Of a stretch of DNA of 64,000 bases, positions 1 to 64,000 are shown piece after piece. Source of the DNA: an uncultured delta proteobacterium (GTDB lineage: Bacteria > Desulfobacterota > Binatia > DP-6); assembly GCA_963713495.1 (NCBI GenBank), contig CAVQLX010000015.1, positions 72,738 through 136,737 on the forward strand, given 5' to 3'. The translations under genes and the position numbers were made by a program. Positions within the stretch are counted from its first letter, which is position 1. The number at the start of each line of letters is the position of its first letter. The notes under the pieces are model-generated. The model saw only the letters and a list, made by a program, of their open reading frames with translations, was not told the DNA's origin and did not search any database.

Positions 1-1321
1 CCGCGATCGGATCGAACGTGTCGTTCTCGAGCGCCGCGGTGCTGAAGACGCCGATCTTGGCGGAGCCGAACGCCGCGACGTAGAGCGTGCCGCCGTCCGG
101 CGACACCGCCATGCCGACCGGCATCGACAAGCTGTGGTCCTTCACCCCGGCCGGTGCGGGAAGCTGCGAGTAGTCGATGTGCTTGTTCAGATGGCGCGGC
201 GCGACCCCGCCGGCGGACAGCACGGTGATCCGCGTCTCGGCGAGATGTCCCTGCACGGTGCTGCCGCCGAAGATGCCGGGACCCTCGAAGCGCACCTCGT
301 TGCGCGACTCGGTGTTCGAGACGTAGACTTTTCCGCTCACCGGGTTCACGCTCATGTTGAAGAGCGTCGTGCCGACACCGGTGTACGTCGTGCCCGGTAC
401 GAGCGTGGTGGCGTCGATCGCGAAGACGTCCTCGTCGGGCAGGTCGAACTGGACGGCGGGACTCCAGTCGCGACCGAGCTGATCCTCCCACTTGCCCGTC
501 GCGGGATCGATTCGCACGATCAGCCCGGTCTCCGGTGCGCGGACTCCGGAGTGGTCGGTGCCGGGTCCCGGCAGGCCGCCCGGCATCGTGATGCCGTCCA
601 CGACGCAGGGAGCGGCAGCCGTGAAGCCATCGCACACTGCGCCCTCCGAGAGGACCGTCGTCTGGTTGCCCGACTTGAAGATCGCCGCGTAGACGGTCCC
701 GCCGTCGGGGCTCACGGCCAGCGCACGGGGGGTGTCGCCGAACAGCGTGACGATGCGGATGGGAACGCCGCCGAACGCCGCGCCGAGCGCGTTCGCGTCG
801 AAGACCCAGACGTCGGCGCGGCCCACGCCGGGCGTGGTCAGCTGCGGATCACCCGCTCCGGGCACGCTCGCGAGCGACGGATCGGTGCGCTGCTGTCCCC
901 GGTGCGCCGTGGTGATGAACGCGCGGGAGCCGCCCGGACCGGCGAACACGATGTCGCGGGGCTCGTCGCCGACGAGGAGCGTGCGCACCACCCGCGGCGG
1001 GTCCGCCGCGACGTCGACGATGCTGACGCTGTCGGAGAGGTGGTTCACCACCCACACCTCGCTCGCCGATCGCACCGCCACGGCCACGGGCTCCAGGCCG
1101 ACGGGGACGGCCGCGCGATGCGTGAGGCCGGCGGCGGTGACGTCGAAGATCTCGAGGCGGTTGTCGGGCGTGTTGACCGTGAACAGCCTGCTGCCGTCGG
1201 CCGAGAGGGCCAGCGGCCGGACCTGCCCGCTCTCGAAGGTGACGAAGTCTGCCACGGCAGGAGCGGCAACCACGAGCGCGAGTAGCAGGGCGACGGGAAG
1301 GGGGAGACGGCGGGTCGACAC
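1..1321 (-). CDS. Secreted beta-propeller repeat protein (YVTN/NHL-like), C-terminal part truncated by the window edge
   Basis: Reverse-strand reading frame open to the window start. GTG start at 1321 followed by a signal-peptide-like [24 protein letters not shown]. Repeated ~40-residue units with the S-V-D / L-Y-V motif pattern typical of YVTN propellers. Not in the ORF track because it is open-ended. Confidence 0.55.
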
Positions 1322-1454
1322 GCAGCATCATCGATGACTCCTCTGTTGGATCGGGGTCCCCTGGGCTCCTGAACGGTATCGCCCGATATCCCAGCGTCAA
1401 CGGAAAGCTGCCAACCGGCTCAGGGGGCGTCTGAACGGTCGGGGGGCCAGCAGC

Positions 1455-2321
1455 CTAGCTGGAGGCCGCGGACAGCAGGCCCCGCAGCTCGCTCTCCTCG
1501 ACCACGTAGCGGGCTGCGCAGAACTCGCAGGTGACCTGGGCCTGCCGATCCGTCTCGAGCACCGACTCGATCTCCGTCCGGCCCATCGCCAGGATCGCCG
1601 CAGCCACCCGCTCACGGCTGCAGCGACAGCGGAATCGTACCTGGCGCTCCTCGAGGACCGACAGGTCGCCGCCGACGAGCGCCTGCAGCATGTCGACCGG
1701 CCCGAGGCCGTCGCGCACCAGCTCGCTGGGGGTGGCGACCCGCTCGACCCGCGCAGCCACCGCATCGAGCGCGTCGTCGGATGCGCCGGGCAGGGCCTGG
1801 ACCAGGTAGCCGCCCGCGGCCGCGACCCGCCCGTCGGTATCGACGAACACGCCGACGCCGACCGCCGCCCGGGTCTGCTCGGAGGCGAGCAGGTAGCTCG
1901 CGAGATCGGCGCCGATCTCCCCCGACGCGAGCGGCACCACGCTGCGGTAGAGGGAGCCGGCCGCGAGCGGCACGCGCATGACGCAGAGGAGACCCTGCCC
2001 GAGCGCCCCGCCGACGTCGAGCTTACCGCGCCGCGGCGGGAGGTGCGTCGCCGGCCGGAGGACGAACCCGCGCGCGTCGCCGTCGGGCGTGGCGTCCGCG
2101 AGGACGCCGCGGAGCGGGCCGTCGCCGCTGAACTCGAGCGACAGGCGCTCGTCGCGCTTGATGGTGGCGGCGAGGAGCAACGCGCCGGTGAGGGCGCGCC
2201 CGAGCGCGGCGGTCGCGGTGGGTGCCGTGCCGTGGCGGCCGCGCGCTTCCTCGACCAGGCCCGTGGTGACGGCGGCGAGCGCGCGCACGGTGCCACCGCA
2301 CGCCAGCGCACGCGCCAGCAC
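1455..2321 (-). CDS. hslO: Redox-regulated chaperone Hsp33
   Basis: C-terminal zinc centre CRCSRERV...CEFCAARY (CxC...CxxC) and Hsp33-like N-domain. An in-frame GTG at 2321 abuts the dsbD stop at 2323-2325, giving 289 aa. The track ORF extends to 2414 but overlaps the upstream gene. Confidence 0.85.
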   Translation of the reverse strand: MLARALACGGTVRALAAVTTGLVEEARGRHGTAPTATAALGRALTGALLLAATIKRDERLSLEFSGDGPLRGVLADATPDGDARGFVLRPATHLPPRRGKLDVGGALGQGLLCVMRVPLAAGSLYRSVVPLASGEIGADLASYLLASEQTRAAVGVGVFVDTDGRVAAAGGYLVQALPGASDDALDAVAARVERVATPSELVRDGLGPVDMLQALVGGDLSVLEERQVRFRCRCSRERVAAAILAMGRTEIESVLETDRQAQVTCEFCAARYVVEESELRGLLSAASS

Positions 2322-2322
2322 A

Positions 2323-4008
2323 TCAGCCACGCGTCGCTCCGGACGCCTCCCGCAAGCCGTCGAGCATGCGCTCGACGGGCACGAACCCGATGAATCGCTT
2401 GCGCTCCTGGCCATCGGGACCGAGCAGGACGTAGGTGGGCACGCCGGGAATCTGCCAGTGGGCCATCAACGCCTCCGCCTGATCGTCCTCGGCGGTGACG
2501 TCGGCCTTCAACGCGGCGAAGTCGCGCGTCGCGCGCACCACGGCGGGATCGCGGAAGGTCGTGCGCTCCATCTCGCGGCAGGGGAGACACCAGGCGGCCT
2601 GGAAGTCGATCAGAACGGGACGGCCGGTGGCGGTCGCGTGCGCGAGCGCCTGGTCGGAGAACGGCACCCATGCGATCGGATTCTCCGCCTCGGCGACGAA
2701 GAACCCGCTCAGCCCCACGACGATGGCGCCCGCGCCCGCCAGCCGGCGCGCCCAGCGATAGCCGACCGGCTCGCCCGCGACGGCGCCGAGGAAGCCGAGC
2801 ACCAGACCCGCGACGATGAGCAGCGCGGTCCACAGCCCCTGCACGATGCCCGGTCGCAGCAGCGGCGTGACGAAGTGCAGCGCGAGGCCGATCAGCACGA
2901 AGCCGAAGAGCCGCTCCATCCAGGCGAGCCAGGCGCCGCTGCGCGGCAGCCGTCGCAGCCTGCCGGCCGCGGTCGCGAGGGCGACGTACGGCAGGCCCAT
3001 GCCGAGTCCGAGCACGAAGAAGAGGGCGAAGCCGAGGAGCACGGACTGGCGCGCGCCGACGTAGAGCAGGAGCGCGGCGACGATCGGCCCGATGCAGGGA
3101 GCGCCGACCACGCCCATGGTGAGCCCCATGAAGAGCGCGCCGAACGCGCCGTCGCCCCCGCGGCCCGCCGCCTGCATGAGCACCGACGGCAGCCGCACCT
3201 GGTACAGGCCGAAGTTGCCGAGCGCGAGCGCCACCATCAGGAGCGCGATCCCGCCAAGGACGACCGGCTGCTGCATCGCGGCGCCGAAGAGCGATCCCGT
3301 GAGGGCGGCGGCGACACCGAGCGCGGAGAAGGTGATGCAGATGCCGAGGACGTAGAGCAGCGCGTGCGCCACCCGGGTGCTCTCCGCAACCCTACGCCCC
3401 CCGAAGAACGCGATCGTGACCGAGATCATGGGATAGACGCAGGGGGTGAGGTTGAGCGCGAGCCCGAGGAGCCCCACCCACAGGAACGTGACTCCCCATC
3501 CCCATCGCGCGACGGCATCGGCCACCGCGTTGTCCACGCCGGCCCCGGCGGCACCCGTCTGCTGCTCTGCGACCAGGTCCAGGGTCCGCGGCGGCAGGCA
3601 GGTCGTGTCGTTGCACGCCTGGAAGCGGAGCCGCGCGCGAACGGGAGCCGCGGCGGAGGCGCCGCCGGTGAGCGGCGCGGTCAGCTTGACCGTCCCCTCG
3701 TAGAGCAGCAGCGGCTTGCCGGGCGAGAAGGCGAGGGTCCGCTCCACGGGCGTCGGCCAGGTGATCGCGCCGGCCGTCTGTCCCTGTGGCGGGCTCACGT
3801 CGAGCGTGGTCGGGATGAGGAACGCGTCGCGTGGCTCGTGGCCGTTGATGTGCCAGCCCGGAGCGATGGTCACCTCGGCGACCGCCTGGCCGGGGTCCGC
3901 CTGGAGGCGCGCGCTCACCGGGTCGCCGTCGGCGCGCGCGAGCGCCGGCAGCGCGAGGACCGCGAGCAAGGCCGGTAGCAGCCGGTGGATCGTGGAGAAC
4001 CTCGCCAC
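2323..4008 (-). CDS. dsbD: Thiol:disulfide interchange protein DsbD (signal peptide, DsbD-alpha domain, CcdA-like TM core, C-terminal thioredoxin)
   Basis: Signal peptide MARFSTIHRLLPALLAVLALPALARA, TM core with CVYPM motif, C-terminal WCLPC thioredoxin motif. 561 aa. Confidence 0.85.
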   Translation of the reverse strand: MARFSTIHRLLPALLAVLALPALARADGDPVSARLQADPGQAVAEVTIAPGWHINGHEPRDAFLIPTTLDVSPPQGQTAGAITWPTPVERTLAFSPGKPLLLYEGTVKLTAPLTGGASAAAPVRARLRFQACNDTTCLPPRTLDLVAEQQTGAAGAGVDNAVADAVARWGWGVTFLWVGLLGLALNLTPCVYPMISVTIAFFGGRRVAESTRVAHALLYVLGICITFSALGVAAALTGSLFGAAMQQPVVLGGIALLMVALALGNFGLYQVRLPSVLMQAAGRGGDGAFGALFMGLTMGVVGAPCIGPIVAALLLYVGARQSVLLGFALFFVLGLGMGLPYVALATAAGRLRRLPRSGAWLAWMERLFGFVLIGLALHFVTPLLRPGIVQGLWTALLIVAGLVLGFLGAVAGEPVGYRWARRLAGAGAIVVGLSGFFVAEAENPIAWVPFSDQALAHATATGRPVLIDFQAAWCLPCREMERTTFRDPAVVRATRDFAALKADVTAEDDQAEALMAHWQIPGVPTYVLLGPDGQERKRFIGFVPVERMLDGLREASGATRG

Positions 4009-4014
4009 GGCAGC

Positions 4015-5241
4015 TCAGCGGAGCGGGATCACCTTCGACGGACCTGCGGACTGCCCGGGCTGTCCCGGCGATCCTCCCGACTCCCCCGAGCGTCCGCCCG
4101 CGACCTCCGAGAGCGGCACCCACTCGACGATCTCCAGACCGTAGCCCGGCAGGCTGACGAGCCGCAGCGGATTGTTCGTGAGCCAGCGGATCTTGCGCAC
4201 GCCGATGTCACGCAGGATCTGCGCGCCGATCCCGAAGTCGCGGAAGATGCTGGCGCGCGGCGAGGCGAAGCCGCTGCTCGGCGCCTGTCTGCTGGCGCCC
4301 TCCGGCACGTCGAAGAGGTCGAGCCCGCGGCCCGAGCGCCGGAGATAGAGGATGACGCCGCGTCCCTCGGCCTCGATCCGCTCCATGGCGCGGTGGAGCA
4401 GCGACCGGGTGTCGCGCGGCGCGTAGGCGAAGATGTCGCCGGGCAGGTACTCGAGATGCGGGCGCACGAGCACCGGCTCCGGGCCGCCGACGTCGCCCTT
4501 CACCAGGACCAGGTGCTCGTTGTCGTCGATGTCCGTGGTGTAGACCAGCGCACGGAACTGGCCGCCGTACGACGTGGAGAGCGGAGCCTCGGCGACGCAG
4601 TGCACCAGCTTGTCGTGCGCGCTGCGATACGCGATCAGGTCGGCGATGGTGGCGATCTTGAGACCGTGCTTGCGCGCGAATCCTTCCAGATCGGGAAGCC
4701 TCGCCATGCTGCCGTCGTCACGCATGATCTCGCAGATGACGCCGGCCGGGGCGAGGTCCGCCAGCCGCGCGAGATCGACCGCGCCCTCGGTCTGGCCGGC
4801 ACGCACCAGAACTCCGCCCCGTCGCGCCCGCAGCGGGAACACGTGCCCGGGCGTGACGATGTCCGCCGGCGTGGAGTCGGCACGGATCGCCGTGCGGATC
4901 GTGGTGGCCCGATCGGTGGCGGAGATTCCCCGCCCGATGCCGGAGCGCGCGTCGATCGACACCGTGAACGCGGTGCCGAGAGGCGCCCGGTTCTCCCGCA
5001 CCATCATCGGAAGCCCGAGCTGCTCGCACTGGTGCTCGGTGAGCGACAGGCAGATGAGCCCCCGGCCGTGCGTCGCCATGAAGTTGATGTGCTCGGGGGT
5101 GACGCGGTCCGCCGCGACGCAGAGATCGCCCTCGTTCTCGCGATCCTCGTCGTCCATGAGGATGATCATCCGCCCCGCGCGGATCTCCTCCAGCGCCTCC
5201 ACGGTGGGGACGATGCTGGACCCGGCACGCCTGTGCGGCAC
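4015..5241 (-). CDS. ribBA: Bifunctional 3,4-dihydroxy-2-butanone-4-phosphate synthase / GTP cyclohydrolase II
   Basis: RibB signature MIILMDDEDRENEGDL followed by a RibA domain. GTG start chosen at 5241, 24 codons before the RibB core. The remainder of the 727-aa track ORF upstream is non-coding extension. Confidence 0.9.
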   Translation of the reverse strand: MPHRRAGSSIVPTVEALEEIRAGRMIILMDDEDRENEGDLCVAADRVTPEHINFMATHGRGLICLSLTEHQCEQLGLPMMVRENRAPLGTAFTVSIDARSGIGRGISATDRATTIRTAIRADSTPADIVTPGHVFPLRARRGGVLVRAGQTEGAVDLARLADLAPAGVICEIMRDDGSMARLPDLEGFARKHGLKIATIADLIAYRSAHDKLVHCVAEAPLSTSYGGQFRALVYTTDIDDNEHLVLVKGDVGGPEPVLVRPHLEYLPGDIFAYAPRDTRSLLHRAMERIEAEGRGVILYLRRSGRGLDLFDVPEGASRQAPSSGFASPRASIFRDFGIGAQILRDIGVRKIRWLTNNPLRLVSLPGYGLEIVEWVPLSEVAGGRSGESGGSPGQPGQSAGPSKVIPLR

Positions 5242-5325
5242 GCGGCGATGATAACCGCGGGCACCCGAGGAGGCCAGACCCGCGCCAGCTATCGCTTCCG
5301 GGCCGGGCCGTGCTACCCAGCCGGC

Positions 5326-6561
5326 ATGTCCCGCGGTCTCGCCACCCTGCTGTCCGCCCTCCTGCTGGCCGGCTCGGCGGCCGCGCACGCCAGCCCGTCC
5401 GACGTCGACCGCGTCGCCGGGACGGCGCGTCAGGGCGTCCGCTCCATCGTGAAGCGCCTGTCGGGCGCGTCGTTCGCCGGGCGGGACAACGACACCCCCG
5501 AGTCCGACCGGGCGCAGCGCCTGCTGATCCGCAAGCTGCGGCGCTTCGGCAGCGGGCTGAACACCGCCGCCACCGGCGACGATGCGTTCCGGCAGCCGTT
5601 CGAGCAGTCGGGCCAGATCGGGACGAACCTGGTGGCGGTCATCCGGGGGCGGGAGCTCCCGGACGAGTACGTCGTCGTCGGGGCGCACTACGACCACCTC
5701 GACTCGCGCAGCACGCCGTCCGGGTCGTGCTCGATCCGCAACGCCCCCGGCGGCGTCATCTGTCCCGGCGCGACCGACAACGCCGCGGGCGTCGGTGCGG
5801 TGCTCGGCATCGGGCGCGCGCTCGGCAAGCTGTCGCAGCCGCCGCGGCGCTCGGTGGTGCTGGCGCTGTGGGACGCCGAGGAGGACGGCCTGCTCGGCTC
5901 GCTGTACTACGTGCAGCATCCGCTGGTTCCGCTGGCGAAGACCGTCGCCTACGTCAACTTCGACATCCAGGGCGCCAACCTCCTGCCGTCGCTCCGTCGC
6001 GTCAGCTTCGCGGTCGGCGCGGAGACGGGCGGCAGCGCGCTCGGCGCCTTCGTGAGCAACGCGGTGGCCGCGGAGGGGCTCGACACCCGGCCGGTGAGCT
6101 TCATCTTCGGGCAGCTGCGCAGCGACTACGCGAACTTCGTGCGTATCGGAAAGGTGCCGACCGTCTTCTTCTCGGACTCGACGGGCGGCTGCTACCACAC
6201 CACCGGCGACACCTTCGACGTCGTCGACACGCGCAAGCTCGCCGTCCAGACGCGCATCGCCTTCCGCACCACGGTCGCCCTCGCCGACACGCTCTCACCG
6301 CCTCCGTTCCGCGGCGAGAACCCGGCCGCCGCGACGTACCAGGACGCGCTGTCGCTGAATCACGTCTTCTCCACGGCGCAGAGCGACCTGGCGCTCTTCT
6401 CCCCGGCCGATCAGGTGATCGTGCAGCAGCTCCAGAGCGACGTCGCCGCCGTCGTCGCCGCGGGTCCGGATGCGTTCGGCTCCGCACAGGTGGGCGCGCT
6501 GCTGAACGCCGCGCTGCAAGGGATCAACGCCCTCACCCGCCTGCCCTGCCAGCGCTTCTGA
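5326..6561 (+). CDS. M28 family zinc aminopeptidase, secreted
   Basis: Signal peptide MSRGLATLLSALLLAGSAAAHA. M28 metal-binding region HYDHLD...ATDNAAG...DAEEDGLLGS. ATG at 5326, divergent from ribBA. Confidence 0.8.
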   Translation: MSRGLATLLSALLLAGSAAAHASPSDVDRVAGTARQGVRSIVKRLSGASFAGRDNDTPESDRAQRLLIRKLRRFGSGLNTAATGDDAFRQPFEQSGQIGTNLVAVIRGRELPDEYVVVGAHYDHLDSRSTPSGSCSIRNAPGGVICPGATDNAAGVGAVLGIGRALGKLSQPPRRSVVLALWDAEEDGLLGSLYYVQHPLVPLAKTVAYVNFDIQGANLLPSLRRVSFAVGAETGGSALGAFVSNAVAAEGLDTRPVSFIFGQLRSDYANFVRIGKVPTVFFSDSTGGCYHTTGDTFDVVDTRKLAVQTRIAFRTTVALADTLSPPPFRGENPAAATYQDALSLNHVFSTAQSDLALFSPADQVIVQQLQSDVAAVVAAGPDAFGSAQVGALLNAALQGINALTRLPCQRF

Positions 6562-6564
6562 GCG

Positions 6565-8391
<1,827 letters not shown>

Positions 8392-8396
8392 GGTGC

Positions 8397-9842
8397 TTAG
8401 CGTCCTCGCCGGCGACGGGCGCGGAAGCGCTCGACCCAGCCCTCGACGAATTTCACCGGCGCCCGGCTGAGCGCGAGCGCGCCGGCGGGCACGTCCTTCG
8501 TCACCGTGGTGCCCGCCGCGACGTACGCGTCGTCGGCGACCGTCACCGGCGCGACCAGCTGCGTGTCGCTCCCGATCTGCACGCGCGCCCCGATGCGGGT
8601 GAAATGCTTCTCGAACCCGTCGTAGTTGCAGGTGATGGTGCCGGCCCCGACGTTGCTGTCGGGCCCCACCTCGCAATCGCCCAGGTAGGTGAGGTGGTTG
8701 GCCTTCGTCCCTGCCCCGATCGCCGCCTTCTTGGTCTCGACGAAGTTCCCGATGTGCACGCGCTCCGCGAGCCGCGTGCCCGCGCGCAGGCGCGCGAACG
8801 GTCCGACGACGGCCGCGCTGCCGATCTCCGCCTGCTCGACCCAGCAGCCGAACAGCAGGTGCACGCCATCGGCGAGCACGGCGTCCACGAGCCACGACGT
8901 GCCGTCGAGACGGCACTCGCGGCCGATGCGCGTGCGGCCGCGCAGGGTGACGTTCGCGCCGATCACGGTATCGGCGCCGATCTCCACCTCGGGACCGACG
9001 TATGCGGTGCGCGGATCCTCGAACGTCACGCCCGCCGCCATCCAGCGCTCGACGGTCCGATCTCTCAGCGTCGTCTCCATGTCTGCCAGCTCCGCTCGCG
9101 TGTTGATGCCGGCCACCTCGTCCGGCTGCTCGCTCTCGAGCGTGGTCACCCGATGACCCGCCTGCGCCGCCAGGGCGACGATGTCCGTCAGGTAGAACTC
9201 GCGCTGCGCGTTGTCGTCGCGCAACGCGGCCAGCAGCGGCCGCAGCGACTCGGCGCCCACGCAGTAGACTCCCGGATTGACCTCGGTGATCGTCTTCTCC
9301 TCGGCCGTGGCGTCGCGCTCCTCGACGATGCCCCGCACGCGGCCGTCGGGGTCGCGCACGATCCTGCCGTAGCCGGTGGGATCCGCCTGGCGCACCGTGA
9401 GCAGCGAGAGATGCGCGCGCTGCTCGCGGTGCGCCTCGACCAGCCGGCGCAACGTCTCCGGACGGATCAGCGGGACATCGCCATAGAGGATGAGGACGTC
9501 TCCCGAGAAGCCGTCGAGGGCGGGCAGGGCGCAGCGCACCGCGTGCCCCGTGCCGCGTTGCTCCTCCTGGAGGACGGCGCGGATGCCGGGAAGGCCGGAC
9601 GCGTCGGCCGCGTCCCGGACCTGATCGGCCTGGTGCCCGACCACCACCACGATGCGCTCCGGCTCGAGGCTTCCGACGGCCGCCAGCGGATAGCGCAGGA
9701 GCGGCCGCCCGCCCAGCTGGTGCAGCACCTTGGCCCGGGCCGACCGCATGCGGGTCCCCAGACCGGCCGCCAGTACGATCGCTGCCAGGGGGGCCCGGTC
9801 GGTCACGGTCGTCGCGCTATCACATTCCCGGAAGGGGTGCAT
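8397..9842 (-). CDS. glmU: Bifunctional UDP-N-acetylglucosamine pyrophosphorylase / glucosamine-1-phosphate N-acetyltransferase
   Basis: N-terminal LAAGLGTRM nucleotidyltransferase motif and a C-terminal left-handed beta-helix hexapeptide repeat domain. The true start may be the in-frame GTG at 9806 (VTDRAPLAAIVLAAG). Confidence 0.9.
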   Translation of the reverse strand: MHPFRECDSATTVTDRAPLAAIVLAAGLGTRMRSARAKVLHQLGGRPLLRYPLAAVGSLEPERIVVVVGHQADQVRDAADASGLPGIRAVLQEEQRGTGHAVRCALPALDGFSGDVLILYGDVPLIRPETLRRLVEAHREQRAHLSLLTVRQADPTGYGRIVRDPDGRVRGIVEERDATAEEKTITEVNPGVYCVGAESLRPLLAALRDDNAQREFYLTDIVALAAQAGHRVTTLESEQPDEVAGINTRAELADMETTLRDRTVERWMAAGVTFEDPRTAYVGPEVEIGADTVIGANVTLRGRTRIGRECRLDGTSWLVDAVLADGVHLLFGCWVEQAEIGSAAVVGPFARLRAGTRLAERVHIGNFVETKKAAIGAGTKANHLTYLGDCEVGPDSNVGAGTITCNYDGFEKHFTRIGARVQIGSDTQLVAPVTVADDAYVAAGTTVTKDVPAGALALSRAPVKFVEGWVERFRARRRRGR

Positions 9843-9888
9843 GGCTCGATCGGACCCTGCTTGCCCACCCCCCGGGTCCTACGAGACA

Positions 9889-10479
9889 ATGAGACGCATC
9901 ATGTGGGCGGCGCGTGTCGTGGTGGTGGGGATGGTGATGATGACGCTGAACGCGGGATGCGCGACACGGAAGAAGCCCGTGCCGCCGGCGCGGATCGTCG
10001 CGGACGAGGACCGGCTCGACTGGGCCGCCAACGAGCCCGACTTCATCGTCATCCGGAAATCCTGTCGAACGCTCGACGTGTACCGGTACGGCGAGCGCAT
10101 CCGCAGCTATCCGGCGGTGTTCGGCCAGGGCGGCCGCGAGCGAAAGCTCTACGAGGGCGACTATCGCACGCCGAACGGGCTCTACACGATCATCGGCGAT
10201 CGCTGGCACGAGCGCTGGGAGCACTTCTTCCTGCTCGACTACCCGAACGCCGACGACGCGTATCGCTACGAGGTGGCGCTCGCCTCGGGCGACGTCCCGG
10301 TGCGCGGCGGCGCGCACGCCGGGATCGGCGGCGCGGTCGGCATCCACGGCACCGACAAGCCGTGGCTGAACCAGACCGGGGTCGACTGGACGTGGGGCTG
10401 CATCTCGATCGACAACGATGCCGTGCGAGATCTCGTCACGCTCGTCCACGTCGGCACGCCCGTCCTGATCCAGGACTGA
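9889..10479 (+). CDS. L,D-transpeptidase lipoprotein (YkuD domain)
   Basis: Lipoprotein signal MRRIMWAARVVVVGMVMMTLNAGC. Catalytic region GIHGTDKP...TWGCISIDNDAV (His/Cys dyad of YkuD). Confidence 0.75.
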   Translation: MRRIMWAARVVVVGMVMMTLNAGCATRKKPVPPARIVADEDRLDWAANEPDFIVIRKSCRTLDVYRYGERIRSYPAVFGQGGRERKLYEGDYRTPNGLYTIIGDRWHERWEHFFLLDYPNADDAYRYEVALASGDVPVRGGAHAGIGGAVGIHGTDKPWLNQTGVDWTWGCISIDNDAVRDLVTLVHVGTPVLIQD

Positions 10480-10497
10480 GCGCGGCGCGCGGCCGAC

Positions 10498-12642
10498 TCA
10501 GCCGCGCGCCCGTTCCAGCGCGGGCGACAGGCGCTCGCCGCCGCGGCGCAGCCACACGCGCATCGCATCGACGACGATCAGCGCAACGAGTCCCATGAAG
10601 AACCCGGTGATGACAGCGTCGAGGCGCAGGTTGAAGATCTGGCTGCGGACCTGCGCGATCTTCTCCGCCGCGACGAGGCCGTCCGCCAGCTGCGCGGCGA
10701 GCTGATCCGCACCGGCGAGGAAGCCGAGCTTCGGGTCCGCAGACCAGATCTTCTGGTAGCCGGCGGTCATCGTGACCGCCAGCAGCCAGCCGAGCGGCGC
10801 GAGGGTCGTCCACGCGTAGCGTCCGCGGCCCGTCCGGATGATGATCGTCGTCGCGACGACCAGGGCGATTGCCGCGAGCAGCTGGTTGGCGATGCCGAAC
10901 AGCGGCCAGAGGATGTTGATGCCGCCGAGCGGGTCGATCACCCCCTGGTAGAGGAAGTATCCCCACGACCCGACCACGACGAGGCTGGCGAGGAACACGC
11001 TCGGGTACCAGCTCGTCCGTCCGAGCGGCGCCCAGACGTGTCCGAGGAGATCCTGCAGCATGAAGCGTCCGACACGCGTCCCCGCGTCGAGCGTGGTCAG
11101 GATGAAGAGGGCCTCGAACATGATCGCGAAGTGGTACCAGAGCGCGAGCGCCTCCCCGCCGAGCACGCGCGAGAAGATGGTCGCCATGCCGACCGCGAGG
11201 CTCGGCGCGCCGCCGGTACGCGCGAACAGCGTGCGCTCGCCGATCTCGTGCGCGAGCGTCGCCATCTGCTCCGGCGTCACCGCGAAGCCCCAGCTCGAGA
11301 TGGTGGCGGTCGCCGCGACAGGGTCGGCGCCCACCACGGCGGCGGGGCTGTTGATCGCGAAGTAGACGCCGGGCTGGAGCGCCGCGGCCGCCACCATCGC
11401 CATGATGGCGACGAACGACTCGAGCAGCATCGCGCCGTAGCCGATCATCGGGGCGTCGGTCTCCTGGCGCAGCAGCTTCGGCGTGGTGCCGGAGGAGATC
11501 AGCGAGTGGAAGCCCGAGATCGCGCCGCAGGCGATCGTGATGAAGACGAACGGGAAGACCTTGCCGGCGAAGATCGGGCCGGTTCCGTCGACGAAGCGAG
11601 TCACGGCCGGCAGGTGGACCTGCGGGCGCAGCACGACGATGCCGATCGCCAGCAACCCGATCGCGCCGAGCTTGACGAACGTCGAGAGATAGTCGCGCGG
11701 CGCGAGAAGCAGCCAGACCGGGAGCACCGAGGCCGCGAAGCCGTATGCGATGATCGTCCATGCCAGCGCCGGCGCGCTCAGCGTGAGCATGGGACCGAGG
11801 GTCGGGTGCTGATCGACCCAGCGGCCGCCGACCAGCGCGACGGCGAGCAGGACGAGACCCACCACGGTGGCGCCCTTCACGTCGTGCGGGCGCACCACAC
11901 GCATGTACCAGCCCATCAGCATGGCGATCGGGATCGTCAGGCCGACCGTGAACGTGCCCCACGGGCTGTGGTTGAGCGCGTTCACCACGACGAGCGCGAG
12001 CACCGCGATCAGGATCACCATGATCGAGAACACGCCCGCCAGCGCGGCGTAGCCGGCGAAGGGACCGATCTCGTCCTTCGCCATCTGGCCGAGCGAGTGA
12101 CCGTCGCGCCGCAGGCTGCCGCAGAGGATGCAGAAGTCCTGCACGGCGCCGCCCAGGACCACGCCGAAGAGGATCCAGAGCGTGCCCGGCAGGTAGCCGA
12201 ACTGCGCCGCCAGGGTCGGGCCGATGAGCGGCCCGGGCCCCGCGATGGCCGCGAAGTGATGTCCGAAGACCACCCAGCGGTTGGTCGGGACGAAGTCGCG
12301 GCCGTCGTTCAAGCGCTCCGCCGGTGTCGCCCGCGTCGCGTCGAGCGAGAACACGCGGGCCGCGATGAAGGCGCCGTAGTAGCGGTAGGCGAGGGCGTAG
12401 CAGGCGACCGCCGCGACGACGAACCAGACCGCGTTCACCGGCTCGCCGCGCGTGAGCGCGAGCACCGCGATCGCCACGGCGCCGCCGAGCGCAACCAGGA
12501 GCCAGCCGACGGCGCTCCAGAAACCACGCGCGCGCCGCGATGCCGGCGCTCCGGACGGATCGGCGCTCAATGTCGGCGCGGGTCCCGTGTACGCATCGTG
12601 GCTCCTCGACTGCGCCTTACAGGCAGTCCACGGCGGGATCAA
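10498..12642 (-). CDS. cstA: Carbon starvation protein A (CstA family peptide/pyruvate transporter)
   Basis: About 18 TM segments, alignable along its length to E. coli CstA ([15 protein letters not shown]... / ...[10 protein letters not shown]... / [15 protein letters not shown]). The true start is probably internal (in-frame TTG at 12570), since the first 24 codons of the track ORF do not match CstA N-termini. Confidence 0.85.
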
Positions 12643-12656
12643 GGCTGCGCGGCTGC

Positions 12657-12872
12657 TCAGCGCTCGCCGATGAGATACGTGGCGCCTTCGGCGCCGGCCG
12701 TCGCCGTGTGCACGGTGCCGCGCGGCAGCATCAGGCGATCGCCGGGACCGAGGCGCAGCTCGCCGCCCGCCGCAGCGAAGGCGATCTCGCCCGCGACCAC
12801 CCAGATGCTCTCGTCGTGGTCGTGGGCGTGCGGCGAGTAGGTCGCCGCCGGCCCGTCACTCCAGCGGAACAC
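12657..12872 (-). CDS. Small cupin-domain protein (71 aa, possibly N-terminally truncated)
   Basis: Both cupin motifs are present ([16 protein letters not shown] and [15 protein letters not shown]). Only 12 residues precede motif 1. GTG start, stop codon 45 codons upstream. Confidence 0.4.
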
Positions 12873-12968
12873 GCTGAAGCCCTCGCGCTCGAGCTGGCTC
12901 CGCAGCGCGAGCCTCCGTGGGAGCGTCCGGACCCGGCCAGGCGATGCGCTCGAGCCGCACGGCCGAGC

Positions 12969-13511
12969 TCAGAGCACGCGGCGAATCGCGGCCGCCACGT
13001 CGTCGTCGCGGCCGGCGAAGAAGTGGTCCGCCTGCGGAATCGTGGTGAGCTCGACGCCGCCCGTGGTCACCAGCGCACGCGCACGATCCAGGGGACAGAA
13101 CCGATCGCGGTCCCCGACGATCACCGCGAGCGGAGCGCGCAGATCGCGCACGAACGTCCAGTCGAAGAACGCGAGGGGCGGCGCGACGGCGATCACCTGG
13201 CTCACGCCGGCGTCGTCACACGCGGCGCGGGCGCCCGCCCACGCGCCGAAGGAGTACCCGACGATCGCCAGCGGGGTCGCGGACGGCAGCATCGGGCGGA
13301 GCGCCGCAGCCGCCGCGGCGACGTCGCGGACCTCCTCCGGTCCTCCGCTGAACGCGCCGCCGCTCGAGCCGACGCCGGCGAAGTTGAAGCGCAGGGCGGC
13401 CCAGCCAGCATCCAGGCAGGCGCGGACTGCCGCCATGACCACCGGATTGTCCATGTCGCCACCGTACTCGGGATGCGGGTGGCACACGACGGCGCCGCCG
13501 CGAGGCGACAC
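12969..13511 (-). CDS. Alpha/beta hydrolase of the COG2945 family; annotated start likely too short
   Basis: AVVCHPHPEYGGDMDNPVV and VGYSFGA nucleophile elbow. The conserved N-terminal region (ERPLDVGAAPRLLEARLAEPP) continues in frame upstream of the first canonical start and would overlap the SCP2 gene. Confidence 0.6.
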   Translation of the reverse strand: MSPRGGAVVCHPHPEYGGDMDNPVVMAAVRACLDAGWAALRFNFAGVGSSGGAFSGGPEEVRDVAAAAAALRPMLPSATPLAIVGYSFGAWAGARAACDDAGVSQVIAVAPPLAFFDWTFVRDLRAPLAVIVGDRDRFCPLDRARALVTTGGVELTTIPQADHFFAGRDDDVAAAIRRVL

Positions 13512-13582
13512 GGGAGGTTCGGCGAGCCGCGCCTCGAGGAGCCGAGGCGCGGCGCCGACGTCGAGAGGCCGCTCGGACAGGG

Positions 13583-14155
13583 TCAGGCGGTGAGGGCCGC
13601 GACCTGCATCATGAAGGCCATGTCGCCCTCGATGCGCAGCCGGCCGGTCATGAACGCCTCCTGGCCGTTCAGCTTGCCCTCCTGCATGGCGACGAAATCG
13701 GCGAGCTTCATCTTGAGGATCGTGCGGGGCGTCGCCGCGCCGTTGAAGCTCATCTCCAGCTTGAACGGATCGCCGCCCTCGCGCGACAGCTCCTGCGCGA
13801 TCGTGCCCTTCAACGCCTTCGCGCGCCCGCTGTTGTCGGGGCGGCCGGGCCGGCTCGCGGGCAGCAGCAGCGCGGGCGCGGCGCCGTTGCGGCCGAGCAC
13901 GGCGTCGAGGAAATCGCTGGCCGCCAGCGTGAAGGTCAGCACGGCGTCGGCGGTGCCCTTCTTCGACGTCATGACGCCGTCCTTGATCTCGACGTGCCAG
14001 TCGCCGCCGCCGGCGCCGGTCACGTGATACTGCATGCTGAAGTCCTGCGGAACGGAGGCGCCCTCGGCCTTCTGCGCCGCGTAGCCTGCCGGAAGGAGCT
14101 GCTCGAAGAACTGCTCCGGGGTGACGTTTTCGGGTAGTGCCTGTTGCTCGGCCAT
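13583..14155 (-). CDS. SCP2 sterol-binding domain protein
   Basis: SCP2 fold signature ...NGQEAFMTGRLRIEGDMAFMMQV. Strong RBS GAGGAGG 8 nt upstream of the ATG at 14155. Confidence 0.8.
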   Translation of the reverse strand: MAEQQALPENVTPEQFFEQLLPAGYAAQKAEGASVPQDFSMQYHVTGAGGGDWHVEIKDGVMTSKKGTADAVLTFTLAASDFLDAVLGRNGAAPALLLPASRPGRPDNSGRAKALKGTIAQELSREGGDPFKLEMSFNGAATPRTILKMKLADFVAMQEGKLNGQEAFMTGRLRIEGDMAFMMQVAALTA

Positions 14156-14327
14156 GGTGTTCGGTCCTCCTCGATGTCCCGAGCGCCGCCCGGGGGGTGC
14201 GATCCCGCCCTTACTGCCATTCCTCGCGAGCCGGCGGCAATAGCGACCGGCTCATCCGCTCGACCGCCGCCGCGAACGGTGCCGTCGATGCGTGGAGCGG
14301 ACGGGCCGATCCTCCCGGGCGAGCGAC

Positions 14328-14561
14328 CTAGACGGGCTCGCGCAGCTTCGCTTCGAGCTCCGGTAGCCAGGCGTCCAGACCCACCTCGGACTCCACCACG
14401 ATCTCGAGCTTGCCATTCGGCAACCGCCGCACACCGCCCGGATGCGCCGGCTTCAGCGGGATGATCACCGCCTCGCGCGAGATCCCGAGCCGGTCCAGGA
14501 TCTCGAAGACGCGCTCGATGACGGGAAGCGTGACGGCGGCGAGCGGCGGCATCGCGTTCAC
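14328..14561 (-). CDS. Hypothetical small protein (77 aa)
   Basis: Intact ORF with GC3-rich codon usage between the crotonase and SCP2 genes. No recognisable motif. Confidence 0.35.
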   Translation of the reverse strand: MNAMPPLAAVTLPVIERVFEILDRLGISREAVIIPLKPAHPGGVRRLPNGKLEIVVESEVGLDAWLPELEAKLREPV

Positions 14562-14607
14562 TCGCCCCCCATGACGGGCTTCACCTTCGTCATGACCGAT
14601 CTCCTCG

Positions 14608-15432
14608 TCAGCTCCGCAGTCGCGAGAACTTCGGCGGCCGCTTCTCGAGGAATGCCACGACGCCCTCGCGGAAGTCGGGACGCCGGAAGCTCTCCAGCAT
14701 GAGCCCGATCGCTTCCTGCTCCGCCCCGTCGAGCGCGCCGGTCCAGTGCTGCCAGACCTGCCGCTTCATGATCGCCATGGACGCCGGCGAGCAGTTGGCC
14801 GCGAGATCCTCGACGTACTCGCGCACGAACGGGAGCAGCTCGTCGTGCGGGATCACGCGATTCACCAGCCCCACGCGCGCGGCCTCGGCGGCGTCGATGC
14901 GGCGGGCGGAGAAGAGCAGGTCGAGCGCGTGCGCGGTGCCGACCAGACGCGGGAGCAGCCAGCTGACCCCCCACTCCGCGACCAGCCCGCGACGCGAGAA
15001 CGACGTCGTGAAGCTCGCGCGATCCGACGCGAAGCGCAGGTCGCACGCGAGCGCGATCGGCACGGCCATGCCGGCGACGGGCCCGTTGACGGCGGCGATG
15101 ACCGGTTTTCGCACCGACGCGATGTAGGTGTACGTGCCGCGGAACGACGCCATGTCCGGATCACCGGGATCCGCGTCGAGCTCGGCGGGCGTATTCGCCT
15201 GCCGGCCGCCCTCGCTGATGCTCTTCAGATCGTTCAGGTCGGCGCCGGCGCAGAAGCCCCGGCCGGCGCCCGTGAGGACGATGGCGACGACGTCGCCGTC
15301 GGCCTCCGCGCGGGCCAGGGCGTGCTTCACCTCGGCGCCCATGCGGGTGGTCCACGCGTTCAGGACCTGCGGACGGTTCAACGTGATCGTCGCGACCGGG
15401 TCGGCCACGTCGTAGCTGATCTCCTGGTACAT
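14608..15432 (-). CDS. Enoyl-CoA hydratase/isomerase (crotonase family)
   Basis: Oxyanion-hole and CoA-binding motifs VLTGAGRGFCAGADL and AAVNGPVAGMAVPIALACD. 274 aa. Confidence 0.85.
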   Translation of the reverse strand: MYQEISYDVADPVATITLNRPQVLNAWTTRMGAEVKHALARAEADGDVVAIVLTGAGRGFCAGADLNDLKSISEGGRQANTPAELDADPGDPDMASFRGTYTYIASVRKPVIAAVNGPVAGMAVPIALACDLRFASDRASFTTSFSRRGLVAEWGVSWLLPRLVGTAHALDLLFSARRIDAAEAARVGLVNRVIPHDELLPFVREYVEDLAANCSPASMAIMKRQVWQHWTGALDGAEQEAIGLMLESFRRPDFREGVVAFLEKRPPKFSRLRS

Positions 15433-15532
15433 GCGGTCTCCTCGCGCGCCCGGTGGGGCGCCGCAAACCCGTAGTCCACCGGCGGCCGGACGACAAGACG
15501 CGGACGGCGATGGCGGTCCGCCGAGACCTCTT

Positions 15533-15551
15533 GAAATTGATTTTCAATTTC
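15533..15551. promoter_or_regulatory. Perfect 8-bp inverted repeat GAAATTGA-ttt-TCAATTTC in an AT-rich island between divergent genes; candidate repressor operator overlapping a TTGAAA -35-like box
   Basis: Read directly in the sequence. About 30 bp are AT-rich in a roughly 70% GC genome, centred in the 153-bp divergent intergenic region between the crotonase and methyltransferase genes. Confidence 0.4.
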
Positions 15552-15585
15552 GATATGCCCAGCGATCGAGAGGAGGGAACGACCC

Positions 15586-16201
15586 GTGAACTGGATTCCG
15601 CTGATCGGCGTGGTGCTCTTCGTGGGACTCGGAGTGGGCTGGCGCTCGTGGCTGCAGCGGCGCCGCCACGGCTCGTACGGGAATCGCGCTGTTCCGCTCG
15701 GGCGACCTGGCGCAGCACGTCCGGGAGGCCGGCATCCTGGTGCTGGTGCCCCTGCTGGCGGCCGAGGCGATTGCATGCGCCGTCGCGCCGGGCTCCCTGG
15801 AGCGGTTTCGCATCGCGCCGTCGACGCCGGTGATGCAGGGTCTCGGCGCGATCGTCCTCTTCGCCGGGGTCGCCCTCATGGTCGTCGCCCAGCTCGAGCT
15901 CGGGGCGTCCTGGCGCATCGGCATCGAGCAGGACGCACGGCCCGGTCTCGTGGCGCGCGGCCTGTACCGCTTCTGCCGGAACCCGATCTTCCTGGCGATG
16001 CTCGCGGTGCTGCTGGGATTCGCGCTCCTGGTCCCGACGTGGCCGTCGGTCGTCGCGCTGCTCGGCACGTACGTCGGGATTCGCGGCGCGATCGGGGCCG
16101 AGGAGCGCTACCTGCTGCGCGCGTACGGCGGCCACTACGCCGCGTACGCCGCCCGCGTCGGCCGCTTCGTGCCGCACGTCGGCCGGCTGGCGGTACGTTG
16201 A
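15586..16201 (+). pseudogene. Isoprenylcysteine carboxyl methyltransferase (ICMT/PEMT) family membrane methyltransferase, disrupted by an apparent 1-nt insertion near 15682
   Basis: N-terminus (MNWIPLIGVVLFVGLGVGWRSWLQRRRHGSYG) is in frame 1 after an RBS GAGGAGGG. The rest (GIALFRSGDL...RNPIFLAML...EERYLLRAYGGHYAAYAARV) is in frame 2. Removing one A at GGGAATCGC restores a continuous ...YGIALF... protein. Confidence 0.6.
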
Positions 16202-16208
16202 TGGCCGC

Positions 16209-17024
16209 TCAGTGGACCTCGCCGCCGCCGGCGACGGTGAGGGTGATGCCGGTCACGTTCTCGGCTCGGCAGAGATAGACCGCCGCGTCGCCGATCTCCG
16301 CGGGAGTCTGCTCGCGCTTCAGGTAGGTCGAGCGCTGCACGAAGTCCTCGAACACGCGCTCGACGGGAACGCCGCTCATTCCGGCGAGCACGGGATTCAG
16401 CACTTCCGTCCACATCGCCGTCTGGATGTAGCCGGGACAGAGCGCGTTCACCGACACGTTCACCGGACCGAGCTCCTCGGCGAGCGCCTGCGTGAGGGAG
16501 ATGACCGCGGACTTCGACGCGCAGTAGGCCGACAGCCCACCCCGTCCGGTCTTCCCCGCGACGGATGCCACGTTCACGATGCGACCTCCGCCACGGCTCA
16601 CGAGCAGCGGAATCGCCGCGCGCGCGCACAGGAAGACGCCCTTCACGTTGACCGCGAAGATGCGGTCCCACGTGGCCTCGTCCATCGCGGCGACCGGCGC
16701 CGCGGCGATGATGCCCGCGTTCGCCACCAGGACATCGAGGCCGCCGAAGTGTGACACGACCTCCGCCATCAGCCGCTCGACGTCCGCTGCCGCCGTGACG
16801 TCGGCCACGACGGCGGCGCAGCGCCTGCCCGTCGCGCCCACCGCGGCGACGGTCGCCGCGAGATCGTCGCTCGACGCGAGCCGGTATGGCGTGACGCCGT
16901 CGGCCGACCGCCCCACGTCCGACACGACGACGTCACAGCCCGCGCCGGCGAGCGCCACCGCGATGGCCCGTCCGAGCCCGCGCGCCGCGCCGGTGACGAC
17001 GGCAACCTTTCCGGTGAGCTCCAT
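16209..17024 (-). CDS. SDR family NAD(P)-dependent oxidoreductase
   Basis: TGAARGLG Rossmann motif, catalytic S...YCASK. Confidence 0.85.
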   Translation of the reverse strand: MELTGKVAVVTGAARGLGRAIAVALAGAGCDVVVSDVGRSADGVTPYRLASSDDLAATVAAVGATGRRCAAVVADVTAAADVERLMAEVVSHFGGLDVLVANAGIIAAAPVAAMDEATWDRIFAVNVKGVFLCARAAIPLLVSRGGGRIVNVASVAGKTGRGGLSAYCASKSAVISLTQALAEELGPVNVSVNALCPGYIQTAMWTEVLNPVLAGMSGVPVERVFEDFVQRSTYLKREQTPAEIGDAAVYLCRAENVTGITLTVAGGGEVH

Positions 17025-17123
17025 CGCGGTGGCATACGCCCGCGCGCAGCGACAGGTCCAGTGGCGTCGAGCGGCGTCGCGCTACGCTCCGCCGCACCGA
17101 CGACCTGCATGCCCGGTCTTCGC

Positions 17124-18293
17124 TCAGCGGATCGCGTCGAGCCCCGTGATGTCGCGTCCCACGATCAGCGTGTGCATGTCATACGTGCCCTCGTAGGTGT
17201 TCACGGTCTCGAGATTCATCATGTGCCGGATCACGGGATACTCGTTCACGATGCCGCTCGCGCCCAGCACGTCGCGGGCGAGGCGGGCGATCTCGAGCGC
17301 GTGGCCGACGTTGTTGCGCTTCGCGAGCGACACCTGCTCGGGCCGCACCTGCCCGGCGTCCTTCAGCTGGCCCAGTCGCAAGGCAAGCAGCTGCCCCTTC
17401 GTGATCTCGTTCACCATGTGCACGAGCTTCGCCTGCACGAGCTGGAAGCTCGCCAGCGGCTTGCCGAACTGCGTTCGCGTCTGCCCGTAGCGCAGCGCCG
17501 TCAGGTAGCAGGTGCGCGCCGAGCCGATGGCGCCCCACACGATGCCGTAGCGCGCCTGGTTCAGGCACGAGAACGGACCCGCTAGCCCCTGCGCTCCGGG
17601 AAGCTGGCTCGACGCCGGGATACGCACGTCCTCGAGCACCAGCTCCGACGTGATGGACGCGCGCAGCGAGAACTTCCCCTTGATGTCGTGGGTCGAGAAG
17701 CCAGGCGTGCCGCGCTCCACCAGGAAGCCGCGGATCACGCCCTCGTCGTCCTTCGCCCAGACGGTGGCGACGTCGGAGATGGAGCCGTTCGTGATCCAGC
17801 GCTTCGTGCCGCTCAAGACCCAGTGCCCGCCGTCGCGCCGGGCCCGGGTCTCCATGCCGCCGGGGTCCGATCCGTGGTCCGGCTCGGTGAGCCCGAAGCA
17901 GCCGATCGCACGCCCCGCAGCCATCTCGGGCAGCCAGCGACGCTTGTGCTCCTCGCTTCCCCAGCGCCAGATGCTGTACATCGCCAGCGAGCCCTGGACC
18001 GACGCCATCGAGCGCAGGCCGGAGTCGCCCGCCTCCAGCTCCTGGCAGATCAGGCCGTAGGCCACCGCGGACAGGCCGGCGCAGCCGTAGCCCTTCAGGT
18101 GCGCTCCGAACAACCCGAGCTCGCCCATGCGCGGGATGAGCTGGCGCGGGAATTCCTCTCGCGCGTGGCAGGCCTCGATGAGCGGCATCGCCTCGCGCTC
18201 GACGAAGCTCCGCACCGTCGCGGCGGTCATGCGCTCCTCCGGCGCGAGGAGATCGTCGATCCGGTAGTAGTCCACGTCGTTCGTGCTCGTCAT
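17124..18293 (-). CDS. gcdH: Glutaryl-CoA dehydrogenase-like acyl-CoA dehydrogenase
   Basis: N-terminal DYYRIDDLLAPEE, middle domain GCFGLTEPDHGSDPGGMET, C-terminal YEGTYDMHTLIVGRDITG. Confidence 0.85.
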   Translation of the reverse strand: MTSTNDVDYYRIDDLLAPEERMTAATVRSFVEREAMPLIEACHAREEFPRQLIPRMGELGLFGAHLKGYGCAGLSAVAYGLICQELEAGDSGLRSMASVQGSLAMYSIWRWGSEEHKRRWLPEMAAGRAIGCFGLTEPDHGSDPGGMETRARRDGGHWVLSGTKRWITNGSISDVATVWAKDDEGVIRGFLVERGTPGFSTHDIKGKFSLRASITSELVLEDVRIPASSQLPGAQGLAGPFSCLNQARYGIVWGAIGSARTCYLTALRYGQTRTQFGKPLASFQLVQAKLVHMVNEITKGQLLALRLGQLKDAGQVRPEQVSLAKRNNVGHALEIARLARDVLGASGIVNEYPVIRHMMNLETVNTYEGTYDMHTLIVGRDITGLDAIR

Positions 18294-18379
18294 GTCGCGT
18301 CCTCCCGAGCGCCAGGTTGCAAGGACCCGGAGCGCTCCCTATGAGGGGGCCTCACGCTCCGCTGCCTACCCATTAGAAA

Positions 18380-19259
18380 ATGCACCTGGAAACCCTCAAG
18401 GTGTTCTGTGACGTGGTGGAGACGCAAGAGCTTCTCCGCCGCGGCGTCGCAGAACTTTGTCACGCAGTCGGCCGTCAGCCAACAGGTCCGGATGCTGGAG
18501 GATCGCTGGGGCCGGCGGCTCCTCGAGCGCACCCGCGGCAACGTCCGACTCACCCCTGCCGGCGACATCCTCTACCAGGCCAGCAAGGACATCGTGCAGC
18601 GCTTCCAGGAGATGGAGGGACAGCTCCAGGCATCGGCGAACGTGGTCAGCGGCACGGTCCGCGTCGCGACGGTGCATTCCGTCGGTCTGTACGAGCTGTC
18701 GGCATCGCTCAAGCGCTACCTGAAGGCCTTCCCCCAGGTCCAGCTCCGGCTCGAGTACAGCCGCTCGAGCAAGATCTACGACGACGCCGTGCGCGGCCAC
18801 ATCGATCTCGGGATCGTGGCCTTCCCGACCCGGCGGCCCGGCATCACGGTCATCTCCTTCCGCCAGGACCGCCTGGTGCTGGTCACGCCACCCGGACATC
18901 CCCTCGCCCGGCACCGGACCGTGGCGGTGCGGAAGCTCGCGGGCGAGCCGCTGGTCGGCTTCGAGCGCGACATCCCGACGCGCAAGGAGACCGATCGCCT
19001 GCTGCGCAAGCACGGCGTCGAGGTCCGCTACATCATGGAGCTCGACAACGTCGAGACGATCAAGCAGGTGGTCGAGATCGGTCACGGCGTCGCCATCCTG
19101 CCGGAGCCGGCCATCCGGCCCGAGGTGAAGCAGAAGTCGCTCGCGGTGGTGCAGCTGGCCGACGAGGTACTGTTCCGGCCGCTCGGCATCATCCATCGCC
19201 AGGGCAAGCACTTCTCACCGGCGGCCGAGAAGTTCATAGAGTATCTTCGAGCAGAATGA
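18380..19259 (+). pseudogene. LysR family transcriptional regulator (GcdR-like, divergent from gcdH), apparent 1-nt deletion near 18427
   Basis: HTH start MHLETLKVFCDVVETQ in frame 2, continuation SFSAAASQNFVTQSAVSQQVRMLEDRWGRRLLERTRG plus the full substrate-binding domain in frame 0. One missing base within a codon after ETQ joins the two. Confidence 0.65.
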
Positions 19260-20371
19260 GCGTGTGGCGGCGGGCGGCGGTTCTCCTGGCGGTGGTGGTG
19301 GCGGCGGCTGGCTGCGGCCGCACGCGTGTGCCGAGCGGCGTGCCGGCCACGCCCTCGGCGTGCGTCCGCCTGCAGAGCGAGCGGCAGGTACGCGGCGAGA
19401 GGCTGTGCGAGGACGCCTTCTCCTGCTACCTGCCGCCGAACGGCGAATCGGACCGCATCGGCTTGCGCCGCCTGGCTCCGTGCAACGGCGGCGGCGGCCC
19501 CGTCGTGCTCTACTTCCCGGGCATGTTCATGAACGGCGAGATCTCCGGGACGAGCGCCAACTACGATCTGCGCCTCTATCTCGCGCAGGCGGGCTTTCGC
19601 ATCTGGAGCCTCGACTACCGGACGCACGCGGTCCCCGCGAACGCCAGTCCCCAGCAGCTCCAGACGCTCTCCGCCTGGACGCGCGACACATTCCTCCAGG
19701 ACGCGGAGTGGGCGGCCACCTTCGTCCGCGGTGTGGACCCGGGGCCGCTCTTCCTCGCCGGCTTCAGCTATGGAGCCGGGATCGCGTACGGCCTCGTCTC
19801 GCGCGGCAACCAGCCGGTCGAGGGACTGATCATCCTCGACGGCGTGCCGGGCGGCAGCAGCTTCCCGCCGGAAGGCGGAGGCGCCGCCATCGACGTCGCG
19901 GGCAGCCAGATGTCGTTTGCCGACCGGGAGGCGCTGCTGCGCGCCGTCATCAAGAGCCCGAACAATCCCTCCCCGGTCGGTGGCGGGACGGCGGGGGCCG
20001 CGCTCGGGCAGATCCTCTTTTCCGCGCCGTCCTACGGCGGACAGGGCGGCCTCAGCGCCGCGCGCGACGGCGTGAGCGACATCCGGGTCGTCGCGCTGCT
20101 GCTCGACAGCTACGACCGCTGGTGGCCCCGCGCCGCGCTCGAGGGCCCGGCCAAGGGACCGTACAAGAGGCTTCCGGTGCTGGCCTTCGCCTCGGAGAAC
20201 ATGGGGCCGGCCTGGGTCGCGCGCGTGAAGAAGGGCGCGGACGAGTTCGGCGGCGACCATGCCGTCGTGAAGACGCTCCCGCTGCACGGCCACCTGGACG
20301 TGCTGGTCGGACGCCTCGCCTCGTCCGAGGTGTTCGAGCCGATCAGGCGCTGGCTCAGCGGTCCCCGGTAG
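19256..20371 (+). CDS. Alpha/beta hydrolase lipoprotein
   Basis: Lipoprotein signal MSVWRRAAVLLAVVVAAAGC. The ATG overlaps the LysR stop (aATGa). GFSYGAG nucleophile elbow. Confidence 0.7.
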   Translation: MSVWRRAAVLLAVVVAAAGCGRTRVPSGVPATPSACVRLQSERQVRGERLCEDAFSCYLPPNGESDRIGLRRLAPCNGGGGPVVLYFPGMFMNGEISGTSANYDLRLYLAQAGFRIWSLDYRTHAVPANASPQQLQTLSAWTRDTFLQDAEWAATFVRGVDPGPLFLAGFSYGAGIAYGLVSRGNQPVEGLIILDGVPGGSSFPPEGGGAAIDVAGSQMSFADREALLRAVIKSPNNPSPVGGGTAGAALGQILFSAPSYGGQGGLSAARDGVSDIRVVALLLDSYDRWWPRAALEGPAKGPYKRLPVLAFASENMGPAWVARVKKGADEFGGDHAVVKTLPLHGHLDVLVGRLASSEVFEPIRRWLSGPR

Positions 20372-20436
20372 ACCGGCCGTCGCGCAGCCTCGCCGTCAAT
20401 TGACTGGCCGGCGGGCTGCGGGTACTTCACGTCCCC

Positions 20437-21519
20437 ATGCGCAAGCGGCGCGTCGCGGTCGTCGGTGCGACCGGCATCGCCGGTCAGGAAGCCCTGGTTG
20501 CCCTCGCGGACCATCCCTGGTTCGAGGTGACGACCGTGGCCGCCTCCGCGCGCACCGCGGGGCGGCCGTATCGCGACGCCATCCGCGACAAGAGCGGCGC
20601 CCGGCAGTGGTGGTGTCGCGAGGAGCCGTCCGAGGCCGTGCTCGACCTGCGGGTCGTCGACGCTTCCACGCTCGACCCCGGCTCGGTCGACCTCGTCTTC
20701 TCCCTCATCGAGTCGGACGCCGCGCGCGAGCTGGAGCCGCGCTTCGCGATCGCCGTGCCCACGCTCAGCAGCGCGTCGGCGTATCGCTACGAAGCCGACA
20801 TGCCGATCGTCGTGCCGGGTGTGAACATGGTGTCGCACCTGCCGCTCATCGAGCATCAGCGGCGCAAGCGCGGGTGGAAGGGCTATCTGCTCCCGCAATC
20901 GAACTGCACCGTCGTCGGGCTCGTCGTGTCGCTCAAGCCGCTGGTCGACGCCTTCGGCGTCCGCCGCGTGCTCCTCACCACGATGCAGGGCATCTCGGGC
21001 GCGGGACGCGCCGGCGGCGTGCTCGGGCTCGACATGCTCGACAACCTGATCCCCTACATTCCGAAGGAAGAGGAGAAGGTCGCGGCGGAGGCGGGCAAGA
21101 TCCTGGGACGGCTCGTGGAGGGCGGCATCGAGCCGTACCCCGCGCCGGTCGGGTCCACCTGCACGCGCGCCGCGGTGATCGACGGGCACACCGCCGCGGT
21201 CACGATCGAGACGGAGCGGCCCTGCGATCCGGCCACGGCGGCCGAGGCGATGCGCGCCTTCCGGGGCGACTACGGTGGGCTCGACCTTCCGAGCGCACCG
21301 CGACGGCCCATCATCGTCCACGACGATCCCTTCCGTCCGCAGCCCCGGCTCGATCGCGACGCCGAGGGCGGCATGGCGACCAGCGTCGGACGGCTGCGAC
21401 CGGAGCCCGCGCTGACGAACGGCCTCACGTACGTGGCCCTGTCGCACAACGCGAAGCTGGGCGCGGCGAAGGGGCTCGTGTTGCTGGCCGAGTACCTGGC
21501 ACAGACCGGCCAGCTCTAG
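20437..21519 (+). CDS. asd: Aspartate-semialdehyde dehydrogenase (short non-E. coli type)
   Basis: VAVVGATGIAGQE NAD-binding motif, active-site SNCTVVGLV. 360 aa. Confidence 0.8.
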   Translation: MRKRRVAVVGATGIAGQEALVALADHPWFEVTTVAASARTAGRPYRDAIRDKSGARQWWCREEPSEAVLDLRVVDASTLDPGSVDLVFSLIESDAARELEPRFAIAVPTLSSASAYRYEADMPIVVPGVNMVSHLPLIEHQRRKRGWKGYLLPQSNCTVVGLVVSLKPLVDAFGVRRVLLTTMQGISGAGRAGGVLGLDMLDNLIPYIPKEEEKVAAEAGKILGRLVEGGIEPYPAPVGSTCTRAAVIDGHTAAVTIETERPCDPATAAEAMRAFRGDYGGLDLPSAPRRPIIVHDDPFRPQPRLDRDAEGGMATSVGRLRPEPALTNGLTYVALSHNAKLGAAKGLVLLAEYLAQTGQL

Positions 21520-21555
21520 CGCGACGCGCGCGTCGTCTCGAGGGACCCGGCACGG

Positions 21556-22617
21556 ATGACGCCTTTCGCGCCGGAGACCGCCGCCGTCTTCAAGGAGCTC
21601 ATGGCGCAGCTCGCCGCCCTCGAGGAGAAGCTCTCCGGCGGTCCGGTCCCGCTGGGCGACGAGCAGTCCGTCCTCGAGGGCTACAGGTGGATCTTCACCA
21701 TCGCCCAGGTCGCCCTCGACGTGAACGTGTGGGCCGATGCGACGCGGCCGCGATTCGTCGACATCGTCGGGCCCTACAAGAAATGGGGCGGGGACAACGT
21801 CGACGCCTTCTACCAGTACGCTCCGATCGATCCGACGCGCACCTACCGGGTGCGAGGCCGCAAGGGTGACGCCGTCTATTTCTCGCTCAGCGTGTATGGC
21901 GGTCCGGACGACGGGCGCTACTCCGAGCGCATCGTCGGCACGGTGAACGACCGCATGCTCGAGGTCGCGGCGGACGGGCGCTTCGAGATCACGCTCAGCC
22001 CGCATCCGCATCCCGGCGCGTGGATCCGGCTCGAGCCCGACGCGGTGGCCGCCATCACGCGCGACTACGTGATCGACGCCGACGCCCGACGCGTCGAGTG
22101 GGTGATCGAATGCCTCGATCCGGCGCCCGTGCATCGCGAGAACGACCATGACCTGGCGCGCCGATTCCGCGCCGCGCTCACCTGGGTCCGCGAGCAGGCG
22201 AACATGGTGCCGCTCCCGCTCGGCGAGCCGAACACGGTCGAGGAACCCTACCCCGTGCCGAAGGTCACCTACGGCTGGGCGGCCGCCGACGCGGCATACG
22301 CGATGGGGACGTTCGAGCTCGCCGACGACGAGGCGCTCGTGATCACCGGACGCTCGCCGGAGTGCGCGTTCTGGAACGTGTGCCTGTGGAACCAGTTCCT
22401 GCACACGTACAACTACGACCGTGATCGCGTCAGCCTGAACGGCGCCCAGGTGGCGTACGAGCCCGACGGATCGTGGGCCATCGTCGTCGCGGCGCGCGAT
22501 CCCGGACGTCCGAACTGGGTCAGCACGGCGGGACACCCGCGCGGACGGATCTGGTTCCGGTGGTTCCTGCCGTCCGCGACGCCCGAGCGCCCGCAGACCG
22601 CGGTGGTGAAGATCTAG
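21556..22617 (+). CDS. DUF1214/DUF1254 family protein
   Basis: Family-level resemblance only (FYQYAPIDPTRTYRVRGRKGDAVYFSLSVYG region). Confidence 0.55.
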   Translation: MTPFAPETAAVFKELMAQLAALEEKLSGGPVPLGDEQSVLEGYRWIFTIAQVALDVNVWADATRPRFVDIVGPYKKWGGDNVDAFYQYAPIDPTRTYRVRGRKGDAVYFSLSVYGGPDDGRYSERIVGTVNDRMLEVAADGRFEITLSPHPHPGAWIRLEPDAVAAITRDYVIDADARRVEWVIECLDPAPVHRENDHDLARRFRAALTWVREQANMVPLPLGEPNTVEEPYPVPKVTYGWAAADAAYAMGTFELADDEALVITGRSPECAFWNVCLWNQFLHTYNYDRDRVSLNGAQVAYEPDGSWAIVVAARDPGRPNWVSTAGHPRGRIWFRWFLPSATPERPQTAVVKI

Positions 22618-23330
22618 CTCCGGCCGCTGGCGCGCGCGTCGCCCCGCGAGCGGCAGAGCGACGACACGGGGCACACCGGACACCGGGGACCGCGCGCCAC
22701 GCAGATCGTGGCGCCGAGATCCATCAGGGCCTGGTTCCAGTCGCCTGCGCGCCCGCGCGGCAGGACGCGCTCGGCGAGACTCCACAGGCGCCGCGCGCGC
22801 GCCGCCGATCCGCGCTGCCCGCGCACGCGAAAGACGCGCGAGAGCACCCGCGCGATGTTGGTGTCCACCGCCACCGCATCCGCGCCGAACGCGATGCTCG
22901 CCACCGCGCCGGCGGTGTACCGGCCGACGCCGGGCAGGCGGCGCAGCGCGGCGAGATCGTCGGGGAAGACGCCCGCATGCTCGTCGATCACGCGACGGGC
23001 GGCGGCGTGCAGGTTGCGGGCGCGAGCATAGTAGCCGAGGCCGGCCCAGCTCTCGCGCACCGCGTCAGCGGGAGCCGCTGCCAGGTCCTCGAGGGTCGGA
23101 TAGCGCTGGAGAAAGCGCGGGTAGTGCCCCATCACGCGCGCCACCTGCGTCTGCTGGAGCATGAACTCCGACACGAGGACCTCGTAGGGATCGCGGGTTC
23201 CGCGCCACGGCAACGCGCGCCGGTGCAGGGCGTACCAGCCGAGCAGACGCCGGCGGAGAGCACGCGTGCCTTGCGGGAGCGCAAGCGGTTTCGTTTTCCG
23301 CCGCGGACGCCGACGGTCTACACTCTTCAT
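22614..23330 (-). CDS. HhH-GPD base-excision DNA glycosylase, MutY-like catalytic core with [4Fe-4S] loop but no NUDIX C-domain
   Basis: LPWRGTRDPYEVLVSEFMLQQTQV, the HhH-GPD motif LPGVGRYTAGAV...D, and a Cys cluster CVARGPRCPVCPVSSLC. Only 238 aa. Confidence 0.75.
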   Translation of the reverse strand: MKSVDRRRPRRKTKPLALPQGTRALRRRLLGWYALHRRALPWRGTRDPYEVLVSEFMLQQTQVARVMGHYPRFLQRYPTLEDLAAAPADAVRESWAGLGYYARARNLHAAARRVIDEHAGVFPDDLAALRRLPGVGRYTAGAVASIAFGADAVAVDTNIARVLSRVFRVRGQRGSAARARRLWSLAERVLPRGRAGDWNQALMDLGATICVARGPRCPVCPVSSLCRSRGDARASGRS

Positions 23331-23332
23331 CG

Positions 23333-24147
23333 ATGCGCTGGCTGCGTCGCAGGTTGCTCGACTCCGCCACTCGCGCGCTGACGCGACGGCGCAGCCACTA
23401 TCACCGCCGGCTGCCGAGCCACCTCGGAAGCCTGCGCACCACGCTGCACAAGGGCGACGTGCTGCTGGTCGACGGCGACCAGCGCGTCAGCGAGGTGATC
23501 AAGTACCTCACCCAGAGCTCGTGGTCGCATGCCGCGATGTACATCGGCGACGAGCTGTGGCGGCGTCACCCCGAGCGACGAGCCGATCTGGAGGCGCGCT
23601 TCGGCGTCGACGCACGACACCTCCTGGTGGAGGCGCTCATGGAGGACGGCGTCGTCGCGTCGCCGCTCGCCAAGTACGACGGTCACAACCTGCGCGTCTG
23701 CCGTCCACACGGCCTGCGCCCCGACGATTGCGGCCACGTCATCGACGAGATCCTGGCACAGCTCGGCTCGCGCTACGCCGTCCACAACGCGCTCGCGCTG
23801 GCGCGCTACTTCTTCCCGGTCTCGCTGATCCCGCGGCGCTGGCGTCGCCGCGCCCTCGAGCTCGGCGACGACGTCACCAAGGAAGTCATCTGCTCGACGC
23901 TCATCGCGCGTGCCTTCAAGCGCGTCGGCTTCCCGATCCTGCCCGCCGTCACGCCCGGCGCCATCGAGGCCGCACGCCGTCGCTGGCGCGATTGGCTCAG
24001 GCCCGGACCCTACCCGCACGTCTTCCACCGCGAGCCCTGCGCGCTGATCACGCCGCGCGACTTCGACCTGTCGCCCTACTTCGACGTCGTGAAGCTCACC
24101 GGACTCGCCGACCGCGAGATCGACTACCGCCGCATCCGCTGGGCTAG
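23333..24147 (+). CDS. YiiX/DUF830-like permuted papain-fold enzyme; 3-prime end uncertain
   Basis: LHKGDVLLVDG...SSWSHAAMYIGD and a catalytic Cys context EVICSTLIARAF. The frame has no stop until 25342 and would run antisense through enolase, so the true end probably involves a frame change. The end at 24147 is a guess. Confidence 0.45.
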
Positions 24148-24256
24148 AGCTCGACTACGCGCGACGTCGGACGGGTGGGCGCGACGCCGAGGCGGCGCGA
24201 AGCGCCGCGCCGTCGCCGGCACCCCGCCGCGGCACCGACGCACGATCGAGCGGTCC

Positions 24257-25553
<1,297 letters not shown>

Positions 25554-26216
25554 CTAGGAGGGCCGGGGCAACGTGCTCAGGACCACGACCCAGACCTCGG
25601 ACAGCAACGGCAGCACCGGGATGATGCGCTCGATGCGCAGCCCGGCGCTTGCCGCCTCCGCCGCCAGTTCTTGCCTCGTGAGCCGGGGGCTGCGTTTCAC
25701 GTTCGATCCGAGCCTGCGCCGCACGGCGCGCTGGAAGCTCTTCCAGGTATAGGGATGGCAGATGGTGGCGATCACGGGGCCGCGCGCCAGGTCGGCCAGC
25801 GTGCGCAGCACGCGTGGCCGTATGTCGGGCGGCAGGTGCATCATGAAGCGGCTGCTCACCACCGCGTCGACGCTGCGTGCGCGACACGGCGGTTGCTCCA
25901 GGTCGGCACGCACGTGACCCAGCGCCGCGCCGCGCCGGCGCGCCACTGCCAGCATCGCCGGCGAGATGTCGGCACCGATCACGCGGTATCCCTTGCGACG
26001 CAGGAAGCCCGAGAGGATGCCGGTGCCGCAGGGCGCGTCCAGGACGAGGCCTCCCGCGGGCACGGTCTCGAGGGCGCGCGACAGGGCACGCTCGAGCAGG
26101 CGGAGATTCAGCCGCCGCCCGGGACTCCCGTAGCGACGCCGCTCGTAGCGCTCGGCGTCGAACGCGCGATAGCCCCAGCGCGCGTCGTAGCCTCCGGCGA
26201 CGGGCTCGGCCATCAC
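25554..26216 (-). CDS. Class I SAM-dependent methyltransferase
   Basis: Motif I VLDAPCGTGILS and motif II-like region. 220 aa. Confidence 0.8.
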   Translation of the reverse strand: MMAEPVAGGYDARWGYRAFDAERYERRRYGSPGRRLNLRLLERALSRALETVPAGGLVLDAPCGTGILSGFLRRKGYRVIGADISPAMLAVARRRGAALGHVRADLEQPPCRARSVDAVVSSRFMMHLPPDIRPRVLRTLADLARGPVIATICHPYTWKSFQRAVRRRLGSNVKRSPRLTRQELAAEAASAGLRIERIIPVLPLLSEVWVVVLSTLPRPS

Positions 26217-26278
26217 CGCGCGACGCTAACAGCCGCGCCCGCGAGTGACAAGGATCGCGGCGAGCAGGCCCCGGGCTC

Positions 26279-27955
26279 GTGAGAGCGCCACTCCTCCTCG
26301 TCGCGGCATGCCTCGTCCTCTTCTTCACCGGGCTGGGAAGCGTGCCCTTCTACACCAGGGGCGAGCCGCGCGAGGCGCTGGTCGCCCGCGAGATGATCCG
26401 CACCGGCGAGTGGCTGGTGCCGGCACGGCCCGACGGCGAGCTGACGCGCAAGCCGCCGATCTTCTACTGGGCGGCGGCCACGTCCCTGTCGCTCCTGCCC
26501 GAGCGTCCCGAGCTGGCGGCGCGCCTGCCCTCCGCGCTCCTCGCCACCGCCGGCGTGCTCCTCACCTGGGCCGTCGTGCAGGCGAGCTTCGGCGCGGCGA
26601 TCGCGTTCCCCGCCGCGCTGATGCTCGCGACGTCGCTCGAGTGGATCCGCGCAGCCACCGTCGCGCGGGTCGACATGGCGCTCGTCGCCGGTCTCACGCT
26701 GCTCTTCGGCGCGTGGCTCGTCGCCCTGGCGCGCGACCGTCCCGCACTCGGACCGCGGTTCTTCGTGATGGCCGCCGCCGGAGCGGTCGTGGCGACGCTC
26801 GCGAAGGGGCCGGTGGCGCTCGTCCTGCCCGCGCTGGTCGCCGGCGTCCTGCTGGTGGCCCGGCGCGAGTGGCGCGTGCTGCGCCGGCTCGACGTGATCA
26901 CGGTCCTGCTCGTCGGCGGGGCCGTCGCCGGGCTCTGGTACGTCGCCGCGTTCGCCAAGCACGGCTGGGCCTTCTTCGACATCGTCGCCAAGGAGAACTG
27001 GCTCCGATACATCGACACGGAGGACGCGCGCACCGGTCACTCCCACGGGTTCATCTATCTCCCCCTGGTCGGCCTGGTCGGCCTGATGCCGTGGACGCCG
27101 CTCCTGCCCCTCGCCGGCGCGCCGCTCGTCGAGCCGTCCCGGCGCACGCCGGCTGTCACGTTTGCGGCGTCCTGGGTGGCGGTGACGCTGGTCTTCTTCT
27201 CGCTCGCCGCCGCGAAACGCAGCGTGTACCTGCTGCCGCTCTTCCCGGCGCTCGCCCTGCTGCTCGCGCTGGGAGTCGAGCAGCCGCCACGGAGCGGTCG
27301 GCTCGCGTGGCTGACGCGCGTGACGAGCGCGCTCTACGCGCCCGTGCTCGTGCTGCTCGCGATCGGCGCCGTCGCCCTCGCGTTCGGCGGCGACGTGGTG
27401 GGGCTCATCCGTCCATGGCTCAAGCCGCGAGACGCGCAGAACACGCTGGCGATCGTGTCGGTGGCCAGGCCCGCGACCCTCGAGCTCCTGGCCCTGGCCG
27501 GGCTCACGCTGGTGACCGCGGCGCTCGTGGTACGCGCCCGGCGCGCCGGCGACTGGCGTCGCCTGGTGATGATCGTCGCACTCCTGACGACGGCATGGAC
27601 CGCGGTCATCGGGGTGTGGCTGCGCCCGCCGCTCGGCCGCGCGGCGAGCCTGCAACCCTTCATGGCGCACGTCGCCGACGTCGTCCCGTCCGATGCCCCG
27701 CTGTACGCCTTCTTCACACCCGACGCAGGCCTCCGCTTCTACGCACCGCGCCGCCTCGAGGCCTGGCGAGCGACCAGCCGCGGACCGGCGTACCTGCTGC
27801 TCTGGGAGGACGAGCGCACGCGCTTGCGCGACGAGAACGGAAAGGCGCTCGAGCCGCTGGCGGTGAGCGAGGCGCGCGACGCGAGCCGGGGGCCGCTGAA
27901 CCTCGTGCTGGTGCCGCCCGACACGACCCTGCGCCCGCGCTCCGCCGCGCGGTGA
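26279..27955 (+). CDS. ArnT/PMT-like glycosyltransferase (GT39/GT83 family), polytopic membrane protein
   Basis: N-terminal TM1 followed by the ...RGEPREALVAREM... and ...KPPIFYW... motifs typical of 4-amino-arabinose / polyprenyl-phosphate sugar transferases. About 12 TM helices, and a periplasmic C-domain. Confidence 0.8.
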   Translation: MRAPLLLVAACLVLFFTGLGSVPFYTRGEPREALVAREMIRTGEWLVPARPDGELTRKPPIFYWAAATSLSLLPERPELAARLPSALLATAGVLLTWAVVQASFGAAIAFPAALMLATSLEWIRAATVARVDMALVAGLTLLFGAWLVALARDRPALGPRFFVMAAAGAVVATLAKGPVALVLPALVAGVLLVARREWRVLRRLDVITVLLVGGAVAGLWYVAAFAKHGWAFFDIVAKENWLRYIDTEDARTGHSHGFIYLPLVGLVGLMPWTPLLPLAGAPLVEPSRRTPAVTFAASWVAVTLVFFSLAAAKRSVYLLPLFPALALLLALGVEQPPRSGRLAWLTRVTSALYAPVLVLLAIGAVALAFGGDVVGLIRPWLKPRDAQNTLAIVSVARPATLELLALAGLTLVTAALVVRARRAGDWRRLVMIVALLTTAWTAVIGVWLRPPLGRAASLQPFMAHVADVVPSDAPLYAFFTPDAGLRFYAPRRLEAWRATSRGPAYLLLWEDERTRLRDENGKALEPLAVSEARDASRGPLNLVLVPPDTTLRPRSAAR

Positions 27956-27959
27956 TCGC

Positions 27960-28487
27960 TCAGCGCGTGGCGGACTTCTGCGCGCGGGCGCAGCTCGTCG
28001 CATCGCCGAGCCGGCAGCCGCTGTGACAGCCCCCCAGGTGCCCGGCGTCACATGCCTTGCGGTAGAGCGCGACGGCTCGCTGCTGGTCCCGCGCGACCCC
28101 GCGACCGTACTGGTACATGCGTCCGAGGTCCGCGCAGGACGCGAACAGGCCGGAGTCACAGCCGCGCTGGTAGCGCTCCACGTCCTGGGTGTCGTAGCTG
28201 CGCCCGACGCCGCGCCCCGCGCTGTACATCGTGCGCAGGTCGGAGCATCCCTTCGCGCTCCCGCCGTCGCACGCCTTGCGGAGCATCTCCACCGCGCGCC
28301 GGTCATTGCGCGCGACGCCGTTGCCGCCCTGCATGTAGACCGCACCCATGTTGGCGCAGCTCGCGGCGTCGCCCGCGTCGCAGCGCGAGCTGCAGCTCGC
28401 GACGTCGCCCGAGGGACACGTCGCCCGACCGGTCGCAGGCACGAGCACCACGGCGACCACCAGCAGCGCGGCGTCCAGACGCATCAT
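27960..28487 (-). CDS. Sel1-repeat (SLR) secreted protein
   Basis: Signal peptide MMRLDAALLVVAVVLVPATGRA and four Sel1-like repeats (A..MLRKACDGG..KGC, YQRGCDSG.. etc.). The start at 28487 is preferred over 28592 because the latter would overlap the divergent TPR gene. Confidence 0.7.
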   Translation of the reverse strand: MMRLDAALLVVAVVLVPATGRATCPSGDVASCSSRCDAGDAASCANMGAVYMQGGNGVARNDRRAVEMLRKACDGGSAKGCSDLRTMYSAGRGVGRSYDTQDVERYQRGCDSGLFASCADLGRMYQYGRGVARDQQRAVALYRKACDAGHLGGCHSGCRLGDATSCARAQKSATR

Positions 28488-28546
28488 TCCGCTCTCGCCT
28501 CCCCGGCAGTAGCACGGCGCGGCGGAGCGATCCAGAATGAACCGCA

Positions 28547-29170
28547 GTGCGTCGCCCGCCGATCCCCGCTCTGACGCTCCTCGTCCTCGCACTGCTCGCG
28601 GCAGGTGCGCCGGCCACCGATCCGCCGGGAACGGCGCGGTCGCGTGAGGCGCTCGCGCTCTGCAACCGCGCGCAGGACGCGCCGCCCGGGGAGCGGCCGG
28701 CCATGCTGAGCCACAGCCTCACGCTGGCCGACGAGGCGGTCGCCGCCGACGAGGACGACGCCCTCGCGCACTTCGCCAGGTTCTGCGCCCTCGGAGAGCA
28801 GGCGCGCCTCGCCGGCACGAGCGTGACGAGCCTGCTGAAGCTGCGTCCCATCCGGCAGGCGGTGGACCGCACGCTCGCCCTCGCGCCGGATTTCCCGCCC
28901 GCGCTCCTCGGCAAGGGCGCGCTGCTGCTCAGCATCCCGTGGCCGCTCGGAGGCGACGTCGCCGAGGGTGAACGGCTGGTGCGGCGCGCGCTGGCGATCG
29001 ACCCTGGCTACTTCGACGCGCGCATGCGACTCGCCGAGACGCTCGCGGACCACGGACAGAAGGCGGACGCGCGCGCGGAAGGGCAGCGCGCGCTCGAGAC
29101 TGCCGAGCACGCGCACGACGCGGACGACGTCGCCGACGCCCGGCGCTTCCTCGCCACGCTGGGAGAGTGA
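28547..29170 (+). CDS. Secreted TPR-like helical repeat protein
   Basis: GTG start and signal peptide RRPPIPALTLLVLALLAAGAPA. Helical repeat composition. Confidence 0.55.
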   Translation: MRRPPIPALTLLVLALLAAGAPATDPPGTARSREALALCNRAQDAPPGERPAMLSHSLTLADEAVAADEDDALAHFARFCALGEQARLAGTSVTSLLKLRPIRQAVDRTLALAPDFPPALLGKGALLLSIPWPLGGDVAEGERLVRRALAIDPGYFDARMRLAETLADHGQKADARAEGQRALETAEHAHDADDVADARRFLATLGE

Positions 29171-29175
29171 GCAGC

Positions 29176-30468
29176 TCAGAACGGGTAGTCGATGCCCGTG
29201 AACACCTTGAGGCCCTCGTCGCCGCGGCCGACGTCGACGAAGGCCAGGATCTGCGGGCGCACGATGCCGCGGAAGCCGAGGCCGTAGTCCCAGTGGAGAT
29301 CGCCGACCGGGTTCGTCGTCACGCCCTTGAACACCTCCCCGGCGTCGATGAACGGCGCGAGCTCGAGCTCGGCCTTCACGCCGAAGAGGCGGTGCTGGTA
29401 GACGTTGGTGCGAAGCTCCAGGGAGCCGACGCTGCGGTTGAACCCGATGAAGCGGTCGCCGCCGTAGCCTCGCAGCGAGTCCCGGCCGCCGAGGGAGCTG
29501 CGCTCCCAGAAGGGCGTGTCGCTCGGCCCGCTGACGTAGTCGAGCGTCCCGCGCATCGCGATGATCGGGTTCTTCTTCTCGCCTCTGAGCGGGATGTAGC
29601 CGCGCGTGTCCAACCCGAACTTGGTGTACGACGTCGAGCTGCCGAGCGCCCGGTCGGCCAGGTCGAAGTAGAGACGCGAGAGCGCGCCCTTTGAGGGGAG
29701 ATCGATCGAGTCGCGCGTGTCGTAGCCGAACTCGACACGGTGCGAGAAGTAGTGTCCCGGGAAGCGGCCGCGATTGAACGTGTTCGTGTTCCGGATGTGC
29801 TCCTGCTCGGCGGGCAGCGTCGGGTTGCAGTACGGCCCGGTCGCCGTCGGTCCGCACGACGTGAGGAACGGCACGCCGCTCACCTGGCCCGCTGAGGTGC
29901 CAAAGCGGCGGATGTCCATGAGGTACGAGACGTAGACCGTGGGCACGAGCCAGTAACCCGGCTGCACCCAGCCCTCCAGGTTCCGGCTGGTGTAGTTGGC
30001 CTCGTTGCTCTGTTTCGAGTGATTGCCGAAGCCCCAGAAGCGCTCCGTCGAGTCCTGCGCGAAGGAGCCCCACCCGTGCAGGAACGCATGCGCGTCGAGC
30101 AGGCTGCGATCGTGGTACTCCGCCTCGTACTCCTCGTCCTTCGTCGTCGACTTCCCGAGCGCGATCTTGTAGCGCCGCAGGTCCGTGGGGTAGCCGAAGA
30201 CCCGGAAGACGGGGAAGATGCCCTTGGTCGCGTTGTAGCGGATGTCGGGCGCGACCATGTACTGGATCTCGCTCTGCTCGTTCAGGAACATCCACACGCC
30301 CATCACGCCGTAGGTGTTCCCCTCGTTGGGATCGAGGATGATCTCCGGCACGGGCACGAAGCTCACTTCGGCCCGGGCCGCAGCGACGCAGCCCAGCCAC
30401 GCGGCGAGGACGAGCGCGATCAGCCCGCGGATCGCGTGCCGATGATGTCGCGGTTGGTGAGCAGCCAT
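29176..30468 (-). CDS. Outer-membrane beta-barrel protein (Omp85/surface-antigen-like), C-terminal Phe
   Basis: Signal peptide MAAHQPRHHRHAIRGLIALVLAAWLGCVAAARA. Alternating amphipathic beta-strand pattern, glycine/aromatic-rich, ends ...FTGIDYPF. Confidence 0.6.
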   Translation of the reverse strand: MAAHQPRHHRHAIRGLIALVLAAWLGCVAAARAEVSFVPVPEIILDPNEGNTYGVMGVWMFLNEQSEIQYMVAPDIRYNATKGIFPVFRVFGYPTDLRRYKIALGKSTTKDEEYEAEYHDRSLLDAHAFLHGWGSFAQDSTERFWGFGNHSKQSNEANYTSRNLEGWVQPGYWLVPTVYVSYLMDIRRFGTSAGQVSGVPFLTSCGPTATGPYCNPTLPAEQEHIRNTNTFNRGRFPGHYFSHRVEFGYDTRDSIDLPSKGALSRLYFDLADRALGSSTSYTKFGLDTRGYIPLRGEKKNPIIAMRGTLDYVSGPSDTPFWERSSLGGRDSLRGYGGDRFIGFNRSVGSLELRTNVYQHRLFGVKAELELAPFIDAGEVFKGVTTNPVGDLHWDYGLGFRGIVRPQILAFVDVGRGDEGLKVFTGIDYPF

Positions 30469-32163
30469 CGGTCTCCAGAGCGGTCGAGAACGTGGAACGG
30501 ACCCGGCACGAGGCCGTCGGGCGTATCGCGCCGACGCTGCGGGTCGGAGACGAACGCGAGCGCGTCCGGTCCGCTCCAGCGCCTGGCGAACTCGGCGCGC
30601 TCGAGGAAGAGCGCGTCGCGGTACGGCTCGAGATACGTCGGCGGTGTGAAGCGCGGCGGCGCGAGCATGGTGATGCGCCGGCGGGTGTAGTACGCGAGGG
30701 CGCCGATGATCTGATACTCCTCGGGCGCCTCGAACACGATCTCCACCGAGCCGGGAATGCGCGCGTCGATGACACGCGCCAGCGGCCGCCACGAGAAGAA
30801 CGGTTCGGCCTCGGCCTGGGCGCGGAGAACGATCGCCATCATCGGCAAGCCGACCGTCACCAGCGCGATGCCCACGCCCGCCGCCGTGTGCCGTCGCACC
30901 GCCCAGGCGAGGATCGCGCCGCCGAGGAGCGTCACCACCGTGCTGGCCGGCAGGAGGTCGAGCAGCGCCGGCATCGCCTTGATCCAGTAGACTCTCGCGA
31001 GCAGGTCGTGCGCCCAGAACGCGCCGACGACGCCGGCGGCGAGGAGTACCACGGCGATCGTGCCGAGCCATGCCCATGCCAGCGGACCCACCACGCCGGC
31101 CGCGAGCCGCCGCGAGCCTCGCGCGGCGAGCAGCGCGACGGCCGGCAGCGTGGGAAGCGAGTAGTGCTCCAGGCGAGACGGCGCGGCGGAGAACATGAGC
31201 ATGATCGCCCGCGATCCACGTCCAGCAGAAGAAGACGCCGTGCTCGATCGCGCCCGCGTCACGCCGGCGGCCGCGCAGCGCCTCGCGCACCGTGAAGGGC
31301 ACCAGGACGATCCACGGCAGCCCGCGCCCGAGGAACATCGACCAGAAGACCTTGAGCGAGTCACCGACCGAGTCGCGCGGCAGCTTCTTGTCGAAGAAGA
31401 AGAGCAGGTGCTGGTTGACGACGTAGTCCCACGCGAAGCCCGGGTGTCGCATGGCGACGGCGACGTGCCAGGGCGCGGCCACGAGCAGGAACACCGCGCT
31501 GCCGGCGAGCGGCTGGAGCCGCCAGATGCCACGCCAGCCGTGATCGCGGACGGTGCACACCACCACCGGGATCGCGACGACGGCGACCGGAACGGCGCCC
31601 TTCGCCATGAACCCGATCGCCAGCGATGCCCATCCGAGCGCCAGCCAGGGCGTGCGGCGTCGATCCGGCGCGCCCTCTGCGAGCCGCCAGCAGTAGAGAG
31701 CCGCCACCACGGATGCCACCAGCACGCCATCGGGGCGCAGCGTGCGGGCTTCGAGCACGAAGCCGAACATCGTCGCGAGGAAGGCGCCCGCGATCAACCC
31801 GGTGACGTCGTCGAAGAGTCGGGCACCCAGGCGGCAGGTGAAGAACACCGACACCATCGCCGCGAGCACGCTCGCGACTCGCGCCCACTCGTCGCGAGCA
31901 CCGAGCGCGAACGCGCCTGCCGCGAGCCAGTACATCAGCGGCGGCTTGTTCAGGAACAGCGTCTGATTCATCTCGGGCGTCACGAGGTCGTGGCGCACGA
32001 GCATCTCGCGCGCCACCTCGGCGTAGCGTCCTTCGTTGTCGAAGAACCCGGGACGATCGAGGTGGATCGACGCCAGCGATCCGAACGCGAGCGCGAGCAG
32101 GAGAGCGGCCCCCCAATGCGTCCGACCCTGCCCGCCAACCCGCACATCCGCGTCCTTTGCCAT
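30420..32163 (-). pseudogene. Second ArnT-like GT83/GT39 glycosyltransferase, apparent frameshift near 31205
   Basis: N-terminal 320 aa (...FFDNEGRYAEVAREM...NKPPLMYW...) are in the 32163 frame up to FCWTWIAG. The continuation IMLMFSAAPSRLEHYSLPTLPAVALL... through the C-terminus is in the 31730 frame. Confidence 0.7.
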
Positions 32164-32306
32164 GGGCTCGCAAAAGTCAACGCGCGGCCTTGCGTGTCAA
32201 GGCAGTGCCCGCTAATGTCGCGCGAATCAAGTCAAACGCCATGCAACGAGTGGTGGGGCTGGCAGGGCGGCCCGCAGCGCGGTCACGCGCTCGGACGCGG
32301 GTGCGC

Positions 32307-33393
32307 ATGATCGAGCTGGGCCGTGAGTATCACGGCGTCCGGCGCGAACTGCTCGATGCGTGCGAGCGCGTGCTCGATCGCATGCAGCTGCTGAATGGCG
32401 AGGAGCTGCGCGCCTTCGAAGCCGAGATGGCGGCGTTCGTCGGCACGAAGTACGTGAAGGGCGTCGCGTCGGGCACCGATGCGCTCCGCCTCGGCGCGCG
32501 CGCGGCAGGCGTTCGCCCGGGCGACGAGGTCCTCATCCAGGCCAACGCGTTCGTGGCGGCCGTCGAGGCGCTCGTCGACTGCGGGGCGCGACCGGTGGCG
32601 GTGGACATCCGCCGCGACGATCTCGGTCCCGACCCGGAGCATCTCGCCGCGCTCGTCGGACCCCGGACCCGCGCCATCCTCGTGGTCCATCTCTACGGGT
32701 TCCCGGTCGACATGGATCCGATCGTCGCGCTCGCTCGCGAGCGCGGCCTGGTGGTGATCGAGGACTGCTCGCACGCCCATGGCGCCACGCTCGACGGCCG
32801 CTCCGTCGGCAGCTTCGGCGCCGCCGGCGCGTTCAGCCTGGGCGTGGTGAAGAACCTCGCCGCGTATGGCGATGCGGGCGCGGTGAGCACCGACGACCCC
32901 GCCGTCGCCGAGCAGGTGAAGCTGCTCGGAACCCACGGCCAGGTGCGAAAGAACGAGCACGCGTACTACGGCGGGAACAGCAGGCTCGACGAGCTGCACG
33001 CCGCCATGCTGCGGGTGAAGCTCGGACGGCTGGAGCCTCGCAACGCGCGGCGCGCCGAGATCGCGGCGTACTACTCGAGCCACCTGGCCGGCCGCGTCGA
33101 GCACGCCGTTCGTCGATCCGCGCCGCACGCACGTGTACCACCAGTACGTCATCCGCACTCCCGTTCGCGAAGCGCTCCAGCGCCACCTCGCCAACCACGA
33201 GATCGAGACCGGCATCCACTATCCGGTACCCATCCACCGGCAGCCCGCCTGGCGCGACGCGTTCGGCGAGGCCCCCCGACTGCCGCAAGCGGAGCTGGCG
33301 GCCGACGAGATACTCTCGCTGCCGGTGCACCCGGATCTGACGGATGCCGAGGTCGAGCACGTGGCCGAGAGCGTGGCGGGCTTCTTCGACTGA
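32307..33393 (+). pseudogene. DegT/DnrJ/EryC1/StrS family PLP-dependent sugar aminotransferase (ArnB-like), apparent 1-nt insertion near 33105
   Basis: MIELGREYHGVRRELLDACERVL...GEELRAFE N-terminus, with the PLP-lysine region ...SLGVVKNLAAYGDAGAV. The C-terminus PFVDPRRTHVYHQYVIRT...EILSLPVHPDLTDAEVEHVAESVAGFFD is in the +1 frame (track ORF 33133..33393). Confidence 0.75.
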
Positions 33394-34421
33394 TGCGCCT
33401 GGCCGCGCCCCGGCCGGCCCTCTCCATCGTCGTTCCCGTCTACGACGAGGAGGGGAACGTCGGGCCACTGCACGAGGAGCTCACGCAGGTGGCGCTGAGC
33501 CTCGCGCGCCCCTACGAGCTCGTGTTCGTGAACGACGGCAGCCGCGACCGGACGCTCGAGCGCCTCGAGGACATCGTCGCGCAGGATCCGCAGGTGCGGG
33601 TCGTCGACCTCGACGGCAACTTCGGCGAGGCCGCCGCGCTGTCCGCGGGGTTCGAGGCGGCCCGCGGCCCGGTGGTGGTCACGCTCGACGGCGACGGTCA
33701 GAACGATCCCCACGACATCCCGAAGCTGCTCGCGAAGCTCGACGAGGGCTACGACGCGGTGAGCGGCCGCCGCCGCGCGCGAGAGGGGAAGTTCGTCACG
33801 CGGGTGCTGCCGTCGTGGGTGGCAAACCGGCTCATCGCGCTGGCCACGCGCGTGCCGGTCTACGACTGCGGCTGCGGGCTGAAGGCCTATCGCCGGGAGG
33901 TGGTCGCCGGCGCGCAGCTGCCACGCGGCATGAACCGGTTCCTGCCCGCGATCCTCGGCGTGCGCGCCGGGCGTGTGGCGGAGATCGAGACGAAGGATCG
34001 GCCCCGTGGCTCGGGCAGCTCGCACTACGGGCTGTCACGCGTCGGCGTGGTCTTTCGCGATCTGTTCGCGCTGCCGCTGCTCGTGCGCCGGCCCGCGCCG
34101 GGACACGTGACGGCGGGCGTCTGCGCCTCGGCCGCGGTCGTCCTCGCGGGTCTCTCGATCGCGGTCGCCTGGACGCGGATGGCGGTCCCGGCGGGGCTGC
34201 TCGCGCTCGGCGCGGCCATCGCCGCGGCCATCGGTCACAACGTCGCCCGCTTCGCGGACGCGCAGCGATACGGCGTGTTCCGCGTGAGGAGGATTCTGCA
34301 TGGACGCACAGCACCCGAGCATCGCCATCGTGGGAGTAGGGTACTGGGGAAAGAACCTCCTGCGGACATTCGGCCGGCTCTCCGGCGCACGCGTCACGAC
34401 CCTCTGCGATCTCGACCCTGA
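33393..34421 (+). CDS. GT2 polyprenyl-phosphate glycosyltransferase (ArnC/DPM1-like)
   Basis: The ATG overlaps the DegT stop (TGATG). SIVVPVYDEEGN, DGD...D motif, C-terminal two TM helices. The end may be earlier than 34421 if another indel is present, since it overlaps the next gene by 122 nt. Confidence 0.75.
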   Translation: MRLAAPRPALSIVVPVYDEEGNVGPLHEELTQVALSLARPYELVFVNDGSRDRTLERLEDIVAQDPQVRVVDLDGNFGEAAALSAGFEAARGPVVVTLDGDGQNDPHDIPKLLAKLDEGYDAVSGRRRAREGKFVTRVLPSWVANRLIALATRVPVYDCGCGLKAYRREVVAGAQLPRGMNRFLPAILGVRAGRVAEIETKDRPRGSGSSHYGLSRVGVVFRDLFALPLLVRRPAPGHVTAGVCASAAVVLAGLSIAVAWTRMAVPAGLLALGAAIAAAIGHNVARFADAQRYGVFRVRRILHGRTAPEHRHRGSRVLGKEPPADIRPALRRTRHDPLRSRP

Positions 34422-35319
34422 TCGGCTCGCGGCGGCGCGGGCCGAGCACCCCGGCCTGCGCTGCACGGACGATTTCGCCGCGCTCACCGCACGCGCGGAC
34501 GTCGACGCGATCGTGATCGCCACGCCGCCGTCGCGGCACCACGCCATGGCCCTGGCGGCGCTCCGCGCTGGAAAGCACGTCTGGGTGGAGAAGCCGCTCG
34601 CCCTCGCCGCGGCGGACGGCCGCGAGCTGGTCGACGCCGCCGCGGCCGCCCACCGGGTGCTCTTCGTCGACGAGACTTTTCTCTACGATCCCCTGGTGCG
34701 CGAGATGAAGCGCATCATCGACGACGGCGGTCTGGGCGACGTCATGCATCTCTCCTTCGAGCGCCTGGGCATGGGCCGCATCCGGCGCGACTCGAACGTG
34801 TGGTGGAACTCCGCCCCGCACGATCTCTCGATCCTCTTCCACCTGGTGCCGCGGCCGGTCACGGCCATCCGCGCGCACCAGCACACCTACCTGCAGCCGG
34901 GCATCGCCGACATGGTCACCTGCGACCTCGAGCTCGAGGGCGGCGTGTCGGCGCACATCTACCTGAGCTGGCTGCACCCGGAGAAGACCGCGAAGGTGGT
35001 GGTGGTGGGACGCGAGCGCATGCTCGCCTACGAGGGACGCTTCGAGAAGCGCGGCATCACCCTCTACGACTACACGCTCGACCTGACGCCGCCTCCCCGG
35101 TCGGACCGCGGCGCGGTGCCCATCGTGCCGGTCTCGGCGTTCTCCGGCCGTGTCCTGGAGGTTCCTGCCGGCGACGAGCCGCTCGCGCTCGCCGCAACGC
35201 ACTTCGTCGAGTGCATCCGGGACGGCGTCGAGCCGCTCACCAGCGGCGCCCGCTCGCTCCGCGTCGTCGAGGTGCTCGAGCAGGGCGATCGAGGGGCCAC
35301 GCGCGGGGGCGTCGCGTAG
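34300..35319 (+). CDS. Gfo/Idh/MocA family NAD(P)-dependent oxidoreductase (sugar-nucleotide dehydrogenase-like)
   Basis: RBS GAGGAGG 6 nt upstream of the ATG. SIAIVGVGYWGKN Rossmann motif and EKPLA motif. Confidence 0.85.
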   Translation: MDAQHPSIAIVGVGYWGKNLLRTFGRLSGARVTTLCDLDPDRLAAARAEHPGLRCTDDFAALTARADVDAIVIATPPSRHHAMALAALRAGKHVWVEKPLALAAADGRELVDAAAAAHRVLFVDETFLYDPLVREMKRIIDDGGLGDVMHLSFERLGMGRIRRDSNVWWNSAPHDLSILFHLVPRPVTAIRAHQHTYLQPGIADMVTCDLELEGGVSAHIYLSWLHPEKTAKVVVVGRERMLAYEGRFEKRGITLYDYTLDLTPPPRSDRGAVPIVPVSAFSGRVLEVPAGDEPLALAATHFVECIRDGVEPLTSGARSLRVVEVLEQGDRGATRGGVA

Positions 35320-36327
35320 TGTCCGCCGGCGGCGAGACGCGCCGCCGGATCCTGAGCCTGCTGTCACTCGCGGCCGGACTCTCGTTGCTCGGCTGGCTCC
35401 TGCACCACACCGGCTTCGAACCCGTGTGGCAGCGCCTGCAAGTGCTCGGCTGGTGGGCTCCGCTGGTCTTCCTGCCGTATCTCGTGGTCGCGATCGCCGA
35501 CGCCCGTGGCTGGCGTCTCGCCCTGCCGTCCAGCCACGCGCGGGCGCATCCCGCTTCCGGGCCTGATGCTCACCCGCATGGCCGGCGAGGCGGTGAACAG
35601 CCTCACCCCGGCGGCAGCGCTGGGCGAGCCGGTCAAGGCGTACCTGCTGCGGCCCTGGCGCGTGACGGGATCCGAGGCCTTCGCCTCGGTGGTCATCTCG
35701 AAGACCGCGCTCATCGCCTCGCAGAGCCTCTTCACCGCGCTCGGCATCGCCGCGCTGATGGCGCGGATCGGCCGGCCGCGGCTCGCGCTCGGCTGGCTGG
35801 TGGTCCTCGTGGTCGGCTGCGTGGTCTTCACCATCGCGCTCGTCTGGGTGCAGCATCGAAACCCGGGCGCCACGCTGTGGCGACTCCTGCGGCGCGTGGC
35901 ACCCCGATCCCGGCTGGTCGATCGGCTCGAGCTCGGCAGCGCCGCGTTCGACCACCGGCTGCGCGAGTTCTACAGCGGAGAGCCGCGGACGTTCGTGCGC
36001 GCATCCACCTGGCACTTCACGGGGTGGCTCCTCGGCGTCGCCGAGGTGTTCGTCATGGTGGCCCTGATGGGCCGCTCGGTGTCCTGGCTCGACGCCTTCG
36101 TCATCGAGACGCTGGCGCAGCCCATCCGCGCGGCGTCCATCGTCGTCCCCGCAGGCATCGGGACCCAGGAGCTCGGCGGCGTGTGGCTGTGCACCTTCCT
36201 CGGCATGGCCGAGGCCGACGCCGTCACCCTGTGGATCTTGAAGCGCGCGCGCGAGGTGCTCTTCGACGGCGTGGGACTCGCCTATCTCGCACAGCACGGC
36301 GGCCGGCGCGCGGTCAGGGCGGAATGA
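35319..36327 (+). pseudogene. Flippase-like membrane protein (lysylphosphatidylglycerol-synthase TM region / UPF0104 family), apparent frameshift near 35535
   Basis: GTG overlaps the upstream stop (taGTGt). N-terminal TM region ...LLGWLLHHTGFEPVWQRL...ADARGWRLALP is in frame 0. ...LTRMAGEAVNSLTPAAALGEPVKAYLL... through the end is in frame 1. Confidence 0.6.
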
Positions 36328-37325
36328 CGATCGAGCGGCGGCAGCTCGGGCGGAGCGGCCTCGAGGTGACGCGCCTCGGACTCGGCCTCGCCGCCATCGG
36401 CCGCCCCGGCTACATCACGCTCGGCCGGGCACGCGATCTCCCGGGGCCGCGCAGCCCGGACGCCATGTGGGCACGCTGTGCCGAGGTGCTCGACGCGGGG
36501 CGCGCTGCCGGTCTCCGCTACCTGGACGCTGCGCGGAGCTACGGGCGGGCCGAGGAGTTCCTCGGACGCTGGCTGGTGGAGCGCGGCGTGGCGCGCGACG
36601 AGGTGACGGTCGGCAGCAAGTGGGGCTACCGCTACACGGCGGGCTGGACGGTGGATGCGCCGGTGCACGAGCAGAAGGAGCACTCGGTGGAACGATTCCG
36701 GGGACAGCTCGCGGAGACGCGCGCGCTGCTCGGCGATCGGGTGGACCTGTACCAGATCCACAGCGCGACGGTGGAGTCGGGGGCGCTCGGCGACGCCGCG
36801 CTGCTCGTCGCGCTCGTCGAGGCGCGGCGGCGTGCCGCGTTCCGTGCCGTCGGGGTCACGCTGAGCGGTCCGGAGTCGGCGCGCGCACTCGAGCTGGCGC
36901 TCGCGGCGCGCGTCGACGGCGAGCGTGTCTTCGACGTCGTCCAGGCGACCTTCAACGTCCTCGAGCCGTCGCTGGGTCCGCGGCTCGCGACGGCACACGA
37001 CGAGGGACTGGGCGTGATCGTGAAGGAGGTGCACGCCAACGGCCGGCTCGCCGACACGAACGACCGACCCGACGACCGCGTGCTGCTCGCCGGGCTGCAC
37101 GCGGCCGCGCCCGGAGTGCCGGTCGACCGGCTCGCCGTCGCCTTCGTCCTGGCGCATCCATTCGTCGACGTCGCGCTCTCGGGCGCGGCGACGGTCGCGC
37201 AGCTCGCGTCGCACGCCGCGGCAGCCGGGACGCCCGCGCCGGATGGCGTGCGCGAGCGGCTGGCCGCGCTCGCCGAGCCTCCCGAGCGCTACTGGCGTAC
37301 CCGCGGCGCGCTGCCCTGGAGCTGA
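36324..37325 (+). CDS. Aldo/keto reductase
   Basis: ATGA overlap with the upstream stop. LGRSGLEVTRLGLG...SKWGY...IVKEVHANGRL AKR motifs. Confidence 0.85.
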   Translation: MTIERRQLGRSGLEVTRLGLGLAAIGRPGYITLGRARDLPGPRSPDAMWARCAEVLDAGRAAGLRYLDAARSYGRAEEFLGRWLVERGVARDEVTVGSKWGYRYTAGWTVDAPVHEQKEHSVERFRGQLAETRALLGDRVDLYQIHSATVESGALGDAALLVALVEARRRAAFRAVGVTLSGPESARALELALAARVDGERVFDVVQATFNVLEPSLGPRLATAHDEGLGVIVKEVHANGRLADTNDRPDDRVLLAGLHAAAPGVPVDRLAVAFVLAHPFVDVALSGAATVAQLASHAAAAGTPAPDGVRERLAALAEPPERYWRTRGALPWS

Positions 37326-37987
37326 GCCGCGCGCAGCACGCGCGCGAGGAGCACCAGGGTCACGATCCAGAACACGTGCGCGCCGACCGCGGCCGCCGGC
37401 ACGAGCCACCCGAGGCGGCCCGCGAGCGCGAACGCGACCGGGAAGACGTACCAGTCACGCGTCGTCAGCGGTCCGAGCACCCCGTCGAGCACCCGGTTCT
37501 CCCAGCGCGCCACGCGGCGGCGGCGCGATTCCGTGACCTCGCTCCACGTGATCGCTGCGAAGGCGCCGGCCACGCCGAGGCCGAGCGCCCCGAGGACGGG
37601 CCATCCCGGCACGGGCCCCGACCGCACCAGCCGGCGCACGATGCCGGCGAGCAGCGCGACGGCCACCAGCGTGTCGCCGGCGACGTCGAGCACGTGACCG
37701 AGCCGGGACTCGGCGTGCCGCAGACGCGCGAGCTCGCCGTCGCAGCAATCGAGGATGCCCGACGCGACGAGACACGCGACGCCCGCGAGCACACCCGCCG
37801 CGCCGCCGCTCCCCACCAGCCACCCGCCAGCGACGCCGATCGCCGCGCTCGCGAGCGTGACCGCGTTGGGCGAGATCGGCGTGGGCAGGAGCGCTCGCGT
37901 GAGCGGACGCGCGAGCGGGCGGTAGAGCAGCCGGTCGATGTAGCCGTCGCGCGGGTTGCCCGGGACCGGTTCCGCGCCGCTGGTCAT
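37289..37987 (-). CDS. CDP-alcohol phosphatidyltransferase family membrane protein
   Basis: Signature DCCDGELARLRHAESRLGHVLDVAGD (D-x2-DG-x2-AR...G-x3-D-x3-D) and about 6 TM helices. The ATG overlaps the upstream stop (ATGA). Confidence 0.8.
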   Translation of the reverse strand: MTSGAEPVPGNPRDGYIDRLLYRPLARPLTRALLPTPISPNAVTLASAAIGVAGGWLVGSGGAAGVLAGVACLVASGILDCCDGELARLRHAESRLGHVLDVAGDTLVAVALLAGIVRRLVRSGPVPGWPVLGALGLGVAGAFAAITWSEVTESRRRRVARWENRVLDGVLGPLTTRDWYVFPVAFALAGRLGWLVPAAAVGAHVFWIVTLVLLARVLRAAQLQGSAPRVRQ

Positions 37988-38721
37988 GCGTCGCGGAGCG
38001 CCTCGATGCGCGGCAGCACGTCCCGCTCCGCGCGGACGACGTCGTCCGGAAAGTCGATCTCGATCCACGGCAGGCCGTCGACCCGTTCGAATCCCACCTC
38101 CACCCGTGCCAGCAGCGCGGGGTACACCTCCTCGTGCTCGATGCCGGTGTCGCCGGCCTGCACGCGCGCCTCGAGGAGCTCGCGCAGGAGCGACGCCGCC
38201 GAAGCGGAGAGCTTCAGGAATCCGATCGACTCGCCCATCAGCTCGTACCCGGGCGCGCCGCCGCGCACGATGTCGCGCACCCGGCCGTCGCGCACCAGCA
38301 GCATCTGCTCCTCCCCGGTGTTCTCCTGCGCGGCGTCGAGGAGGAAGCAGTCGGCGTGCGGCGAGCGGACGAGGCGGTCGAGCATCACCTGCGCACAGAG
38401 GACGTCCGCGTCCATGACCAGCACCGCCCGGTCGAGCGCGTCCCGCGCCGTCCACAGCGAGAGGATCGCACCCTCGCGGAAGCGCGTGTTGGTCACGCAG
38501 CGCACGTCGATGCCGCGCACCCCCGCCGCCAGCGCGGCGCGCACGAGATCGTCCCCGAAGCCGGTGACCACCACGGCCTCGCGCACGCCGGCGGCCGCGA
38601 GGCCATCCAGCAGCCGGAGCAGCAGGCTGCGCCCGGCGATCTCGATCAGACACTTCGGCGTGCCGCCCGACGTGCCGAGGAGACGCTTGCCGACGCCGGC
38701 GGCGAGGATGATCGCGGTCAC
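37984..38721 (-). CDS. MobA-like / LicC-type sugar- or headgroup-phosphate nucleotidyltransferase (cytidylyltransferase candidate)
   Basis: VTAIILAAGVGKRL...TPKCLIEIAGRSLL N-terminal NTP-transferase motif. The GTG overlaps the stop of the transaminase (GTGA). Confidence 0.75.
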   Translation of the reverse strand: MTAIILAAGVGKRLLGTSGGTPKCLIEIAGRSLLLRLLDGLAAAGVREAVVVTGFGDDLVRAALAAGVRGIDVRCVTNTRFREGAILSLWTARDALDRAVLVMDADVLCAQVMLDRLVRSPHADCFLLDAAQENTGEEQMLLVRDGRVRDIVRGGAPGYELMGESIGFLKLSASAASLLRELLEARVQAGDTGIEHEEVYPALLARVEVGFERVDGLPWIEIDFPDDVVRAERDVLPRIEALRDA

Positions 38722-39779
38722 GCGGCCGGCGCCTCCAGCGCCTCTCCCAGCGCCGCGAGGAAGCGCGTGAAGTCGCCGCGCGAGAGCGCGCCCATGTTCG
38801 CGACCCGGAACGCCTCCCTGGCGAACGCGCCCTGGCCTTCGTAGATGACGAAGCCGCGCGCCTTCAGGGCATCGTGCAGCGCGGCGTAGGTGCGCCCGGC
38901 GGGGAAGCGAAGCGACGTGATGGTGTTCGAGAGCAGCGCGGAGGGCAGCACGCACTCGAGACCGAGACGCGCGAAGCCCACGCGCAGGAGCGTCGCGGCC
39001 GACGCGTACCGCGCGATGCGTGCGGCGACCGTCTCCTCGAGCAGCTCCGCGAGCGCCTCGTCGAGCGCGTACGCCACCTGCACCGCCGGCGTGAACGGCG
39101 TCGCGTGCGTCACGTAGGTCGCGAGCGAGAGATAGATCGAGCGCCGCGGATACGTGACCAGCCGCGCCATCACCTCGTCGCGCACCAGCACGAACCCGAG
39201 GCCGGGAAACGCCTGGATGCACTTGCCGCTCGTGCCGACGACCAGGTCGCACGCCCCCAGGTCGAGCGCGTCGCCGGCGAGACCGCTCACGGCATCGACC
39301 AGGACGAGCTTGCCGAGCGCGCGCGCACGCTGCGCGATGACGGCGACGGGGTTGAGCAGGCCCGTCGTGGTCTCGTGCTGCACGACGGCGACCGCCTCGA
39401 CGTCCGGCGCGCGCAACGCGTCCTCGACGGCGTCGAGGTCGGGCGCCGACGTCCAGGCCGATCCCACCACGGTGTGCGGGACGCGGGACGCCTCGGCCAT
39501 GGCGGCGATGCGCTCGCCGTAGACTCCGTTCGAGACCACGACCAGCCGGCCGCGCGGCGAGCACACGCTCGTCACCGCCGCCTCGACCGCCGCGGTGCCG
39601 GAGCCGGTGAGCAGCACGGCGGTGAATCCGCCGCGCGGGGCGAACGCCTCGAGCAATCGCGCGCGGACGCGCGCCAGCAGCTCGGCGCACTCGGGCTCGC
39701 GATGACAGATGTCGCCGCGCGCGAGGGCCGCGGTGACCCGGGGGGAGACGTTCACGGGCCCCGGGTTCAGCAGGATCAT
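38718..39779 (-). CDS. Class V (AGXT/PhnW-type) aminotransferase; candidate 2-aminoethylphosphonate--pyruvate transaminase
   Basis: MILLNPGPVNVS N-terminus, fold-type I class V region ...LLTGSGTAAVEAAV... and PLP-lysine region VVGTSGKCIQAFPGLGFV. Function inferred from context with ppm/ppd. Confidence 0.7.
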   Translation of the reverse strand: MILLNPGPVNVSPRVTAALARGDICHREPECAELLARVRARLLEAFAPRGGFTAVLLTGSGTAAVEAAVTSVCSPRGRLVVVSNGVYGERIAAMAEASRVPHTVVGSAWTSAPDLDAVEDALRAPDVEAVAVVQHETTTGLLNPVAVIAQRARALGKLVLVDAVSGLAGDALDLGACDLVVGTSGKCIQAFPGLGFVLVRDEVMARLVTYPRRSIYLSLATYVTHATPFTPAVQVAYALDEALAELLEETVAARIARYASAATLLRVGFARLGLECVLPSALLSNTITSLRFPAGRTYAALHDALKARGFVIYEGQGAFAREAFRVANMGALSRGDFTRFLAALGEALEAPAA

Positions 39780-41299
39780 CGCGGGCCGCTCCGTAGCATC
39801 GCACGCTGCGCCACGCCACCCGCGCGGTTCCAGCGCTCGAGCGCGCGGGCGAGCCGATCGACGCCCGCGGTGATCTCGCGTTCCGGGACGCCCGCGTAGC
39901 CGAGGTGGAGCCCGCGCCGGACGGGAGCGCTCACGTGATAGAGCGAGAGCGGGGGCGCGATCACGTCCTCGGCGCTCGCCGCCAGCGACGCAGCGACGTC
40001 GTCGGCGCCGGCCGCCAGCATCCCGGCGACCTGCATGCCGCCGTCGCGCGCGTCGACCGCGAGGATGCCGTCGAGACGGCGGCGCAGCGCGCGCACGAGA
40101 CGGTCCTGGCGTGACGCGTAGAGCGCGCGCATGCGGCGCACGTGCGCCGCGAAGTGGCCGTCGACGATGAAGTCTGCCAGCGCCGCCTGCAGATCGGCCG
40201 CCACCTGATGGCCGGTGAGCCGGACGGCAACCGTGAAGGCGTCGACCAGCGCCGCCGGGACCACCAGGTAGCCCGCGCGCAGCGCGGGGAACATGGTCTT
40301 GCTGAAGGTCCCGAGATAGACCACGCGGCCCGCCGCATCGAGGCCCTGCATGGCGGCGACCGGACGGCCGGCGTAGCGAAACTCGCTGTCGAAGTCGTCT
40401 TCGAGCACCCAGGCGCCGGCCCGTGCGGCCCAGGCCAGCAGCGTCAGGCGGCGCGCGAGGCTCATCGTGACACCGAGCGGGAACTGGTGTGACGGCGTCA
40501 CGTACACGAGGCGCGCGTCACCGCACGTGCGCGCGCCCGCGTCGACGTCGATTCCCTCGCCGTCGATCGGGACGGGGACGAGGCGGGCGCCCGCGGCGAG
40601 GAGGGCGCCGCGCGCGCCGAGGTATCCGGGATCCTCGATCCATGCCGGATCGCCCGCGTCGAGCAGGAGGCGGCAGGAGAGATCGAGTCCGGCCTGCGAG
40701 CCGGCCACGATGATCACCTGCGACGGGTCGCACGTGACGCCGCGCGCCGGCCCGAGATAGGCGGCGATGGCCTCGCGCAGCGACGGGAGGCCGGTGGCAT
40801 GCGTGTAGCCCAGGTTGCCGCGCGCCGGGAGGCGGGCACGCCGCGCGAGCAAGCGTGCCCAGACGTCGCGCGGAAACAGGTCGACCGCCGGCAAGCCGGG
40901 CTGGAACGCGCGCCGCAGCGGATCGGCCGTCGGGCGGCGCGCCGCGACCATCGCCTCGCCGCGACGCGACAGCCCGGGCGTCGCACCGCGCGGCGCGGGC
41001 GGCACGCGGGTGCGGCGCGCGTGCAGCAGCGTCTCGGGCAGCACCGCGGCGACGCGCGTTCCGTCGCCGACCCGGGACTCGAGATAGCCCTCGGCGACCA
41101 GCTGCTCGAACGCGGTCACCACCGTGTTGCGTGCGGCACCGACGTCGCGGGCCAGCGTGCGGGTCGCCGGCAGGCGGGTTCCGGGGCGTAGCCGCCCGGC
41201 CAGGATCGCCTCGCGCAGCGCGCCATACAGCTGGCGGTGGAGCGGCTCGCCGCCGCGATCGAGGGAGAGGGTCCCGAGGACGGCGCCGCGACGTGGCAT
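39776..41299 (-). CDS. MocR/GntR family transcriptional regulator with a PLP aminotransferase-like effector domain
   Basis: GntR wHTH (LPATRTLARDVGAARNTVVTAFEQLVAEGYL) followed by a fold-type I aminotransferase domain. Internal ATG at 41299 chosen (MPRRGAVLGTLSLDRGGEPLHRQLYGAL). The stop overlaps the transaminase start (ATGA). Confidence 0.8.
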   Translation of the reverse strand: MPRRGAVLGTLSLDRGGEPLHRQLYGALREAILAGRLRPGTRLPATRTLARDVGAARNTVVTAFEQLVAEGYLESRVGDGTRVAAVLPETLLHARRTRVPPAPRGATPGLSRRGEAMVAARRPTADPLRRAFQPGLPAVDLFPRDVWARLLARRARLPARGNLGYTHATGLPSLREAIAAYLGPARGVTCDPSQVIIVAGSQAGLDLSCRLLLDAGDPAWIEDPGYLGARGALLAAGARLVPVPIDGEGIDVDAGARTCGDARLVYVTPSHQFPLGVTMSLARRLTLLAWAARAGAWVLEDDFDSEFRYAGRPVAAMQGLDAAGRVVYLGTFSKTMFPALRAGYLVVPAALVDAFTVAVRLTGHQVAADLQAALADFIVDGHFAAHVRRMRALYASRQDRLVRALRRRLDGILAVDARDGGMQVAGMLAAGADDVAASLAASAEDVIAPPLSLYHVSAPVRRGLHLGYAGVPEREITAGVDRLARALERWNRAGGVAQRAMLRSGPR

Positions 41300-41388
41300 G
41301 GCGCGGGAAGACTTACCTCCATAATGGCTCCACTGGAAAGAGCGAAATGGACCTTCTCGTGGTACCAATCGTGTGCGATGAGGGGCGC

Positions 41389-42048
41389 ATGAATGCGACC
41401 GGCACCTTCGCACAGACCGAGCGGACCCGCGTGCGCCGCCTTCCGCAGCGCGCGTCGTACGACGTCGAGACCGTCCACGGCATCCTGGACGCCGGCCTCG
41501 TCTGTCACGTCGGGTTCGTCGAGGACGGCCGTCCCGTCGTCATCCCGACCGCGTATGCACGCGTCGGCGACACCGTGGTGCTCCACGGCTCGAGCAAGAG
41601 CCGCACGCTGCTCGCCGCCGCCGGGGGCGCAGAGATGTGCGTCACCGTCACGCACCTCGACGGCCTCGTGCTGGCGCGCTCGGCGTTCCACCACTCCGTC
41701 AACTATCGCTCGGTGGTGATCTTCGGGCACGCCGCCGAGGTGACCGATCCGGCGCGCAAGCGGGAGCTGCTGCGCGCGTTCACCGAGCGCCTCTATCCGG
41801 ATCGCTGGAGCGTGGCGCGTCCGCCGAACGAGCAGGAGCTGAAGGCCACGCTGGTCGTCGAGCTGCCGCTGCGCGAGGCCGTCGCCAAGGTCCGGACGGG
41901 CGGGCCGATCGACGACGCGGAGGACATGAGCCTCCCGGTCTGGGCCGGCGTCGTCCCGCTGCGGCTGGTCGCGGGCGCGCCGGAGGCCGCCGAGGATCTC
42001 GCCGGCGCGCCGTCACCCGCCGCGCTGGCGTGGCCGCCGGAGCACTGA
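41389..42048 (+). CDS. Pyridoxamine 5-prime-phosphate oxidase family (FMN-binding split barrel) protein
   Basis: COG3467-like: ...VETVHGILDAGLVCHVGFVEDGRPVVIPTAYARVGDTVVLHGS.... RBS GAGGGG before the ATG at 41389. An alternative start is at 41347. Confidence 0.65.
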   Translation: MNATGTFAQTERTRVRRLPQRASYDVETVHGILDAGLVCHVGFVEDGRPVVIPTAYARVGDTVVLHGSSKSRTLLAAAGGAEMCVTVTHLDGLVLARSAFHHSVNYRSVVIFGHAAEVTDPARKRELLRAFTERLYPDRWSVARPPNEQELKATLVVELPLREAVAKVRTGGPIDDAEDMSLPVWAGVVPLRLVAGAPEAAEDLAGAPSPAALAWPPEH

Positions 42049-42086
42049 CAGAGCGCGCGCGGAGCGCTCGGCGTCGTCGCCCTCGC

Positions 42087-42647
42087 CTAGCGGCGAGGCG
42101 GTCCGAACGTGCGCTCGAAGAGCCCCTCGACGGCGGCGCGCCCGTTGTCGCGCACGAAGCGCGTGCCGGTTCCCGTGAAGTGCGGGTGCGTGATGACGGG
42201 AACCTGCCCCGCCTGCCACGTCTCGCCGGTCCACTGGAACCAGCCGTCCTGATCCTGATCGAACACGTGCAGCCGCTTGTTGAAGAACTTCGCGTACTCC
42301 GCGCTCACGCCGGTTCCGCCGACCACGGTCCCGTCGGGCTGGATCTTCCCCACCAGGAAGATGTCCTGCCCGTTGTTCACCTGATGCCAGATGCTCTGCA
42401 GGACCTTCCGGAAGAGGGGCGTGTCGGGGTAGCGGCGGTTCATCAGCTTGCTGACGTACGTCAGGCTCACGTCGCCGTGCTTCAGCTCGGCACTGGTGAG
42501 CACGCGGATGCCGCGGGTCCTGGCATCACCGTGTCCCTCGAAGGTGAAGTTCACCTCCTCGATGCCGTAGCGCTCCGCGGTCTCGCCGAACGCTGCCTCG
42601 GCGCCCTGGGCGGCACCGCTGAAGAGGATGCATTCCTCGGGCTTCAC
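42087..42647 (-). CDS. Hypothetical protein, possible Rossmann-like (SLOG/DprA-LOG-like) fold; compositionally atypical
   Basis: Intact 186-aa ORF. N-terminal ILFSGAAQGAEAAFGETAERYG resembles SLOG-type nucleotide-binding loops. It is enriched in K/N/F/Q/W relative to its neighbours. Confidence 0.45.
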   Translation of the reverse strand: MKPEECILFSGAAQGAEAAFGETAERYGIEEVNFTFEGHGDARTRGIRVLTSAELKHGDVSLTYVSKLMNRRYPDTPLFRKVLQSIWHQVNNGQDIFLVGKIQPDGTVVGGTGVSAEYAKFFNKRLHVFDQDQDGWFQWTGETWQAGQVPVITHPHFTGTGTRFVRDNGRAAVEGLFERTFGPPRR

Positions 42648-43983
42648 GGCGTGTCCTCCGGCGGTGCCTTGTTCCCGATCCCGACCGTGGCGTCAACCCG
42701 CTGGCCGCGCCGCGCGTCGCGCTCGCGCAGCGCCTCGTACACGGGCCGATCGCGGAGGATGGCCGCGAAGAGGTAGGCGGCGAGGGCGGCCGTCGCCTGG
42801 GGGATCAGGTACCGTCCCGAGTGGGTGAGCTCGACCAGAAGCACGAGACCGGTCATCGGCGCGCGAACCGAGGCCACGAAGACGGCCACCATTCCCGCCG
42901 TCGCCAGTACGGGCCCGAGCGTGCCTCCACCGAGGTCCGGCGCGAGCACGTGCACGATCGCGCCCACGGCCGCGCCGAGCACCAGCTGGGGCGCGAAGAT
43001 GCCGCCCGGCACGCCACAGCCGTAGCTCGCGAGCGTGAGGGTGAACTTCACCAGGAGGAACACGACGAGGATCGCGAGAGCGGGCTGGAAGCTCCCGCGG
43101 ATCACCGCCCCGCCACCTTCTCGCCGCCGCCGATCGCCGCGGGCAGCCAGCACGCGACGCCTGCCGCCGCGACGCCGACCACGGCCGCGCCGAGCCACCG
43201 CGGTCCCGGCGCGGCCTCGAACACGTCGAGGACTCGCAGCAGCCCGCGGTTGAACGCCACCCCGAGCATCCCGGCTGCCAGCCCCAGGGCGAGAAACAGC
43301 GGCATGAGCGCCGCGGGCGGCGGCGGCACGGGCGGCATCTCGAACATCGGTCCAGGGCCGACCAGGCGCTGCGTGACGAGATACGAGGCCAGCACGGCGG
43401 GCAGCACCGTGGAGACCACCAGGCGGCTCGGCCGCAGCCGCAGCTCCTCGAGCACGAAGATGAAGCTGGCGATCGGGGCGCTGAACGCCGCCGTGAGGCC
43501 GGCTGCCGCGCCCGCGGCGAGCATCGCGCGCCGCGCCCGGACGCCCAGCGGCCCCTCCAGCGCGGACGCGATTCCCGCGCCCAGGTGTATCGTCGGCCCT
43601 TCCCGCCCGAGCGAGAGCCCCGAGACGAGCGCGAGCGCTCCGCCCACGAACTTGACGGGCAGCAGCCGGCGCCAGCGCAGGCGCCGGTCGTGCGCCATCG
43701 CTTCCTCGACGTGCGGGATGCCGCTGCCGGAGGCCTCGGGCGCGAAGCGCCCGGTGAGCCAGCGCGAGAGCGCCGCCCCGGCGCCGAACAGTGCCGCGAG
43801 CGCGAGCCAGCCGAGACGACCCCTGACGAGCGGCGCGATCCGCTCGCTCGACCAGGGAACGTCGGGACCGAGGACCAGCCGGTACCCGCCTCCGACCAGA
43901 CCCGTGATCCCGCCGGCCACCGCCGCGCGCACGGCCGGGCGCGGATCGAACGCCGGTGGCCGTCTGGCGGACGTCTCTGGCAC
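42644..43983 (-). pseudogene. ClC family voltage-gated chloride channel / H+-Cl- antiporter, apparent frameshift near 43115
   Basis: GSGIP and GREGP selectivity motifs are in the 43983 frame. The C-terminal half (...GSFQPALAILVVFLLVKFTLTLASYGCGVPGGIFAPQLVLGAAVG...) is in the 43198 frame. Confidence 0.7.
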
Positions 43984-44002
43984 GAGCCGATGCGCCCGTC
44001 GC

Positions 44003-44569
44003 TCAGGCCCCGAGGACGCGACGCAGCCGCGCGGTCATCTCCGGCGGCGTCCAGGGTATCCGCGGGCCCGGAGATCCCGCCGGACCGAGCGCGATGCGCA
44101 CCAGGAGGAACGCCGGCCCGTCACCTTCGAGAAATCCGGGGAGCACCGCGTCGAGCTCACTCGCCGACTCCACGCGAGCCGTCCAGCGATAGCCGGCGGC
44201 GCGCGCCAGCTCCTCGAGGGCGACGCGATCCGAGATGGTCGGCTGGCCGCCGGTGGACGCGTGAGCCGAGTTGTCGAAGCAGACGTGCAGCAGGTTCGAG
44301 GGACTCGCGGTCGCGATCGTGGCGAGGGCGCCCAGGTTCATCAGCACGTTGCCGTCGCCGTCGAACACGATGACGCGTCGATCGGGACGTGCCAGCGCGA
44401 CCCCGAGGCCGATCGACGCGGCCAGTCCCATCGAGCCGATCATGTAGAAGCAGGCGTCGGTGTCGCGCGCGCCGAACGCCGCGCGCGACAGGAACCCGTT
44501 GGCATGCACGCGCACCTCGTCGCCGAGGTGCGGAACGATCCGCTCCAGCGCGTCGCGCAGCGTCATCAT
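44003..44569 (-). CDS. Phosphonopyruvate (sulfopyruvate-type) decarboxylase beta subunit, TPP-binding C-domain
   Basis: TPP motif IVFDGDGNVLMNLGALATIA and IGSMGLAASIGLGVA. The start ATG overlaps the alpha-subunit stop (GTGATGATG). Confidence 0.8.
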   Translation of the reverse strand: MMTLRDALERIVPHLGDEVRVHANGFLSRAAFGARDTDACFYMIGSMGLAASIGLGVALARPDRRVIVFDGDGNVLMNLGALATIATASPSNLLHVCFDNSAHASTGGQPTISDRVALEELARAAGYRWTARVESASELDAVLPGFLEGDGPAFLLVRIALGPAGSPGPRIPWTPPEMTARLRRVLGA

Positions 44570-45090
44570 CACCCATGCTCCGTGAACAGGCCGGGCTTCA
44601 CGAGGAGCGCGACGGGCTTGCGCGTCGCGGAGAGCGTGGCAGCGGCCCAGTCGACGTCGGCGAGCACGGTCGTCGCATCCGGATCGCGATGCGGGATGGC
44701 GAACAGATCGAGCAACGGGGCCAGGACGCCGCCCATCACGAGGTGCTCGGGCGCGTCCTTCCCCTCGTATCCGCGCCACGTGATCACGAGGAGGACGGGC
44801 AGCTCGTACAGGATGTGCAGCGAGCCGAGCGCGTTCAGCGACACGCCGAGACCGGAGTTCTGCATGATCACGACCGGCCGGCGGCCGCCCAGGTAGGCAC
44901 CCGCGGCGACGCCGAGCGCCGCGTCCTCGCGTGTCTCGCCCAGGTAGCGGCCGCGACGCTCGAGCTCGGCGATCACCGGGCCGACGAGCGAGCAGGGGAC
45001 ACCGGCGAAGAAGTCGAAGCCGGCGGCGAGGAGTCGATCGACGAAGCTGGCAGCGGAGACCGGAGCGGTCAGCGCGCCACCTCCGCCCAC
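44569..45090 (-). CDS. Phosphonopyruvate (sulfopyruvate-type) decarboxylase alpha subunit, TPP-enzyme N-domain
   Basis: FVDRLLAAGFDFFAGVPCSLVGPV...VVIMQNSGLGVSLNAL. In-frame GTG at 45090, overlapping the end of ppm by 22 nt. Confidence 0.75.
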   Translation of the reverse strand: MGGGGALTAPVSAASFVDRLLAAGFDFFAGVPCSLVGPVIAELERRGRYLGETREDAALGVAAGAYLGGRRPVVIMQNSGLGVSLNALGSLHILYELPVLLVITWRGYEGKDAPEHLVMGGVLAPLLDLFAIPHRDPDATTVLADVDWAAATLSATRKPVALLVKPGLFTEHG

Positions 45091-46721
45091 GCCCGCCGGT
45101 AGTCGTCGAAGCTGTCGATCTCCATCCAGCCCTTGTGGATGTCGACCGCGACCACCGGGTGCCCGCGATCGATCAACGCCTGGAAGATGTGCGTGATGCT
45201 GCTGCGCTCCAGCCCCTCGGCGCGTTGCGCCGTCAGCTCGGCGTGGACGTCGAGCAACGTCTTCGCACCCGCGGCCGACAGCATGGCGAGCCCGATGAAC
45301 TCGCCGTGCGCCTCCTCGGGGCGCACCTCGGGCCCGATGCGCAGCACGCGGCTTCCGCCCTCGGGCGCGACGAAGCGACGGCCGTTGGGCGGCGTCTCCG
45401 TGACGACGAGATCGAGCGGGCCCGGGGGCGGCGGCATGCCGGCCTGGAGCGTGTCGACGAAGGCGCGATCGACGACGACCGCGACGTCCGCCGTCGAGCG
45501 CACGAGCTTCTCCAGGACCGGCGGCTCGAAGATGATGTCGCCGTAGAGGATCACGCACGGCCCGCTCAGCTCCGCGCTCGCGCACAGCAGCGACTCCAGC
45601 TCGCCCGTCTCGGCGAACCGGTCGTTGTCGACGTAGCGCGCGCCGTCGGCCGCCACCTGCTCCTTCTTGTATCCGCGTACCACCACGACGTCGCGGATGC
45701 CGACGCGCCCGAGCGACTCGATCTGACGGTCGAGGATGGTGCGGCCCTTCACCTCGAGCATCGTCTTCGGACGATCCTGGGTGAGCGGCAGGAGCTGCGG
45801 CTCGAATCCCGCCGCGAGGATGACGGCCTTCGGGGCCTCCGCGCCGGCGAAGAGGAAGCGCTGCTCGTTCGCCTTGAGCTCCGGGACGCCGACCAGGCGA
45901 TAGACCTCTTCCAGCGGCACGATCCGATCGTCCACGCTGGCCGCGCGGCCGGTCTCGCGCAGCCGCAGCAGGGTGTCGCGCATGGCGACGATGGCGGCGC
46001 GCAGCGGCTGGTTGGCGAAGATCGACATGCGGAAACCCGCCGCGGCGAGCTCCTCGAGACCGACCTCCGCGTAGGTGGTGGGCACCGCCACGAGAGGAAC
46101 GTGCGGCGACCCGTCGACGCGCCACCGATCGGCGAACCGGCGCAGCTCGCCGAAGTCGCGCTCCTTCGAGTGCACCAGGACGGCGTCGGCGCCCGCGTCG
46201 GCATAGGCCTTCGCGCGGTGCAGGGCGTCGTCGATGCCGAGGCCGGCGATCAGCGCCTCGGTGCGCGCGATGACGGCGAAGTCGGAGCTGCGCCGGGCCG
46301 AGCACGCCGCCTCGATCTTGCGCGCATGCTCCTCGGCCGCGACCAGATCGCGGCGCACCCCGGCGTAGAAGCTGCACCGCTTGGGAAACTCGTTGTCCTC
46401 GATGCAGATGCCCGCGGCACCGGCACGCTCGAACTCGCTCGCCGTGCGCATCACGTTGATGGCGTTGCCGTAGCCGTTGTCGCAGTCGGCGACGACCGGG
46501 ATGGTCACGGCATCGCAGATGCGACGGACCGCATCGAGCGTCTCGGTGAGGGTGAGGATGTTGGCGTCCGGCACGGCCTGGACCGCCGAGATGCCGAACC
46601 CGCTCGCCCAGACGGCGTCGAATCCGGCTTCCTCTGCGAGCTTGGCCGAGAGCGCATCGTGGGCACCTGCCGCCAGCACCACCCCCGGCCGCTCGAGCAA
46701 CCGCCTCAGACCCCCTGGCAT
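45069..46721 (-). CDS. ppm: Phosphoenolpyruvate phosphomutase fused to a C-terminal PntC/LicC-like nucleotidyltransferase domain
   Basis: Ppm/ICL-fold N-domain with the signature EDNEFPKRCSF (EDKxxxxxNS) and ...ADCDNGYGNA.... C-terminal approximately 250 aa KAVILAAGFEPQLLPLTQDRPKTMLEVKGRTIL is an NTP-transferase fold. 550 aa. Confidence 0.85.
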   Translation of the reverse strand: MPGGLRRLLERPGVVLAAGAHDALSAKLAEEAGFDAVWASGFGISAVQAVPDANILTLTETLDAVRRICDAVTIPVVADCDNGYGNAINVMRTASEFERAGAAGICIEDNEFPKRCSFYAGVRRDLVAAEEHARKIEAACSARRSSDFAVIARTEALIAGLGIDDALHRAKAYADAGADAVLVHSKERDFGELRRFADRWRVDGSPHVPLVAVPTTYAEVGLEELAAAGFRMSIFANQPLRAAIVAMRDTLLRLRETGRAASVDDRIVPLEEVYRLVGVPELKANEQRFLFAGAEAPKAVILAAGFEPQLLPLTQDRPKTMLEVKGRTILDRQIESLGRVGIRDVVVVRGYKKEQVAADGARYVDNDRFAETGELESLLCASAELSGPCVILYGDIIFEPPVLEKLVRSTADVAVVVDRAFVDTLQAGMPPPPGPLDLVVTETPPNGRRFVAPEGGSRVLRIGPEVRPEEAHGEFIGLAMLSAAGAKTLLDVHAELTAQRAEGLERSSITHIFQALIDRGHPVVAVDIHKGWMEIDSFDDYRRAWAEVAR

Positions 46722-46823
46722 CGGAGAATCCGCTTATAGCCCCCGGGCACGCAGGTGCAAGCCAGCGTTTGAGCAGGCGAGACGACAGGCCATCCGGGTA
46801 ACACCTCCGTAACGGTTGCGCGT

Positions 46824-46867
46824 CGCTGACCGGTCGGGTAGACGGCTGACTCACCGCTCGGTCAGCG
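46824..46867. promoter_or_regulatory. Stem-loop (9-bp perfect stem CGCTGACCG / CGGTCAGCG, 26-nt loop) in the divergent ppm/hpnJ intergenic region
   Basis: Read directly. Lies 60 nt upstream of the hpnJ ATG and about 100 nt upstream of the ppm start. Function unknown (leader structure or protein-binding dyad). Confidence 0.3.
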
Positions 46868-46926
46868 GTGGTGGGCCGTATGCCGCGTGGGATCGCGTCG
46901 CCGGCGAGGGGGGGAAAGGGAACCGG

Positions 46927-48384
46927 ATGCGTACGCTCTTCTTGAATCCGCCGTCGTACGACGACTTCGACGGAGGCGCGGGCTCACGCTACCAGGCGAA
47001 GCGCGAGGTCTGGTCGTTCTGGTACCCCACCTGGCTCGCCTACCCGGCGGGCATGCTCCCGGGGGCGCGGCTGCTCGACGCGCCGCCGGAGGGTCTGAGC
47101 GTCGAGGACGTCGTGCGCGTGGCGCGCGACTTCGATCACGTCGTCATCCACACCAGCACACCGTCGTTCCGGGCGGACGTCCGCACCGCCGAGGCGCTGA
47201 AGGCGTCACGACCCGACACCGTCATCGGATTCGTCGGCGGACACGTCAGCGCGCGCCCCGAGGAGTCGCTCCGCTTCAGCGGCGCGCTCGACTACGTCGC
47301 GCGCAAGGAGTTCGACCTGGCCGTCGTGGCCGTCGCCAATGGCCGCCCGCTCGCCGACGTGCAGGGAATCAGCTTCCTCAGCGAGGGACGCTACGTCCAC
47401 ACCGACGAGCCCGCTCCGCTCGACAGCGAGCAGCTCGACGCGCTGCCGTTCGCCACCGACATCTACGCGCGCGACCTCGACTACAAGAAGTACAACAGCC
47501 CCTACTGCCAGTATCCGTACGTCTCGCTCTACACCGGCCGCGGCTGCCCGGCGCGCTGCACGTTCTGCCTCTGGCCGCAGGTGACGACCGGACACAGCTA
47601 CCGCACCCGCAGCGTCGCCAACGTGCTCGCGGAGTGCGCGCACGTGAAGCGGCTCTTCCCGGAGATGAAGGAGCTGTTCTTCGACGACGACACCTTCACC
47701 GCCGACCCGAAGCGCGCCGTCGAGATCGCGAAGGGGCTCGGCAAGCTCGGCATCACCTGGTCCACCAACTCGCGCGCCAACGTGGACCGCGAGACGCTGC
47801 AGGCGCTCGCCGAGAACGGGCTGCGTCTCTTCGTGGTGGGCTACGAATCGGGGAACGAGCAGATCCTGCGCAACATCCGCAAGGGAGTCGGCGTCGACCG
47901 GGCCCGCCGCTTCACTCGCGACTGCCACGACCTCGGCATCCTGATCCACGGCACGTTCATCCTGGGGTTGCCGGGCGAGACGCGCGACACGATCGTGGAG
48001 ACGATGCGGTTCGCGGACGAGATGCGGCCGGAGACGCTGCAGGTGTCGCTGGCGTCACCGTATCCGGGGACGGCGATGTACGACTGGGTGCGGGAGCGCG
48101 ACTACCTGACCGTCGACAGCCTGGTCGACGACACCGGCTACCAGAAGTGCACCGTGAGCTATCCCGAGGTGTCGGCGGACGAGATGTTCCGCGCCGTCGA
48201 GACGTTCTATCGCCACTACTACTTCAGCCGTCGCTACATCTGGAAGTCGATCAAGAAGATGGCGCGCGACCGCGAGGAGCGGAAGCGGCTCCTGTCGGAG
48301 GGGCGGCAGTTCCTCGGCGCGATGTGGAAGCGCCGCCAGATCGCCGCCGCGGCGGGACGCTCGGACCTCTCCACGGGGAGCTGA
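46927..48384 (+). CDS. hpnJ: Hopanoid biosynthesis-associated B12-binding radical SAM protein HpnJ
   Basis: N-terminus MRTLFLNPPSYDDFDGGAGSRYQAKREVWSFWYPTWLAYPAG is highly characteristic of HpnJ. Radical SAM CPARCTFC. RBS GGGGAAAGGG. Confidence 0.85.
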   Translation: MRTLFLNPPSYDDFDGGAGSRYQAKREVWSFWYPTWLAYPAGMLPGARLLDAPPEGLSVEDVVRVARDFDHVVIHTSTPSFRADVRTAEALKASRPDTVIGFVGGHVSARPEESLRFSGALDYVARKEFDLAVVAVANGRPLADVQGISFLSEGRYVHTDEPAPLDSEQLDALPFATDIYARDLDYKKYNSPYCQYPYVSLYTGRGCPARCTFCLWPQVTTGHSYRTRSVANVLAECAHVKRLFPEMKELFFDDDTFTADPKRAVEIAKGLGKLGITWSTNSRANVDRETLQALAENGLRLFVVGYESGNEQILRNIRKGVGVDRARRFTRDCHDLGILIHGTFILGLPGETRDTIVETMRFADEMRPETLQVSLASPYPGTAMYDWVRERDYLTVDSLVDDTGYQKCTVSYPEVSADEMFRAVETFYRHYYFSRRYIWKSIKKMARDREERKRLLSEGRQFLGAMWKRRQIAAAAGRSDLSTGS

Positions 48385-48385
48385 C

Positions 48386-49570
48386 GTGATCGCCCTGGTT
48401 CCGCTCGTGCTCGCGTGCTCCGCGATCGCCAGCTTCTACCAGCTCCTGCAGATCGTGGCGGCGCGGCGCTTCCTCCTGCGCTCGCGCCGTCTCCCGACCG
48501 GATACACCCCGCCCATCACCGTGCTGAAGCCGCTCAAGGGTCCCGGGGTCGAGCTGGCGACGAACCTCGAGACCTTCTGCCGTCAGGACTATCCCGAGTA
48601 CCAGATCGTGTTCGGCGTCGAGGACGCCGGTGACCCGGCGGTGGAGATCGTCCGTTCGCTCATGCGCCGGTTTCCCGACCGTGACATCACCCTCTCGGTC
48701 GGGGACGAGGAGGGAGCCAACCGCAAGGTCGCGAGCCTGGTGCACATGATGCGGCACGCCCGGCACGACGTGCTGGTGATCAGCGACGCCGACATCCGCG
48801 TGCGACCCGACTACCTGCGTACGCTGGCTGCTCCGCTGTCTGACCCGACGGTGGGGCTCACCACCTGCCTGTACCGCGGTCGCTCCATCATCGGGCTCCC
48901 GTCGCTGATCGAGTCGCTGTTCATCAACACCGACTTCCTGCCGATGGTGCTGATGGCGCAGTGGGTACAGCGATTTCGCTACGCCTACGGCGCCTCGACG
49001 GCGTTCCGGCGCGAGGCGCTCGCCGGCATCGGCGGATTCGACGCCCTGCGCGATCACCTCGCGGACGACTACGTGCTCGGCAACCGCATCGCCGACGCGG
49101 GATGGCGGCTGCTGCTGCTGCCCTACGTGGTCGAGACGGTCCTCGACTCGCGCACCCTCGGCGACGTCTGGCGACACCAGCTGCGCTGGGCGCGCACCTA
49201 TCGGGCATGCCAGCCCTTCGGCTGGTTCGTCTCGCTCATCGTCCACACCATGCTGTGGGGCGTGCTGGCGGTGCTCGCCACGAGCGGGTCGACCGTCGGC
49301 TGGATCGCGCTCCTCACGGCCATCGTCGCGCGCGTCGGGGCGCTTCGCGTGATCCTCGGCATGCTCGGCGATACGGCAACCGTGCGCGAGCTGTGGCTCG
49401 TGCCGCTGAAGGACCTCGCCTACTCGGCGGTCTGGATGACCTCGTGGCTCGGACGCGACGTCGTCTGGAGCGGGCAGCGCCTGCGCGTGCTGCCCGACGG
49501 TCGCATGCTCCCGCTGGACGCCGTCTCCGAACCGGCCCTCCCGTCGAAGCTGGCGGCGCCGTCGCGCTGA
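48386..49570 (+). CDS. hpnI: Hopanoid biosynthesis-associated GT2 glycosyltransferase HpnI
   Basis: TVLKPLKG...QDYPEYQIVFGVED...DAD motifs of HpnI-type GT2. GTG start 2 nt after the hpnJ stop. Confidence 0.8.
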   Translation: MIALVPLVLACSAIASFYQLLQIVAARRFLLRSRRLPTGYTPPITVLKPLKGPGVELATNLETFCRQDYPEYQIVFGVEDAGDPAVEIVRSLMRRFPDRDITLSVGDEEGANRKVASLVHMMRHARHDVLVISDADIRVRPDYLRTLAAPLSDPTVGLTTCLYRGRSIIGLPSLIESLFINTDFLPMVLMAQWVQRFRYAYGASTAFRREALAGIGGFDALRDHLADDYVLGNRIADAGWRLLLLPYVVETVLDSRTLGDVWRHQLRWARTYRACQPFGWFVSLIVHTMLWGVLAVLATSGSTVGWIALLTAIVARVGALRVILGMLGDTATVRELWLVPLKDLAYSAVWMTSWLGRDVVWSGQRLRVLPDGRMLPLDAVSEPALPSKLAAPSR

Positions 49571-49572
49571 GG

Positions 49573-51408
49573 GGACGACGTACGGCCACGGCGGAGCGCG
49601 ACCTCCGGGCACTCCCCGGAACCCGCCGCGCCGGGCTGCCGTGGCGCTCCGCGCTCCGCACATGGGCGCTCGCCGTCGGCCTCGCCGCCGGCGCCGGCGC
49701 GACGCTGGCGATCATCGCGATCGCCCGCAAGCAGGTCCTGCCGATCGGACGTGCCGAGCAGCTCGACCTGGTCGCGCGCTGGGCGATGCTCGCGGCGCCG
49801 ACGGGCGCGGCGCTCGGGGTGCTCGGCGCGCTGCTCGTCCTCTGTGCGCGACACAAGGGCATCCGGCGCGGCCTGGTGGGGCTCGTGCTGCTCGCCGGCG
49901 GAACGCTGACCGTGGCCGCCGGGCTCCGCTCGCACAACTCGCCGTGGCACATGCTCGGCGCGCCGGCTCCGTACGAGCCGCTGGTGTCGCGCCACGCGCG
50001 CGAGGGCGCGCCGAACCTGGTGCTCATCACCGTCGACACGCTGCGGGCAGACCACCTCGAGCCATACGGGTACCAGCGTCCGACCGCGCCCGCGCTGAGC
50101 GCGCTCGCGCGCGACGGCGCGGTGTTCGACCTCGCGATCTCCCAGGCTCCGGAGACCCTGCACTCCATCGCGGCCCTGATGACCGGTCTCTACCCGCACG
50201 TCGTGGATCGCACGTTCGAGCTGCGCGAGCGGCGCGGACCGTTCCTCGATTCGGCGTATCACGCCCTCGCGGAGCGGCTGGCGGCGGGCGGCTACCACAC
50301 CGCCGGCTTCGTCTCGAATCTCTTCCTGCGCGCGCGCAACGGATTCGGCCAGGGATTCGAGCACTACGACGACACGTCGGGAATGTACTTCTGGGGTGCC
50401 AGCGGACGCAGCCGCCGGGCGAAGGATGTCGTGGACCCGGCCATCGCGTGGCTGGCGCACGCCGAGCCGCCGTTCTTTCTCTGGGTCCACGTGATGGACC
50501 CGCACCACCCGTACGAGCCGGCGGCGCCCGAGCCCTGGGAAGGAGCCGGGTCCCCGACGTTCATCGCCTTCGACCAGGAATACGGCGAGCTCGACATCTC
50601 CGGCTACACGCGCCGCCTCGAGGAACTCGGGACCGGCCGCCGGCCGTTCGCGCCGGGCGAGCTGGCGTATCTGGTCGGCCGCTACGACGCCGAGATCCGC
50701 CAGAGCGATCGCGCGATCGAACGCCTCGTCGACGGCCTGCACGCGCGCGGCTTCGACGCCAGCAACACCACCATCGTCGTCACCGCCGATCATGGCGAGG
50801 AGTTCGCCGATCACGGAGGGATGACGCACGGACAGACGCTCTTCGACGAGCTGATCCACGTGCCGCTGATCGCCCAGGGCGCCGGCGTACCGCGCGGCTC
50901 GCACGTGGAAGATCAGGTCCGGTTGATCGACGTCGCGCCGACACTGCTCGACCTGGCCGGGCTGCTCGACGGCCCCTCCGGACCCGGCCTGCACGGCCGC
51001 AGCCTGCTGCCGGCGTTGCGCGGCGCGCCGATGCCGGCGCTGCCGGCGCTGTCGTTCTGCGAGCGGGATTACGCGGCCTATCGCACGCCCGACCGCAAGC
51101 TCGTGGTCTCCTTCGAACCGTACCCGACGGCGCCGTCGCCCTGGCCGTTCTGGCGGAGCCTGACCTCGATGGCGAGCATCGCCTCCGGTCCACGTCACCG
51201 GCTCCGGATCGGCTACTGGCGACTCGGGAAGGATCCCGGCGAGCACGAGGATCTCCTCACCACCGATGCGGCCGGCGTCCGTCAAGCCTACGACGCGCTC
51301 CTGCTCGAGCGTCTCGCGCACCCGCCGCTGGCCGTCGCGTCATCGGCGGACACGGAGGTCGAGGCGTCGACGCGCGAGCGCCTCGAGGCGCTCGGCTACG
51401 TGCGCTGA
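49573..51408 (+). CDS. Sulfatase-family (alkaline-phosphatase superfamily) membrane transferase, LtaS/EptA/OpgB-like; start codon uncertain
   Basis: Three N-terminal TM helices, then ...NLVLITVDTLRADHLEPYGY... metal-binding core lacking the C/S-x-P-x-R formylglycine motif, so a transferase rather than a true sulfatase. No canonical start codon in frame between the hpnI stop and TM1. Confidence 0.6.
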   Translation, partial: GRRTATAERDLRALPGTRRAGLPWRSALRTWALAVGLAAGAGATLAIIAIARKQVLPIGRAEQLDLVARWAMLAAPTGAALGVLGALLVLCARHKGIRRGLVGLVLLAGGTLTVAAGLRSHNSPWHMLGAPAPYEPLVSRHAREGAPNLVLITVDTLRADHLEPYGYQRPTAPALSALARDGAVFDLAISQAPETLHSIAALMTGLYPHVVDRTFELRERRGPFLDSAYHALAERLAAGGYHTAGFVSNLFLRARNGFGQGFEHYDDTSGMYFWGASGRSRRAKDVVDPAIAWLAHAEPPFFLWVHVMDPHHPYEPAAPEPWEGAGSPTFIAFDQEYGELDISGYTRRLEELGTGRRPFAPGELAYLVGRYDAEIRQSDRAIERLVDGLHARGFDASNTTIVVTADHGEEFADHGGMTHGQTLFDELIHVPLIAQGAGVPRGSHVEDQVRLIDVAPTLLDLAGLLDGPSGPGLHGRSLLPALRGAPMPALPALSFCERDYAAYRTPDRKLVVSFEPYPTAPSPWPFWRSLTSMASIASGPRHRLRIGYWRLGKDPGEHEDLLTTDAAGVRQAYDALLLERLAHPPLAVASSADTEVEASTRERLEALGYVR

Positions 51409-52307
51409 TCGCCGGCGCGCGCGCGGCCGCCGTCTCCGGCGGCCAGCTCGGCGTAGCTCACCAGCCGCACGCCCAACGCGTGCACGCATGCGCGCACGCG
51501 CGGGCTCACCAGGGCGGCGAGCTCGCCCGCGTGGTCGTAGCCGGGCTGGAGGCCCTCCGTTGCCGGCGGCTGGAGGACCGCGGGATGACAGTAGAGCTCG
51601 CTCACGCCGGGCGGCAGCGCGGGGATCAGCCGGAGCAGATATGCCTCGTCGACGTGCCCGGTCTGGTGCATGCCGTAGACGCGGTCGGTCGTGACGATCC
51701 CCGCCGCGCGTAGCCGCGGGGCCGCCCAGGCCGCGAGCGCACGGAACACCAGGCCCTCGCCGGTCTTGCGCAGCATGTGGCGACGATCGTGACGCAGCGC
51801 CGATCCGAGGCTCTCGCGCGTCAGGCGCATGGCGCGGATGCCGTAGCGCGGAGCAAGCTCGAGCAGGATGGCCAGCACCATCGGATGGAGGTGCATGTTC
51901 AGATGGCCGTCGACGTGTGCCAGCTCGAGCCCCGTCGCGACGAAGGCGTCGAGCTGCGCCGCGATCTCGCGCCGCAGCTGTGCACGCCCGGTGCGTCCCA
52001 GCGCGACGGCGGCGTAGTGCATGCCGGCTCGTACGGCGTCGTCGCCGAAGCGGCCACGGGCGTCGACCAGCCGCGGGATCGCGGAGGCCGGAGCCGCGGG
52101 TCGAGCCTGCGCCAGCACCAGATGCAGCCCGACGGCCAGCGTCGGGTTCGCACGCGCCACCGCCACCGCGTCCGCCGCCGCGTCCCCGGTGACCATCAGG
52201 CTCGTGCTGGTGAGGATGCCGTCGCGGTGGGCGCGCGCGATGGCGACGTTGATCGCCTCGGCGGCGCCGAAGTCGTCGCCGCTGACGACGAGCTGGCGCG
52301 CGCTCAC
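51396..52307 (-). CDS. hpnK: Hopanoid biosynthesis-associated YdjC/ChbG-like deacetylase HpnK
   Basis: GTG start. LVVSGDDFGAAEAINVAIARAHRDGILTSTSLMV and HVDGHLNMH motifs of the YdjC family. Convergent with the sulfatase-family gene, overlapping by 13 nt. Confidence 0.75.
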   Translation of the reverse strand: MSARQLVVSGDDFGAAEAINVAIARAHRDGILTSTSLMVTGDAAADAVAVARANPTLAVGLHLVLAQARPAAPASAIPRLVDARGRFGDDAVRAGMHYAAVALGRTGRAQLRREIAAQLDAFVATGLELAHVDGHLNMHLHPMVLAILLELAPRYGIRAMRLTRESLGSALRHDRRHMLRKTGEGLVFRALAAWAAPRLRAAGIVTTDRVYGMHQTGHVDEAYLLRLIPALPPGVSELYCHPAVLQPPATEGLQPGYDHAGELAALVSPRVRACVHALGVRLVSYAELAAGDGGRARAGDQRT

Positions 52308-54199
52308 GCGAGGCCGTCGATCCGCGGCAGGGGTCCGCGCTGGCGGATGTCCTGCAGCGTGACCGTGAGCTCGTCGAGTCGCTCCGCGAGCGCGTCCGGA
52401 CCGTCGAGGGGCAGGAGCAGGCCCTCGTGCTCGCGATCGCGCAGCCACGCGGCCATGATCGTGCTCGCGGCGACGTCGCCGCGCTCGAGCGGCGCATCCT
52501 GGTAGCGCGCGAAGCGTTCGCGGACCACCTGCACCGCTGCCGCGAGGTCGGCGACGGCGCGGATCTGCAGCTCGACCGCGAGCCGGCCGCCGAGCGCGGC
52601 GTAGAGCTGCGCCCCGTCGCGATCCGCCGTGGGAAGGAGCGCGACGAAGTTCTGGCGCGCGAGGATCCATTGCAGCCGTTGCTGGCGCCGGCGGAGATCG
52701 TCCAGCACGAGCAGATCCCGCTGCGCGCGCGCGGCGGCCTCGAAGCGCAGCTCCTCCGCGGCGCCGTCACGACGTGCCACCAGCCGCGTGACCGCGGCGT
52801 CGTCGCGCCCGTCGACGAAGGCGAGGAAAGCGTCCACCCGCTGGCGATACGCCGGCTCGTCGATGCGCGCGGCGCACGGCGCGGGACAGGTGCCCACCTG
52901 ACCGAGCAGGCACGGGCTCGTCTCGACCGACGGCGCCAGCCGCCCGGAGCAGGTGCGAATGCCGAACGCCCTCGCCAGCACCGCCTGCGCACGCTCGGCG
53001 CTCTCGCTGCTCGCGAAGGGTCCGAGGTAGGTGGCGCGGTCGGTCCCGAGCCGGCGCGTGACGGACAGGCGCGGATACGGATCGCGCAGCGTGATGCGGA
53101 GGAACGCGACCCGTGGAAGCTGCCGTCCCTGGCGATTGTAGGGCGGCTTGAGCTCGCGGATCTGCCGCATCTCGAGCAGCGCCGCTGCCAGCTCGGATCC
53201 CGTCTCGGTCACGCGCACGTCGTACACCTGGCGGATCAGCTCGAGCGCCCGCCGCGAGTGTCCGCGCGAGTTGCTGAACCAGTTCCCGAGCCGCGCGCGC
53301 AGGCGCCGTGCCTTGCCGACGTAGAGCAGGCGGCCGTCCTGCCCGAGCAGATGGTACACCCCGGGCGACGGGGGAATCTCGGCGAGACGCTCGCGCGACA
53401 CGTGCACGACGAACGGCTCGCCGTCGCTCGCCGCATGCTGCAGCGCCAGCAGCTCGCTCACGCGCGTGACACCGCGCTCGGCGGCCCGCTCGAGGAACAC
53501 GCACAGGATCTCCGCCGCGATGCGGGCATCGCCCAGGCCGCGGTGGCGGTCGTAGCAGGCGAGCCCGAGCGCCGCGGCGACGGCGTCGAGCGAGCGACGC
53601 CGCTGCTCCGGCAGCAACCGGCGCGCGAGACGGATGGTGCAGAGGGCAGGACGCGCGAGCGCCCGCCCGGTGATCGCGCGATGCGCCGCATCCAGATGCG
53701 TGACGTCGAAGCTGGCATTGTGAGCGACCAGCACCGCGTCGCCTGCGAACTCGAGGAACCGCGGCAGCGCCTCGGCGATCGGCGGCGCGGAGGCCACCAT
53801 CGCGTCGGTGATCCCCGTGAGCGCCGCGACGAACGGCTGGATCGGGCGGCCGGGATTCACCAGCGTGCTGAACGTGTCGAGCAGGCGCCCGTCGACCACG
53901 CGCACGGCGCCGATCTCGATGATGCCACCGCTCGCGGGGCCACCACCCGTCGTCTCGAGGTCGACGACCACGAAGGCCTGTCCCGCGATCGGCCGGCAGA
54001 GGAGATCGTGCGCACGCGCATGCCAGCGACGAGCGTCGACGTCGAAGCTGAAGCGCGAGTCGCCGCCGAGCAGCACGTCGAGGAAGCGGGTGCCGAACTC
54101 CGGATCGCGTCCCTGGCCCGTGAAGACCAGCGAGAGCAGGTCCGCTGGCTCCGCTCCGTCGGGCCGATCGAGCAAGTATTCGAGGAGACGCTGCCGCAC
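52304..54199 (-). CDS. DnaQ-like 3-prime-5-prime exonuclease fused to a GIY-YIG (UvrC/Cho-like) nuclease domain
   Basis: FVVVDLETTG...HNASFD (DEDDh exonuclease) followed by GVYHLLGQDGRLLYVGKARRLRARL (GIY-YIG) and a UvrC-like middle region. 631 aa. Confidence 0.8.
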   Translation of the reverse strand: MRQRLLEYLLDRPDGAEPADLLSLVFTGQGRDPEFGTRFLDVLLGGDSRFSFDVDARRWHARAHDLLCRPIAGQAFVVVDLETTGGGPASGGIIEIGAVRVVDGRLLDTFSTLVNPGRPIQPFVAALTGITDAMVASAPPIAEALPRFLEFAGDAVLVAHNASFDVTHLDAAHRAITGRALARPALCTIRLARRLLPEQRRRSLDAVAAALGLACYDRHRGLGDARIAAEILCVFLERAAERGVTRVSELLALQHAASDGEPFVVHVSRERLAEIPPSPGVYHLLGQDGRLLYVGKARRLRARLGNWFSNSRGHSRRALELIRQVYDVRVTETGSELAAALLEMRQIRELKPPYNRQGRQLPRVAFLRITLRDPYPRLSVTRRLGTDRATYLGPFASSESAERAQAVLARAFGIRTCSGRLAPSVETSPCLLGQVGTCPAPCAARIDEPAYRQRVDAFLAFVDGRDDAAVTRLVARRDGAAEELRFEAAARAQRDLLVLDDLRRRQQRLQWILARQNFVALLPTADRDGAQLYAALGGRLAVELQIRAVADLAAAVQVVRERFARYQDAPLERGDVAASTIMAAWLRDREHEGLLLPLDGPDALAERLDELTVTLQDIRQRGPLPRIDGLA

Positions 54200-54223
54200 C
54201 GCCGCCGGCGTCCGCCGCCGTCG

Positions 54224-55042
54224 TCAGAAGGACCAGAACGGCCGCCGCTTGATGGGGGCGCCGGGCGCGCGCGTGCGCGCGGCGATGCTGCGGATGTCCT
54301 GCTCGAACCGGGCCAGCTCCTGGCGCTGCCGCTCCTCGAACTGCTCGAGCTCGCGCTGCCGCTTGGTGTGGAAGCGCTCGAAGGTGTCCGTCCACGCGGC
54401 GTGGAAGCGCTCGAGCGCGTCGGCGACGGCGCGCACCATGCTGAGCGTGGGAACGAAGGAGCCGAGGCAGTGCGGGCACCGGAACACGGTGCCGGCCCGG
54501 TAGGTCCCGAACGGCACCTCGTACTCGCCCTGGCACCGGAAGCAGTGGATCGGGACCTCCCACTCCTCCGGCGGAGGAATCGCGAGGCCGATCTGCGCGT
54601 CGTCGACGGGCGCGGCAGCCACGGGCGGCGGGGGGGCGGGAGCGGCCGCGGCCTTCGGCGTGGGCGCCGCCGATGCGGGAGCGGCAGGCGCCGCATCGGC
54701 GGCGCCGTCCTTCTTGAACCGCGATGGCGCATCGTCGGGGATCGGCTCCCCGGGATGCAGGACGCGGGCGCGCGCCAGCAGCACATCGTGCGTCTCGGGG
54801 ATGTCGGGGTTCGGCACGCAGCAGTCGACGGGGCAGACCGCGGCGCACGCCTCGTGGTCGTGGAAGCCGACACACTCGGTGCACTTCTCGGGGACGATGT
54901 AGAAGATCTCGCTCGACAGCGCGGGATGCGTGCCGCCACCCTGGGCCTGCCACTCGACGGCGCCCTGGTAGATCGCCGTGTTCGGGCACTCGGGCTCGCA
55001 GGCGCCGCAGTTGATGCACTCGCTGGTGATCATGGTGGCCAT
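54224..55042 (-). CDS. 2x[4Fe-4S] ferredoxin-domain protein with an Ala/Pro-rich linker, Cys4 zinc-ribbon and coiled-coil C-terminal extension
   Basis: MATMITSECINCGACEPECP...CTECVGFHDHEACAAVCPVDCC. Then an AP-rich segment. Then CFRCQGEY...CPHC and an ERQRQELARFEQ coiled coil. Confidence 0.7.
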   Translation of the reverse strand: MATMITSECINCGACEPECPNTAIYQGAVEWQAQGGGTHPALSSEIFYIVPEKCTECVGFHDHEACAAVCPVDCCVPNPDIPETHDVLLARARVLHPGEPIPDDAPSRFKKDGAADAAPAAPASAAPTPKAAAAPAPPPPVAAAPVDDAQIGLAIPPPEEWEVPIHCFRCQGEYEVPFGTYRAGTVFRCPHCLGSFVPTLSMVRAVADALERFHAAWTDTFERFHTKRQRELEQFEERQRQELARFEQDIRSIAARTRAPGAPIKRRPFWSF

Positions 55043-55266
55043 GACGGATGACGCATAGCGCTGCCCCGTCCGGCATTCAAACGGTTTCGCGGGCCTCGGC
55101 TGACGGCTTCGCTCCCCACGCTGGACGGGGCTGCGGACTTGCGCTAGGCACCCCTCGGTATGAGTAGCGACGGCCAAAGCCGTCCTCACGTCGGGTAGAT
55201 CGCCCCTGGTCGCGGACGCGGCTCCGTTCGGCCCGGACCCGGGGCAGGAGGAGGGTTCACCGCGTC

Positions 55267-56604
55267 ATGTCGGCTCCGGCCGAGGAGCGAGCAGGAGAGC
55301 CGGGTCTCAGCGGCTCCGAGCTGCGCGAAGCGTGGCCGGTCCTCTCCACCGAGGAGCGGCTCGAGGGCCTGGCCCTCCTGACGCACGCCGAGACCGAGGC
55401 GCTCTTCCTCGGCATGCACGCGCACGACCAGGCCGACCTGCTCCTCGCGGCGCCGATCGCCACCCGGCGCTCGCTGATGCGCTTCCTGCCGCCGGACGAC
55501 GCCGCCGACGTGGTGCAGGAAGCGTCGGCCGAGGATCGCCAGGGCTTGCTCGAGCTGCTCGACGAGCCGACGCGCAAGGAGGTGGTCGCGCTGCTCGCCT
55601 ACGCCGAGGACGACGCGGGCGGCCTCATGAGCCCGCGCTACGCGCGCCTGCGGCCGGACATGAGCGTCGACGAGGCGATCAGCTATCTCCGCCGCCAGAC
55701 GCGGCAGCACGTCGAGAGCGTCTACTACCTCTACGTCCTCGACGCCGAGCAGCATCTCCTCGGCGTGGTGTCGTTCCGCGATCTCTTCTCCGCGCAGCCG
55801 GACAAGCGCGTGCGCGACGTCATGCACACCGACGTGGTGACGGTTCCGGAGGACATGGACCAAGAGACCGTCAGCAAGCTGTTCGCGGAGCACAACTTCC
55901 TGGCAATGCCCGTCGTCGACGCCGAGCGGCGCGTGAAGGGTATCGTCACCGTCGACGACATCGTCGACGTCGTGCAGGAGGAAGCGACCGAGGACATCCA
56001 GAAGCTGGGCGGCATGGAAGCCCTCGACGCCCCGTATCTCAGCATCGGGTTCGGCGCGATGCTCCGCAAGCGTGGCGGATGGCTCTCGGTGCTCTTCATC
56101 AGCGAGATGCTCACCGCCAGCGCGATGGCCGTCTTCGAGAAGGAGATCGCGCGTGCGGTCGTGCTGGCGCTCTTCGTCCCGCTGATCATCAGCAGCGGCG
56201 GCAACTCCGGCTCGCAGGCCTCCACGCTCGTCGTGCGCGCCCTGGCGCTCGGCGAGCTCACGCTGCGCGACTGGTGGCGCGTCATCCGCCGCGAGTTCAT
56301 GGCGGGCCTGTCGCTCGGATTGATCCTGGCGACGCTCGGCTTCTGTCGCATCCTCAGCTGGCAGTTCCTCTTCAATCTCTACGGGGAGCACTACTTCCTG
56401 ATCGCCTGCACCGTCGCCTTCAGCCTGATCGGCGTGGTCATGTTCGGAACCATGGCCGGCTCGATGCTGCCGCTGATCCTGCGCCGTCTGGGATTCGATC
56501 CCGCCAGCGCCTCCGCGCCGTTCGTCGCCACGCTGGTCGACGTCACCGGGATCGTCATCTACTTCACGGTCGCGAGCGTCATCCTGCGCGGCACCTTGCT
56601 CTGA
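55267..56604 (+). CDS. mgtE: Magnesium transporter MgtE
   Basis: N-domain, tandem CBS domains and a 5-TM C-terminal domain with ...PLIISSGGNSGSQAST.... Confidence 0.9.
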   Translation: MSAPAEERAGEPGLSGSELREAWPVLSTEERLEGLALLTHAETEALFLGMHAHDQADLLLAAPIATRRSLMRFLPPDDAADVVQEASAEDRQGLLELLDEPTRKEVVALLAYAEDDAGGLMSPRYARLRPDMSVDEAISYLRRQTRQHVESVYYLYVLDAEQHLLGVVSFRDLFSAQPDKRVRDVMHTDVVTVPEDMDQETVSKLFAEHNFLAMPVVDAERRVKGIVTVDDIVDVVQEEATEDIQKLGGMEALDAPYLSIGFGAMLRKRGGWLSVLFISEMLTASAMAVFEKEIARAVVLALFVPLIISSGGNSGSQASTLVVRALALGELTLRDWWRVIRREFMAGLSLGLILATLGFCRILSWQFLFNLYGEHYFLIACTVAFSLIGVVMFGTMAGSMLPLILRRLGFDPASASAPFVATLVDVTGIVIYFTVASVILRGTLL

Positions 56605-56670
56605 CGCGCACGCGGCGACACCGCGACCCGTGGATGTCAATTACCGATGTACGACGCTACGATGCGCGTG

Positions 56671-57348
56671 ATGTCCGACGCGATCCGGTTCGACTTCGAC
56701 TTCGTGTCGCCGAACGCGTACCTGGCGTGGACCCGGCTCCCGGCGCTCGCGGAGCGACACGGGCGCGCCCTCGAGCCCGTACCCGTGCTGTTCGCTGCGC
56801 TGCTCGAGGCGCATGGACAGCTCGGGCCAGCCGAGGTTCCCCCCAAGATCCGCTGGATGACCAGGAACAACCTGCGCAAGGCCGCCGTCCTGGGCGTCGA
56901 GCTGAATCCGCCGGCGTTCCATCCGTTCAATCCGATCCTCGCGCTGCGCGTGTCCTCGCTCGTGCTCGATCCGTCACGACGCCGGACGCTGATCGACGCG
57001 CTGTTCCGCGCGGTGTGGGTTCGCGGCCTGCACGTCAGCGAGCCCGGCGTGGTCGAGGCGATCGGCGACGAGATCGGTCTCCCCGGCTCCAGCCTCGTCG
57101 CGCAGGCGCAGGAGCCCGCGTGCAAGGCCACGCTGCGCGAGCAGACCGACGCCGCGATCGCGCGCGGCGTCTTCGGCGTGCCCACGATGGAGGTGGGCGA
57201 CGAGCTCTTCTGGGGGTACGACGATCTCCCCCATCTCGAGCGATTCCTGGCAGGGAACGATCCCCTCGATGCGACGAGCTGGCAGCGCTGGGCAGCCGGA
57301 AGTCTCGCATCGGCGGTCCGCCCCCGCGCCCGGCCCGCGCGCGAGTGA
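56671..57348 (+). CDS. 2-hydroxychromene-2-carboxylate isomerase family protein (DsbA-like thioredoxin fold)
   Basis: IRFDFDFVSPNAYLAW N-terminus and ...GVFGVPTMEVGDELFWGYDDL C-terminal motif. Alternative ATG starts at 56647 and 56662. Confidence 0.7.
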   Translation: MSDAIRFDFDFVSPNAYLAWTRLPALAERHGRALEPVPVLFAALLEAHGQLGPAEVPPKIRWMTRNNLRKAAVLGVELNPPAFHPFNPILALRVSSLVLDPSRRRTLIDALFRAVWVRGLHVSEPGVVEAIGDEIGLPGSSLVAQAQEPACKATLREQTDAAIARGVFGVPTMEVGDELFWGYDDLPHLERFLAGNDPLDATSWQRWAAGSLASAVRPRARPARE

Positions 57349-57352
57349 CGGC

Positions 57353-59479
57353 CTACGGCTTCGGGACGTCCGCGCCGTCGCGCACGAACACCGGGATCGT
57401 GTCCAGCGGCACGTCGACCGTCACCGTGCGCCGTCCCTTGAACACCTTCGACGCGTCCCAGTAGCTGCGCCACGTTCCGCGCGGGAAGTACACCGTGCGG
57501 CTCCGCTGCCCCACCTTCCACACGGGCGCCACGAGCAGATCGGGTCCGAAGAGATACTGGTCCCACAGATCCTCGAGCTTGCGGTCCTTGCGGTCGGCGA
57601 ACGGCATCGGACGCACGATCGGCATGCCTGCCGATGCCTCGGAGGCCGCCGCGACGATGTAGGACTGGAGCGTGACGCGCAGCGTGGTGTAGCGGCGGTA
57701 GATGTCGATCATCTCCGTGTCGTACGCGGGCGTCGTGTCCATCATCCACGGCGCGTGCGTGCCGTGACCGCCGATCTCCATGAATCCGGAGAACGCGCTG
57801 AACTCGATCCAGCGGGCGAAGACCTCGCGGTCCTTGAACTCGTAGTAGCCGCCGGTGTCGGAGCCCCAGATGGGGATGCCCATGAACGCCGCGCGCTGCT
57901 GGCTGATGATCGCGCTGCGCAACCCGAGGTCGGTGCCGGGGCCGCCGCCGAAGTTCGTGCTGCCGGGGATGTCGCCGCCCCAGAACGTGGACCACTGCTG
58001 CGTGCCGCTGTAGGCCGGGCGCGAGACGAGCAGGAAGTCGTCGCCGAAGACGCTCGCGAGCGCGTCGTGGTGGATCTTCGACTGCAGCGTCGGGTAGTCG
58101 TTGCGCACCTCCCGCCCCGTCCGGCCGTCGGCCCAGAGGTCGGTGGCCTCGGACGGGATGTGCTCCTCGCCGCGGTCGAGCTTGATGGCCTGGATCCCGT
58201 TCGCGCGAACGAAGGCCGCGACCTTGTCTCGCCACCACGCCTGGGCCGCCGGATTCGTGACGTCGACGATGAAGCTCGTCCCGCCGGCGTCCGCACAATG
58301 GGGCGGGCCGCCGGGCCCCGGCGCGAGGTAGCCCGACGCCTGCGCCTCGACCCCGTTGTCGCCCGGCGTGTTGCCGCACGCCCACATGCTGCTCCAGATC
58401 ATCAGGTGATAGCCGCGCCGCTTGAGCGATTGCAGCATCGCGTCGGGGTTCGGCAACCGGACCTCGTCCCAGGCCCACTCTCCGAAGCCGTACTCGCCGG
58501 TGAGCACCGGGCGATCGAACAGGTACACTCCGGGCGGGATGCCGAGCGCGTCGTACATGAGCACGTCGTCCGCCAGCTCGGCGTTGACGGGCGCGCCGTC
58601 GAGCATCCCGGGCGCGCCGATGTGGAGCTCGTCACGCCAGCGCCAGTGCAGGAACGCCCACGACGGCGGGACGATCGGACGGCCGACGACGCCGGTGTAC
58701 TCGTCGAGGATCGTCCGGTAGTCGGGGCCGGCGAAGAGCTCGAACACCAGGCGCTTCGCCTCCGGGGCGGTGCCGGTCTCGAAGCGGAACCGCACCGTCG
58801 CCGGATCGGTCTTCGCGAGATCGAAGACGCCGAACGTCGTCCCGGCGACCGCGAGCCCGTACCCGAGCGACGACTGGTAGAACGGCGCGTACACCGAGAA
58901 GGTGGGGAGGATGTGCATCTCCACGGTCTCGCCGCGACGATCGAGCGAGCCGACCTCGGGCGGGTCGATGTCGTCGCGCGGAACGTCGAGGACGCCGGCG
59001 GCCAGCACCGGCGCGTCGCGCAGCCGTTCGGTCAACCCGTAGAGCCGCTCCTTCGCGGGCGAGCGAAGGCGTTCGCCCGCGGCCGAGACGGTCGCAGCAT
59101 CGGGCGGATCGAGCGAGACCTCGAGCGTGCGGCGCGTGAGGAAGCGGAGCGTGACCGTCGCGAGCGAGCCTTCGTCGGTCTCGACGTCGAGCTGAGCGCC
59201 GTCGGCGGTCGGGCGCGCGTCGCGCACGTCACCCAGCGCATGCACCACGCCGGCGCGCTCGTAGAACAGCCCGCCGCCGGTCTGCTCGCGCACCAGCATC
59301 TTCCGGCCGGCGAGCAGGCTCAGGCGGAACGGCGAGCGCCGCACCTCGGCCACCGCCGCCCCCGTCGCCACCCGCACCAGCCCCGAGGTGATCCGCGTCT
59401 TCACGTTCGCGGGCTGCACCGCCCGCGCCGTGACGACTCCCGCGAGCAGGACGATCGACGCCGTGACGAGCCGCAACAT
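57353..59479 (-). CDS. Glycoside hydrolase family 31 (alpha-glucosidase/alpha-xylosidase-like), secreted
   Basis: Signal peptide MLRLVTASIVLLAGVVTARA. GH31 catalytic regions ...IQAIKLDRGEE... and ...FWGGDIPGS.... Confidence 0.85.
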   Translation of the reverse strand: MLRLVTASIVLLAGVVTARAVQPANVKTRITSGLVRVATGAAVAEVRRSPFRLSLLAGRKMLVREQTGGGLFYERAGVVHALGDVRDARPTADGAQLDVETDEGSLATVTLRFLTRRTLEVSLDPPDAATVSAAGERLRSPAKERLYGLTERLRDAPVLAAGVLDVPRDDIDPPEVGSLDRRGETVEMHILPTFSVYAPFYQSSLGYGLAVAGTTFGVFDLAKTDPATVRFRFETGTAPEAKRLVFELFAGPDYRTILDEYTGVVGRPIVPPSWAFLHWRWRDELHIGAPGMLDGAPVNAELADDVLMYDALGIPPGVYLFDRPVLTGEYGFGEWAWDEVRLPNPDAMLQSLKRRGYHLMIWSSMWACGNTPGDNGVEAQASGYLAPGPGGPPHCADAGGTSFIVDVTNPAAQAWWRDKVAAFVRANGIQAIKLDRGEEHIPSEATDLWADGRTGREVRNDYPTLQSKIHHDALASVFGDDFLLVSRPAYSGTQQWSTFWGGDIPGSTNFGGGPGTDLGLRSAIISQQRAAFMGIPIWGSDTGGYYEFKDREVFARWIEFSAFSGFMEIGGHGTHAPWMMDTTPAYDTEMIDIYRRYTTLRVTLQSYIVAAASEASAGMPIVRPMPFADRKDRKLEDLWDQYLFGPDLLVAPVWKVGQRSRTVYFPRGTWRSYWDASKVFKGRRTVTVDVPLDTIPVFVRDGADVPKP

Positions 59480-59535
59480 GCTAGACGAAGCGCAGCACCG
59501 CATCGGCGTACTCGAACCGCATGTCGGTGACCGTA

Positions 59536-59549
59536 GGGGCACGTGCCCC
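59536..59549. promoter_or_regulatory. Perfect 14-bp palindrome GGGGCACGTGCCCC in the divergent promoter region; candidate operator
   Basis: Read directly. Lies 57 bp upstream of the GH31 start on one side and 36 bp upstream of a TTGCGT -35-like box on the other. Confidence 0.4.
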
Positions 59550-59584
59550 GAACTGTCAACCTGAACCGTCTCCGCACCTGCTCC

Positions 59585-59612
59585 TTGCGTCCCGAGGAAG
59601 GCGTGGTTTAAT
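59585..59612 (+). promoter_or_regulatory. Sigma70-like promoter (TTGCGT, 16 nt spacer, TTTAAT) for the downstream small gene
   Basis: -35 at 59585-59590, -10 at 59607-59612. AT-rich -10 in a GC-rich background. Confidence 0.35.
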
Positions 59613-59647
59613 CCTCACCCGTGGACCGCATGCGCGGGGATCGCTCG

Positions 59648-59908
59648 ATGACCGAACGCATCCTCAACGTCCTGCGTCCGTATGCCTCCAACTGGACGGG
59701 AACGCTCGGTCGCGGCGACCTGGTCATCCCCCAGCGCGAGATCCCTCGCGTCATCCACGAGATCCTCGACGCGTTGCGCGACGAGACCGCCGACAAGGAA
59801 GCCGGCGAGCACGAGCTCTTCGACGTGCTCATGTCGGCGCGACGCAGCCCGTCGGTGCAGGACCAGGTGAATCTGCTGCGCCGCCGCTTCCGCATCCTGC
59901 AGCGCTAG
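59648..59908 (+). CDS. Hypothetical small protein (86 aa)
   Basis: ATG at 59648 with GGGGA 8 nt upstream, downstream of the predicted promoter. GTG 59621 and ATG 59630 are alternatives but nearly leaderless. Confidence 0.4.
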   Translation: MTERILNVLRPYASNWTGTLGRGDLVIPQREIPRVIHEILDALRDETADKEAGEHELFDVLMSARRSPSVQDQVNLLRRRFRILQR

Positions 59909-59912
59909 CCGG

Positions 59913-61088
59913 ATGAGCGCACACCCGCTGCGTGGCGCGGCGGCGATCGCCGGACTCGGCGTCACGCCGCAAGGCAAGGTCTACGGCACGAACGCCGTCG
60001 GCTTCGCCGTCGACGCCATCCGCCTCGCGCTCGACGACGCGGGTCTCACCCGCACCGACGTGGACGGGCTGCTCGTGAATCCCGGCCTCACCTGGAACGA
60101 CCAGGGCATGGGATCGTTCCAGCTCCAGCAGGCCCTCGGGCTGCGCGATCTCCGACTCACCGCCACCATGAACCTGGGAGGCGCCACCGCCTGCGCGATG
60201 ATCCAGTACGCCACGCAGGCCATCGCCGCCGGGCTGTGCCACACCGTCGCCTGCGTCTTCTCCGACGCGCCGCTGAAGCCGCCGTCACCCGAGGGCGTAC
60301 GCACCTCGAGCGGCGCGGCCTACGGCTTCGCCCGCGGCTGGGAGTCGGCGTACGGCTTCTTCGGCGTGAACGCGATGTACGCGCTGGTGGCGAGCCGTCA
60401 CATGCACGTCTACGGCACCACGCAGGAGCAGCTGGGCGCGATCGCGGTCGCCCAGCGGCGCTGGGCGAACCTCAACCCGCAGGCCCAGCTCCACGACCGT
60501 GCGCTCACGCTCGAGGAGTACCACGCCTCGCGCTGGATCGCGGAGCCCTTCCACGTCTTCGACTGCTGCCTGGTGTCGAACGGCGGCCTCGCGGTCATCG
60601 TCACCAGCGCCGAGCGAGCCCGCGCGCTGCGCAAGCCGCCGGTCTACGTCCTGGGCATGGGGCAGGGACACCGGGGCGGCGACGCCGGCGACACGCTCGC
60701 CTCGGGCGCCGGCCTCGCGAAGGGGCCCGCGTTCGCGATGGCGGGCATCACGCTGCGCGACGTCCAGGTGATCGAGCTGTACGACTGCTACACCTTCACG
60801 GTCCTCGTCACGCTCGAGGACTACGGGTTCTGCAAGAAGGGCGAGGGTGGTCCGTTCGCCGCCGAGCACCACACCGGTCCCGGCGGCAGGCTCGCGCTCA
60901 ATACCGGCGGCGGCCAGCTGTCGAGCTTCTACATGTGGGGCATGACGCCCGTGTCGGAAGCGGTGATCCAGCTGCGCGGCGAGGGCGGCGCGCGACAGGT
61001 CCCGCAGCACGACGTGGCGCTCGTGTCGGGGAACGGCGGCATCCTGTCGACGCACTCCACGCTGGTGCTCTCGAGGCTGGCGTCGTGA
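59913..61088 (+). CDS. Thiolase-like protein (SCP-x/lipid-transfer-protein type, no classical CoA-binding N-loop)
   Basis: Thiolase fold with ...NLGGATACAMI... active Cys region and C-terminal ...LNTGGGQLS... 391 aa. Confidence 0.8.
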   Translation: MSAHPLRGAAAIAGLGVTPQGKVYGTNAVGFAVDAIRLALDDAGLTRTDVDGLLVNPGLTWNDQGMGSFQLQQALGLRDLRLTATMNLGGATACAMIQYATQAIAAGLCHTVACVFSDAPLKPPSPEGVRTSSGAAYGFARGWESAYGFFGVNAMYALVASRHMHVYGTTQEQLGAIAVAQRRWANLNPQAQLHDRALTLEEYHASRWIAEPFHVFDCCLVSNGGLAVIVTSAERARALRKPPVYVLGMGQGHRGGDAGDTLASGAGLAKGPAFAMAGITLRDVQVIELYDCYTFTVLVTLEDYGFCKKGEGGPFAAEHHTGPGGRLALNTGGGQLSSFYMWGMTPVSEAVIQLRGEGGARQVPQHDVALVSGNGGILSTHSTLVLSRLAS

Positions 61089-61513
61089 GCGAGACCGCGT
61101 CGGCCGCCCCGTCCCGCCCCGTCCCGGCGATCACGCCCGAGATGGCGCCGTTCTGGGAGGCCGCCCGGCGTCACGAGCTGACGGCGCAGCGCTGTCTCGA
61201 CTGCGGCACCTTCCGCTTCCCCGCTCGCGAGGTGTGCAGCGGCTGCCTGTCCCGGCGCGCCGAGTGGCACCGGGTGAGCGGGCGGGGTCGCGTCTTCAGC
61301 GTCGTCGTGATGCACCAGGCGAGCCATCCCTGGTTCGCGAGCCGCACGCCGTACGCCGTGGTCGTCGTCGAGCTCGACGAGGGGGCGCGCATGCTGTCCA
61401 CCGTCGTCGGACCGGAGCCGCATGCGATCGCGATCGGCATGCCGGTGGAGGTCGACTTCGAGGACCTGACGGCCGAGATCAGCCTGCCAGTGTTCCGGCC
61501 CAGCGCGCGGTGA
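61085..61513 (+). CDS. Zn-ribbon OB-fold protein (DUF35), thiolase partner
   Basis: GTG overlaps the thiolase stop. CLDCGTFRFPAREVCSGC zinc ribbon followed by an OB-fold. Confidence 0.75.
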   Translation: MSETASAAPSRPVPAITPEMAPFWEAARRHELTAQRCLDCGTFRFPAREVCSGCLSRRAEWHRVSGRGRVFSVVVMHQASHPWFASRTPYAVVVVELDEGARMLSTVVGPEPHAIAIGMPVEVDFEDLTAEISLPVFRPSAR

Positions 61514-61884
61514 TGTCCGTCACCCGTATCCACCACGTCCAGGTGAGCGTGCCGCTGGGGAGCGAGGACGCGGTGCGAGCCTTCTACTGCGGCATCCTCG
61601 GCTTGACCGAGGTCGAGAAGCCGGACGCGCTGAAAGCGCGCGGCGGCCTGTGGCTGGCGATCGACGGCAGGCCCGCGCTCCACTTCGGCACCGAGGACGT
61701 AGCCGACCGCGCCGCCTCGAAGCGCCACGTCGCACTCGAGGTCGACGATCTCGACGCCGTGCGTGCGCGGCTGCGGAATGCCGGCGTGCACACGGAGGAC
61801 GGCATCCCGATACCCGGGGTGCGGCGCTTCGAGTGCCGCGATCCCTTCGGGAATCGCCTGGAGCTGCTCTCCCGCGTGGCATGA
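61513..61884 (+). CDS. VOC (glyoxalase/bleomycin-resistance/dioxygenase) family protein
   Basis: The ATG overlaps the upstream stop (TGATG). IHHVQVSVP...HVALEVDD...FECRDPFGNRLEL. Confidence 0.75.
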   Translation: MSVTRIHHVQVSVPLGSEDAVRAFYCGILGLTEVEKPDALKARGGLWLAIDGRPALHFGTEDVADRAASKRHVALEVDDLDAVRARLRNAGVHTEDGIPIPGVRRFECRDPFGNRLELLSRVA

Positions 61885-61936
61885 CCGCCCGGTCGCCGGG
61901 TCGCCTCTACCGCGCGGACGTGCGACGCTCCGGCGC

Positions 61937-62323
61937 ATGACCACCGCGCGCGTGCTGGACGAGTACTGCGACGCCTGGCGGGCCGGCGACCTCGCCCGGC
62001 TCATCGGCTCGTACCACGACGAGTTCACGCTGCACTACTTCGGCGAGAGCCCGCTGGCGGGTACGCACCGCGGCAAGGCCAGTGCGCTCGCCGCCCTCGG
62101 CGAGGCCACCCGCCGATCGGGGCGGCAGCTCGTCGAGATCGTCGACGTGCTGGCCGGCCGCGAGCTCGGGGCGATCGTCGCGATCGAGCGCGTGGGCACC
62201 TCCGGGGAGACGACCGACATCCGGCGCGTGCTCCTCTACCGCGTGCGCGACGGCCAGCTCGTCGAATGCTGGCTCTACGACGAGGACCAGCGACTCGTCG
62301 ATCGGTTGTGGTCGGCCGGCTGA
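61937..62323 (+). CDS. SnoaL-like / NTF2-fold protein
   Basis: 128 aa, YCDAWRAGDLARLIGSYHDEF typical of the SnoaL_2/ketosteroid-isomerase-like fold. Confidence 0.6.
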   Translation: MTTARVLDEYCDAWRAGDLARLIGSYHDEFTLHYFGESPLAGTHRGKASALAALGEATRRSGRQLVEIVDVLAGRELGAIVAIERVGTSGETTDIRRVLLYRVRDGQLVECWLYDEDQRLVDRLWSAG

Positions 62324-62501
62324 GCCCCCCTCGCATCTGCCAGGACGGCCGCGATGGTGCCGCCCGTCACCGGGGAGGAACGGAGACCCGTGCTCCGGGC
62401 ACCTCGGGCTCGCGATCCGACCGTTCGACCCGCCGTGCTCGCCCCGCTCTTTGACGCAGGGCAGTGTGGGCAGCGTCCGGGGGCCTGGGCTATACCCAGC
62501 T

Positions 62502-63624
62502 CATGTCCCCGCGGCCGATGATCAACATGCCGCCATCGACTCGCCGGAACCAGATGCTGATGCTCGTGTTCGGCACGGGACTCGCGACGGGTCTCCACCT
62601 GGGACTGCTGCAAGCGGTCTTCTCGGCATCCTGGAAGGCTCCGATCACGTTCGTGGTGGCGAGCAGCATCTTCGCGCTCGTCACCTACGCGCTCTGGCGC
62701 TGGATATTTCCCAAGCTCGGCGGGCGGACCTTCGGAGGCCAGCTCGTGCGGCAGGTCGTCGTGGCCCTGCTGGTCTTCACCGTCGTCTCGCTCGCGGTGG
62801 TCGGGATCTTCACGTCGCTCGCCGGCGGCATCGGGCTGTTCGGGGTTCCGACCGGTTCGGACCTGACCATCACCATCACGCCCGCGATGCGCCAGCACGG
62901 CGTCCGTCTCTACGTGCTGCTGCCGATCCTGCCGGTCGGGCTGCTGTCGCTGATCGGCTATCACCTGGTCTGGCGCCAGGTGGAGGCGTTGCAGACCCGC
63001 GAGCGCGAGCTGACCGAGCTGGCGGCCACGGCGCAGCTCGCGGCGCTGCGGGCCCAGATCAACCCGCACTTCCTCTTCAACAGCCTCAACTCGATCGCGC
63101 AGCTCATCCACGCCGATCCGGAGAAGGCCGAGGCGTGCGTCGAGCGCCTCGGAGACATCTTCCGCTACATCCTGCACCGCGCGGAGCAGGAGTTCGTCCC
63201 CCTCCAGGAGGAGCTCCGGATCACGACCGCGTATCTCGACATCGAGCGCGCGCGCTTCGACGAGCGCCTGCACGTCGAGACCCGCATCGATCCCCACAGC
63301 CTGGACCAGCTCATCCCGAACCTGATCCTCCAGCCGCTGGTGGAGAACGCGGTGAAGCACGGCCTGTCGCGCAAGCTGGGCGGCGGCACCGTGTCGATCG
63401 ACGCCGCCATCGACGGCGAGCTGCTCACGCTCACGGTCGGCGACGACGGGCTCGGGATGCCGGAGCGCGTCCTCGACGAGGTCTACGATCGCGGCGTCGG
63501 GCTGCGCAACCTGCGCGAGCGCCTCGAGCGCCTGTACGGACCGGACCATCTGCCGCAGATCGAGAGCGTTCCCGGCCGCGGCACCGTCGTCCGGCTGCGC
63601 CTGCCGGTGCAGGAGGCCGCATGA
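62502..63624 (+). CDS. LytS/YehU-type sensor histidine kinase
   Basis: Four TM helices then the His_kinase region INPHFLFNSLNSIAQLI and an HATPase_c (NLILQPLVENAVKHG, GLGM). The start could also be the GTG at 62464. Confidence 0.75.
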
Positions 63625-63658
63625 GCGGCGGGCTCCCACACGCGTGACGGAGGGGCAG

Positions 63659-64000
63659 GTGAACTCCGAGATCCGCACGCTGGTGGTCGACGACGAGAAG
63701 CTGGCGCGCGATCGGCTCTCGGGCTTCCTCTCGCGGCTCGGTGGCGTCGAGGTGATCGGCGAGGCGTCCAACGGCGTCGAGGCGTTGCAGATGATCCAGG
63801 AGCGGCGGCCGGATCTCGTCTTCCTGGACGTGCAGATGCCGGGCATGAACGGCTTCGAGGTGCTGCGCGCGCTCGACGGGCCGCAGCCGCACGTCGTGTT
63901 CGCGACCGCCTTCGACGAGTACGCCATCCGCGCCTTCGAGGTGCAGGCGATCGACTATCTCCTGAAGCCGTTCGGCCGGGCGCGGGTCGAGGAAGCGGTG
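63659..64000 (+). CDS. LytTR-family response regulator, receiver domain, truncated by the window end
   Basis: RBS GGAGGGG, GTG start, IRTLVVDDEKLARDRL...DLVFLDVQMPGMNGFEVL receiver motifs. ORF runs off the window. Confidence 0.8.
   Translation, partial: MNSEIRTLVVDDEKLARDRLSGFLSRLGGVEVIGEASNGVEALQMIQERRPDLVFLDVQMPGMNGFEVLRALDGPQPHVVFATAFDEYAIRAFEVQAIDYLLKPFGRARVEEAV

Follow-up and report, generated by a model that had tools for sequence, protein, structure and literature searches.

A putative lipid-carrier-dependent amino-sugar pathway and a POTRA-less Omp85-like barrel in the cell envelope of Binatia

What would a cluster of glycosyltransferase, sugar-modifying and outer-membrane barrel genes do for the cell envelope, and on which acceptor would it act? 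The cluster lies at 26279-37325 of a 64,000-nucleotide stretch of DNA (the window). The source is an uncultured soil bacterium of the Binatia. A sequence-only reading had proposed that an amino sugar is made, loaded onto a polyprenyl phosphate, flipped and transferred to lipid A, a hopanoid or a protein. Searches with Pfam and NCBIfam domain models found all ten gene types which that reading had listed (Table 1). None of the locus proteins reached an NCBIfam equivalog cutoff, and each activity is thus assigned at the family level.

Table 1. Features of the locus and of lipid genes farther along the window.
Feature	Positions	Strand	Supporting match
PMT1, PMT_2 family	26279-27955	+	Pfam PMT_2
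Sel1	27960-28487	-	Pfam Sel1
TPR	28547-29170	+	Pfam TPR_17/TPR_19
Omp85-like barrel	29176-30468	-	Pfam Omp85
PMT2, PMT/PMT_2 family	30420-32163	-	Pfam PMT and PMT_2
DegT	32307-33393	+	Pfam DegT, match split over two frames
GT2	33393-34421	+	Pfam Glycos_transf_2
Gfo/Idh/MocA	34300-35319	+	Pfam GFO_IDH_MocA N- and C-terminal domains
LPG_synthase_TM / HpnL-like	35319-36327	+	Pfam LPG_synthase_TM
AKR (aldo/keto reductase), last gene of operon	36324-37325	+	Pfam Aldo_ket_red
Phosphonolipid operon: AEP transaminase-like Aminotran_5, cytidylyltransferase, CDP-alcohol phosphatidyltransferase	37289-39779	-	Pfam
Phosphonopyruvate decarboxylase and PEP mutase-cytidylyltransferase fusion	44018-46721	-	Pfam PEP_mutase and NTP_transf_3; tblastn with L060 Ppd protein
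hpnJ	46816-48384	+	NCBIfam HpnJ, 694 (curated cutoff 577.6)
hpnI	48386-49570	+	NCBIfam HpnI, 383 (curated cutoff 310)
Membrane sulfatase/EptA-like gene	49573-51408	+	Pfam Sulfatase
hpnK	51396-52301	-	NCBIfam HpnK, 317.6 (curated cutoff 232.6)

The plus-strand operon runs DegT-GT2-Gfo-HpnL-like-AKR, not DegT-Gfo-GT2 as had been stated. The start/stop overlaps described for it are real: TGATG at 33393, where the stop codon of DegT overlaps the start codon of GT2, TAGTG at 35319 and ATGA at 36324. The GT2 and Gfo genes overlap by 122 nt in the window (about 77-122 nt across every locus), and GGAGG lies upstream of the Gfo ATG at 34300. PMT2 and the barrel form a separate pair on the minus strand. 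The convergent end of the operon was also correctly seen, the 3' ends of the AKR and CDP-alcohol transferase genes overlapping by 37 nt. AKR is present in five of the six close Binatia loci and missing from L004. Three long plus-strand ORFs (31195-32310, 32360-33340 and 33344-34339) were rejected as genes, having no Pfam family and the wrong third-position GC; the true genes at these places are read in other frames or from the opposite strand.

The nature of the sugar is suggested by the first and third genes of the operon. The best solved relatives of DegT (7B0D, DesV, QdtB, WlaRG and WbpE) all score above ArnB, and the best NCBIfam model for Gfo is UDP-GlcNAc 3-dehydrogenase (126 bits, cutoff 450), followed by inositol dehydrogenase. 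DegT is predicted to be a PLP, DegT-family C-3 sugar aminotransferase, and Gfo/Idh/MocA an NAD-dependent sugar-nucleotide 3-dehydrogenase. With C-3 aminotransferases (DesV, QdtB, WlaRG and WbpE) nearest to DegT and a UDP-GlcNAc 3-dehydrogenase nearest to Gfo, a 3-amino-3-deoxy hexose is the probable sugar, and not Ara4N. The C-3 assignment is a ranking by similarity, PseC (a C-4 enzyme) is also a good NCBIfam scorer for DegT, and the top structure match 7B0D is labelled scyllo-inositol transaminase; an aminocyclitol may therefore be an alternative product.

GT2 is closest to ArnC structures (E 2.5e-35), GtrB sll0501 and DPMS, and its sequence shows two hydrophobic helices at the C-terminus. 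It is predicted to be an ArnC/GtrB-like polyprenyl-phosphate glycosyltransferase. A whole-window search found neither a formyltransferase nor a deformylase, so GT2 would have to tolerate a free amine. The next gene encodes a membrane protein of the MprF-flippase/UPF0104 family, which scores 169.7 bits against TIGR03476 HpnL (cutoff 195.65). It shares 40-42% identity with the barrel-adjoining copies of group B loci and 29-31% with true HpnL. A neighbourhood of UPF0104, GT2 and PMT/STT3-like genes was earlier predicted to be a glycosylation module (PMC5898192). Going by the contexts of its relatives, the HpnL-like protein could alternatively flip a hopanoid or a phosphonolipid, which would leave the Und-P-sugar without an assigned flippase.

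Both GT-C proteins have ArnT 5EZM as their best solved relative (E 3e-22 for PMT1 and 1.7e-23 for PMT2), and no solved PMT was found among their structure matches. We assign both to the ArnT type by this similarity. PMT2 retains the ArnT D-(N)-E-G-R-Y-A and xxxKP motifs as defined in PMC5377068 (D42-N-E44-G-R-Y-A and FLNK73P); in an alignment of 20 sequences, D145 never varies and Y335 is kept in 19. PMT1 has a first-loop TxGEPRE motif, with G28, E29, R31, E32, K58, D132 and R243 invariant among 41 aligned sequences and Y317 kept in 40. The first-loop Glu and the equivalents of ArnT K85, D158 and Y345 are thus invariant or nearly so in both families, whereas PMT1 has neither the Asp equivalent to ArnT D55 nor the Tyr of the RYA motif. 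The conserved GT-C catalytic residues, on which the proposed transfer step depended, therefore hold for the first-loop acidic residues and the K85/D158/Y345 equivalents but not for the first Asp of PMT1. By alignment, PMT2 keeps the catalytic residues and PMT1 is a conserved variant lacking that Asp. PMT2 is always found together with the DegT-GT2-Gfo triad, and PMT1 accompanies the barrel also in loci that lack the triad.

Synteny of the DegT-GT2-Gfo-HpnL-like core, the PMT2->barrel pair and PMT1 extends to six Binatia loci, in which the barrel protein shares 50-86% identity with that of the window. The overlap of the stop end of PMT2 with the barrel gene (49 nt in the window) is kept at about 40-49 nt in the six. 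The core recurs in rearranged order in L043, L045 and L047, accompanied by ArnA-like and ArnD-like genes, and even there the DegT-GT2-Gfo order is retained. This synteny and recurrence indicate a grouping beyond chance; part of the synteny could reflect inherited gene order, much of it lying within one class, Binatia. Together with a survey of 80 species-representative barrel loci, these data show that the core genes are co-conserved rather than scattered. Sel1 and TPR, which had been taken for partners, occur in none of the 80 loci, and TPR is confined to the window and the near-identical L001. Sel1 starts with MMRLD followed by a signal-like hydrophobic segment, in agreement with the L001 gene call, and TPR has the N-terminal signal-like segment MRRPPIPALTLLVLALLAAGAPA. 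Both are predicted to be secreted; they are accessory genes of a variable slot and lie outside the system.

The AlphaFold2 model of the barrel has a pLDDT of 88.9, and its strands begin directly after the signal peptide. Foldseek matched it best to the BamA/TamA/Sam50 barrels. The family (114 sequences) keeps the L6 LRG(F/Y) and F-x-(D/E)-x-G motifs, which are characteristic of Omp85 members that handle proteins. The model identifies the protein as a BamA-like, POTRA-less (noNterm) outer-membrane barrel of the Omp85 superfamily. In the survey, at least one lipid partner lies beside the barrel in 67/80 loci. An HpnL family gene adjoins it in 35 of the 80, an MmpL3-like exporter gene in 16, and a complete phosphonolipid operon in 13, in two gene orders; in Steroidobacteraceae the barrel is co-operonic with the same phosphonolipid gene set. 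The barrel also adjoins hpnIJK(L) in L055, L086, L087 and L088, and hpnJ in L039 and L043-L045. A GT-C gene adjoins it in 39 of the 80 loci and lies within 1.5 kb in 36, the copy immediately downstream being PMT1-type in nearly all of the 36.

The phosphonolipid operon, previously regarded as a mere boundary, lies beside the amino-sugar operon in 6/6 close Binatia loci, and such complete operons are co-operonic with the barrel in other lineages. Because the barrel family is co-operonic with lipid genes elsewhere and hpnJ, hpnI and hpnK also lie in the window, the locus belongs to a wider island of envelope-lipid genes (about 26-52 kb).

On balance, we lean towards a conserved, lipid-carrier-dependent amino-sugar modification system of the Binatia cell envelope, with the barrel on the same lipid pathway. 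In the cytoplasm, Gfo/Idh/MocA would oxidise C-3 of a UDP-hexose (UDP-GlcNAc is the probable one), and DegT would transaminate the keto group to give a 3-amino-3-deoxy nucleotide sugar. GT2 would move the amino sugar onto undecaprenyl phosphate, and the lipid-linked sugar would cross to the periplasmic leaflet, the HpnL-like protein being its probable route. PMT2 would transfer the sugar to a membrane-lipid acceptor, PMT1 would carry out a second, related transfer, and the barrel would act at the outer membrane. The order of steps proposed earlier fits the homologies to ArnC/GtrB, ArnT 5EZM and the MprF-flippase family. Since the locus sits in an island with phosphonolipid and hpnJ/I/K genes, a specialised envelope lipid is the likeliest acceptor, be it lipid A, a phosphonolipid-related species or an extended hopanoid (for example BHT-glucosamine or cyclitol ether). 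Among the acceptors first listed, the lipids, hopanoids included, gain support, and a protein, now less likely, loses it.

Several alternatives bear on this model. PMT-type O-glycosylation of periplasmic or outer-membrane proteins, such as the co-transcribed barrel or Sel1/TPR, would account for the match of PMT2 to Pfam PMT (PF02366), the protein-handling motifs of the barrel and the secreted proteins between the two GT-C genes. We judge it quite improbable, given that ArnT alone was found among solved relatives of the two GT-C proteins, that Sel1 and TPR are absent from the survey and that there are loci where the barrel has no GT-C gene and lies beside hpnIJK(L), phosphonolipid or MmpL genes. 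Slightly less improbable is that DegT and Gfo are a GnnB/GnnA-type pair making UDP-GlcNAc3N for a lipid A with a 2,3-diamino-glucose backbone, or make an aminocyclitol, and form no linear pathway with GT2 and the GT-C enzymes. The enzyme pair and chemistry predicted under this reading are the same, the 7B0D label and the second-best Gfo model point to inositol, and clusters of Gfo-like, CDP-OH and HpnL-like genes exist elsewhere (L011, L044). The overlaps that join GT2 to DegT and to Gfo, and the gene order held in rearranged loci, argue for one pathway, and there are no lpxA or lpxD genes nearby. Decay of the system in this strain hardly deserves credence, even with three of the ten genes out of frame. 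PMT2 (31207), DegT (33100) and the HpnL-like gene (35532) each contain a single additional base that breaks the frame (a G in PMT2 and an A in DegT, relative to L001), and the essential enolase (25305) and a CLC channel gene are broken likewise. As these genes share the fault and L001, a relative 97-99% identical, has none of the additional bases, the three frameshifts are assembly indels and not pseudogenes. Third-position GC is coding-like on both sides of every shift, and the relatives are long-read metagenome assemblies that themselves carry errors.

A classical Arn-type modification of lipid A is the alternative we take more seriously, although we still think it unlikely. ArnT-like enzymes would put the amino sugar on the phosphates of lipid A or on the LPS core, lowering surface charge and giving cationic peptide resistance, with the barrel and the neighbouring lipid genes as bystanders. 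The kinship of both GT-C proteins to ArnT, the motifs of PMT2 and the closeness of GT2 to ArnC agree with it, as do the ArnA-like formyltransferase and SDR genes and the ArnD-like deacetylase that L043-type loci additionally carry. DegT and Gfo, however, indicate C-3 chemistry, no lpx/LPS genes lie near the barrel in the examined loci, and its conserved partners are hopanoid, phosphonolipid and MmpL genes. Compared with arnBCADTEF, the locus shares the ArnC-like GT2 and the ArnT-type GT-C but is not such a system: ArnA and ArnD were not found anywhere in the window, the locus has no ArnE/F-type protein, and the NCBIfam equivalog cutoffs of ArnB, ArnC and ArnT were all missed by a wide margin. 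The amino-sugar lipid pathway that we favour is of a kind already known; what is new is the partnership of the barrel with it.

Pfam and NCBIfam models recovered every gene family that the sequence-only reading had named at 26279-37325, and the outer coordinates were exact. The plus-strand genes had been read as one operon; five of them are tightly coupled, with junctions TGATG, TAGTG and ATGA and a 122-nt GT2/Gfo overlap, but their order is DegT-GT2-Gfo and not DegT-Gfo-GT2. The two ArnT-type GT-C genes (PMT1 and PMT2) had been placed on either side of the barrel and the Sel1 and TPR genes. These families are present, but PMT2 and the barrel form a separate two-gene unit on the minus strand, in which the genes overlap by 49 nt. 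The convergence of the operon end on a phosphonolipid operon was borne out, as AKR meets that operon with a 37-nt overlap of 3' ends. The partner in this overlap is the CDP-alcohol phosphatidyltransferase gene (37289-37325); the same overlap is seen in the relative's contig L002, and it leaves no space for terminators. No protein of the locus attains an NCBIfam equivalog cutoff.

Genes of the locus and of the adjoining lipid gene clusters
Feature	Coordinates	Strand	Remarks
PMT1	26279-27955	+	
Sel1	27960-28487	-	
TPR	28547-29170	+	
Omp85-like barrel	29176-30468	-	
PMT2	30420-32163	-	split by indel at 31207
DegT	32307-33393	+	split by indel at 33100
GT2	33393-34421	+	
Gfo/Idh/MocA	34300-35319	+	
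HpnL-like LPG_synthase_TM	35319-36327	+	split by indel at 35532
AKR	36324-37325	+	
Phosphonolipid operon	37289-39779		convergent neighbour of AKR
Ppd and Ppm-cytidylyltransferase fusion	44018-46721		
hpnJ	46816-48384		NCBIfam 694.2 bits, above cutoff of 577.6
hpnI	48386-49570		NCBIfam 383.3 bits, above cutoff of 310
Membrane-anchored sulfatase/EptA-like gene	49573-51408		between hpnI and hpnK
hpnK	51396-52301		NCBIfam 317.6 bits, above cutoff of 232.6

The G+C content of the window is about 71%. Coding frames were set by third-position GC and Pfam, and frame-repaired protein sequences were used for the analysis of split genes. The enolase (24257-25532) and CLC channel (42644-43983) genes are split between frames, as are PMT2, DegT and the HpnL-like gene. 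Alignment to L001, a relative's contig 97-99% identical over this region, showed one extra base in the window at each of 25305, 31207, 33100 and 35532. The frameshifts could be read as real pseudogenes; this was rejected, as the enolase and CLC channel genes are likewise split and the extra bases are absent from L001. We treated the indels as assembly errors because an essential gene is hit, the coding signal crosses the breaks and the relatives' genes are intact. Bases are missing from the window relative to L001 at 28707 and 37327, and all the single-base indels between the two lie outside homopolymer runs. L001, and not the window, is out of frame at 28707, and the TPR ORF of the window retains its signal peptide. 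Errors are thus present in both assemblies, as the window is broken at some sites and L001 at 28707. Long plus-strand ORFs at 31195-34339 were rejected as genes, having no Pfam match and the wrong third-position GC. The out-of-frame GT2/Gfo overlap (34300-34421) measures 77-110 nt as called in L003, L005 and one more relative. It appears real, because Gfo must start no later than 34327 to include its Rossmann motif and GT2 shows no stop codon further upstream. A database lookup of the exact Gfo protein sequence returned no record. The named homologues of the window proteins come from uncultured "Candidatus Binatia" and long-read "MFD" metagenome-assembled genomes.

Scattering of the genes among orthologous loci, which would have spoken against the sequence-only reading, was not found. 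The core is shared, in a single layout, by six Binatia loci whose barrels are 50-86% identical to that of the window. A unit of AEP transaminase, cytidylyltransferase and CDP-OH transferase converges on the AKR - HpnL-like - Gfo - GT2 - DegT operon, which is divergent from PMT2 - barrel; the latter converges across a variable slot on PMT1, itself divergent from a methyltransferase - enolase unit. The exception to this co-conservation is the Sel1/TPR pair, which had been regarded as partners of the system and which none of 80 loci carries. In L001 the slot holds a sulfatase fragment, about 1.5 kb extra right after the barrel stop codon (window junction 29175/29176). The slot of L002 (11294-16787) contains an Asn-synthase-like amidotransferase, an HpnL-like gene, HpnR (hopanoid C-3 methylase, 825 bits) and HpnK (355 bits). 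The class I SAM methyltransferase gene (25554-26216), divergent from PMT1, is syntenic in all close Binatia loci, and a methyltransferase also adjoins hpnIJKL-barrel in the relatives' loci L055 and L087. It was rejected as a conserved member of the system, as the L055 copy is only 31% identical over 90 residues and gives no evidence of orthology.

The 80 loci came from a survey seeded on the barrel with one genome per species, in which partner genes were scored by tblastn. They fall into four groups by barrel identity. Group A (at least 46%) has the full locus. Group B (38-44%), which includes Polyangiaceae and Thermodesulfobacteriota, has a minimal trio in which the HpnL-like gene is divergent from the barrel and the barrel converges on a PMT1-type gene. 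Group C (about 36%; L043, L045 and L047) has the barrel, Gfo, GT2, DegT, PMT1-type and PMT2-type genes together with an ArnD-like deacetylase and an SDR in all three, a formyltransferase in L043 and L047, and hpnJ in L043 and L045. This rearranged cluster (L043, 8421-20782) carries a fuller Arn-like set yet has Gfo, and its SDR is an epimerase/dehydratase. Group D (31-34%) comprises Steroidobacteraceae and other Gammaproteobacteria, in hpnIJK(L), phosphonolipid and MmpL contexts. Across the survey PMT2 always accompanies the DegT-GT2-Gfo triad, and PMT1 accompanies the barrel. A second cluster type was seen in L011 (10691-15525) and L044 (3193-6500), with a class-III aminotransferase, a Gfo-like oxidoreductase, a CDP-alcohol transferase and an HpnL-like gene; it could make a phospholipid whose head group is an amino alcohol or an aminocyclitol.

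The best solved relatives of DegT are 7B0D, DesV, QdtB, WlaRG and WbpE, with ArnB much lower, and the named enzymes among them are all C-3 aminotransferases. The best NCBIfam model for Gfo is an archaeal UDP-GlcNAc 3-dehydrogenase. A Gfo-type 3-dehydrogenase paired with a DegT-type 3-aminotransferase is an established route to 3-amino sugars (GnnA/GnnB, WbpB/WbpE, RifL/RifK, NtdC/NtdA). From these relatives and the known pairing of the two families, we predict with moderate confidence that the sugar is not Ara4N but a 3-amino-3-deoxy hexose, for example GlcNAc3N. GT2 matched the solved structures of ArnC (cryo-EM; 2.5e-35), GtrB sll0501 (1.4e-28) and DPMS (8.9e-17), and two hydrophobic segments are visible in its C-terminal sequence. 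It is a predicted member of the ArnC/GtrB/DPMS class of polyprenyl-phosphate glycosyltransferases. An HpnI-like assignment was rejected, HpnI being absent from the NCBIfam matches of GT2. The stretch overlapping Gfo encodes an Arg-rich tail on GT2.

ArnT of Cupriavidus metallidurans was the only solved-structure match for both PMT1 and PMT2. We take D55, K85, D158, R270 and Y345 to be the key residues of CmArnT. Both proteins were mapped onto 5EZM (numbering offset 3), and conservation was scored in orthologues from related loci (PMT2, n=20; PMT1, n=41). D42, E44, R46, A48, K73-P-P and D145 of PMT2 are invariant (20/20) and Y335 is found in 19/20; K73, D145 and Y335 are the equivalents of K85, D158 and Y345. 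D42 is the D55 equivalent displaced by one residue, and is aligned directly in the rearranged group C proteins, which lack N43 and hence have a plain DE. The position of R270 is taken by F255, with K260 close by. R46-Y47-A48 and F-L-N-K73-P in the first loop of PMT2 match the RYA and YFEKP motifs of the first periplasmic loop of ArnT, which contain an essential Tyr and Lys (PMC5377068). PMT1, in 41 sequences, is a variant of its own that is strongly conserved and whose motif is T-x-G-E-P-R-E. It has an invariant G28 where ArnT has D55, and E29 is present. In R31-E32-A33 an invariant Glu replaces the Tyr of the RYA motif, and the second motif reads x-x-R/S-K58-P. K58, D132 and R243 are invariant (41/41) and Y317 occurs in 40/41. 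Loss of the DE and loop residues had been named as a sign against an ArnT-like function; the residues mapped do not speak against activity of PMT2 (D42 and E44 are invariant), and PMT1, with Gly for Asp, is ambiguous. The occurrence of two paralogous GT-C enzymes together, with a variant active site that is conserved, is new.

The HpnL-like protein scored 169.7 bits with the HpnL model TIGR03476, below the cutoff of 195.65; true HpnL proteins scored 243.5 (L055) and 312.2 bits (L060). Its identity is 40-42% with the barrel-adjacent copies of group B and 29-31% with true HpnL, a protein of no known function (10.1101/2025.07.29.667474; PMC12583986). The hpnJ/hpnI/sulfatase/hpnK cluster (46816-52301) is divergent from the PEP mutase fusion. 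The EptA-like enzyme could, speculatively, move aminoethylphosphonate from a phosphonolipid to an acceptor, as phosphoethanolamine is moved from PE. The phosphonolipid set of the window corresponds to the uncharacterised "Group 1 CDP-OH" clusters (PMC8942020).

The barrel was modelled with AlphaFold2 from an alignment of 114 homologues (pLDDT 88.9, pTM 0.82); a model from 15 sequences was unusable (pLDDT 47). In the former the first strand begins at residue ~35, directly after the signal peptide, which leaves no POTRA domain. Foldseek gave a probability of 1.0 to BamA, TamA and Sam50. The L6 LRG(F/Y) and beta-13 F-x-(D/E)-x-G motifs are kept, with R333 and G377 in 114/114 and F373 in 110/114 homologues, and the score with the BamA equivalog is 48 bits (NCBIfam cutoff 297). 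By its modelled fold and its motifs the barrel is an Omp85-superfamily member and not a canonical POTRA-bearing BamA/TamA. POTRA-less proteins form the "noNterm" class in the classification of Heinz and Lithgow, with paralogues in Leptospira, and their function is unknown (PMC11358297). The centre of the barrel gene (29300-30200) differs from L001 by 13-22% of nucleotides, and its flanks by 0.3-2%. The pattern resembles allelic replacement, or else diversifying selection on a protein exposed at the surface, beside a variable slot.

The genomic partners of the barrel are consistent across lineages. In 67/80 loci it has one or more neighbours of the lipid head-group, flippase or lipid-export kind; a GT-C gene lies within 10 kb in 39/80 and an HpnL-family gene is present in 35/80. 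In 13 gammaproteobacterial loci, and in two gene orders, its direct same-strand neighbour is a complete phosphonolipid operon (CDP-OH transferase, true HpnL, cytidylyltransferase, Ppm-cytidylyltransferase fusion, Ppd and AEP transaminase). hpnI-hpnJ-hpnK-hpnL-barrel lie on one strand in L055 and L087, L086 and L088 show two further arrangements of hpnIJK with the barrel (with hpnL too in L086), and hpnJ is divergent from the barrel in L039 and L043-L045. An MmpL3-like lipid exporter accompanies the barrel in 16 gammaproteobacterial loci, directly downstream on the same strand in 11. This MMPL/RND transporter (in L061 at 11204-13399) has the trehalose-monomycolate exporter MmpL3 as its best solved relative; HpnN was rejected as an identity for these transporters, as it was not among the matches. 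No barrel homologue was found on plasmids of cultured bacteria, and the best 120 homologues per search contained no cultured host, all being from metagenomes or MAGs.

In the best-supported mechanism, Gfo and DegT would make a nucleotide 3-amino sugar, GT2 would move it onto undecaprenyl phosphate, the HpnL-like protein would flip the lipid-linked sugar, and PMT2, possibly with PMT1, would transfer it on the periplasmic side. These four steps are predicted from family-level homology, operon coupling and synteny. The barrel may then take part in an outer-membrane step, as gene overlap and the recurrent neighbourhood suggest. The acceptor can be read in more than one way. ArnT-type chemistry suggests lipid A; the barrel partners in other lineages and the neighbours in the window point to a lipid related to hopanoids or phosphonolipids. 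The least supported reading is protein glycosylation. The substrate of the HpnL-like protein might be a hopanoid or phosphonolipid and not the Und-P-sugar.

We also consider, as a tentative and rather doubtful proposal, that the barrel is the outer-membrane part of a pathway dedicated to the biogenesis of specialised lipids with modified head groups (extended hopanoids, phosphonolipids or amino-sugar glycolipids), working with an inner-membrane HpnL-type flippase, GT-C or MmpL3-like exporter; it would be an Omp85 for lipid, not protein, traffic. If so, it would account for the outer-membrane step that hopanoids so far lack and for what HpnL does, and would extend the Omp85 family beyond protein insertion. 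A barrel acting on lipids would be a testable candidate for the outer-membrane delivery or organisation of head-group-modified hopanoids or phosphonolipids. Three long-standing puzzles are physically linked here, in several bacterial lineages: what HpnL does, what the abundant Group 1 phosphonolipid clusters make and how POTRA-less Omp85 proteins function. Since hopanoid derivatives serve as major biomarkers in geochemistry, any new hopanoid conjugates with an amino sugar or a phosphonate would matter for biomarker interpretation. Lipid-carrier-dependent surface modifications (Arn, Gtr, Rgt) control charge, permeability, and antibiotic or peptide resistance. The locus predicts a 3-amino-sugar version of such a modification in Binatia, a widespread uncultured class of soils and sediments.

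The locus shares with the Arn system (arnBCADTEF; L-Ara4N on lipid A) a DegT aminotransferase, an ArnC-like Und-P GT2 and an ArnT-type periplasmic-face GT-C, and the equivalents of ArnT K85, D158 and Y345 and of the first-loop Glu are conserved in its GT-C proteins. It differs by Gfo, which predicts C-3 and not C-4 chemistry, by two GT-C paralogues and by an HpnL/MprF-type flippase-like protein, and adds the Omp85 barrel and AKR. ArnA combines a UDP-GlcA decarboxylase/dehydrogenase with an N-formyltransferase, and ArnD is a deformylase of the polysaccharide deacetylase family. tblastn with L043 proteins found no match to ArnA (formyltransferase and SDR; E <= 1e-3) or to the ArnD-like protein in the window, and the locus has no ArnA-type domain. 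No gene for a small heterodimeric flippase of the ArnE/ArnF type is among the ten genes of 26279-37325, where LPG_synthase_TM is the only flippase-like protein. Scores with the Arn equivalogs are 189 bits vs 631 for ArnB, 130.5 vs 529 for ArnC, and 88 (PMT1) and 101.9 (PMT2) vs a cutoff of 567 for ArnT. Judged by its predicted proteins, the locus is not an Arn pathway on ArnA, ArnD, ArnE/F or equivalog cutoffs.

GtrA/GtrB/GtrX, CsbB/YfhO and Pgf-type systems follow the same logic: a cytoplasmic GT2 charges polyprenyl phosphate with a sugar, the loaded carrier is flipped by a membrane protein, and the sugar is transferred outside the cytoplasm by a GT-C. The archaeal AglD-UPF0104-PMT/STT3-like neighbourhood also has this GT2, flippase and GT-C logic, with the same UPF0104 flippase-like family as the locus (PMC5898192). 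The locus differs from all of these by amino-sugar synthesis genes within the operon, a second GT-C and an outer-membrane barrel as conserved partners. GnnA/GnnB, WbpB/WbpE and RifL/RifK-NtdC/NtdA pair the same two enzyme families, which in these cases put a 3-amino group on a (nucleotide) sugar; the similarity is at family level, in libraries with no GnnA/GnnB model or structure. Here the pair brackets a polyprenyl-phosphate GT2, so the product is predicted to be lipid-linked and not a direct lipid A, O-antigen or antibiotic precursor. Of the genes for BHT-glucosamine and the cyclitol ether (hpnI/hpnK/hpnJ and hpnL), the window has true hpnJ, hpnI and hpnK (46.8-52.3 kb). The flippase-like protein is closely related to HpnL and scores below its cutoff, and barrel homologues adjoin hpnIJK(L) in Steroidobacteraceae-type genomes; GT2 is ArnC-like and not HpnI-like. 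We know of no published hopanoid pathway that includes a GT-C enzyme or an Omp85 barrel.

With noNterm Omp85 proteins the barrel shares a BamA-like barrel without a periplasmic domain, with the L6 and beta-13 motifs kept; it differs by having no DUF5982 match and by consistent lipid head-group, flippase and lipid-export neighbours, which are undescribed for the Leptospira group. Group 1 CDP-OH clusters, described mainly in Burkholderia, are matched in the window by the Ppm-PntC fusion, Ppd, AEP transaminase, a second cytidylyltransferase and the CDP-alcohol phosphatidyltransferase (PMC8942020; PMC6697681); HpnL is a further member of the set in Steroidobacteraceae. The clusters of this window and of Steroidobacteraceae lie beside the barrel, those of Binatia beside the amino-sugar/GT-C module too; the descriptions that we consulted mention no barrel. 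Our literature searches found no prior report linking hopanoid genes with Omp85 or phosphonate clusters, or Binatota with hopanoids or phosphonates. The GT2, flippase and GT-C design is of a known kind (Arn, Gtr, Rgt, Pgf and the archaeal AglD-UPF0104-PMT/STT3-like neighbourhood; PMC5898192). What is new is the predicted 3-amino sugar and, most of all, a POTRA-less Omp85 barrel as a conserved partner, which has further ties to hpnIJK(L), phosphonolipid and MmpL genes.

Follow-up and report, generated by a model that had tools for sequence, protein, structure and literature searches.

Organization of the locus

The sequence analyzed (the window) was a 64,000-nucleotide stretch from an uncultured soil bacterium, a high-GC diderm of the Binatia (a "delta proteobacterium" MAG). 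As shown in Table 1, phosphonate genes lay on its minus strand where a preliminary description had placed them, and the domains (PEP_mutase, both TPP halves, class-V aminotransferase, NTase and CDP-OH_P_transf) were matched. As judged from sequence, this gene set probably serves synthesis of 2-aminoethylphosphonate (AEP), its activation with CMP and its attachment to a lipid.

Table 1. Features of the phosphonate locus and its flanks (positions in the window)
Feature	Position	Strand	Size	Remarks
GFO/IDH/MocA oxidoreductase, UDP-GlcNAc 3-dehydrogenase-like	34300..35319	+		First in GFO-HpnL-AKR unit
HpnL-like LPG_synthase_TM / flippase-like membrane protein	35356..36327	+		TIGR03476, TIGR00374
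Aldo/keto reductase (AKR)	36324..37325	+		Convergent with transferase gene; conserved in Binatia-type loci
CDP-alcohol phosphotransferase	37289..37987	-	232 aa	PF01066 CDP-OH_P_transf; AF2299/DIPPS/PIPS-like clade
Stand-alone PntC/IPCT-like cytidylyltransferase (NTase2)	37984..38721	-	245 aa	PF12804
AepZ/PhnW-type class-V aminotransferase	38718..39779	-	353 aa	TIGR03301
MocR/PdxR-type GntR + aminotransferase-fold regulator	39776..41299	-		NF052282 PdxR, 406 bits (above cut-off 320)
Pyridox_ox_2 (PNPOx-like)	41371..42048	+		Divergent from MocR gene; insert
Conserved protein without Pfam match	42087..42647	-	186 aa	SLOG / Mo-carrier-like fold; insert
ClcA-type H+/Cl- exchanger, two ORFs	42644..43983	-		Split by frameshift at 43102-43105; lineage-specific insert
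Phosphonopyruvate decarboxylase beta (TPP_enzyme_C)	44003..44572	-	189 aa	GTGA overlap with alpha subunit
Phosphonopyruvate decarboxylase alpha (TPP_enzyme_N)	44569..45090	-	173 aa	TIGR03297, 120.6 bits
Ppm-like / NTase fusion	45069..46721	-	550 aa	PF13714 PEP_mutase, E 7e-56
Gating-loop motif E-D-N-E-F-P-K-R-C-S-F	46368..46400	-	aa 108-118	Non-canonical version of EDKX5NS
HpnJ, B12/radical-SAM, bacteriohopanetetrol cyclitol-ether formation	46927..48384	+		TIGR03471, 694.6 bits (above cut-off 577.6)
HpnI, BHT N-acetylglucosaminyl transferase	48386..49570	+		TIGR03472, 383.3 bits (above cut-off 310)
Sulfatase / alkaline-phosphatase-superfamily	49786..51408	+		Between hpnI and hpnK; not kept in relatives
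HpnK, YdjC-type deacetylase making BHT-glucosamine	51396..52307	-		TIGR03473, 317.6 bits (above cut-off 232.6)

The block had been taken for a single dedicated operon, but in the window it was broken between ppdB and the transaminase gene by four unrelated genes (frameshifted ClC, SLOG-like, PNPOx on the plus strand and the MocR regulator). The 4-nt overlaps (ATGA, GTGA and ATGA) were genuine, but since the MocR/PdxR-type regulator lay between ppdB and the transaminase gene, the "last four overlapping genes" included this regulator and were not all pathway genes. Its stop codon overlapped the transaminase start (ATGA), and although this gene is part of the insert, it would share a transcript with the downstream pathway genes. 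ClC was a single 433-aa gene in L001 and was missing from the compact loci L015-L019; the exchanger would lie outside the pathway, as part of a lineage-specific insert. Relatives of the 186-aa SLOG-like protein occurred in unrelated gene contexts.

A mutase-like fusion protein with a non-canonical loop

The first enzyme, described earlier as a PEP mutase, contained the PEP_mutase domain (aa 5-251) but was a fusion with a LicC-like NTP_transf_3 domain (aa 299-418), so the locus held two NTases. The fused NTase domain may possibly be a phosphonate cytidylyltransferase.

The loop EDNEFPKRCSF, previously read as a PEP mutase signature, departed from the diagnostic EDKX5NS by Lys to Asn and Asn122 to Cys changes; position 122, a catalytic-loop residue, is also altered in the hydrolase PPH. 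The other Ppm active-site residues (D58, D85, D87, E114, K120, S123, R159 and H190) all aligned. The fusion scored 275.6 against TIGR02320, under the cut-off of 319.55, and the closest overall match of the Ppm-like domain was a true Ppm (5unc, E 1e-78). All Binatia-type loci carried the loop EDN[ED]FPKRCSF, unlike the EDK[QL]FPKTNSF of aepX from Burkholderia, Mycetohabitans, Cupriavidus and Roseomonas, and an NJ tree placed the EDN...KRCS clade outside the canonical EDK...NS clade. The KRCS loop was present in 80 of 80 metagenome loci and the Ppm-NTase fusion in 79 of them; Ppd adjoined in ~38 of the 80, with an AEP-type transaminase too in ~28, many of the others being short contigs. EDNEFPKRCSF marks a sizeable sister clade that is filtered out of current phosphonate inventories, yet its members retain the NTase fusion and, as a rule, Ppd and the transaminase as well.

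Predicted enzymes for AEP synthesis, activation and transfer

TIGR03297 phosphonopyruvate decarboxylase was the top NCBIfam match for both Ppd halves, yet under the trusted cut-off, and sulfopyruvate decarboxylase matched them nearly equally well (for the alpha subunit, 120.6 versus 114.8 bits). For the transaminase, TIGR03301 PhnW-AepZ was best by far (310 bits, E 2.5e-92, under the cut-off of 360.8) versus 41 bits for SerC, in agreement with its earlier assignment as PhnW-like, not SerC.

The stand-alone NTase matched IPCT (2xme, E 2e-10) and Tde-PntC (6pd1, E 2.6e-9). Production of CMP-AEP has been demonstrated for PntC enzymes (PMC6697681).

The transferase contained the complete motif D(x)2DG(x)2AR(x)8G(x)3D(x)3D, invariant across 13 homologues. 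Every NCBIfam score was well under its cut-off, and the nearest solved relatives were AF2299 (TM 0.62), IPCT-DIPPS and PIPS, which have soluble CDP-alcohol donors or inositol-phosphate acceptors. It was distant from the folds of diacylglycerol-using CEPT1/CHPT1 (Foldseek E 0.2-0.8) and of PgsA (E 3), and it was not a PgsA/Pss orthologue. A PgsA/Pss-type transferase or a transaminase grouping with SerC had been named beforehand as grounds for rejecting the pathway, and neither was found. Long forms of the transferase retained an AF2299-like N-terminal cytoplasmic domain.

Comparison with Group 1 phosphonolipid clusters

This design has been named "Group 1 phosphonolipids" since Yu et al. 2013, and Li & Horsman 2022 predicted a phosphonolipid cluster, "Burkholderiales_CDP-OH", in 36% of RefSeq ppm neighbourhoods (PMC8942020). 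Six window genes had Group-1 homologues: the Ppm-NTase fusion (36-38% identical to the Mycetohabitans/Roseomonas core), Ppd (39-43%, the alpha subunit against the N-terminal half of aepY), the AEP transaminase (38-42%; 42% for the Mycetohabitans AEP aminotransferase), the second, PntC-like NTase (37-38% over the full length of the stand-alone PntC), the CDP-OH transferase (30-40% over the motif half) and LPG_synthase_TM/HpnL (31% to the Mycetohabitans homologue). The mutase-fusion gene stood where aepX stands in the canonical cluster. The HpnL-like protein, counterpart of the core LPG_synthase_TM, scored 142 bits against TIGR03476 (below the cut-off of 195.65) and 63.8 bits against TIGR00374 (above 43.2), and the position of its gene was conserved among genome and metagenome loci.

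The order PpmNT-PpdA-PpdB-(insert)-AT-NTase2-CDPOH was conserved in 15 species-level genome loci and in the 22 closest metagenome loci; the compact loci L015, L016, L017 and L019 had no interruption. In 14 of the 15 genome loci NTase2 immediately preceded the CDP-OH gene, the 15th having no upstream DNA, and the same order was found in many metagenome loci. In a plasmid/chromid collection, the CDP-OH subfamily occurred in exactly the 15 records with a full-length Ppm-NTase fusion. Homology and conserved synteny thus backed the order proposed earlier, from AEP synthesis through cytidylyl activation to the CDP-alcohol transferase. The preliminary description had called the design uncharacterised, which still holds for the product but not for the design, already recognised under both names. 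In the window the set has a non-canonical first enzyme with its EDN...KRCS loop, and what is new is the hopanoid-gene neighbourhood.

Hopanoid genes around the phosphonate cluster

The phosphonate cluster was flanked by hpnJ-hpnI and hpnK, and 205 bp separated hpnJ from the divergently oriented mutase gene. hpnJ adjoined the mutase gene in five of six informative genome loci and in all 21 of the close metagenome loci that were informative; the close relatives were all from one lineage, so their synteny is partly inheritance. In a sister lineage a bona fide hpnK was the final gene of the phosphonate operon, the canonical core lay inside the hpn cluster in Roseomonas and was contiguous with it in Mycetohabitans, and farther loci had hpnA-, hpnN- or hpnD-like genes, dxs or a polyprenyl synthetase. 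At least four independent lineages had hopanoid or isoprenoid genes next to the module. Hopanoid genes were absent within 16-20 kb of the B. cenocepacia and Cupriavidus cores, so the linkage is recurrent, not universal. Neither shc nor hpnH was found in the window. The gene neighbourhood favours a bacteriohopanepolyol acceptor, BHT-glucosamine or a cyclitol ether from the adjacent HpnI, HpnK and HpnJ. A hopanoid acceptor had been mentioned earlier only as an aside, and the flanking HpnJ, HpnI, HpnK, AKR, HpnL-like and GFO genes had been overlooked.

Proposed pathway and alternatives

In the proposed pathway, the Ppm-like domain would convert PEP to phosphonopyruvate, and the split Ppd would decarboxylate this to phosphonoacetaldehyde, drawing the unfavourable mutase equilibrium forward. 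The AepZ-type transaminase would then form AEP, and a PntC-type cytidylyltransferase, most likely the stand-alone NTase, would make CMP-AEP from CTP and AEP. CMP-AEP would be the soluble "CDP-alcohol" donor of the AF2299/DIPPS-like transferase, which would move the aminoethylphosphonyl group to the hydroxyl of a membrane-anchored alcohol at the cytoplasmic face and release CMP; AEP has no hydroxyl and is therefore confined to the donor side. The flippase-like HpnL homologue may then flip this product into the outer leaflet. The most likely predicted product is an AEP headgroup on a membrane lipid alcohol, which would be a hopanoid polyol or diacylglycerol. The phosphonolipid headgroup proposed earlier is retained, but diacylglycerol as acceptor was an assumption, and the gene neighbourhood makes at least as strong a case for hopanoids. 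With moderate confidence, we infer that the window carries a diverged form of the Group 1 gene set, which would route AEP onto a membrane lipid alcohol.

In eukaryotes, e.g. Tetrahymena, CDP-alcohol phosphotransferases join CMP-AEP to diacylglycerol, which favours a glycerophosphonolipid, the AEP analogue of phosphatidylethanolamine, as the only product. This would be a sub-case of the main explanation, with hopanoid genes adjacent as fellow membrane-lipid functions and hopanoids not the acceptor. Such a restriction to diacylglycerol is possible but doubtful: the homologous cluster is labelled "phosphonolipid" in the field (PMC8942020) and no hopanoid genes lie near the core in B. cenocepacia and Cupriavidus, but the transferase resembles AF2299, DIPPS and PIPS, not CEPT1/CHPT1 or PgsA, and hopanoid or isoprenoid neighbours recur across lineages. 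Characterised AEP decorations are mostly glycan-borne (PMC6697681), and the transferase might add AEP to a sugar within a polyprenyl- or lipid-A-linked precursor of a glycan or lipopolysaccharide-type surface polymer. ArnT/PMT_2-like glycosyltransferases, Omp85 and the UDP-GlcNAc-3-dehydrogenase-like GFO protein in the window and relatives, as well as GT2 and DegT genes near the L001 cluster, would suit such a phosphonoglycan. It is unlikely, as known phosphonoglycan clusters employ LicD-type transferases, not CDP-OH_P_transf, and the module shared across phyla is NTase, CDP-OH transferase and flippase-like HpnL without glycan polymerases.

IPCT/DIPPS make the osmolyte di-myo-inositol phosphate. 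By analogy, NTase2 and the transferase could link AEP to a soluble polyol: their top NCBIfam and PDB matches were the two halves of IPCT/DIPPS, the long transferase forms keep the AF2299-like cytoplasmic domain, and DIPPS, among the nearest characterised CDP-OH enzymes, has soluble acceptors, which counts against a membrane-lipid product. A soluble phosphonate diester is nonetheless very improbable, given that the module is constantly accompanied by a flippase-like membrane protein, the cluster has no inositol-phosphate synthase or phosphatase and the neighbours are membrane-lipid genes. Nor does it seem at all probable that the EDN...KRCS enzyme is another member of the isocitrate-lyase/PEP-mutase superfamily, with a non-C-P product or a mutase encoded elsewhere. 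Its altered diagnostic motif, with a Cys that is the catalytic loop residue in lyases, its TIGR02320 score and its place in the tree would agree with such an enzyme, but the aligned active-site residues, the highest overall similarity to true Ppm, the aepX position and the metagenome-wide conservation of the loop, with the Ppm-typical NTase fusion and frequent Ppd and transaminase neighbours, argue for a mutase. The context of Ppd, AepZ and cytidylyltransferase fits no other chemistry; an arsenic analogue of the pathway was examined and ruled out.

Organization of the phosphonate locus

With ~72% G+C in the window, raw ORF lists were crowded with shadow frames, and genes were chosen by third-position GC and inspection of start sites (see table). 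All five domain types named in the preliminary description were found with strong E-values, and the ATGA/GTGA overlaps between genes were seen where it had reported them. Its "PEP mutase" did contain a PEP_mutase domain but was not a single-domain enzyme, a LicC-like nucleotidyltransferase (NTase) being fused to it at aa 299–418; the cluster thus encoded two NTases, the fused one and a stand-alone one (NTase2). Nor was the block continuous. Four inserted genes (ClC, SLOG-like, PNPOx and MocR) were missing from compact relatives (L015, L016, L017 and L019) and were rejected as pathway members, since these loci lacked them and the SLOG-like gene occurred elsewhere in unrelated contexts. The 186-aa SLOG-like protein had a SLOG/Mo-carrier-like fold, and its family, which lacks annotation, was very large and highly conserved.

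Features of the phosphonate locus and neighboring genes (window coordinates)
Feature	Coordinates	Strand	Remark
Ppm-like/NTase fusion (PpmNT)	46721..45069	minus	550 aa
Phosphonopyruvate decarboxylase (Ppd) alpha	45090..44569	minus	
Ppd beta	44572..44003	minus	
ClcA-type H+/Cl- exchanger (ClC)	43983..43102 and 43105..42644	minus	two overlapping ORFs, junction 43102-43105
SLOG-like protein	42647..42087	minus	186 aa, no Pfam match
PNPOx-like gene	41371..42048	plus	
MocR/PdxR-type regulator	41299..39776	minus	
Class-V aminotransferase (AT)	39779..38718	minus	
Stand-alone NTase (NTase2)	38721..37984	minus	
CDP-alcohol phosphotransferase	37987..37289	minus	
HpnL-like protein	35356..36327	plus	
Sulfatase/alkaline-phosphatase-superfamily gene	49786-51408		between hpnI and hpnK
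ArnT/PMT_2-like glycosyltransferase gene	26279-27955		
ArnT/PMT_2-like glycosyltransferase gene	29176-32196		one 1006-aa ORF
Enolase	24257-25560		frameshifted

Convergent with the transferase gene was a unit encoding a GFO oxidoreductase, an HpnL-like protein of the LPG_synthase_TM/flippase-like kind and an aldo/keto reductase (AKR); leftward beyond it lay ArnT/PMT_2-like glycosyltransferases and an Omp85 protein. The Omp85 and ArnT-like genes indicated a diderm organism, not an actinomycete. A Streptomyces or other actinomycete origin, at which the 72% GC hinted, was ruled out by the Omp85 gene and by the relatives, all of them Binatia or "delta proteobacterium" MAGs. The other genes of the window were housekeeping (GlmS, GlmU, DsbD, CstA, Asd, enolase and MgtE), and no riboswitch or other RNA element was found by Rfam across the window.

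The ClC gene was split by a 1-nt frameshift within a G-rich run, and its L001 orthologue was one 433-aa gene. Enolase was also frameshifted, its N-terminal 70-odd residues lying in another frame than the remainder. With two essential-type genes broken within 64 kb, indel errors from long-read assembly seem likelier than real pseudogenes, and the frames of single genes in the window need care. The second of the two ArnT-like genes read into the Omp85 C-terminus, which may be a frameshift or a fusion artefact. ArnT-like genes together with GFO oxidoreductase, GT2 and DegT genes in relatives resembled an Arn-type periplasmic aminosugar-lipid modification system lying by the phosphonate genes. The sulfatase-family gene, whose product weakly resembled phosphoethanolamine transferases and PehA, was not conserved, its place in relatives being taken by a histidine kinase or left empty.

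A Ppm-like protein with a cysteine-containing loop

The Ppm-like domain matched PF13714 (aa 5–251, E 7.3e-56), and its best PDB match was the PEP phosphomutase 5unc (E 1e-78). TIGR02320 was its top family, at 275.6 bits, under the trusted cut-off of 319.55. PepM is defined in the field by an exact match to EDKX5NS (Yu 2013), which has been used as a hard filter (PMC6697681, PMC8942020, PMC12723261). Residue-level alignments revealed that this motif was absent from the window protein, which had EDNEFPKRCS instead; the sequence EDNEFPKRCSF, earlier taken for the Ppm signature, therefore did not match the diagnostic motif. As aligned with known loops (see table), the loop is a mutase/lyase hybrid, with Asn at the Lys position and Cys at the Asn122 position.

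Catalytic loops of the window protein and of superfamily members (residue-level alignment)
Protein	Loop
Window protein	IEDNEFPKRCSF
Ppm 5unc (Streptomyces platensis)	EDKRFPKVNSF
Ppm 1m1b (Mytilus edulis)	EDKLFPKTNSL
Hydrolase PPH 2dua	EDKTFPKDTSL
Lyase 1zlp	EDQVWPKKCGH

Residue-level alignment to 1m1b and 1s2u (D58A mutant) showed that D58, D85, D87, E114, K120, S123, R159 and H190 of Mytilus Ppm were all identical in the window protein, and these eight remaining active-site residues were invariant across alignment A2. The protein thus shares the fold and family (PF13714) of the solved PEP mutases (1m1b and 5unc) and keeps their metal- and substrate-binding residues, but it lacks EDKX5NS, has Cys for Asn122 and Asn for Lys, and falls in a separate clade, to which 27 of the 150 nearest 50%-identity representatives belong. 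Its NTase fusion and adjacent Ppd are as in ~60% of known Ppm (PMC6697681).

Representatives numbering 1.84 billion were searched exhaustively, and loops were typed in the 150 nearest 50%-identity representatives. The nearest clusters (49–84% identical) all had EDNxFPKRCS[F/L]. Among the 150, canonical loops numbered 82, (N/S)..CS loops 27 and N..NS loops 14. A crude NJ tree placed the NTase-fused proteins with the EDN...KRCS loop (KRCS proteins) in a separate clade that lay outside the canonical one. At least 591 relatives were confirmed in a metagenome scan. The best 80 of these all had the KRCS loop, as EDNx[FY]PKRCS[FL], and 79 of the same 80 kept the NTase fusion. PpdA or PpdB (the two decarboxylase halves) adjoined in ~38 of the 80, many of the other contigs being short; Ppd and an AepZ-type aminotransferase both adjoined in ~28; a CDP-alcohol (CDP-OH) transferase was seen in 19, of which 9 also had an HpnL-like gene; and NTase2 was missing from a few.

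This large Cys-loop Ppm-like clade, which the preliminary description did not include, is invisible to current phosphonate surveys. If the proposed reading holds, the EDKX5NS filter would miss it, and the phosphonate biosynthetic potential of uncultured bacteria in soil and sediment may be underestimated. Mechanistically, the Asn-to-Cys change is of interest, too, with regard to mutase/lyase/hydrolase divergence within the superfamily.

Predicted decarboxylase, aminotransferase and cytidylyltransferases

The two Ppd halves carried TPP_enzyme_N and TPP_enzyme_C and scored best with TIGR03297 (120.6 and 171.2 bits; the sum, 291.8, was below the cut-off of 312.5); scores with the sulfopyruvate decarboxylase alpha and beta models were 114.8 and 161.7 bits. 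Their genes adjoined the ppm-like gene in the window and in relatives, and they were 39–43% identical to aepY. The transaminase had rightly been called PhnW-like: it grouped with TIGR03301 (310 bits, below the trusted cut-off of 360.8) and TIGR02326 (227 bits) and was 42% identical to the Mycetohabitans AEP transaminase (AEPT). Scores with BhcA (108.6) and SerC (41 versus 310 for TIGR03301) were lower, and SerC or serine-glyoxylate identity was ruled out by these family scores.

The Ppm-fused NTase matched LicC (1jyk, E 9.5e-15). NTase2 (PF12804) had about equal similarity to archaeal inositol-1-phosphate cytidylyltransferase (IPCT; 2xme, E 2e-10), to which it was marginally nearer, and to Tde-PntC (6pd1, E 2.6e-9). 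It lay in the ppm neighborhood, and its full-length identity to the stand-alone PntC of Group 1 clusters (a published, predicted phosphonolipid type) was 37–38%. At AEP-contacting positions of Tde-PntC, Glu196 was kept as Glu and Glu104 was replaced by Asp, as in LicC. The PF12804 fold of PntC (Tde1415 6pd1/6pd2 and Ari-PntC) and LicC was common to both window NTases. PntC enzymes make CMP-AEP, the cytidylyl-activated form of 2-aminoethylphosphonate (AEP), and ~60% of Ppm enzymes are NTase-fused (Rice et al. 2019, PMC6697681).

The CDP-alcohol phosphotransferase

The 232-aa transferase had a complete D(x)2DG(x)2AR(x)8G(x)3D(x)3D motif, with D80, D83, G84, A87, R88, G97, D101 and D105 invariant in 13 homologues. 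Homologues of the transferase were 65–97% identical and nearly all from metagenomes. Its best NCBIfam scores were 45.9 for AIP synthase (cut-off 180), 39.6 for PIP synthase (170), 35.9 for IPCT/DIPPS (580) and 28.9 for ClsA (240). The predicted structure was all-helical (pLDDT 83.7) with a TM score of 0.62 to AF2299; the nearest folds were AF2299, IPCT-DIPPS and PIP synthases, those of human CEPT1, Xenopus CHPT1 and PgsA being far weaker. The possibility that it is an ordinary PgsA/Pss orthologue, raised in the preliminary description, was ruled out by family scores far under every cut-off, by the conserved locus order and by the fold comparison. These scores and folds indicate, on sequence and modelling grounds, a distinct subfamily. 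Soluble CDP-alcohols serve its relatives as donors, which fits CMP-AEP as the donor here.

IPCT/DIPPS, AF2299 (4mnd and 4o6m, Archaeoglobus fulgidus) and PIP synthases (6h53 and 5d91) were the closest in sequence and fold, had the same catalytic motif and shared the pairing of NTase with CDP-OH transferase. Identity to all of them was ~20–25%, however, and the genomic partner here was an AEP pathway, not inositol-phosphate synthesis. Many homologues were ~365 aa long (P0059, P0072, P0091, P0107, P0109 and others in alignment A1; L003 10001-11125), the window protein being a short form. The long forms had a ~140-aa N-terminal extension like a degenerate NTase domain, an architecture also found in AF2299, the best PDB match of the transferase, and the N-terminal cytoplasmic domain was a further feature shared with these nearest proteins.

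Comparison with Group 1 clusters

The "Burkholderiales_CDP-OH" families (Li & Horsman 2022, PMC8942020) are equivalent to what Yu et al. 2013 termed Group 1 phosphonolipids and account for 318 of 882 RefSeq ppm neighborhoods (36%). Their seven-gene core comprises a Ppm-PntC fusion, Ppd, AEPT, a 2OG oxygenase, a second PntC and two phospholipid-type genes (PMC8942020). In Mycetohabitans rhizoxinica pBRH01 (L021) the core was CDP-OH, 2OG oxygenase, LPG_synthase_TM (HpnL-like), PntC, aepX, aepY and AEPT. The same seven genes were found in B. cenocepacia (L023) and Cupriavidus (L024), and a Group 1 core also in Roseomonas marmotae (L022). Homologues of six Group 1 core genes were all present in the window, in a span of 11.4 kb (35356-46721). 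By blastp, identities to Group 1 were 36–38% for the fusion (full length), 39–43% for the Ppd halves, 38–42% for AT, 37–38% for NTase2, 30–40% for the transferase (catalytic half) and 31% for the HpnL-like protein. The window transferase as a tblastn query gave no match to plasmids at E 1e-3, the Burkholderia-type link being found by direct blastp. In the plasmid/chromid collection, the transferase subfamily occurred in exactly 15 records, those with a full-length Ppm-NTase fusion.

The window cluster thus shares the parts list of Group 1, including the PF12804 NTase on the Ppm C-terminus and the second stand-alone PntC-like NTase. It differs in its identity of just 30–43%, in a Ppd split into two subunits, in its loop (EDN...KRCS versus EDK...TNS), in being joined to hpnJ-hpnI-hpnK and not to shc/hpnH, and in its host, an uncultured Binatia-type lineage. 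Since every core component of the window was homologous to Group 1, the cluster, though divergent, belongs to a type that had been predicted before: it is real, but not new in kind. The earlier claim of an uncharacterized phosphonolipid system therefore holds as to experimental characterization, no phosphonolipid having been characterized from the Burkholderiales_CDP-OH families (Li & Horsman 2022, PMC8942020), but not as to a new design.

The Mycetohabitans 2OG-Fe(II) oxygenase as a tblastn query had no match in the window, so that plain AEP would be expected and not 1-hydroxy-AEP. This oxygenase was present beside a distant KRCS-type locus (L069).

Conserved gene order and association with hopanoid genes

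Fifteen genome loci were found in one-genome-per-species GTDB contigs, and their gene order was read by tblastn with the window proteins as queries. All were from MAGs of Candidatus Binatia, "uncultured delta proteobacterium" or Thermodesulfobacteriota, plus one Limnocylindria. In the conserved order, hpnK-hpnI-hpnJ diverged from PpmNT-PpdA-PpdB-[optional ClC-SLOG-PNPOx-MocR]-AT-NTase2-CDPOH, and CDPOH converged with AKR-HpnL-GFO, followed farther on by ArnT-like and Omp85 genes; this order was also seen in Pfam-annotated contigs of relatives. NTase2 directly preceded the transferase gene in 14 of the 15 loci, the fifteenth being without upstream DNA.

The HpnI, HpnK and HpnJ families make bacteriohopanetetrol (BHT)-glucosamine and cyclitol ether. 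In the window, HpnJ (694.6 bits, cut-off 577.6), divergent from the mutase gene over 205 bp, HpnI (383.3 bits, cut-off 310) and HpnK (317.6 bits, cut-off 232.6) were all above NCBIfam equivalog cut-offs. hpnJ abutted the mutase gene in five of six genome loci with enough upstream sequence and in 21/21 informative close loci among the metagenome matches listed. A sister lineage (L057, L089 and L092; mutase domain 64–66% identical) had a bona fide HpnK (312 bits, cut-off 232.6), encoded by the next gene of the operon after NTase2. The canonical core of Roseomonas lay inside an hpn cluster (hpnA-B-C-D-E-shc-hpnG-hpnH-ispH, core, polyprenyl synthase, hpnN), and that of Mycetohabitans was contiguous with hpnD-shc-hpnB-hpnA-hpnH-ispH-hpnM-hpnN-dxs. 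More distant KRCS loci had hpnA-like, hpnN-like or hpnD-like genes or dxs, and one type without Ppd combined the fusion and an SDR with a CDP-OH transferase, a polyprenyl synthetase and an HpnA-like epimerase. No hopanoid genes were found within 16–20 kb of the core in B. cenocepacia and Cupriavidus, and the 64-kb window contained none of shc, hpnH and hpnG. Judged by gene neighborhoods, the hopanoid link recurs across phyla but is not universal. The window HpnL-like protein was of the same family as hopanoid hpnL (TIGR03476) but under the TIGR03476 cut-off.

This cross-phylum association of the AEP/CMP-AEP/CDP-OH/HpnL module with hopanoid genes is likewise an addition to the preliminary description. 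Hopanoid surveys list HpnL as of unknown function and never mention phosphonates (bioRxiv 10.1101/2025.07.29.667474; PMC12583986); possible "terpene-phosphonates" appear in passing remarks only, on Acetobacteraceae (PMC8776678) and Nitrosococcus (PMC8942020, PMC7285500).

Proposed pathway

From homology and gene context, we infer for every step that PEP would be converted through phosphonopyruvate and phosphonoacetaldehyde to AEP, which would be activated to CMP-AEP and used to form a membrane lipid with an AEP headgroup, and that this lipid would be flipped by the HpnL-like protein; the general scheme is probable. As acceptors, a hopanoid polyol and diacylglycerol were rated about equal, each conceivable and neither likely. 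Tentatively, the product could be a phosphono-hopanoid, AEP being esterified via CMP-AEP by the DIPPS/PIPS-like transferase onto the BHT glucosamine or cyclitol headgroup (HpnI, HpnK and HpnJ) and the product flipped by HpnL.

Among rival explanations, the first enzyme might have a non-mutase function, as its departure from EDKX5NS would allow; the Ppd/AepZ context is the strongest argument that KRCS proteins may be working PEP mutases, or may feed the Ppd/AepZ pathway. Organo-arsenic (C-As) chemistry, suggested by the loop Cys, was rejected: the bisenarsan route uses EPSP-synthase and phosphoglycerate-mutase homologues, of another superfamily, and the absence of ars genes near the cluster also counts against it. 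A sulfonate pathway (sulfopyruvate decarboxylase to taurine) was weighed because the Ppd halves scored almost equally on the ComDE models; it was rejected, since a source of sulfopyruvate was not encoded and cytidylylation of a sulfonate should be impossible for this NTase chemistry.

At the transfer step, AEP has no hydroxyl and no hydroxylase was encoded in the window, so AEP must sit on the donor side; the reverse arrangement, in which CDP-DAG would donate and the phosphonate accept, was rejected for the window on these grounds. Less probably, AEP might decorate a glycan, or the product might be a soluble diester.

If the phosphono-hopanoid reading is true, hopanoid tailoring would be the role of Group 1, which among phosphonate gene-cluster families is the most abundant in RefSeq. 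A function would be assigned to hpnL, so far an orphan among hopanoid genes, and the first step would be catalyzed by a previously unrecognized Cys-loop PEP mutase class missed by EDKX5NS-based surveys. Through the hopanoid association of the module, the Group 1 product and HpnL function become one testable hypothesis, and the constant partnership of hpnL with the AEP/CMP-AEP/CDP-OH module is a testable lead. The recurrent linkage gives a concrete acceptor to seek for the Group 1 type, as a bacteriohopanepolyol mass shift of +107.014 Da; culturable hosts of the canonical cluster are Burkholderia, Mycetohabitans and Roseomonas.

Variant loci

Operons of some Binatia loci (L003-L005 1039-8227; L016 and L019 ~5450-6720) had inserted genes for a 322-aa prenyltransferase/squalene-hopene-cyclase-repeat (SQHop) protein, a small Rieske protein, a B12-radical-SAM enzyme and a HATPase_c_3 protein, hinting at further tailoring. 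In the sister lineage (L057 10001-16464; L089 8001-13427; L092 10001-15556), the operon PpmNT-PpdA-PpdB-AT-NTase2-HpnK was followed by a methyltransferase or unannotated gene and then a CaiB-type CoA-transferase, and no CDP-OH transferase was found near it. One MAG (MFD02809.bin.2.268; L009 and L020) had two AT-NTase2-CDPOH copies, neither with a mutase gene within 8 kb. In the second, which was 48% identical, the matches for the transferase, AKR and HpnL were split, as decay or frameshifts might cause. In a KRCS-type cluster (L061 9140-16363), an SDR gene was divergent from the Ppm-NTase fusion, which was followed by two small unannotated genes, a CDP-OH transferase, one unannotated gene, a polyprenyl synthetase and an HpnA-like epimerase. 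No Ppd or aminotransferase was found in this cluster, and its product may be an isoprenoid lipid that bears another phosphonate headgroup.

Follow-up and report, generated by a model that had tools for sequence, protein, structure and literature searches.

The window, a 64,000-nt stretch of DNA from an uncultured delta proteobacterium of the Binatia, carries a minus-strand gene for a protein that joins a PEP-mutase (Ppm)-clade domain to a nucleotidyltransferase (NTase)-fold domain. Its cluster context is phosphonate-type, with the following genes:

37289..37987, minus strand: membrane enzyme of the CDP-alcohol phosphatidyltransferase family (PF01066, 9e-11), overlapping the stand-alone NTase gene by 4 nt
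37984..38721, minus strand: stand-alone nucleotidyltransferase with AAGVGKRL…TPK and M-D-A-D, the proposed real PntC (Pfam PF12804, PDB matches, synteny)
38718..39779, minus strand: AepZ/PhnW-like class-V aminotransferase (PnAA to AEP; best family TIGR03301, 310 bits, cut-off 360.8)
39776..43983, no strand assigned: five-gene block within the operon, with a frameshifted CLC channel, a 186-aa hypothetical protein, a Pyridox_ox_2 protein and a MocR-type GntR/aminotransferase regulator (Pfam)
44003..44572, minus strand: phosphonopyruvate-decarboxylase-like TPP enzyme, beta half (TPP_enzyme_C; TIGR03297)
44569..45090, minus strand: phosphonopyruvate-decarboxylase-like TPP enzyme, alpha half (TPP_enzyme_N; TIGR03297)
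45069..46721, minus strand: the 550-aa fusion protein, Ppm-clade domain, linker and LicC/PntC-fold domain (intact ORF, PF13714 and PF12804, AF2)
46927..49570, plus strand: divergently transcribed hopanoid-tailoring genes hpnJ (B12-radical SAM) and hpnI (glycosyltransferase) (TIGR03471, TIGR03472)

The fusion gene and its neighbourhood

The fusion ORF runs on the minus strand from an ATG at 46721 to a TGA at 45071-45069, and its GC3 of 0.93 (0.47 at codon position 2) in a genome of ~71% GC marks it as a real gene. An earlier note on this DNA, made from the letters alone, had described a single 550-aa ORF with a PEP-mutase domain followed by an NTP-transferase domain, and this is borne out. Pfam places PEP_mutase (PF13714) at aa 5-251 (E=7e-56, exceeding the gathering score) and NTP_transf_3 (PF12804) at aa 299-418 (E=2e-14; 54.3 bits against a gathering score of 27), the quoted peptide KAVILAAGFEPQLLPLTQDRPKTMLEVKGRTIL lies at aa 298-330, and the reading frame contains no overlooked stop or frameshift between the two domains. 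In the AF2 model of the protein both domains are well folded, and the linker between them is of low confidence. Within the protein we distinguish the following features:

45882..46709, minus strand: PEP-mutase-clade TIM-barrel domain, aa 5-280 (solved relatives, Foldseek, TIGR02320)
46371..46400, minus strand: variant gating-loop motif E108-D-N-E-F-P-K-R-C-S117, in place of Ppm EDKxxxxxNS (alignment to 5unc/1m1b/2dua)
45831..45881, minus strand: inter-domain linker, aa 281-297, poorly conserved (pLDDT <50 at aa 276-288)
45078..45830, minus strand: LicC/PntC-fold nucleotidyltransferase-like domain, aa 298-548 (AF2, Foldseek)
45765..45815, minus strand: degenerate PPi-binding loop A303-A-G-F-E-P-Q…R-P-K319, in place of GXG(T/S)RX4-8PK (alignment to LicC GLGTRL and PntC GLGSR15L)
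45537..45545, minus strand: Y393-G-D395, with the catalytic/metal Asp kept (80/80) and Tyr invariant at the PntC Glu104/LicC Asp105 position (alignments to LicC and PntC)
45114..45122, minus strand: E534-I-D536, the C-terminal acidic metal-site motif, kept as E[IV]D in 74/80 and aligning with LicC YEIDS

The earlier note called the PEP-mutase domain complete; as folds both domains are, but each is missing residues from the motif diagnostic for its family. Likewise, the note's label of a Ppm-PntC fusion describes the Ppm-clade and LicC/PntC-fold architecture correctly but fails on the EDKX5NS motif, the TIGR02320 cut-off and the GxGxR signature.

Conservation counts below refer to 80 genomic homologues or loci from many phyla (>8), and partner-gene counts to the 45 of these loci with full flanks (well-flanked loci). 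The start of the PpdA-like alpha half overlaps the 3' end of the fusion gene by 22 nt; this half is linked to the fusion gene in 67/80 loci and the beta half is present in 40/45. Both halves score higher against the Ppd model TIGR03297 (120.7 bits for alpha, 171 for beta) than against the sulfopyruvate decarboxylase models (115 and 162 bits), with all of these scores below cut-off. The near-equality of the scores, together with an alpha/beta split like that of ComDE, would fit a sulfonate cluster in which the TPP enzyme is a sulfopyruvate decarboxylase and the mutase-like protein handles sulfopyruvate. We give this very little credence: Ppd is the better match for both halves, the best family of the aminotransferase is AepZ/PhnW, the NTase and the CDP-alcohol transferase require a phosphoryl or phosphonyl nucleophile, and the nearby genes include no sulfolactate or sulfite enzymes.

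Phosphonate-type partners recur around the fusion gene to differing extents. The CDP-alcohol transferase is found in 39 of the 45 well-flanked loci, Sorangium and Rokubacteria included. The AepZ-like aminotransferase occurs in only 20/45, and AEP is therefore not the product everywhere. The five-gene block that lies within the operon here is found in some loci (L001, L004, L014, L017, L019), and in others (L005, L006, L010, L011, L012, L018) the operon is contiguous and the block absent. The divergent neighbours hpnJ (TIGR03471, 694 bits, >578) and hpnI (TIGR03472, 383 bits, >310) are linked to the fusion gene in only 14-17/80 loci, all Binatia-like.

The N-terminal PEP-mutase-clade domain

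The nearest solved relatives of the N-terminal domain are Ppm 5unc (2e-76), the hydrolase PPH 2dua (1e-64) and Mytilus Ppm (6e-58), with lyases of the ICL superfamily far behind (~1e-37, <=3e-37); Foldseek returns the same order, with 5unc the best match. TIGR02320 is the best-scoring family at 275.6 bits, yet this lies below its equivalog cut-off of 319.55, and the domain likewise falls under the cut-off of TIGR02321. In a neighbour-joining tree rooted on PrpB, 79% of replicates recover the domains of the fusion family as monophyletic and 90% join them to EDN…NS forms; they fall inside or beside the canonical Ppms.

Alignment to the Mytilus enzyme pairs off all Mg2+ and substrate ligands. Ligands D58, D85, D87 and E114 align to D52, D79, D81 and E108, and K120, S123, R159 and H190 to K114, S117, R153 and H184; these metal and substrate ligand positions are invariant in close homologues, and the domain differs from the Ppm ligand set solely at the equivalents of Lys116 and Asn122. 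Both differences fall in the Ppm-defining EDKX5NS motif, which here reads EDNEFPKRCS. Across the family the gating loop follows the pattern ED[NSA]xFPK[RKQT]CS, with Cys-Ser invariant in 80/80 genomic and 118/120 close homologues; in none of the 80 fusion homologues is there a K at motif position 3 or an N at position 9. Members of the resulting ED[NSA]x4[KR]CS clade occur in Binatia, Rokubacteria, Planctomycetota, Omnitrophota, Acidobacteria, Chlamydiae and cultured Sorangium.

Asn122 is believed to grip the phosphoryl group as it migrates, and an N at this position is taken to mark a mutase, a T a hydrolase (PMC7916636). Because a Cys stands there, mutase activity of the N-terminal domain is only predicted. 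The replacement could instead mean that this member of the Ppm/PPH clade has acquired a new function and acts on PEP, phosphonopyruvate or an analogue in some other way, which would make the chemistry of the cluster new. The invariant exchanges of K for N/S/A and of N for C at the very position that divides the two activities, a Cys recalling the catalytic Cys of KRCGH lyases, the sub-threshold TIGR scores and the separate clade all speak for such a change. We nevertheless regard it as improbable: true Ppms are its nearest relatives of solved structure (48% identity), the other catalytic and metal ligands are kept, translational coupling ties the gene to a Ppd-like decarboxylase that depends on phosphonopyruvate, no second Ppm homologue is present in the window or within +/-10 kb at the 80 loci, and the other cluster genes follow the pattern of canonical Ppm 'CDP-OH' clusters. 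Most likely, this variant-loop lineage of PEP mutases (ED-N-x-FPK-R-C-S rather than ED-K-x-FPK-x-N-S) would convert PEP to phosphonopyruvate.

The fused and the stand-alone nucleotidyltransferase

Modelled alone by AF2, the C-terminal domain is confidently folded (pLDDT 90.4, pTM 0.90), and its top Foldseek matches are LicC (1jyk, 2.8e-15) and PntC (6pd2, 3.4e-15), with TM ~0.7-0.8, and the inositol-1-P cytidylyltransferase IPCT; GMPPB (7D72) also appears among our search matches, and eIF2B-epsilon among the profile hits. The earlier note had made its reading depend on a G-x-G-x-R/K-L signature in this domain, and here it fails: aligned to LicC and Tde-PntC, the stretch reads G305-F-E-P-Q309-L, with Glu for the second Gly and Gln for the Arg. 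Across the 80 homologues this PPi loop is hypervariable and without the signature Arg, which argues that the leaving-group site is under no constraint. A second departure concerns the acidic residue that binds the amine or choline (Tde E104/Spn D105), replaced by an invariant Tyr393. Other elements persist, including the alpha-phosphate Lys of the consensus (Lys25, here K319; PK in 76/80); the central ~120 residues, including the region of Lys153, which contacts a phosphonate oxygen, are unalignable by sequence to 6pd1/1jyk. In Tde-PntC, the mutants R15A, K25A and K153A each have <10% activity (PMC6697681).

Loss of the signature and a hypervariable loop might suggest that the domain is a functionless relic, a former PntC in decay. 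However, it is full-length in all 80 homologues from >8 phyla with 27 invariant positions, is free of frameshifts and has a confidently predicted fold, and its cross-phylum identity of 48% (58% for the N-terminal domain) indicates that it is under selection; we consider a relic highly implausible. Since Lys, Asp and metal site are all still there, some residual or altered catalysis may survive in the domain, either with a different donor or with compensation by a basic residue, for example the near-invariant R332.

The second nucleotidyltransferase gene at 37984..38721 (minus strand), which the earlier note had recognised, is real (NTP_transf_3, E=9e-14). Against the PDB it matches IPCT (2e-10), PntC 6pd1 (3e-9) and LicC (4e-7), scoring about equally for inositol-1-P cytidylyltransferase and PntC, so that its substrate assignment is putative. 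Exact GxGxR is present in 51/63 of these stand-alone NTases, the Arg in at least 56/63 and PK in 60/63; 54/63 carry a LicC-like D-A-D (MDAD) at the site of the fused domain's invariant Tyr. Among 50%-identity cluster representatives, full GxGxR is found in 53/59 stand-alone relatives but in 0/29 Ppm-fused ones, the latter being relatives of this C-terminal domain rather than a census of all Ppm fusions. The stand-alone gene accompanies the fusion in 44/45 well-flanked loci.

The earlier note had taken the second NTase as a sign of either two activated head groups or sequential activation steps. A bifunctional Ppm-PntC of this kind, with a fused domain active through an unorthodox PPi loop and a stand-alone enzyme serving a sequential step or a second head group, for example inositol or another alcohol phosphate, seems to us unlikely, although it is the strongest competitor. 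It can draw on a PF12804 score above gathering, a complete LicC/PntC fold with Lys, catalytic Asp and acidic metal site kept under purifying selection, the literature's practice of counting Ppm-fused PF12804 domains as PntCs (PMC6697681, PMC8942020), the rank of IPCT as the stand-alone enzyme's best solved relative, and an inositol-1-P synthase (MIPS) encoded in four Rokubacteria-type loci. It must also accommodate a loop lacking both the second Gly and an Arg whose replacement alone leaves Tde-PntC with <10% activity, the 0/29 count, the Tyr in place of the amine-binding acid that the stand-alone enzymes keep, and a MIPS gene in only 3/45 well-flanked loci. A near-universal partner with a canonical signature makes for a simpler reading, one working cytidylyltransferase and one disabled domain: the fused domain is probably not a working cytidylyltransferase, and the separate neighbouring gene probably encodes it. 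The interpretation offered by the earlier note is, overall, partly supported.

A proposed pathway and its relation to known systems

From architecture, motif state, conservation, synteny and fold we infer that the fusion protein catalyses the opening step of a phosphonate pathway of the cell envelope, probably leading to an AEP-lipid. The N-terminal domain would supply phosphonopyruvate, which the translationally coupled split decarboxylase PpdA/B would draw onward to phosphonoacetaldehyde, and the AepZ-like transaminase would convert this to 2-aminoethylphosphonate. CMP-AEP would be formed by the stand-alone NTase, not by the fused domain; the former combines an intact GxGxR…PK with an acidic, LicC-like residue for binding the amine. 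The CDP-alcohol phosphatidyltransferase would then join the phosphonyl head group and a lipid alcohol into a phosphonolipid. With its Gly-rich, Arg-containing, pyrophosphate-holding loop lost, the C-terminal domain is most likely a non-catalytic module that binds a nucleotide or CMP-phosphonate. By analogy with other NTase-fold proteins, it could have a regulatory or partner role, relaying the level of the end product back to the mutase as a sensor, or docking the stand-alone NTase, in the way that GMPPA serves GMPPB and the large subunit of AGPase serves the small one. Taken as a whole, this combination of a variant PEP mutase, a stand-alone working cytidylyltransferase and a non-catalytic fused domain has, in our judgement, an even chance of being correct.

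These observations bear on how phosphonate pathways are counted. Published counts of phosphonate producers across genomes and metagenomes demand a perfect EDKX5NS motif (PMC6697681, PMC8942020, PMC12723261). Members of the EDN…CS clade span phyla and sit within complete Ppd/AepZ/NTase/CDP-OH clusters; if they turn out to be active as mutases, such surveys underestimate the phosphonate-lipid capacity of soil, and if they do not, an invariant Cys at the site where mutase and hydrolase differ points to chemistry that is new to this well-studied superfamily. The literature also counts the Ppm-fused PF12804 'PntC' as the commonest nucleotidyltransferase of phosphonate clusters, and nucleotidyltransferases 'directly fused to ~60% of Ppm' have been presented as support for the predominance of nucleotidyl activation. 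In the PF12804 fusions sampled here the signature is never present while an intact stand-alone NTase almost always is; if this is general, fusion serves regulation or assembly rather than catalysis, which offers a concrete and testable reason for the apparent fusion of the first pathway step with a late one. Ppm-fused PF12804 modules may couple the first committed step to the CMP-phosphonate level or to the true PntC. More generally, that these modules are as a class non-catalytic sensors or adaptors and that the ED[NSA]x4[KR]CS clade comprises hidden C-P-bond formers or a new Cys chemistry is, as a joint proposition, tentative and somewhat more apt to prove wrong than right. Cultured Sorangium strains carry the cluster, making experiments feasible.

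Among known systems, canonical Ppms (Mytilus edulis 1M1B/1PYM, Streptomyces platensis 5UNC) and PPH (2DUA) share 37-48% identity, the barrel and the metal and substrate ligands with the N-terminal domain, in which Asn, Ser or Ala replaces Lys116 and an invariant Cys takes the place of Asn122 (Thr118 in PPH). Tde-PntC (Tde1415, 6PD1/6PD2) and Spn-LicC (1JYK/1JYL) have the fold, the alpha-phosphate Lys, the catalytic Asp and the C-terminal acidic motif in common with the C-terminal domain, which lacks their Arg15 and second Gly and has Tyr for E104/D105. The arrangement differs as well, since our domain sits behind a mutase, LicC is free and the PntC domain of Tde1415 lies ahead of an AEPT.

NTase-fold regulatory paralogues without catalytic-loop residues include the AGPase large subunit, GMPPA and eIF2B gamma/epsilon. 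Like AGPase-L and GMPPA, the fused domain keeps the fold under purifying selection without the catalytic residues of the Gly-rich loop and co-occurs with a catalytically intact paralogue; unlike them, it is joined to an unrelated first-step enzyme, and association, ligand binding and regulation are suggested by analogy only.

Fom1 of the fosfomycin pathway likewise combines a Ppm with a cytidylyltransferase-type domain and is a precedent for active Ppm fusions (PMC6697681). Its CyTase, however, is N-terminal and of the unrelated HxGH-type fold PF01467, whereas the domain here is C-terminal and PF12804, and a Pfam search of our fusion protein gave no match to PF01467.

The closest counterparts are the Ppm-PF12804 fusions inventoried by Rice et al. 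2019 (PMC6697681) and Li & Horsman 2022 (PMC8942020), which, as the earlier note rightly stated, had been reported before and make up 33% of Ppm (PMC6697681). These inventoried fusions, above all the 'Burkholderiales_CDP-OH' families, have the domain order and Pfam families seen here, and the latter share the cluster logic of Ppm-fusion, Ppd, AEPT, a second stand-alone PntC and CDP-alcohol/phospholipid genes; phosphonolipid-type 'CDP-OH' clusters carry two PntCs, one of them fused (PMC8942020), and a fusion with a second PntC has already been described in both studies (PMC6697681, PMC8942020). Unlike the inventoried fusions, the ED[NSA]x4[KR]CS clade is missing from the published Ppm sets (PMC6697681, PMC8942020), excluded by design because EDKX5NS was the filter. 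We found no description of the disabled loop or of the EDN…CS clade in the searchable literature, and in the accessible literature neither an assay of a Ppm-fused PF12804 domain nor a remark on its missing GXG(T/S)R.

The fusion gene and its surroundings

The window has a G+C content of ~71%, and the fusion occupies an uninterrupted reading frame whose codon-position GC (0.73/0.47/0.93) has the pattern of a real gene. As the earlier note had proposed, this one frame encodes both a PEP mutase (Ppm) domain and an NTP-transferase domain: Pfam matches far over the gathering score place PEP_mutase at residues 5-251 (7e-56) and NTP_transf_3 at residues 299-418 (2e-14), and the AlphaFold model contains two folded domains with a low-confidence linker (residues 276-288). 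The peptide cited in that note lies at residues 298-330, and the second nucleotidyltransferase gene it reported is real.

Features of the fusion locus (coordinates, strand, description)
45069-46721 (-): fusion gene, operon member; 550 codons, ATG at 46721, TGA at 45071-45069
44569-45090 (-): PpdA (phosphonopyruvate decarboxylase, Ppd), operon member
44003-44572 (-): PpdB, operon member
39776-43983: five-gene block, with a frameshifted CLC channel, a 186-aa hypothetical protein (no Pfam match), Pyridox_ox_2 and a MocR-type GntR-aminotransferase regulator
38718-39779 (-): AepZ/PhnW-like aminotransferase (TIGR03301, 310 bits, short of the 360.8 cut-off)
37984-38721 (-): stand-alone nucleotidyltransferase (NTase2), after the aminotransferase gene
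37289-37987 (-): CDP-alcohol phosphatidyltransferase, after the stand-alone NTase gene
46927-49570 (+): hpnJ and hpnI, over NCBIfam cut-offs
51396-52307 (-): hpnK
35506-36327 (+): HpnL-like flippase-type membrane protein

The aminotransferase, stand-alone NTase and CDP-alcohol phosphatidyltransferase genes have 4-nt overlaps. Between ppdB and the aminotransferase gene, the phosphonate operon is split by the five-gene block, which is present in some Binatia-like relatives (loci L001, L004, L014, L017 and L019) and absent from L005, L006, L010, L011, L012 and L018, where the operon is contiguous. The block's voltage-gated chloride channel (CLC) gene (42644-43983, minus strand) consists of two overlapping ORFs (43102-43983 and 42644-43198) with the frameshift near a G-rich run coding GGGE; the split marks either a pseudogene or a fault of the assembly. 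On the opposite strand, an aldo/keto-reductase ORF (36576-37325, plus strand) overlaps the 3' end of the CDP-alcohol transferase gene and aligns only from position 60 of its Pfam profile on; either its true start lies further upstream or the gene is truncated.

hpnJ and hpnI lie divergently upstream of the fusion with hpnK nearby, all three over their NCBIfam cut-offs. Among the 80 genomic loci that hold homologues of the fusion, this adjacency is confined to Binatia-like loci, and the window contains no hopanoid core genes (no shc, no hpnH). We treat the hpn genes as a lineage-specific neighbourhood outside the phosphonate system; with the HpnL-like protein's gene they flank the phosphonate cluster in Binatia-like loci only, a position that could hint at a phosphonate-decorated hopanoid, and a 'phosphonoterpene' has been speculated for Nitrosococcus clusters (Li & Horsman, PMC8942020). 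The adjoining B12-radical SAM protein was rejected as a Fom3/PhpK-type P- or C-methyltransferase of the phosphonate pathway: it is HpnJ (694 bits, above the cut-off) in the company of HpnI and HpnK, and its linkage to the fusion is found only in Binatia. Between hpnI and hpnK lies a 540-aa protein (49786-51408, plus strand) of the sulfatase/alkaline-phosphatase superfamily, which also covers phosphoethanolamine and phosphoglycerol transferases.

A mutase domain with an altered gating loop

The nearest solved structures to the N-terminal domain are true PEP mutases (5unc, 2e-76, 48% identity; the Mytilus enzyme, 6e-58); phosphonopyruvate hydrolase matched at 1e-64 and C-C lyases at <=3e-37. The full set of metal and substrate ligands has aligned counterparts (D52, D79, D81, E108, K114, S117, R153, H184). 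The top family is the PEP mutase family TIGR02320, yet the score of 275.6 bits falls below the cut-off of 319.55. PEP mutases are defined by the gating-loop motif EDKX5NS (PMC6697681, PMC8942020; still so in PMC12723261, Dec 2025), in place of which the fusion has EDNEFPKRCS. Across the 80 homologues the loop reads ED[NSA]xFPK[RKQT]CS, with an invariant Cys-Ser and never a Lys at position 3. A role in keeping hold of the phosphoryl group as it migrates is ascribed to Asn122 of the canonical motif, and a Thr in its place is widely read as the mutase/hydrolase switch (PMC7916636); the KRC of the fusion resembles the KRCGH of lyases (EDQVGAKRCG in E. coli PrpB).

In a neighbour-joining tree with each bootstrap replicate rooted on PrpB, the fusion family was monophyletic in 79% of replicates and grouped with two 'intermediate' EDN…NS representatives (P0147 and P0173) in 90%, whereas canonical EDK mutases were monophyletic in just 42%. 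By these groupings the family sits among or next to the true mutases and is not lyase-like. The two intermediates (EDNLYPKNHS and EDNPFPKQNS) share the Lys-to-Asn change and have Asn-Ser or His-Ser instead of Cys-Ser, which suggests an order of substitutions.

Translational coupling joins the fusion to a Ppd-like gene (GTG at 45090, a 22-nt overlap with the fusion's end), and PpdA and PpdB overlap in turn, stop on start. Neither the window nor the +/-10 kb around any of the 80 loci yielded a second Ppm homologue, and we rejected redundancy of the fusion to a nearby second Ppm. Most economically, the fusion is the cluster's putative source of phosphonopyruvate. A neofunctionalised mutase domain, which the gating loop might suggest and which would be compatible with any reading of the C-terminal domain, seems improbable beside the complete ligand set and the coupled Ppd genes. 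We regard a sulfonate pathway as very unlikely.

A cytidylyltransferase fold and its missing signature

In Foldseek the full-length model gave mostly mutase matches, and the C-terminal domain was therefore modelled separately (AlphaFold; pLDDT 90.4, pTM 0.90). Alone, its top structural matches included S. pneumoniae LicC (1jyk, 2.8e-15, TM 0.81) and T. denticola PntC (6pd2/6pd1, ~3e-15 to 1e-14), with inositol-1-P cytidylyltransferases likewise among the leading matches. Sequence and profile searches agreed, matching LicC at 9e-15 (single sequence) and 1e-18 (family profile) and PntC at 7e-12 (profile). In predicted structure, nothing of a LicC/PntC-type cytidylyltransferase is missing from the domain.

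The family consensus is GXG(T/S)RX4-8PK, whose opening five residues make up the pyrophosphate site; in Tde-PntC, any one of R15A, K25A and K153A cuts activity to <10% (Rice et al., PMC6697681). LicC AAGLGTRL and PntC GGLGSRL align to AAGFEPQL in the fusion, which has Glu for the second Gly, Pro for Thr/Ser and Gln for Arg, and keeps the PK lysine (K319). On this alignment the domain is without the G-x-G-x-R signature, the result that the earlier note had set beforehand as refuting its Ppm-PntC reading. The position that contacts the amine or choline, two residues ahead of the catalytic Asp (PntC Glu104, LicC Asp105; PMC6697681), is an invariant Tyr in the fused domain.

The 120 nearest database homologues (72-100% identity) are every one a ~545-aa fusion, and 118 carry G-[FY]-E-P-[QE]-L or a close variant. 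The 80 genomic homologues comprise Binatia-like MAGs (74-87% identical, presumably of the same lineage as the window) and others at ~50% identity, among them cultured Sorangium strains, Rokubacteria, Planctomycetota, Omnitrophota, Acidobacteria and Chlamydiae. Across these 80, the loop is hypervariable at its four residues (GFEPQ, GQSQG, GSGKS, GQGFKEH and so on) and the canonical Arg occurs in none; the PK Lys is retained in 76, the catalytic-site Asp (Y-G-D) in all 80 and the metal motif at the C-terminus, E-[IV]-D, in 74. Identity at phylum distance is 48% in the C-terminal domain, with 27 invariant positions, vs 58% in the mutase domain. Conservation of the whole domain around a hypervariable, Arg-less loop indicates purifying selection from which the leaving-pyrophosphate site is exempt. 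Judged from these alignments, loss of the signature is ancient and selective rather than decay, and a functionless relic, for which the lost loop might speak, is hardly credible.

The fused domain appears to keep the requirements for holding an NMP-phosphonate and a metal ion, and to be without those for holding pyrophosphate and an amine in the PntC manner. Since the former parts are kept and the latter gone, we take it, with middling confidence, to be most likely a non-catalytic module for ligand binding or docking. That it is instead an active, unorthodox PntC, the second NTase serving another substrate, would fit the complete fold and the retained Asp and sits poorly with the absent Arg; we think this rather unlikely.

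The stand-alone partner and relation to known systems

Across the 80 loci the gene order fusion-PpdA-PpdB-(aminotransferase)-NTase recurs as a conserved core, mostly followed by the CDP-alcohol phosphatidyltransferase. An iterative sensitive search of six-frame ORFs in the 45 loci with at least 6 kb on either side found the stand-alone NTase in 44, Ppd in 40, the CDP-alcohol transferase in 39 and the aminotransferase in 20. Inositol-1-P synthase (MIPS) was present in only 3/45, making it unlikely that NTase2 is in general an inositol-1-P cytidylyltransferase. The stand-alone NTases have an exact GxGxR in 51/63, the Arg in at least 56/63, PK in 60/63 and M-D-A-D at the amine-contact position in 54/63. 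By gene order and sequence, NTase2 is the constant, canonical partner of the fusion. The contrast reaches beyond the fusion family: among the 50%-identity cluster representatives nearest to the C-terminal domain, a sample biased to relatives of the query and no census, full GxGxR occurs in 53/59 stand-alone proteins vs 0/29 with a detectable Ppm domain, including 0/9 carrying the canonical EDK…NS motif, and the Asp is retained in all. The nearest stand-alone relatives of the fused domain (P0148-P0270; ~250 aa, canonical GxGxR) have a Tyr and no acid two residues ahead of the catalytic Asp in 53/59, and form an NTase subfamily distinct from the cluster's D-A-D type.

In Rokubacteria-type loci (L020, L023, L050, L054; e.g. 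L023 14050-17712) the cluster extends past the NTase and CDP-alcohol transferase genes to LPG_synthase_TM (flippase-like), a HalD-like 2OG-Fe(II) oxygenase and myo-inositol-1-phosphate synthase, which suggests a hydroxylated phosphonate, an inositol-containing lipid or both as the product in that lineage. In four Polyangiaceae/Polyangiales MAG loci (L035, L037, L038, L056) a canonical stand-alone NTase directly follows the fusion gene. A triple Ppm-NTase-NTase fusion was considered there and rejected: the fusion protein ends after ~550 aa, and a separate ORF encodes the canonical NTase. These four loci are without a Ppd-like gene over 10 kb, so that either the decarboxylase would be encoded elsewhere or phosphonopyruvate used differently.

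From this gene content we infer a pathway in which the variant mutase would convert PEP to phosphonopyruvate, PpdAB would yield phosphonoacetaldehyde and, in loci having the aminotransferase, AepZ would form 2-aminoethylphosphonate (AEP). The stand-alone NTase would then make CMP-AEP, and the CDP-alcohol transferase a phosphonolipid.

For canonical Ppm, fusion to a PntC alongside a second NTase has already been described, and the arrangement is known. Only 22 fused proteins without the EDKX5NS motif figure in Rice et al. (PMC6697681), and the EDN…CS clade was left out of both published inventories because both filtered on that motif. In the searchable literature outside subscription journals, we came upon no paper that tests a Ppm-fused PF12804 domain, no description of a signature-less fused domain beside a signature-keeping, obligate stand-alone partner, and none of the phylum-spanning EDN…CS clade. 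A clade with an invariant Cys for Asn122, in complete phosphonate-type clusters, is invisible to motif-based surveys. Two wider readings, a class-wide 'pseudo-PntC' and a 'hidden or novel mutase', we rate as less likely than not.

NTase-fold paralogues that have lost loop residues act as regulatory partners of an intact paralogue in the AGPase large subunit, GMPPA and eIF2B gamma/epsilon. The fused domain resembles them in lacking loop residues beside an intact NTase, and by analogy may have a comparable role; the activated end product might then feed back on the first committed step, which would be metabolically sensible.
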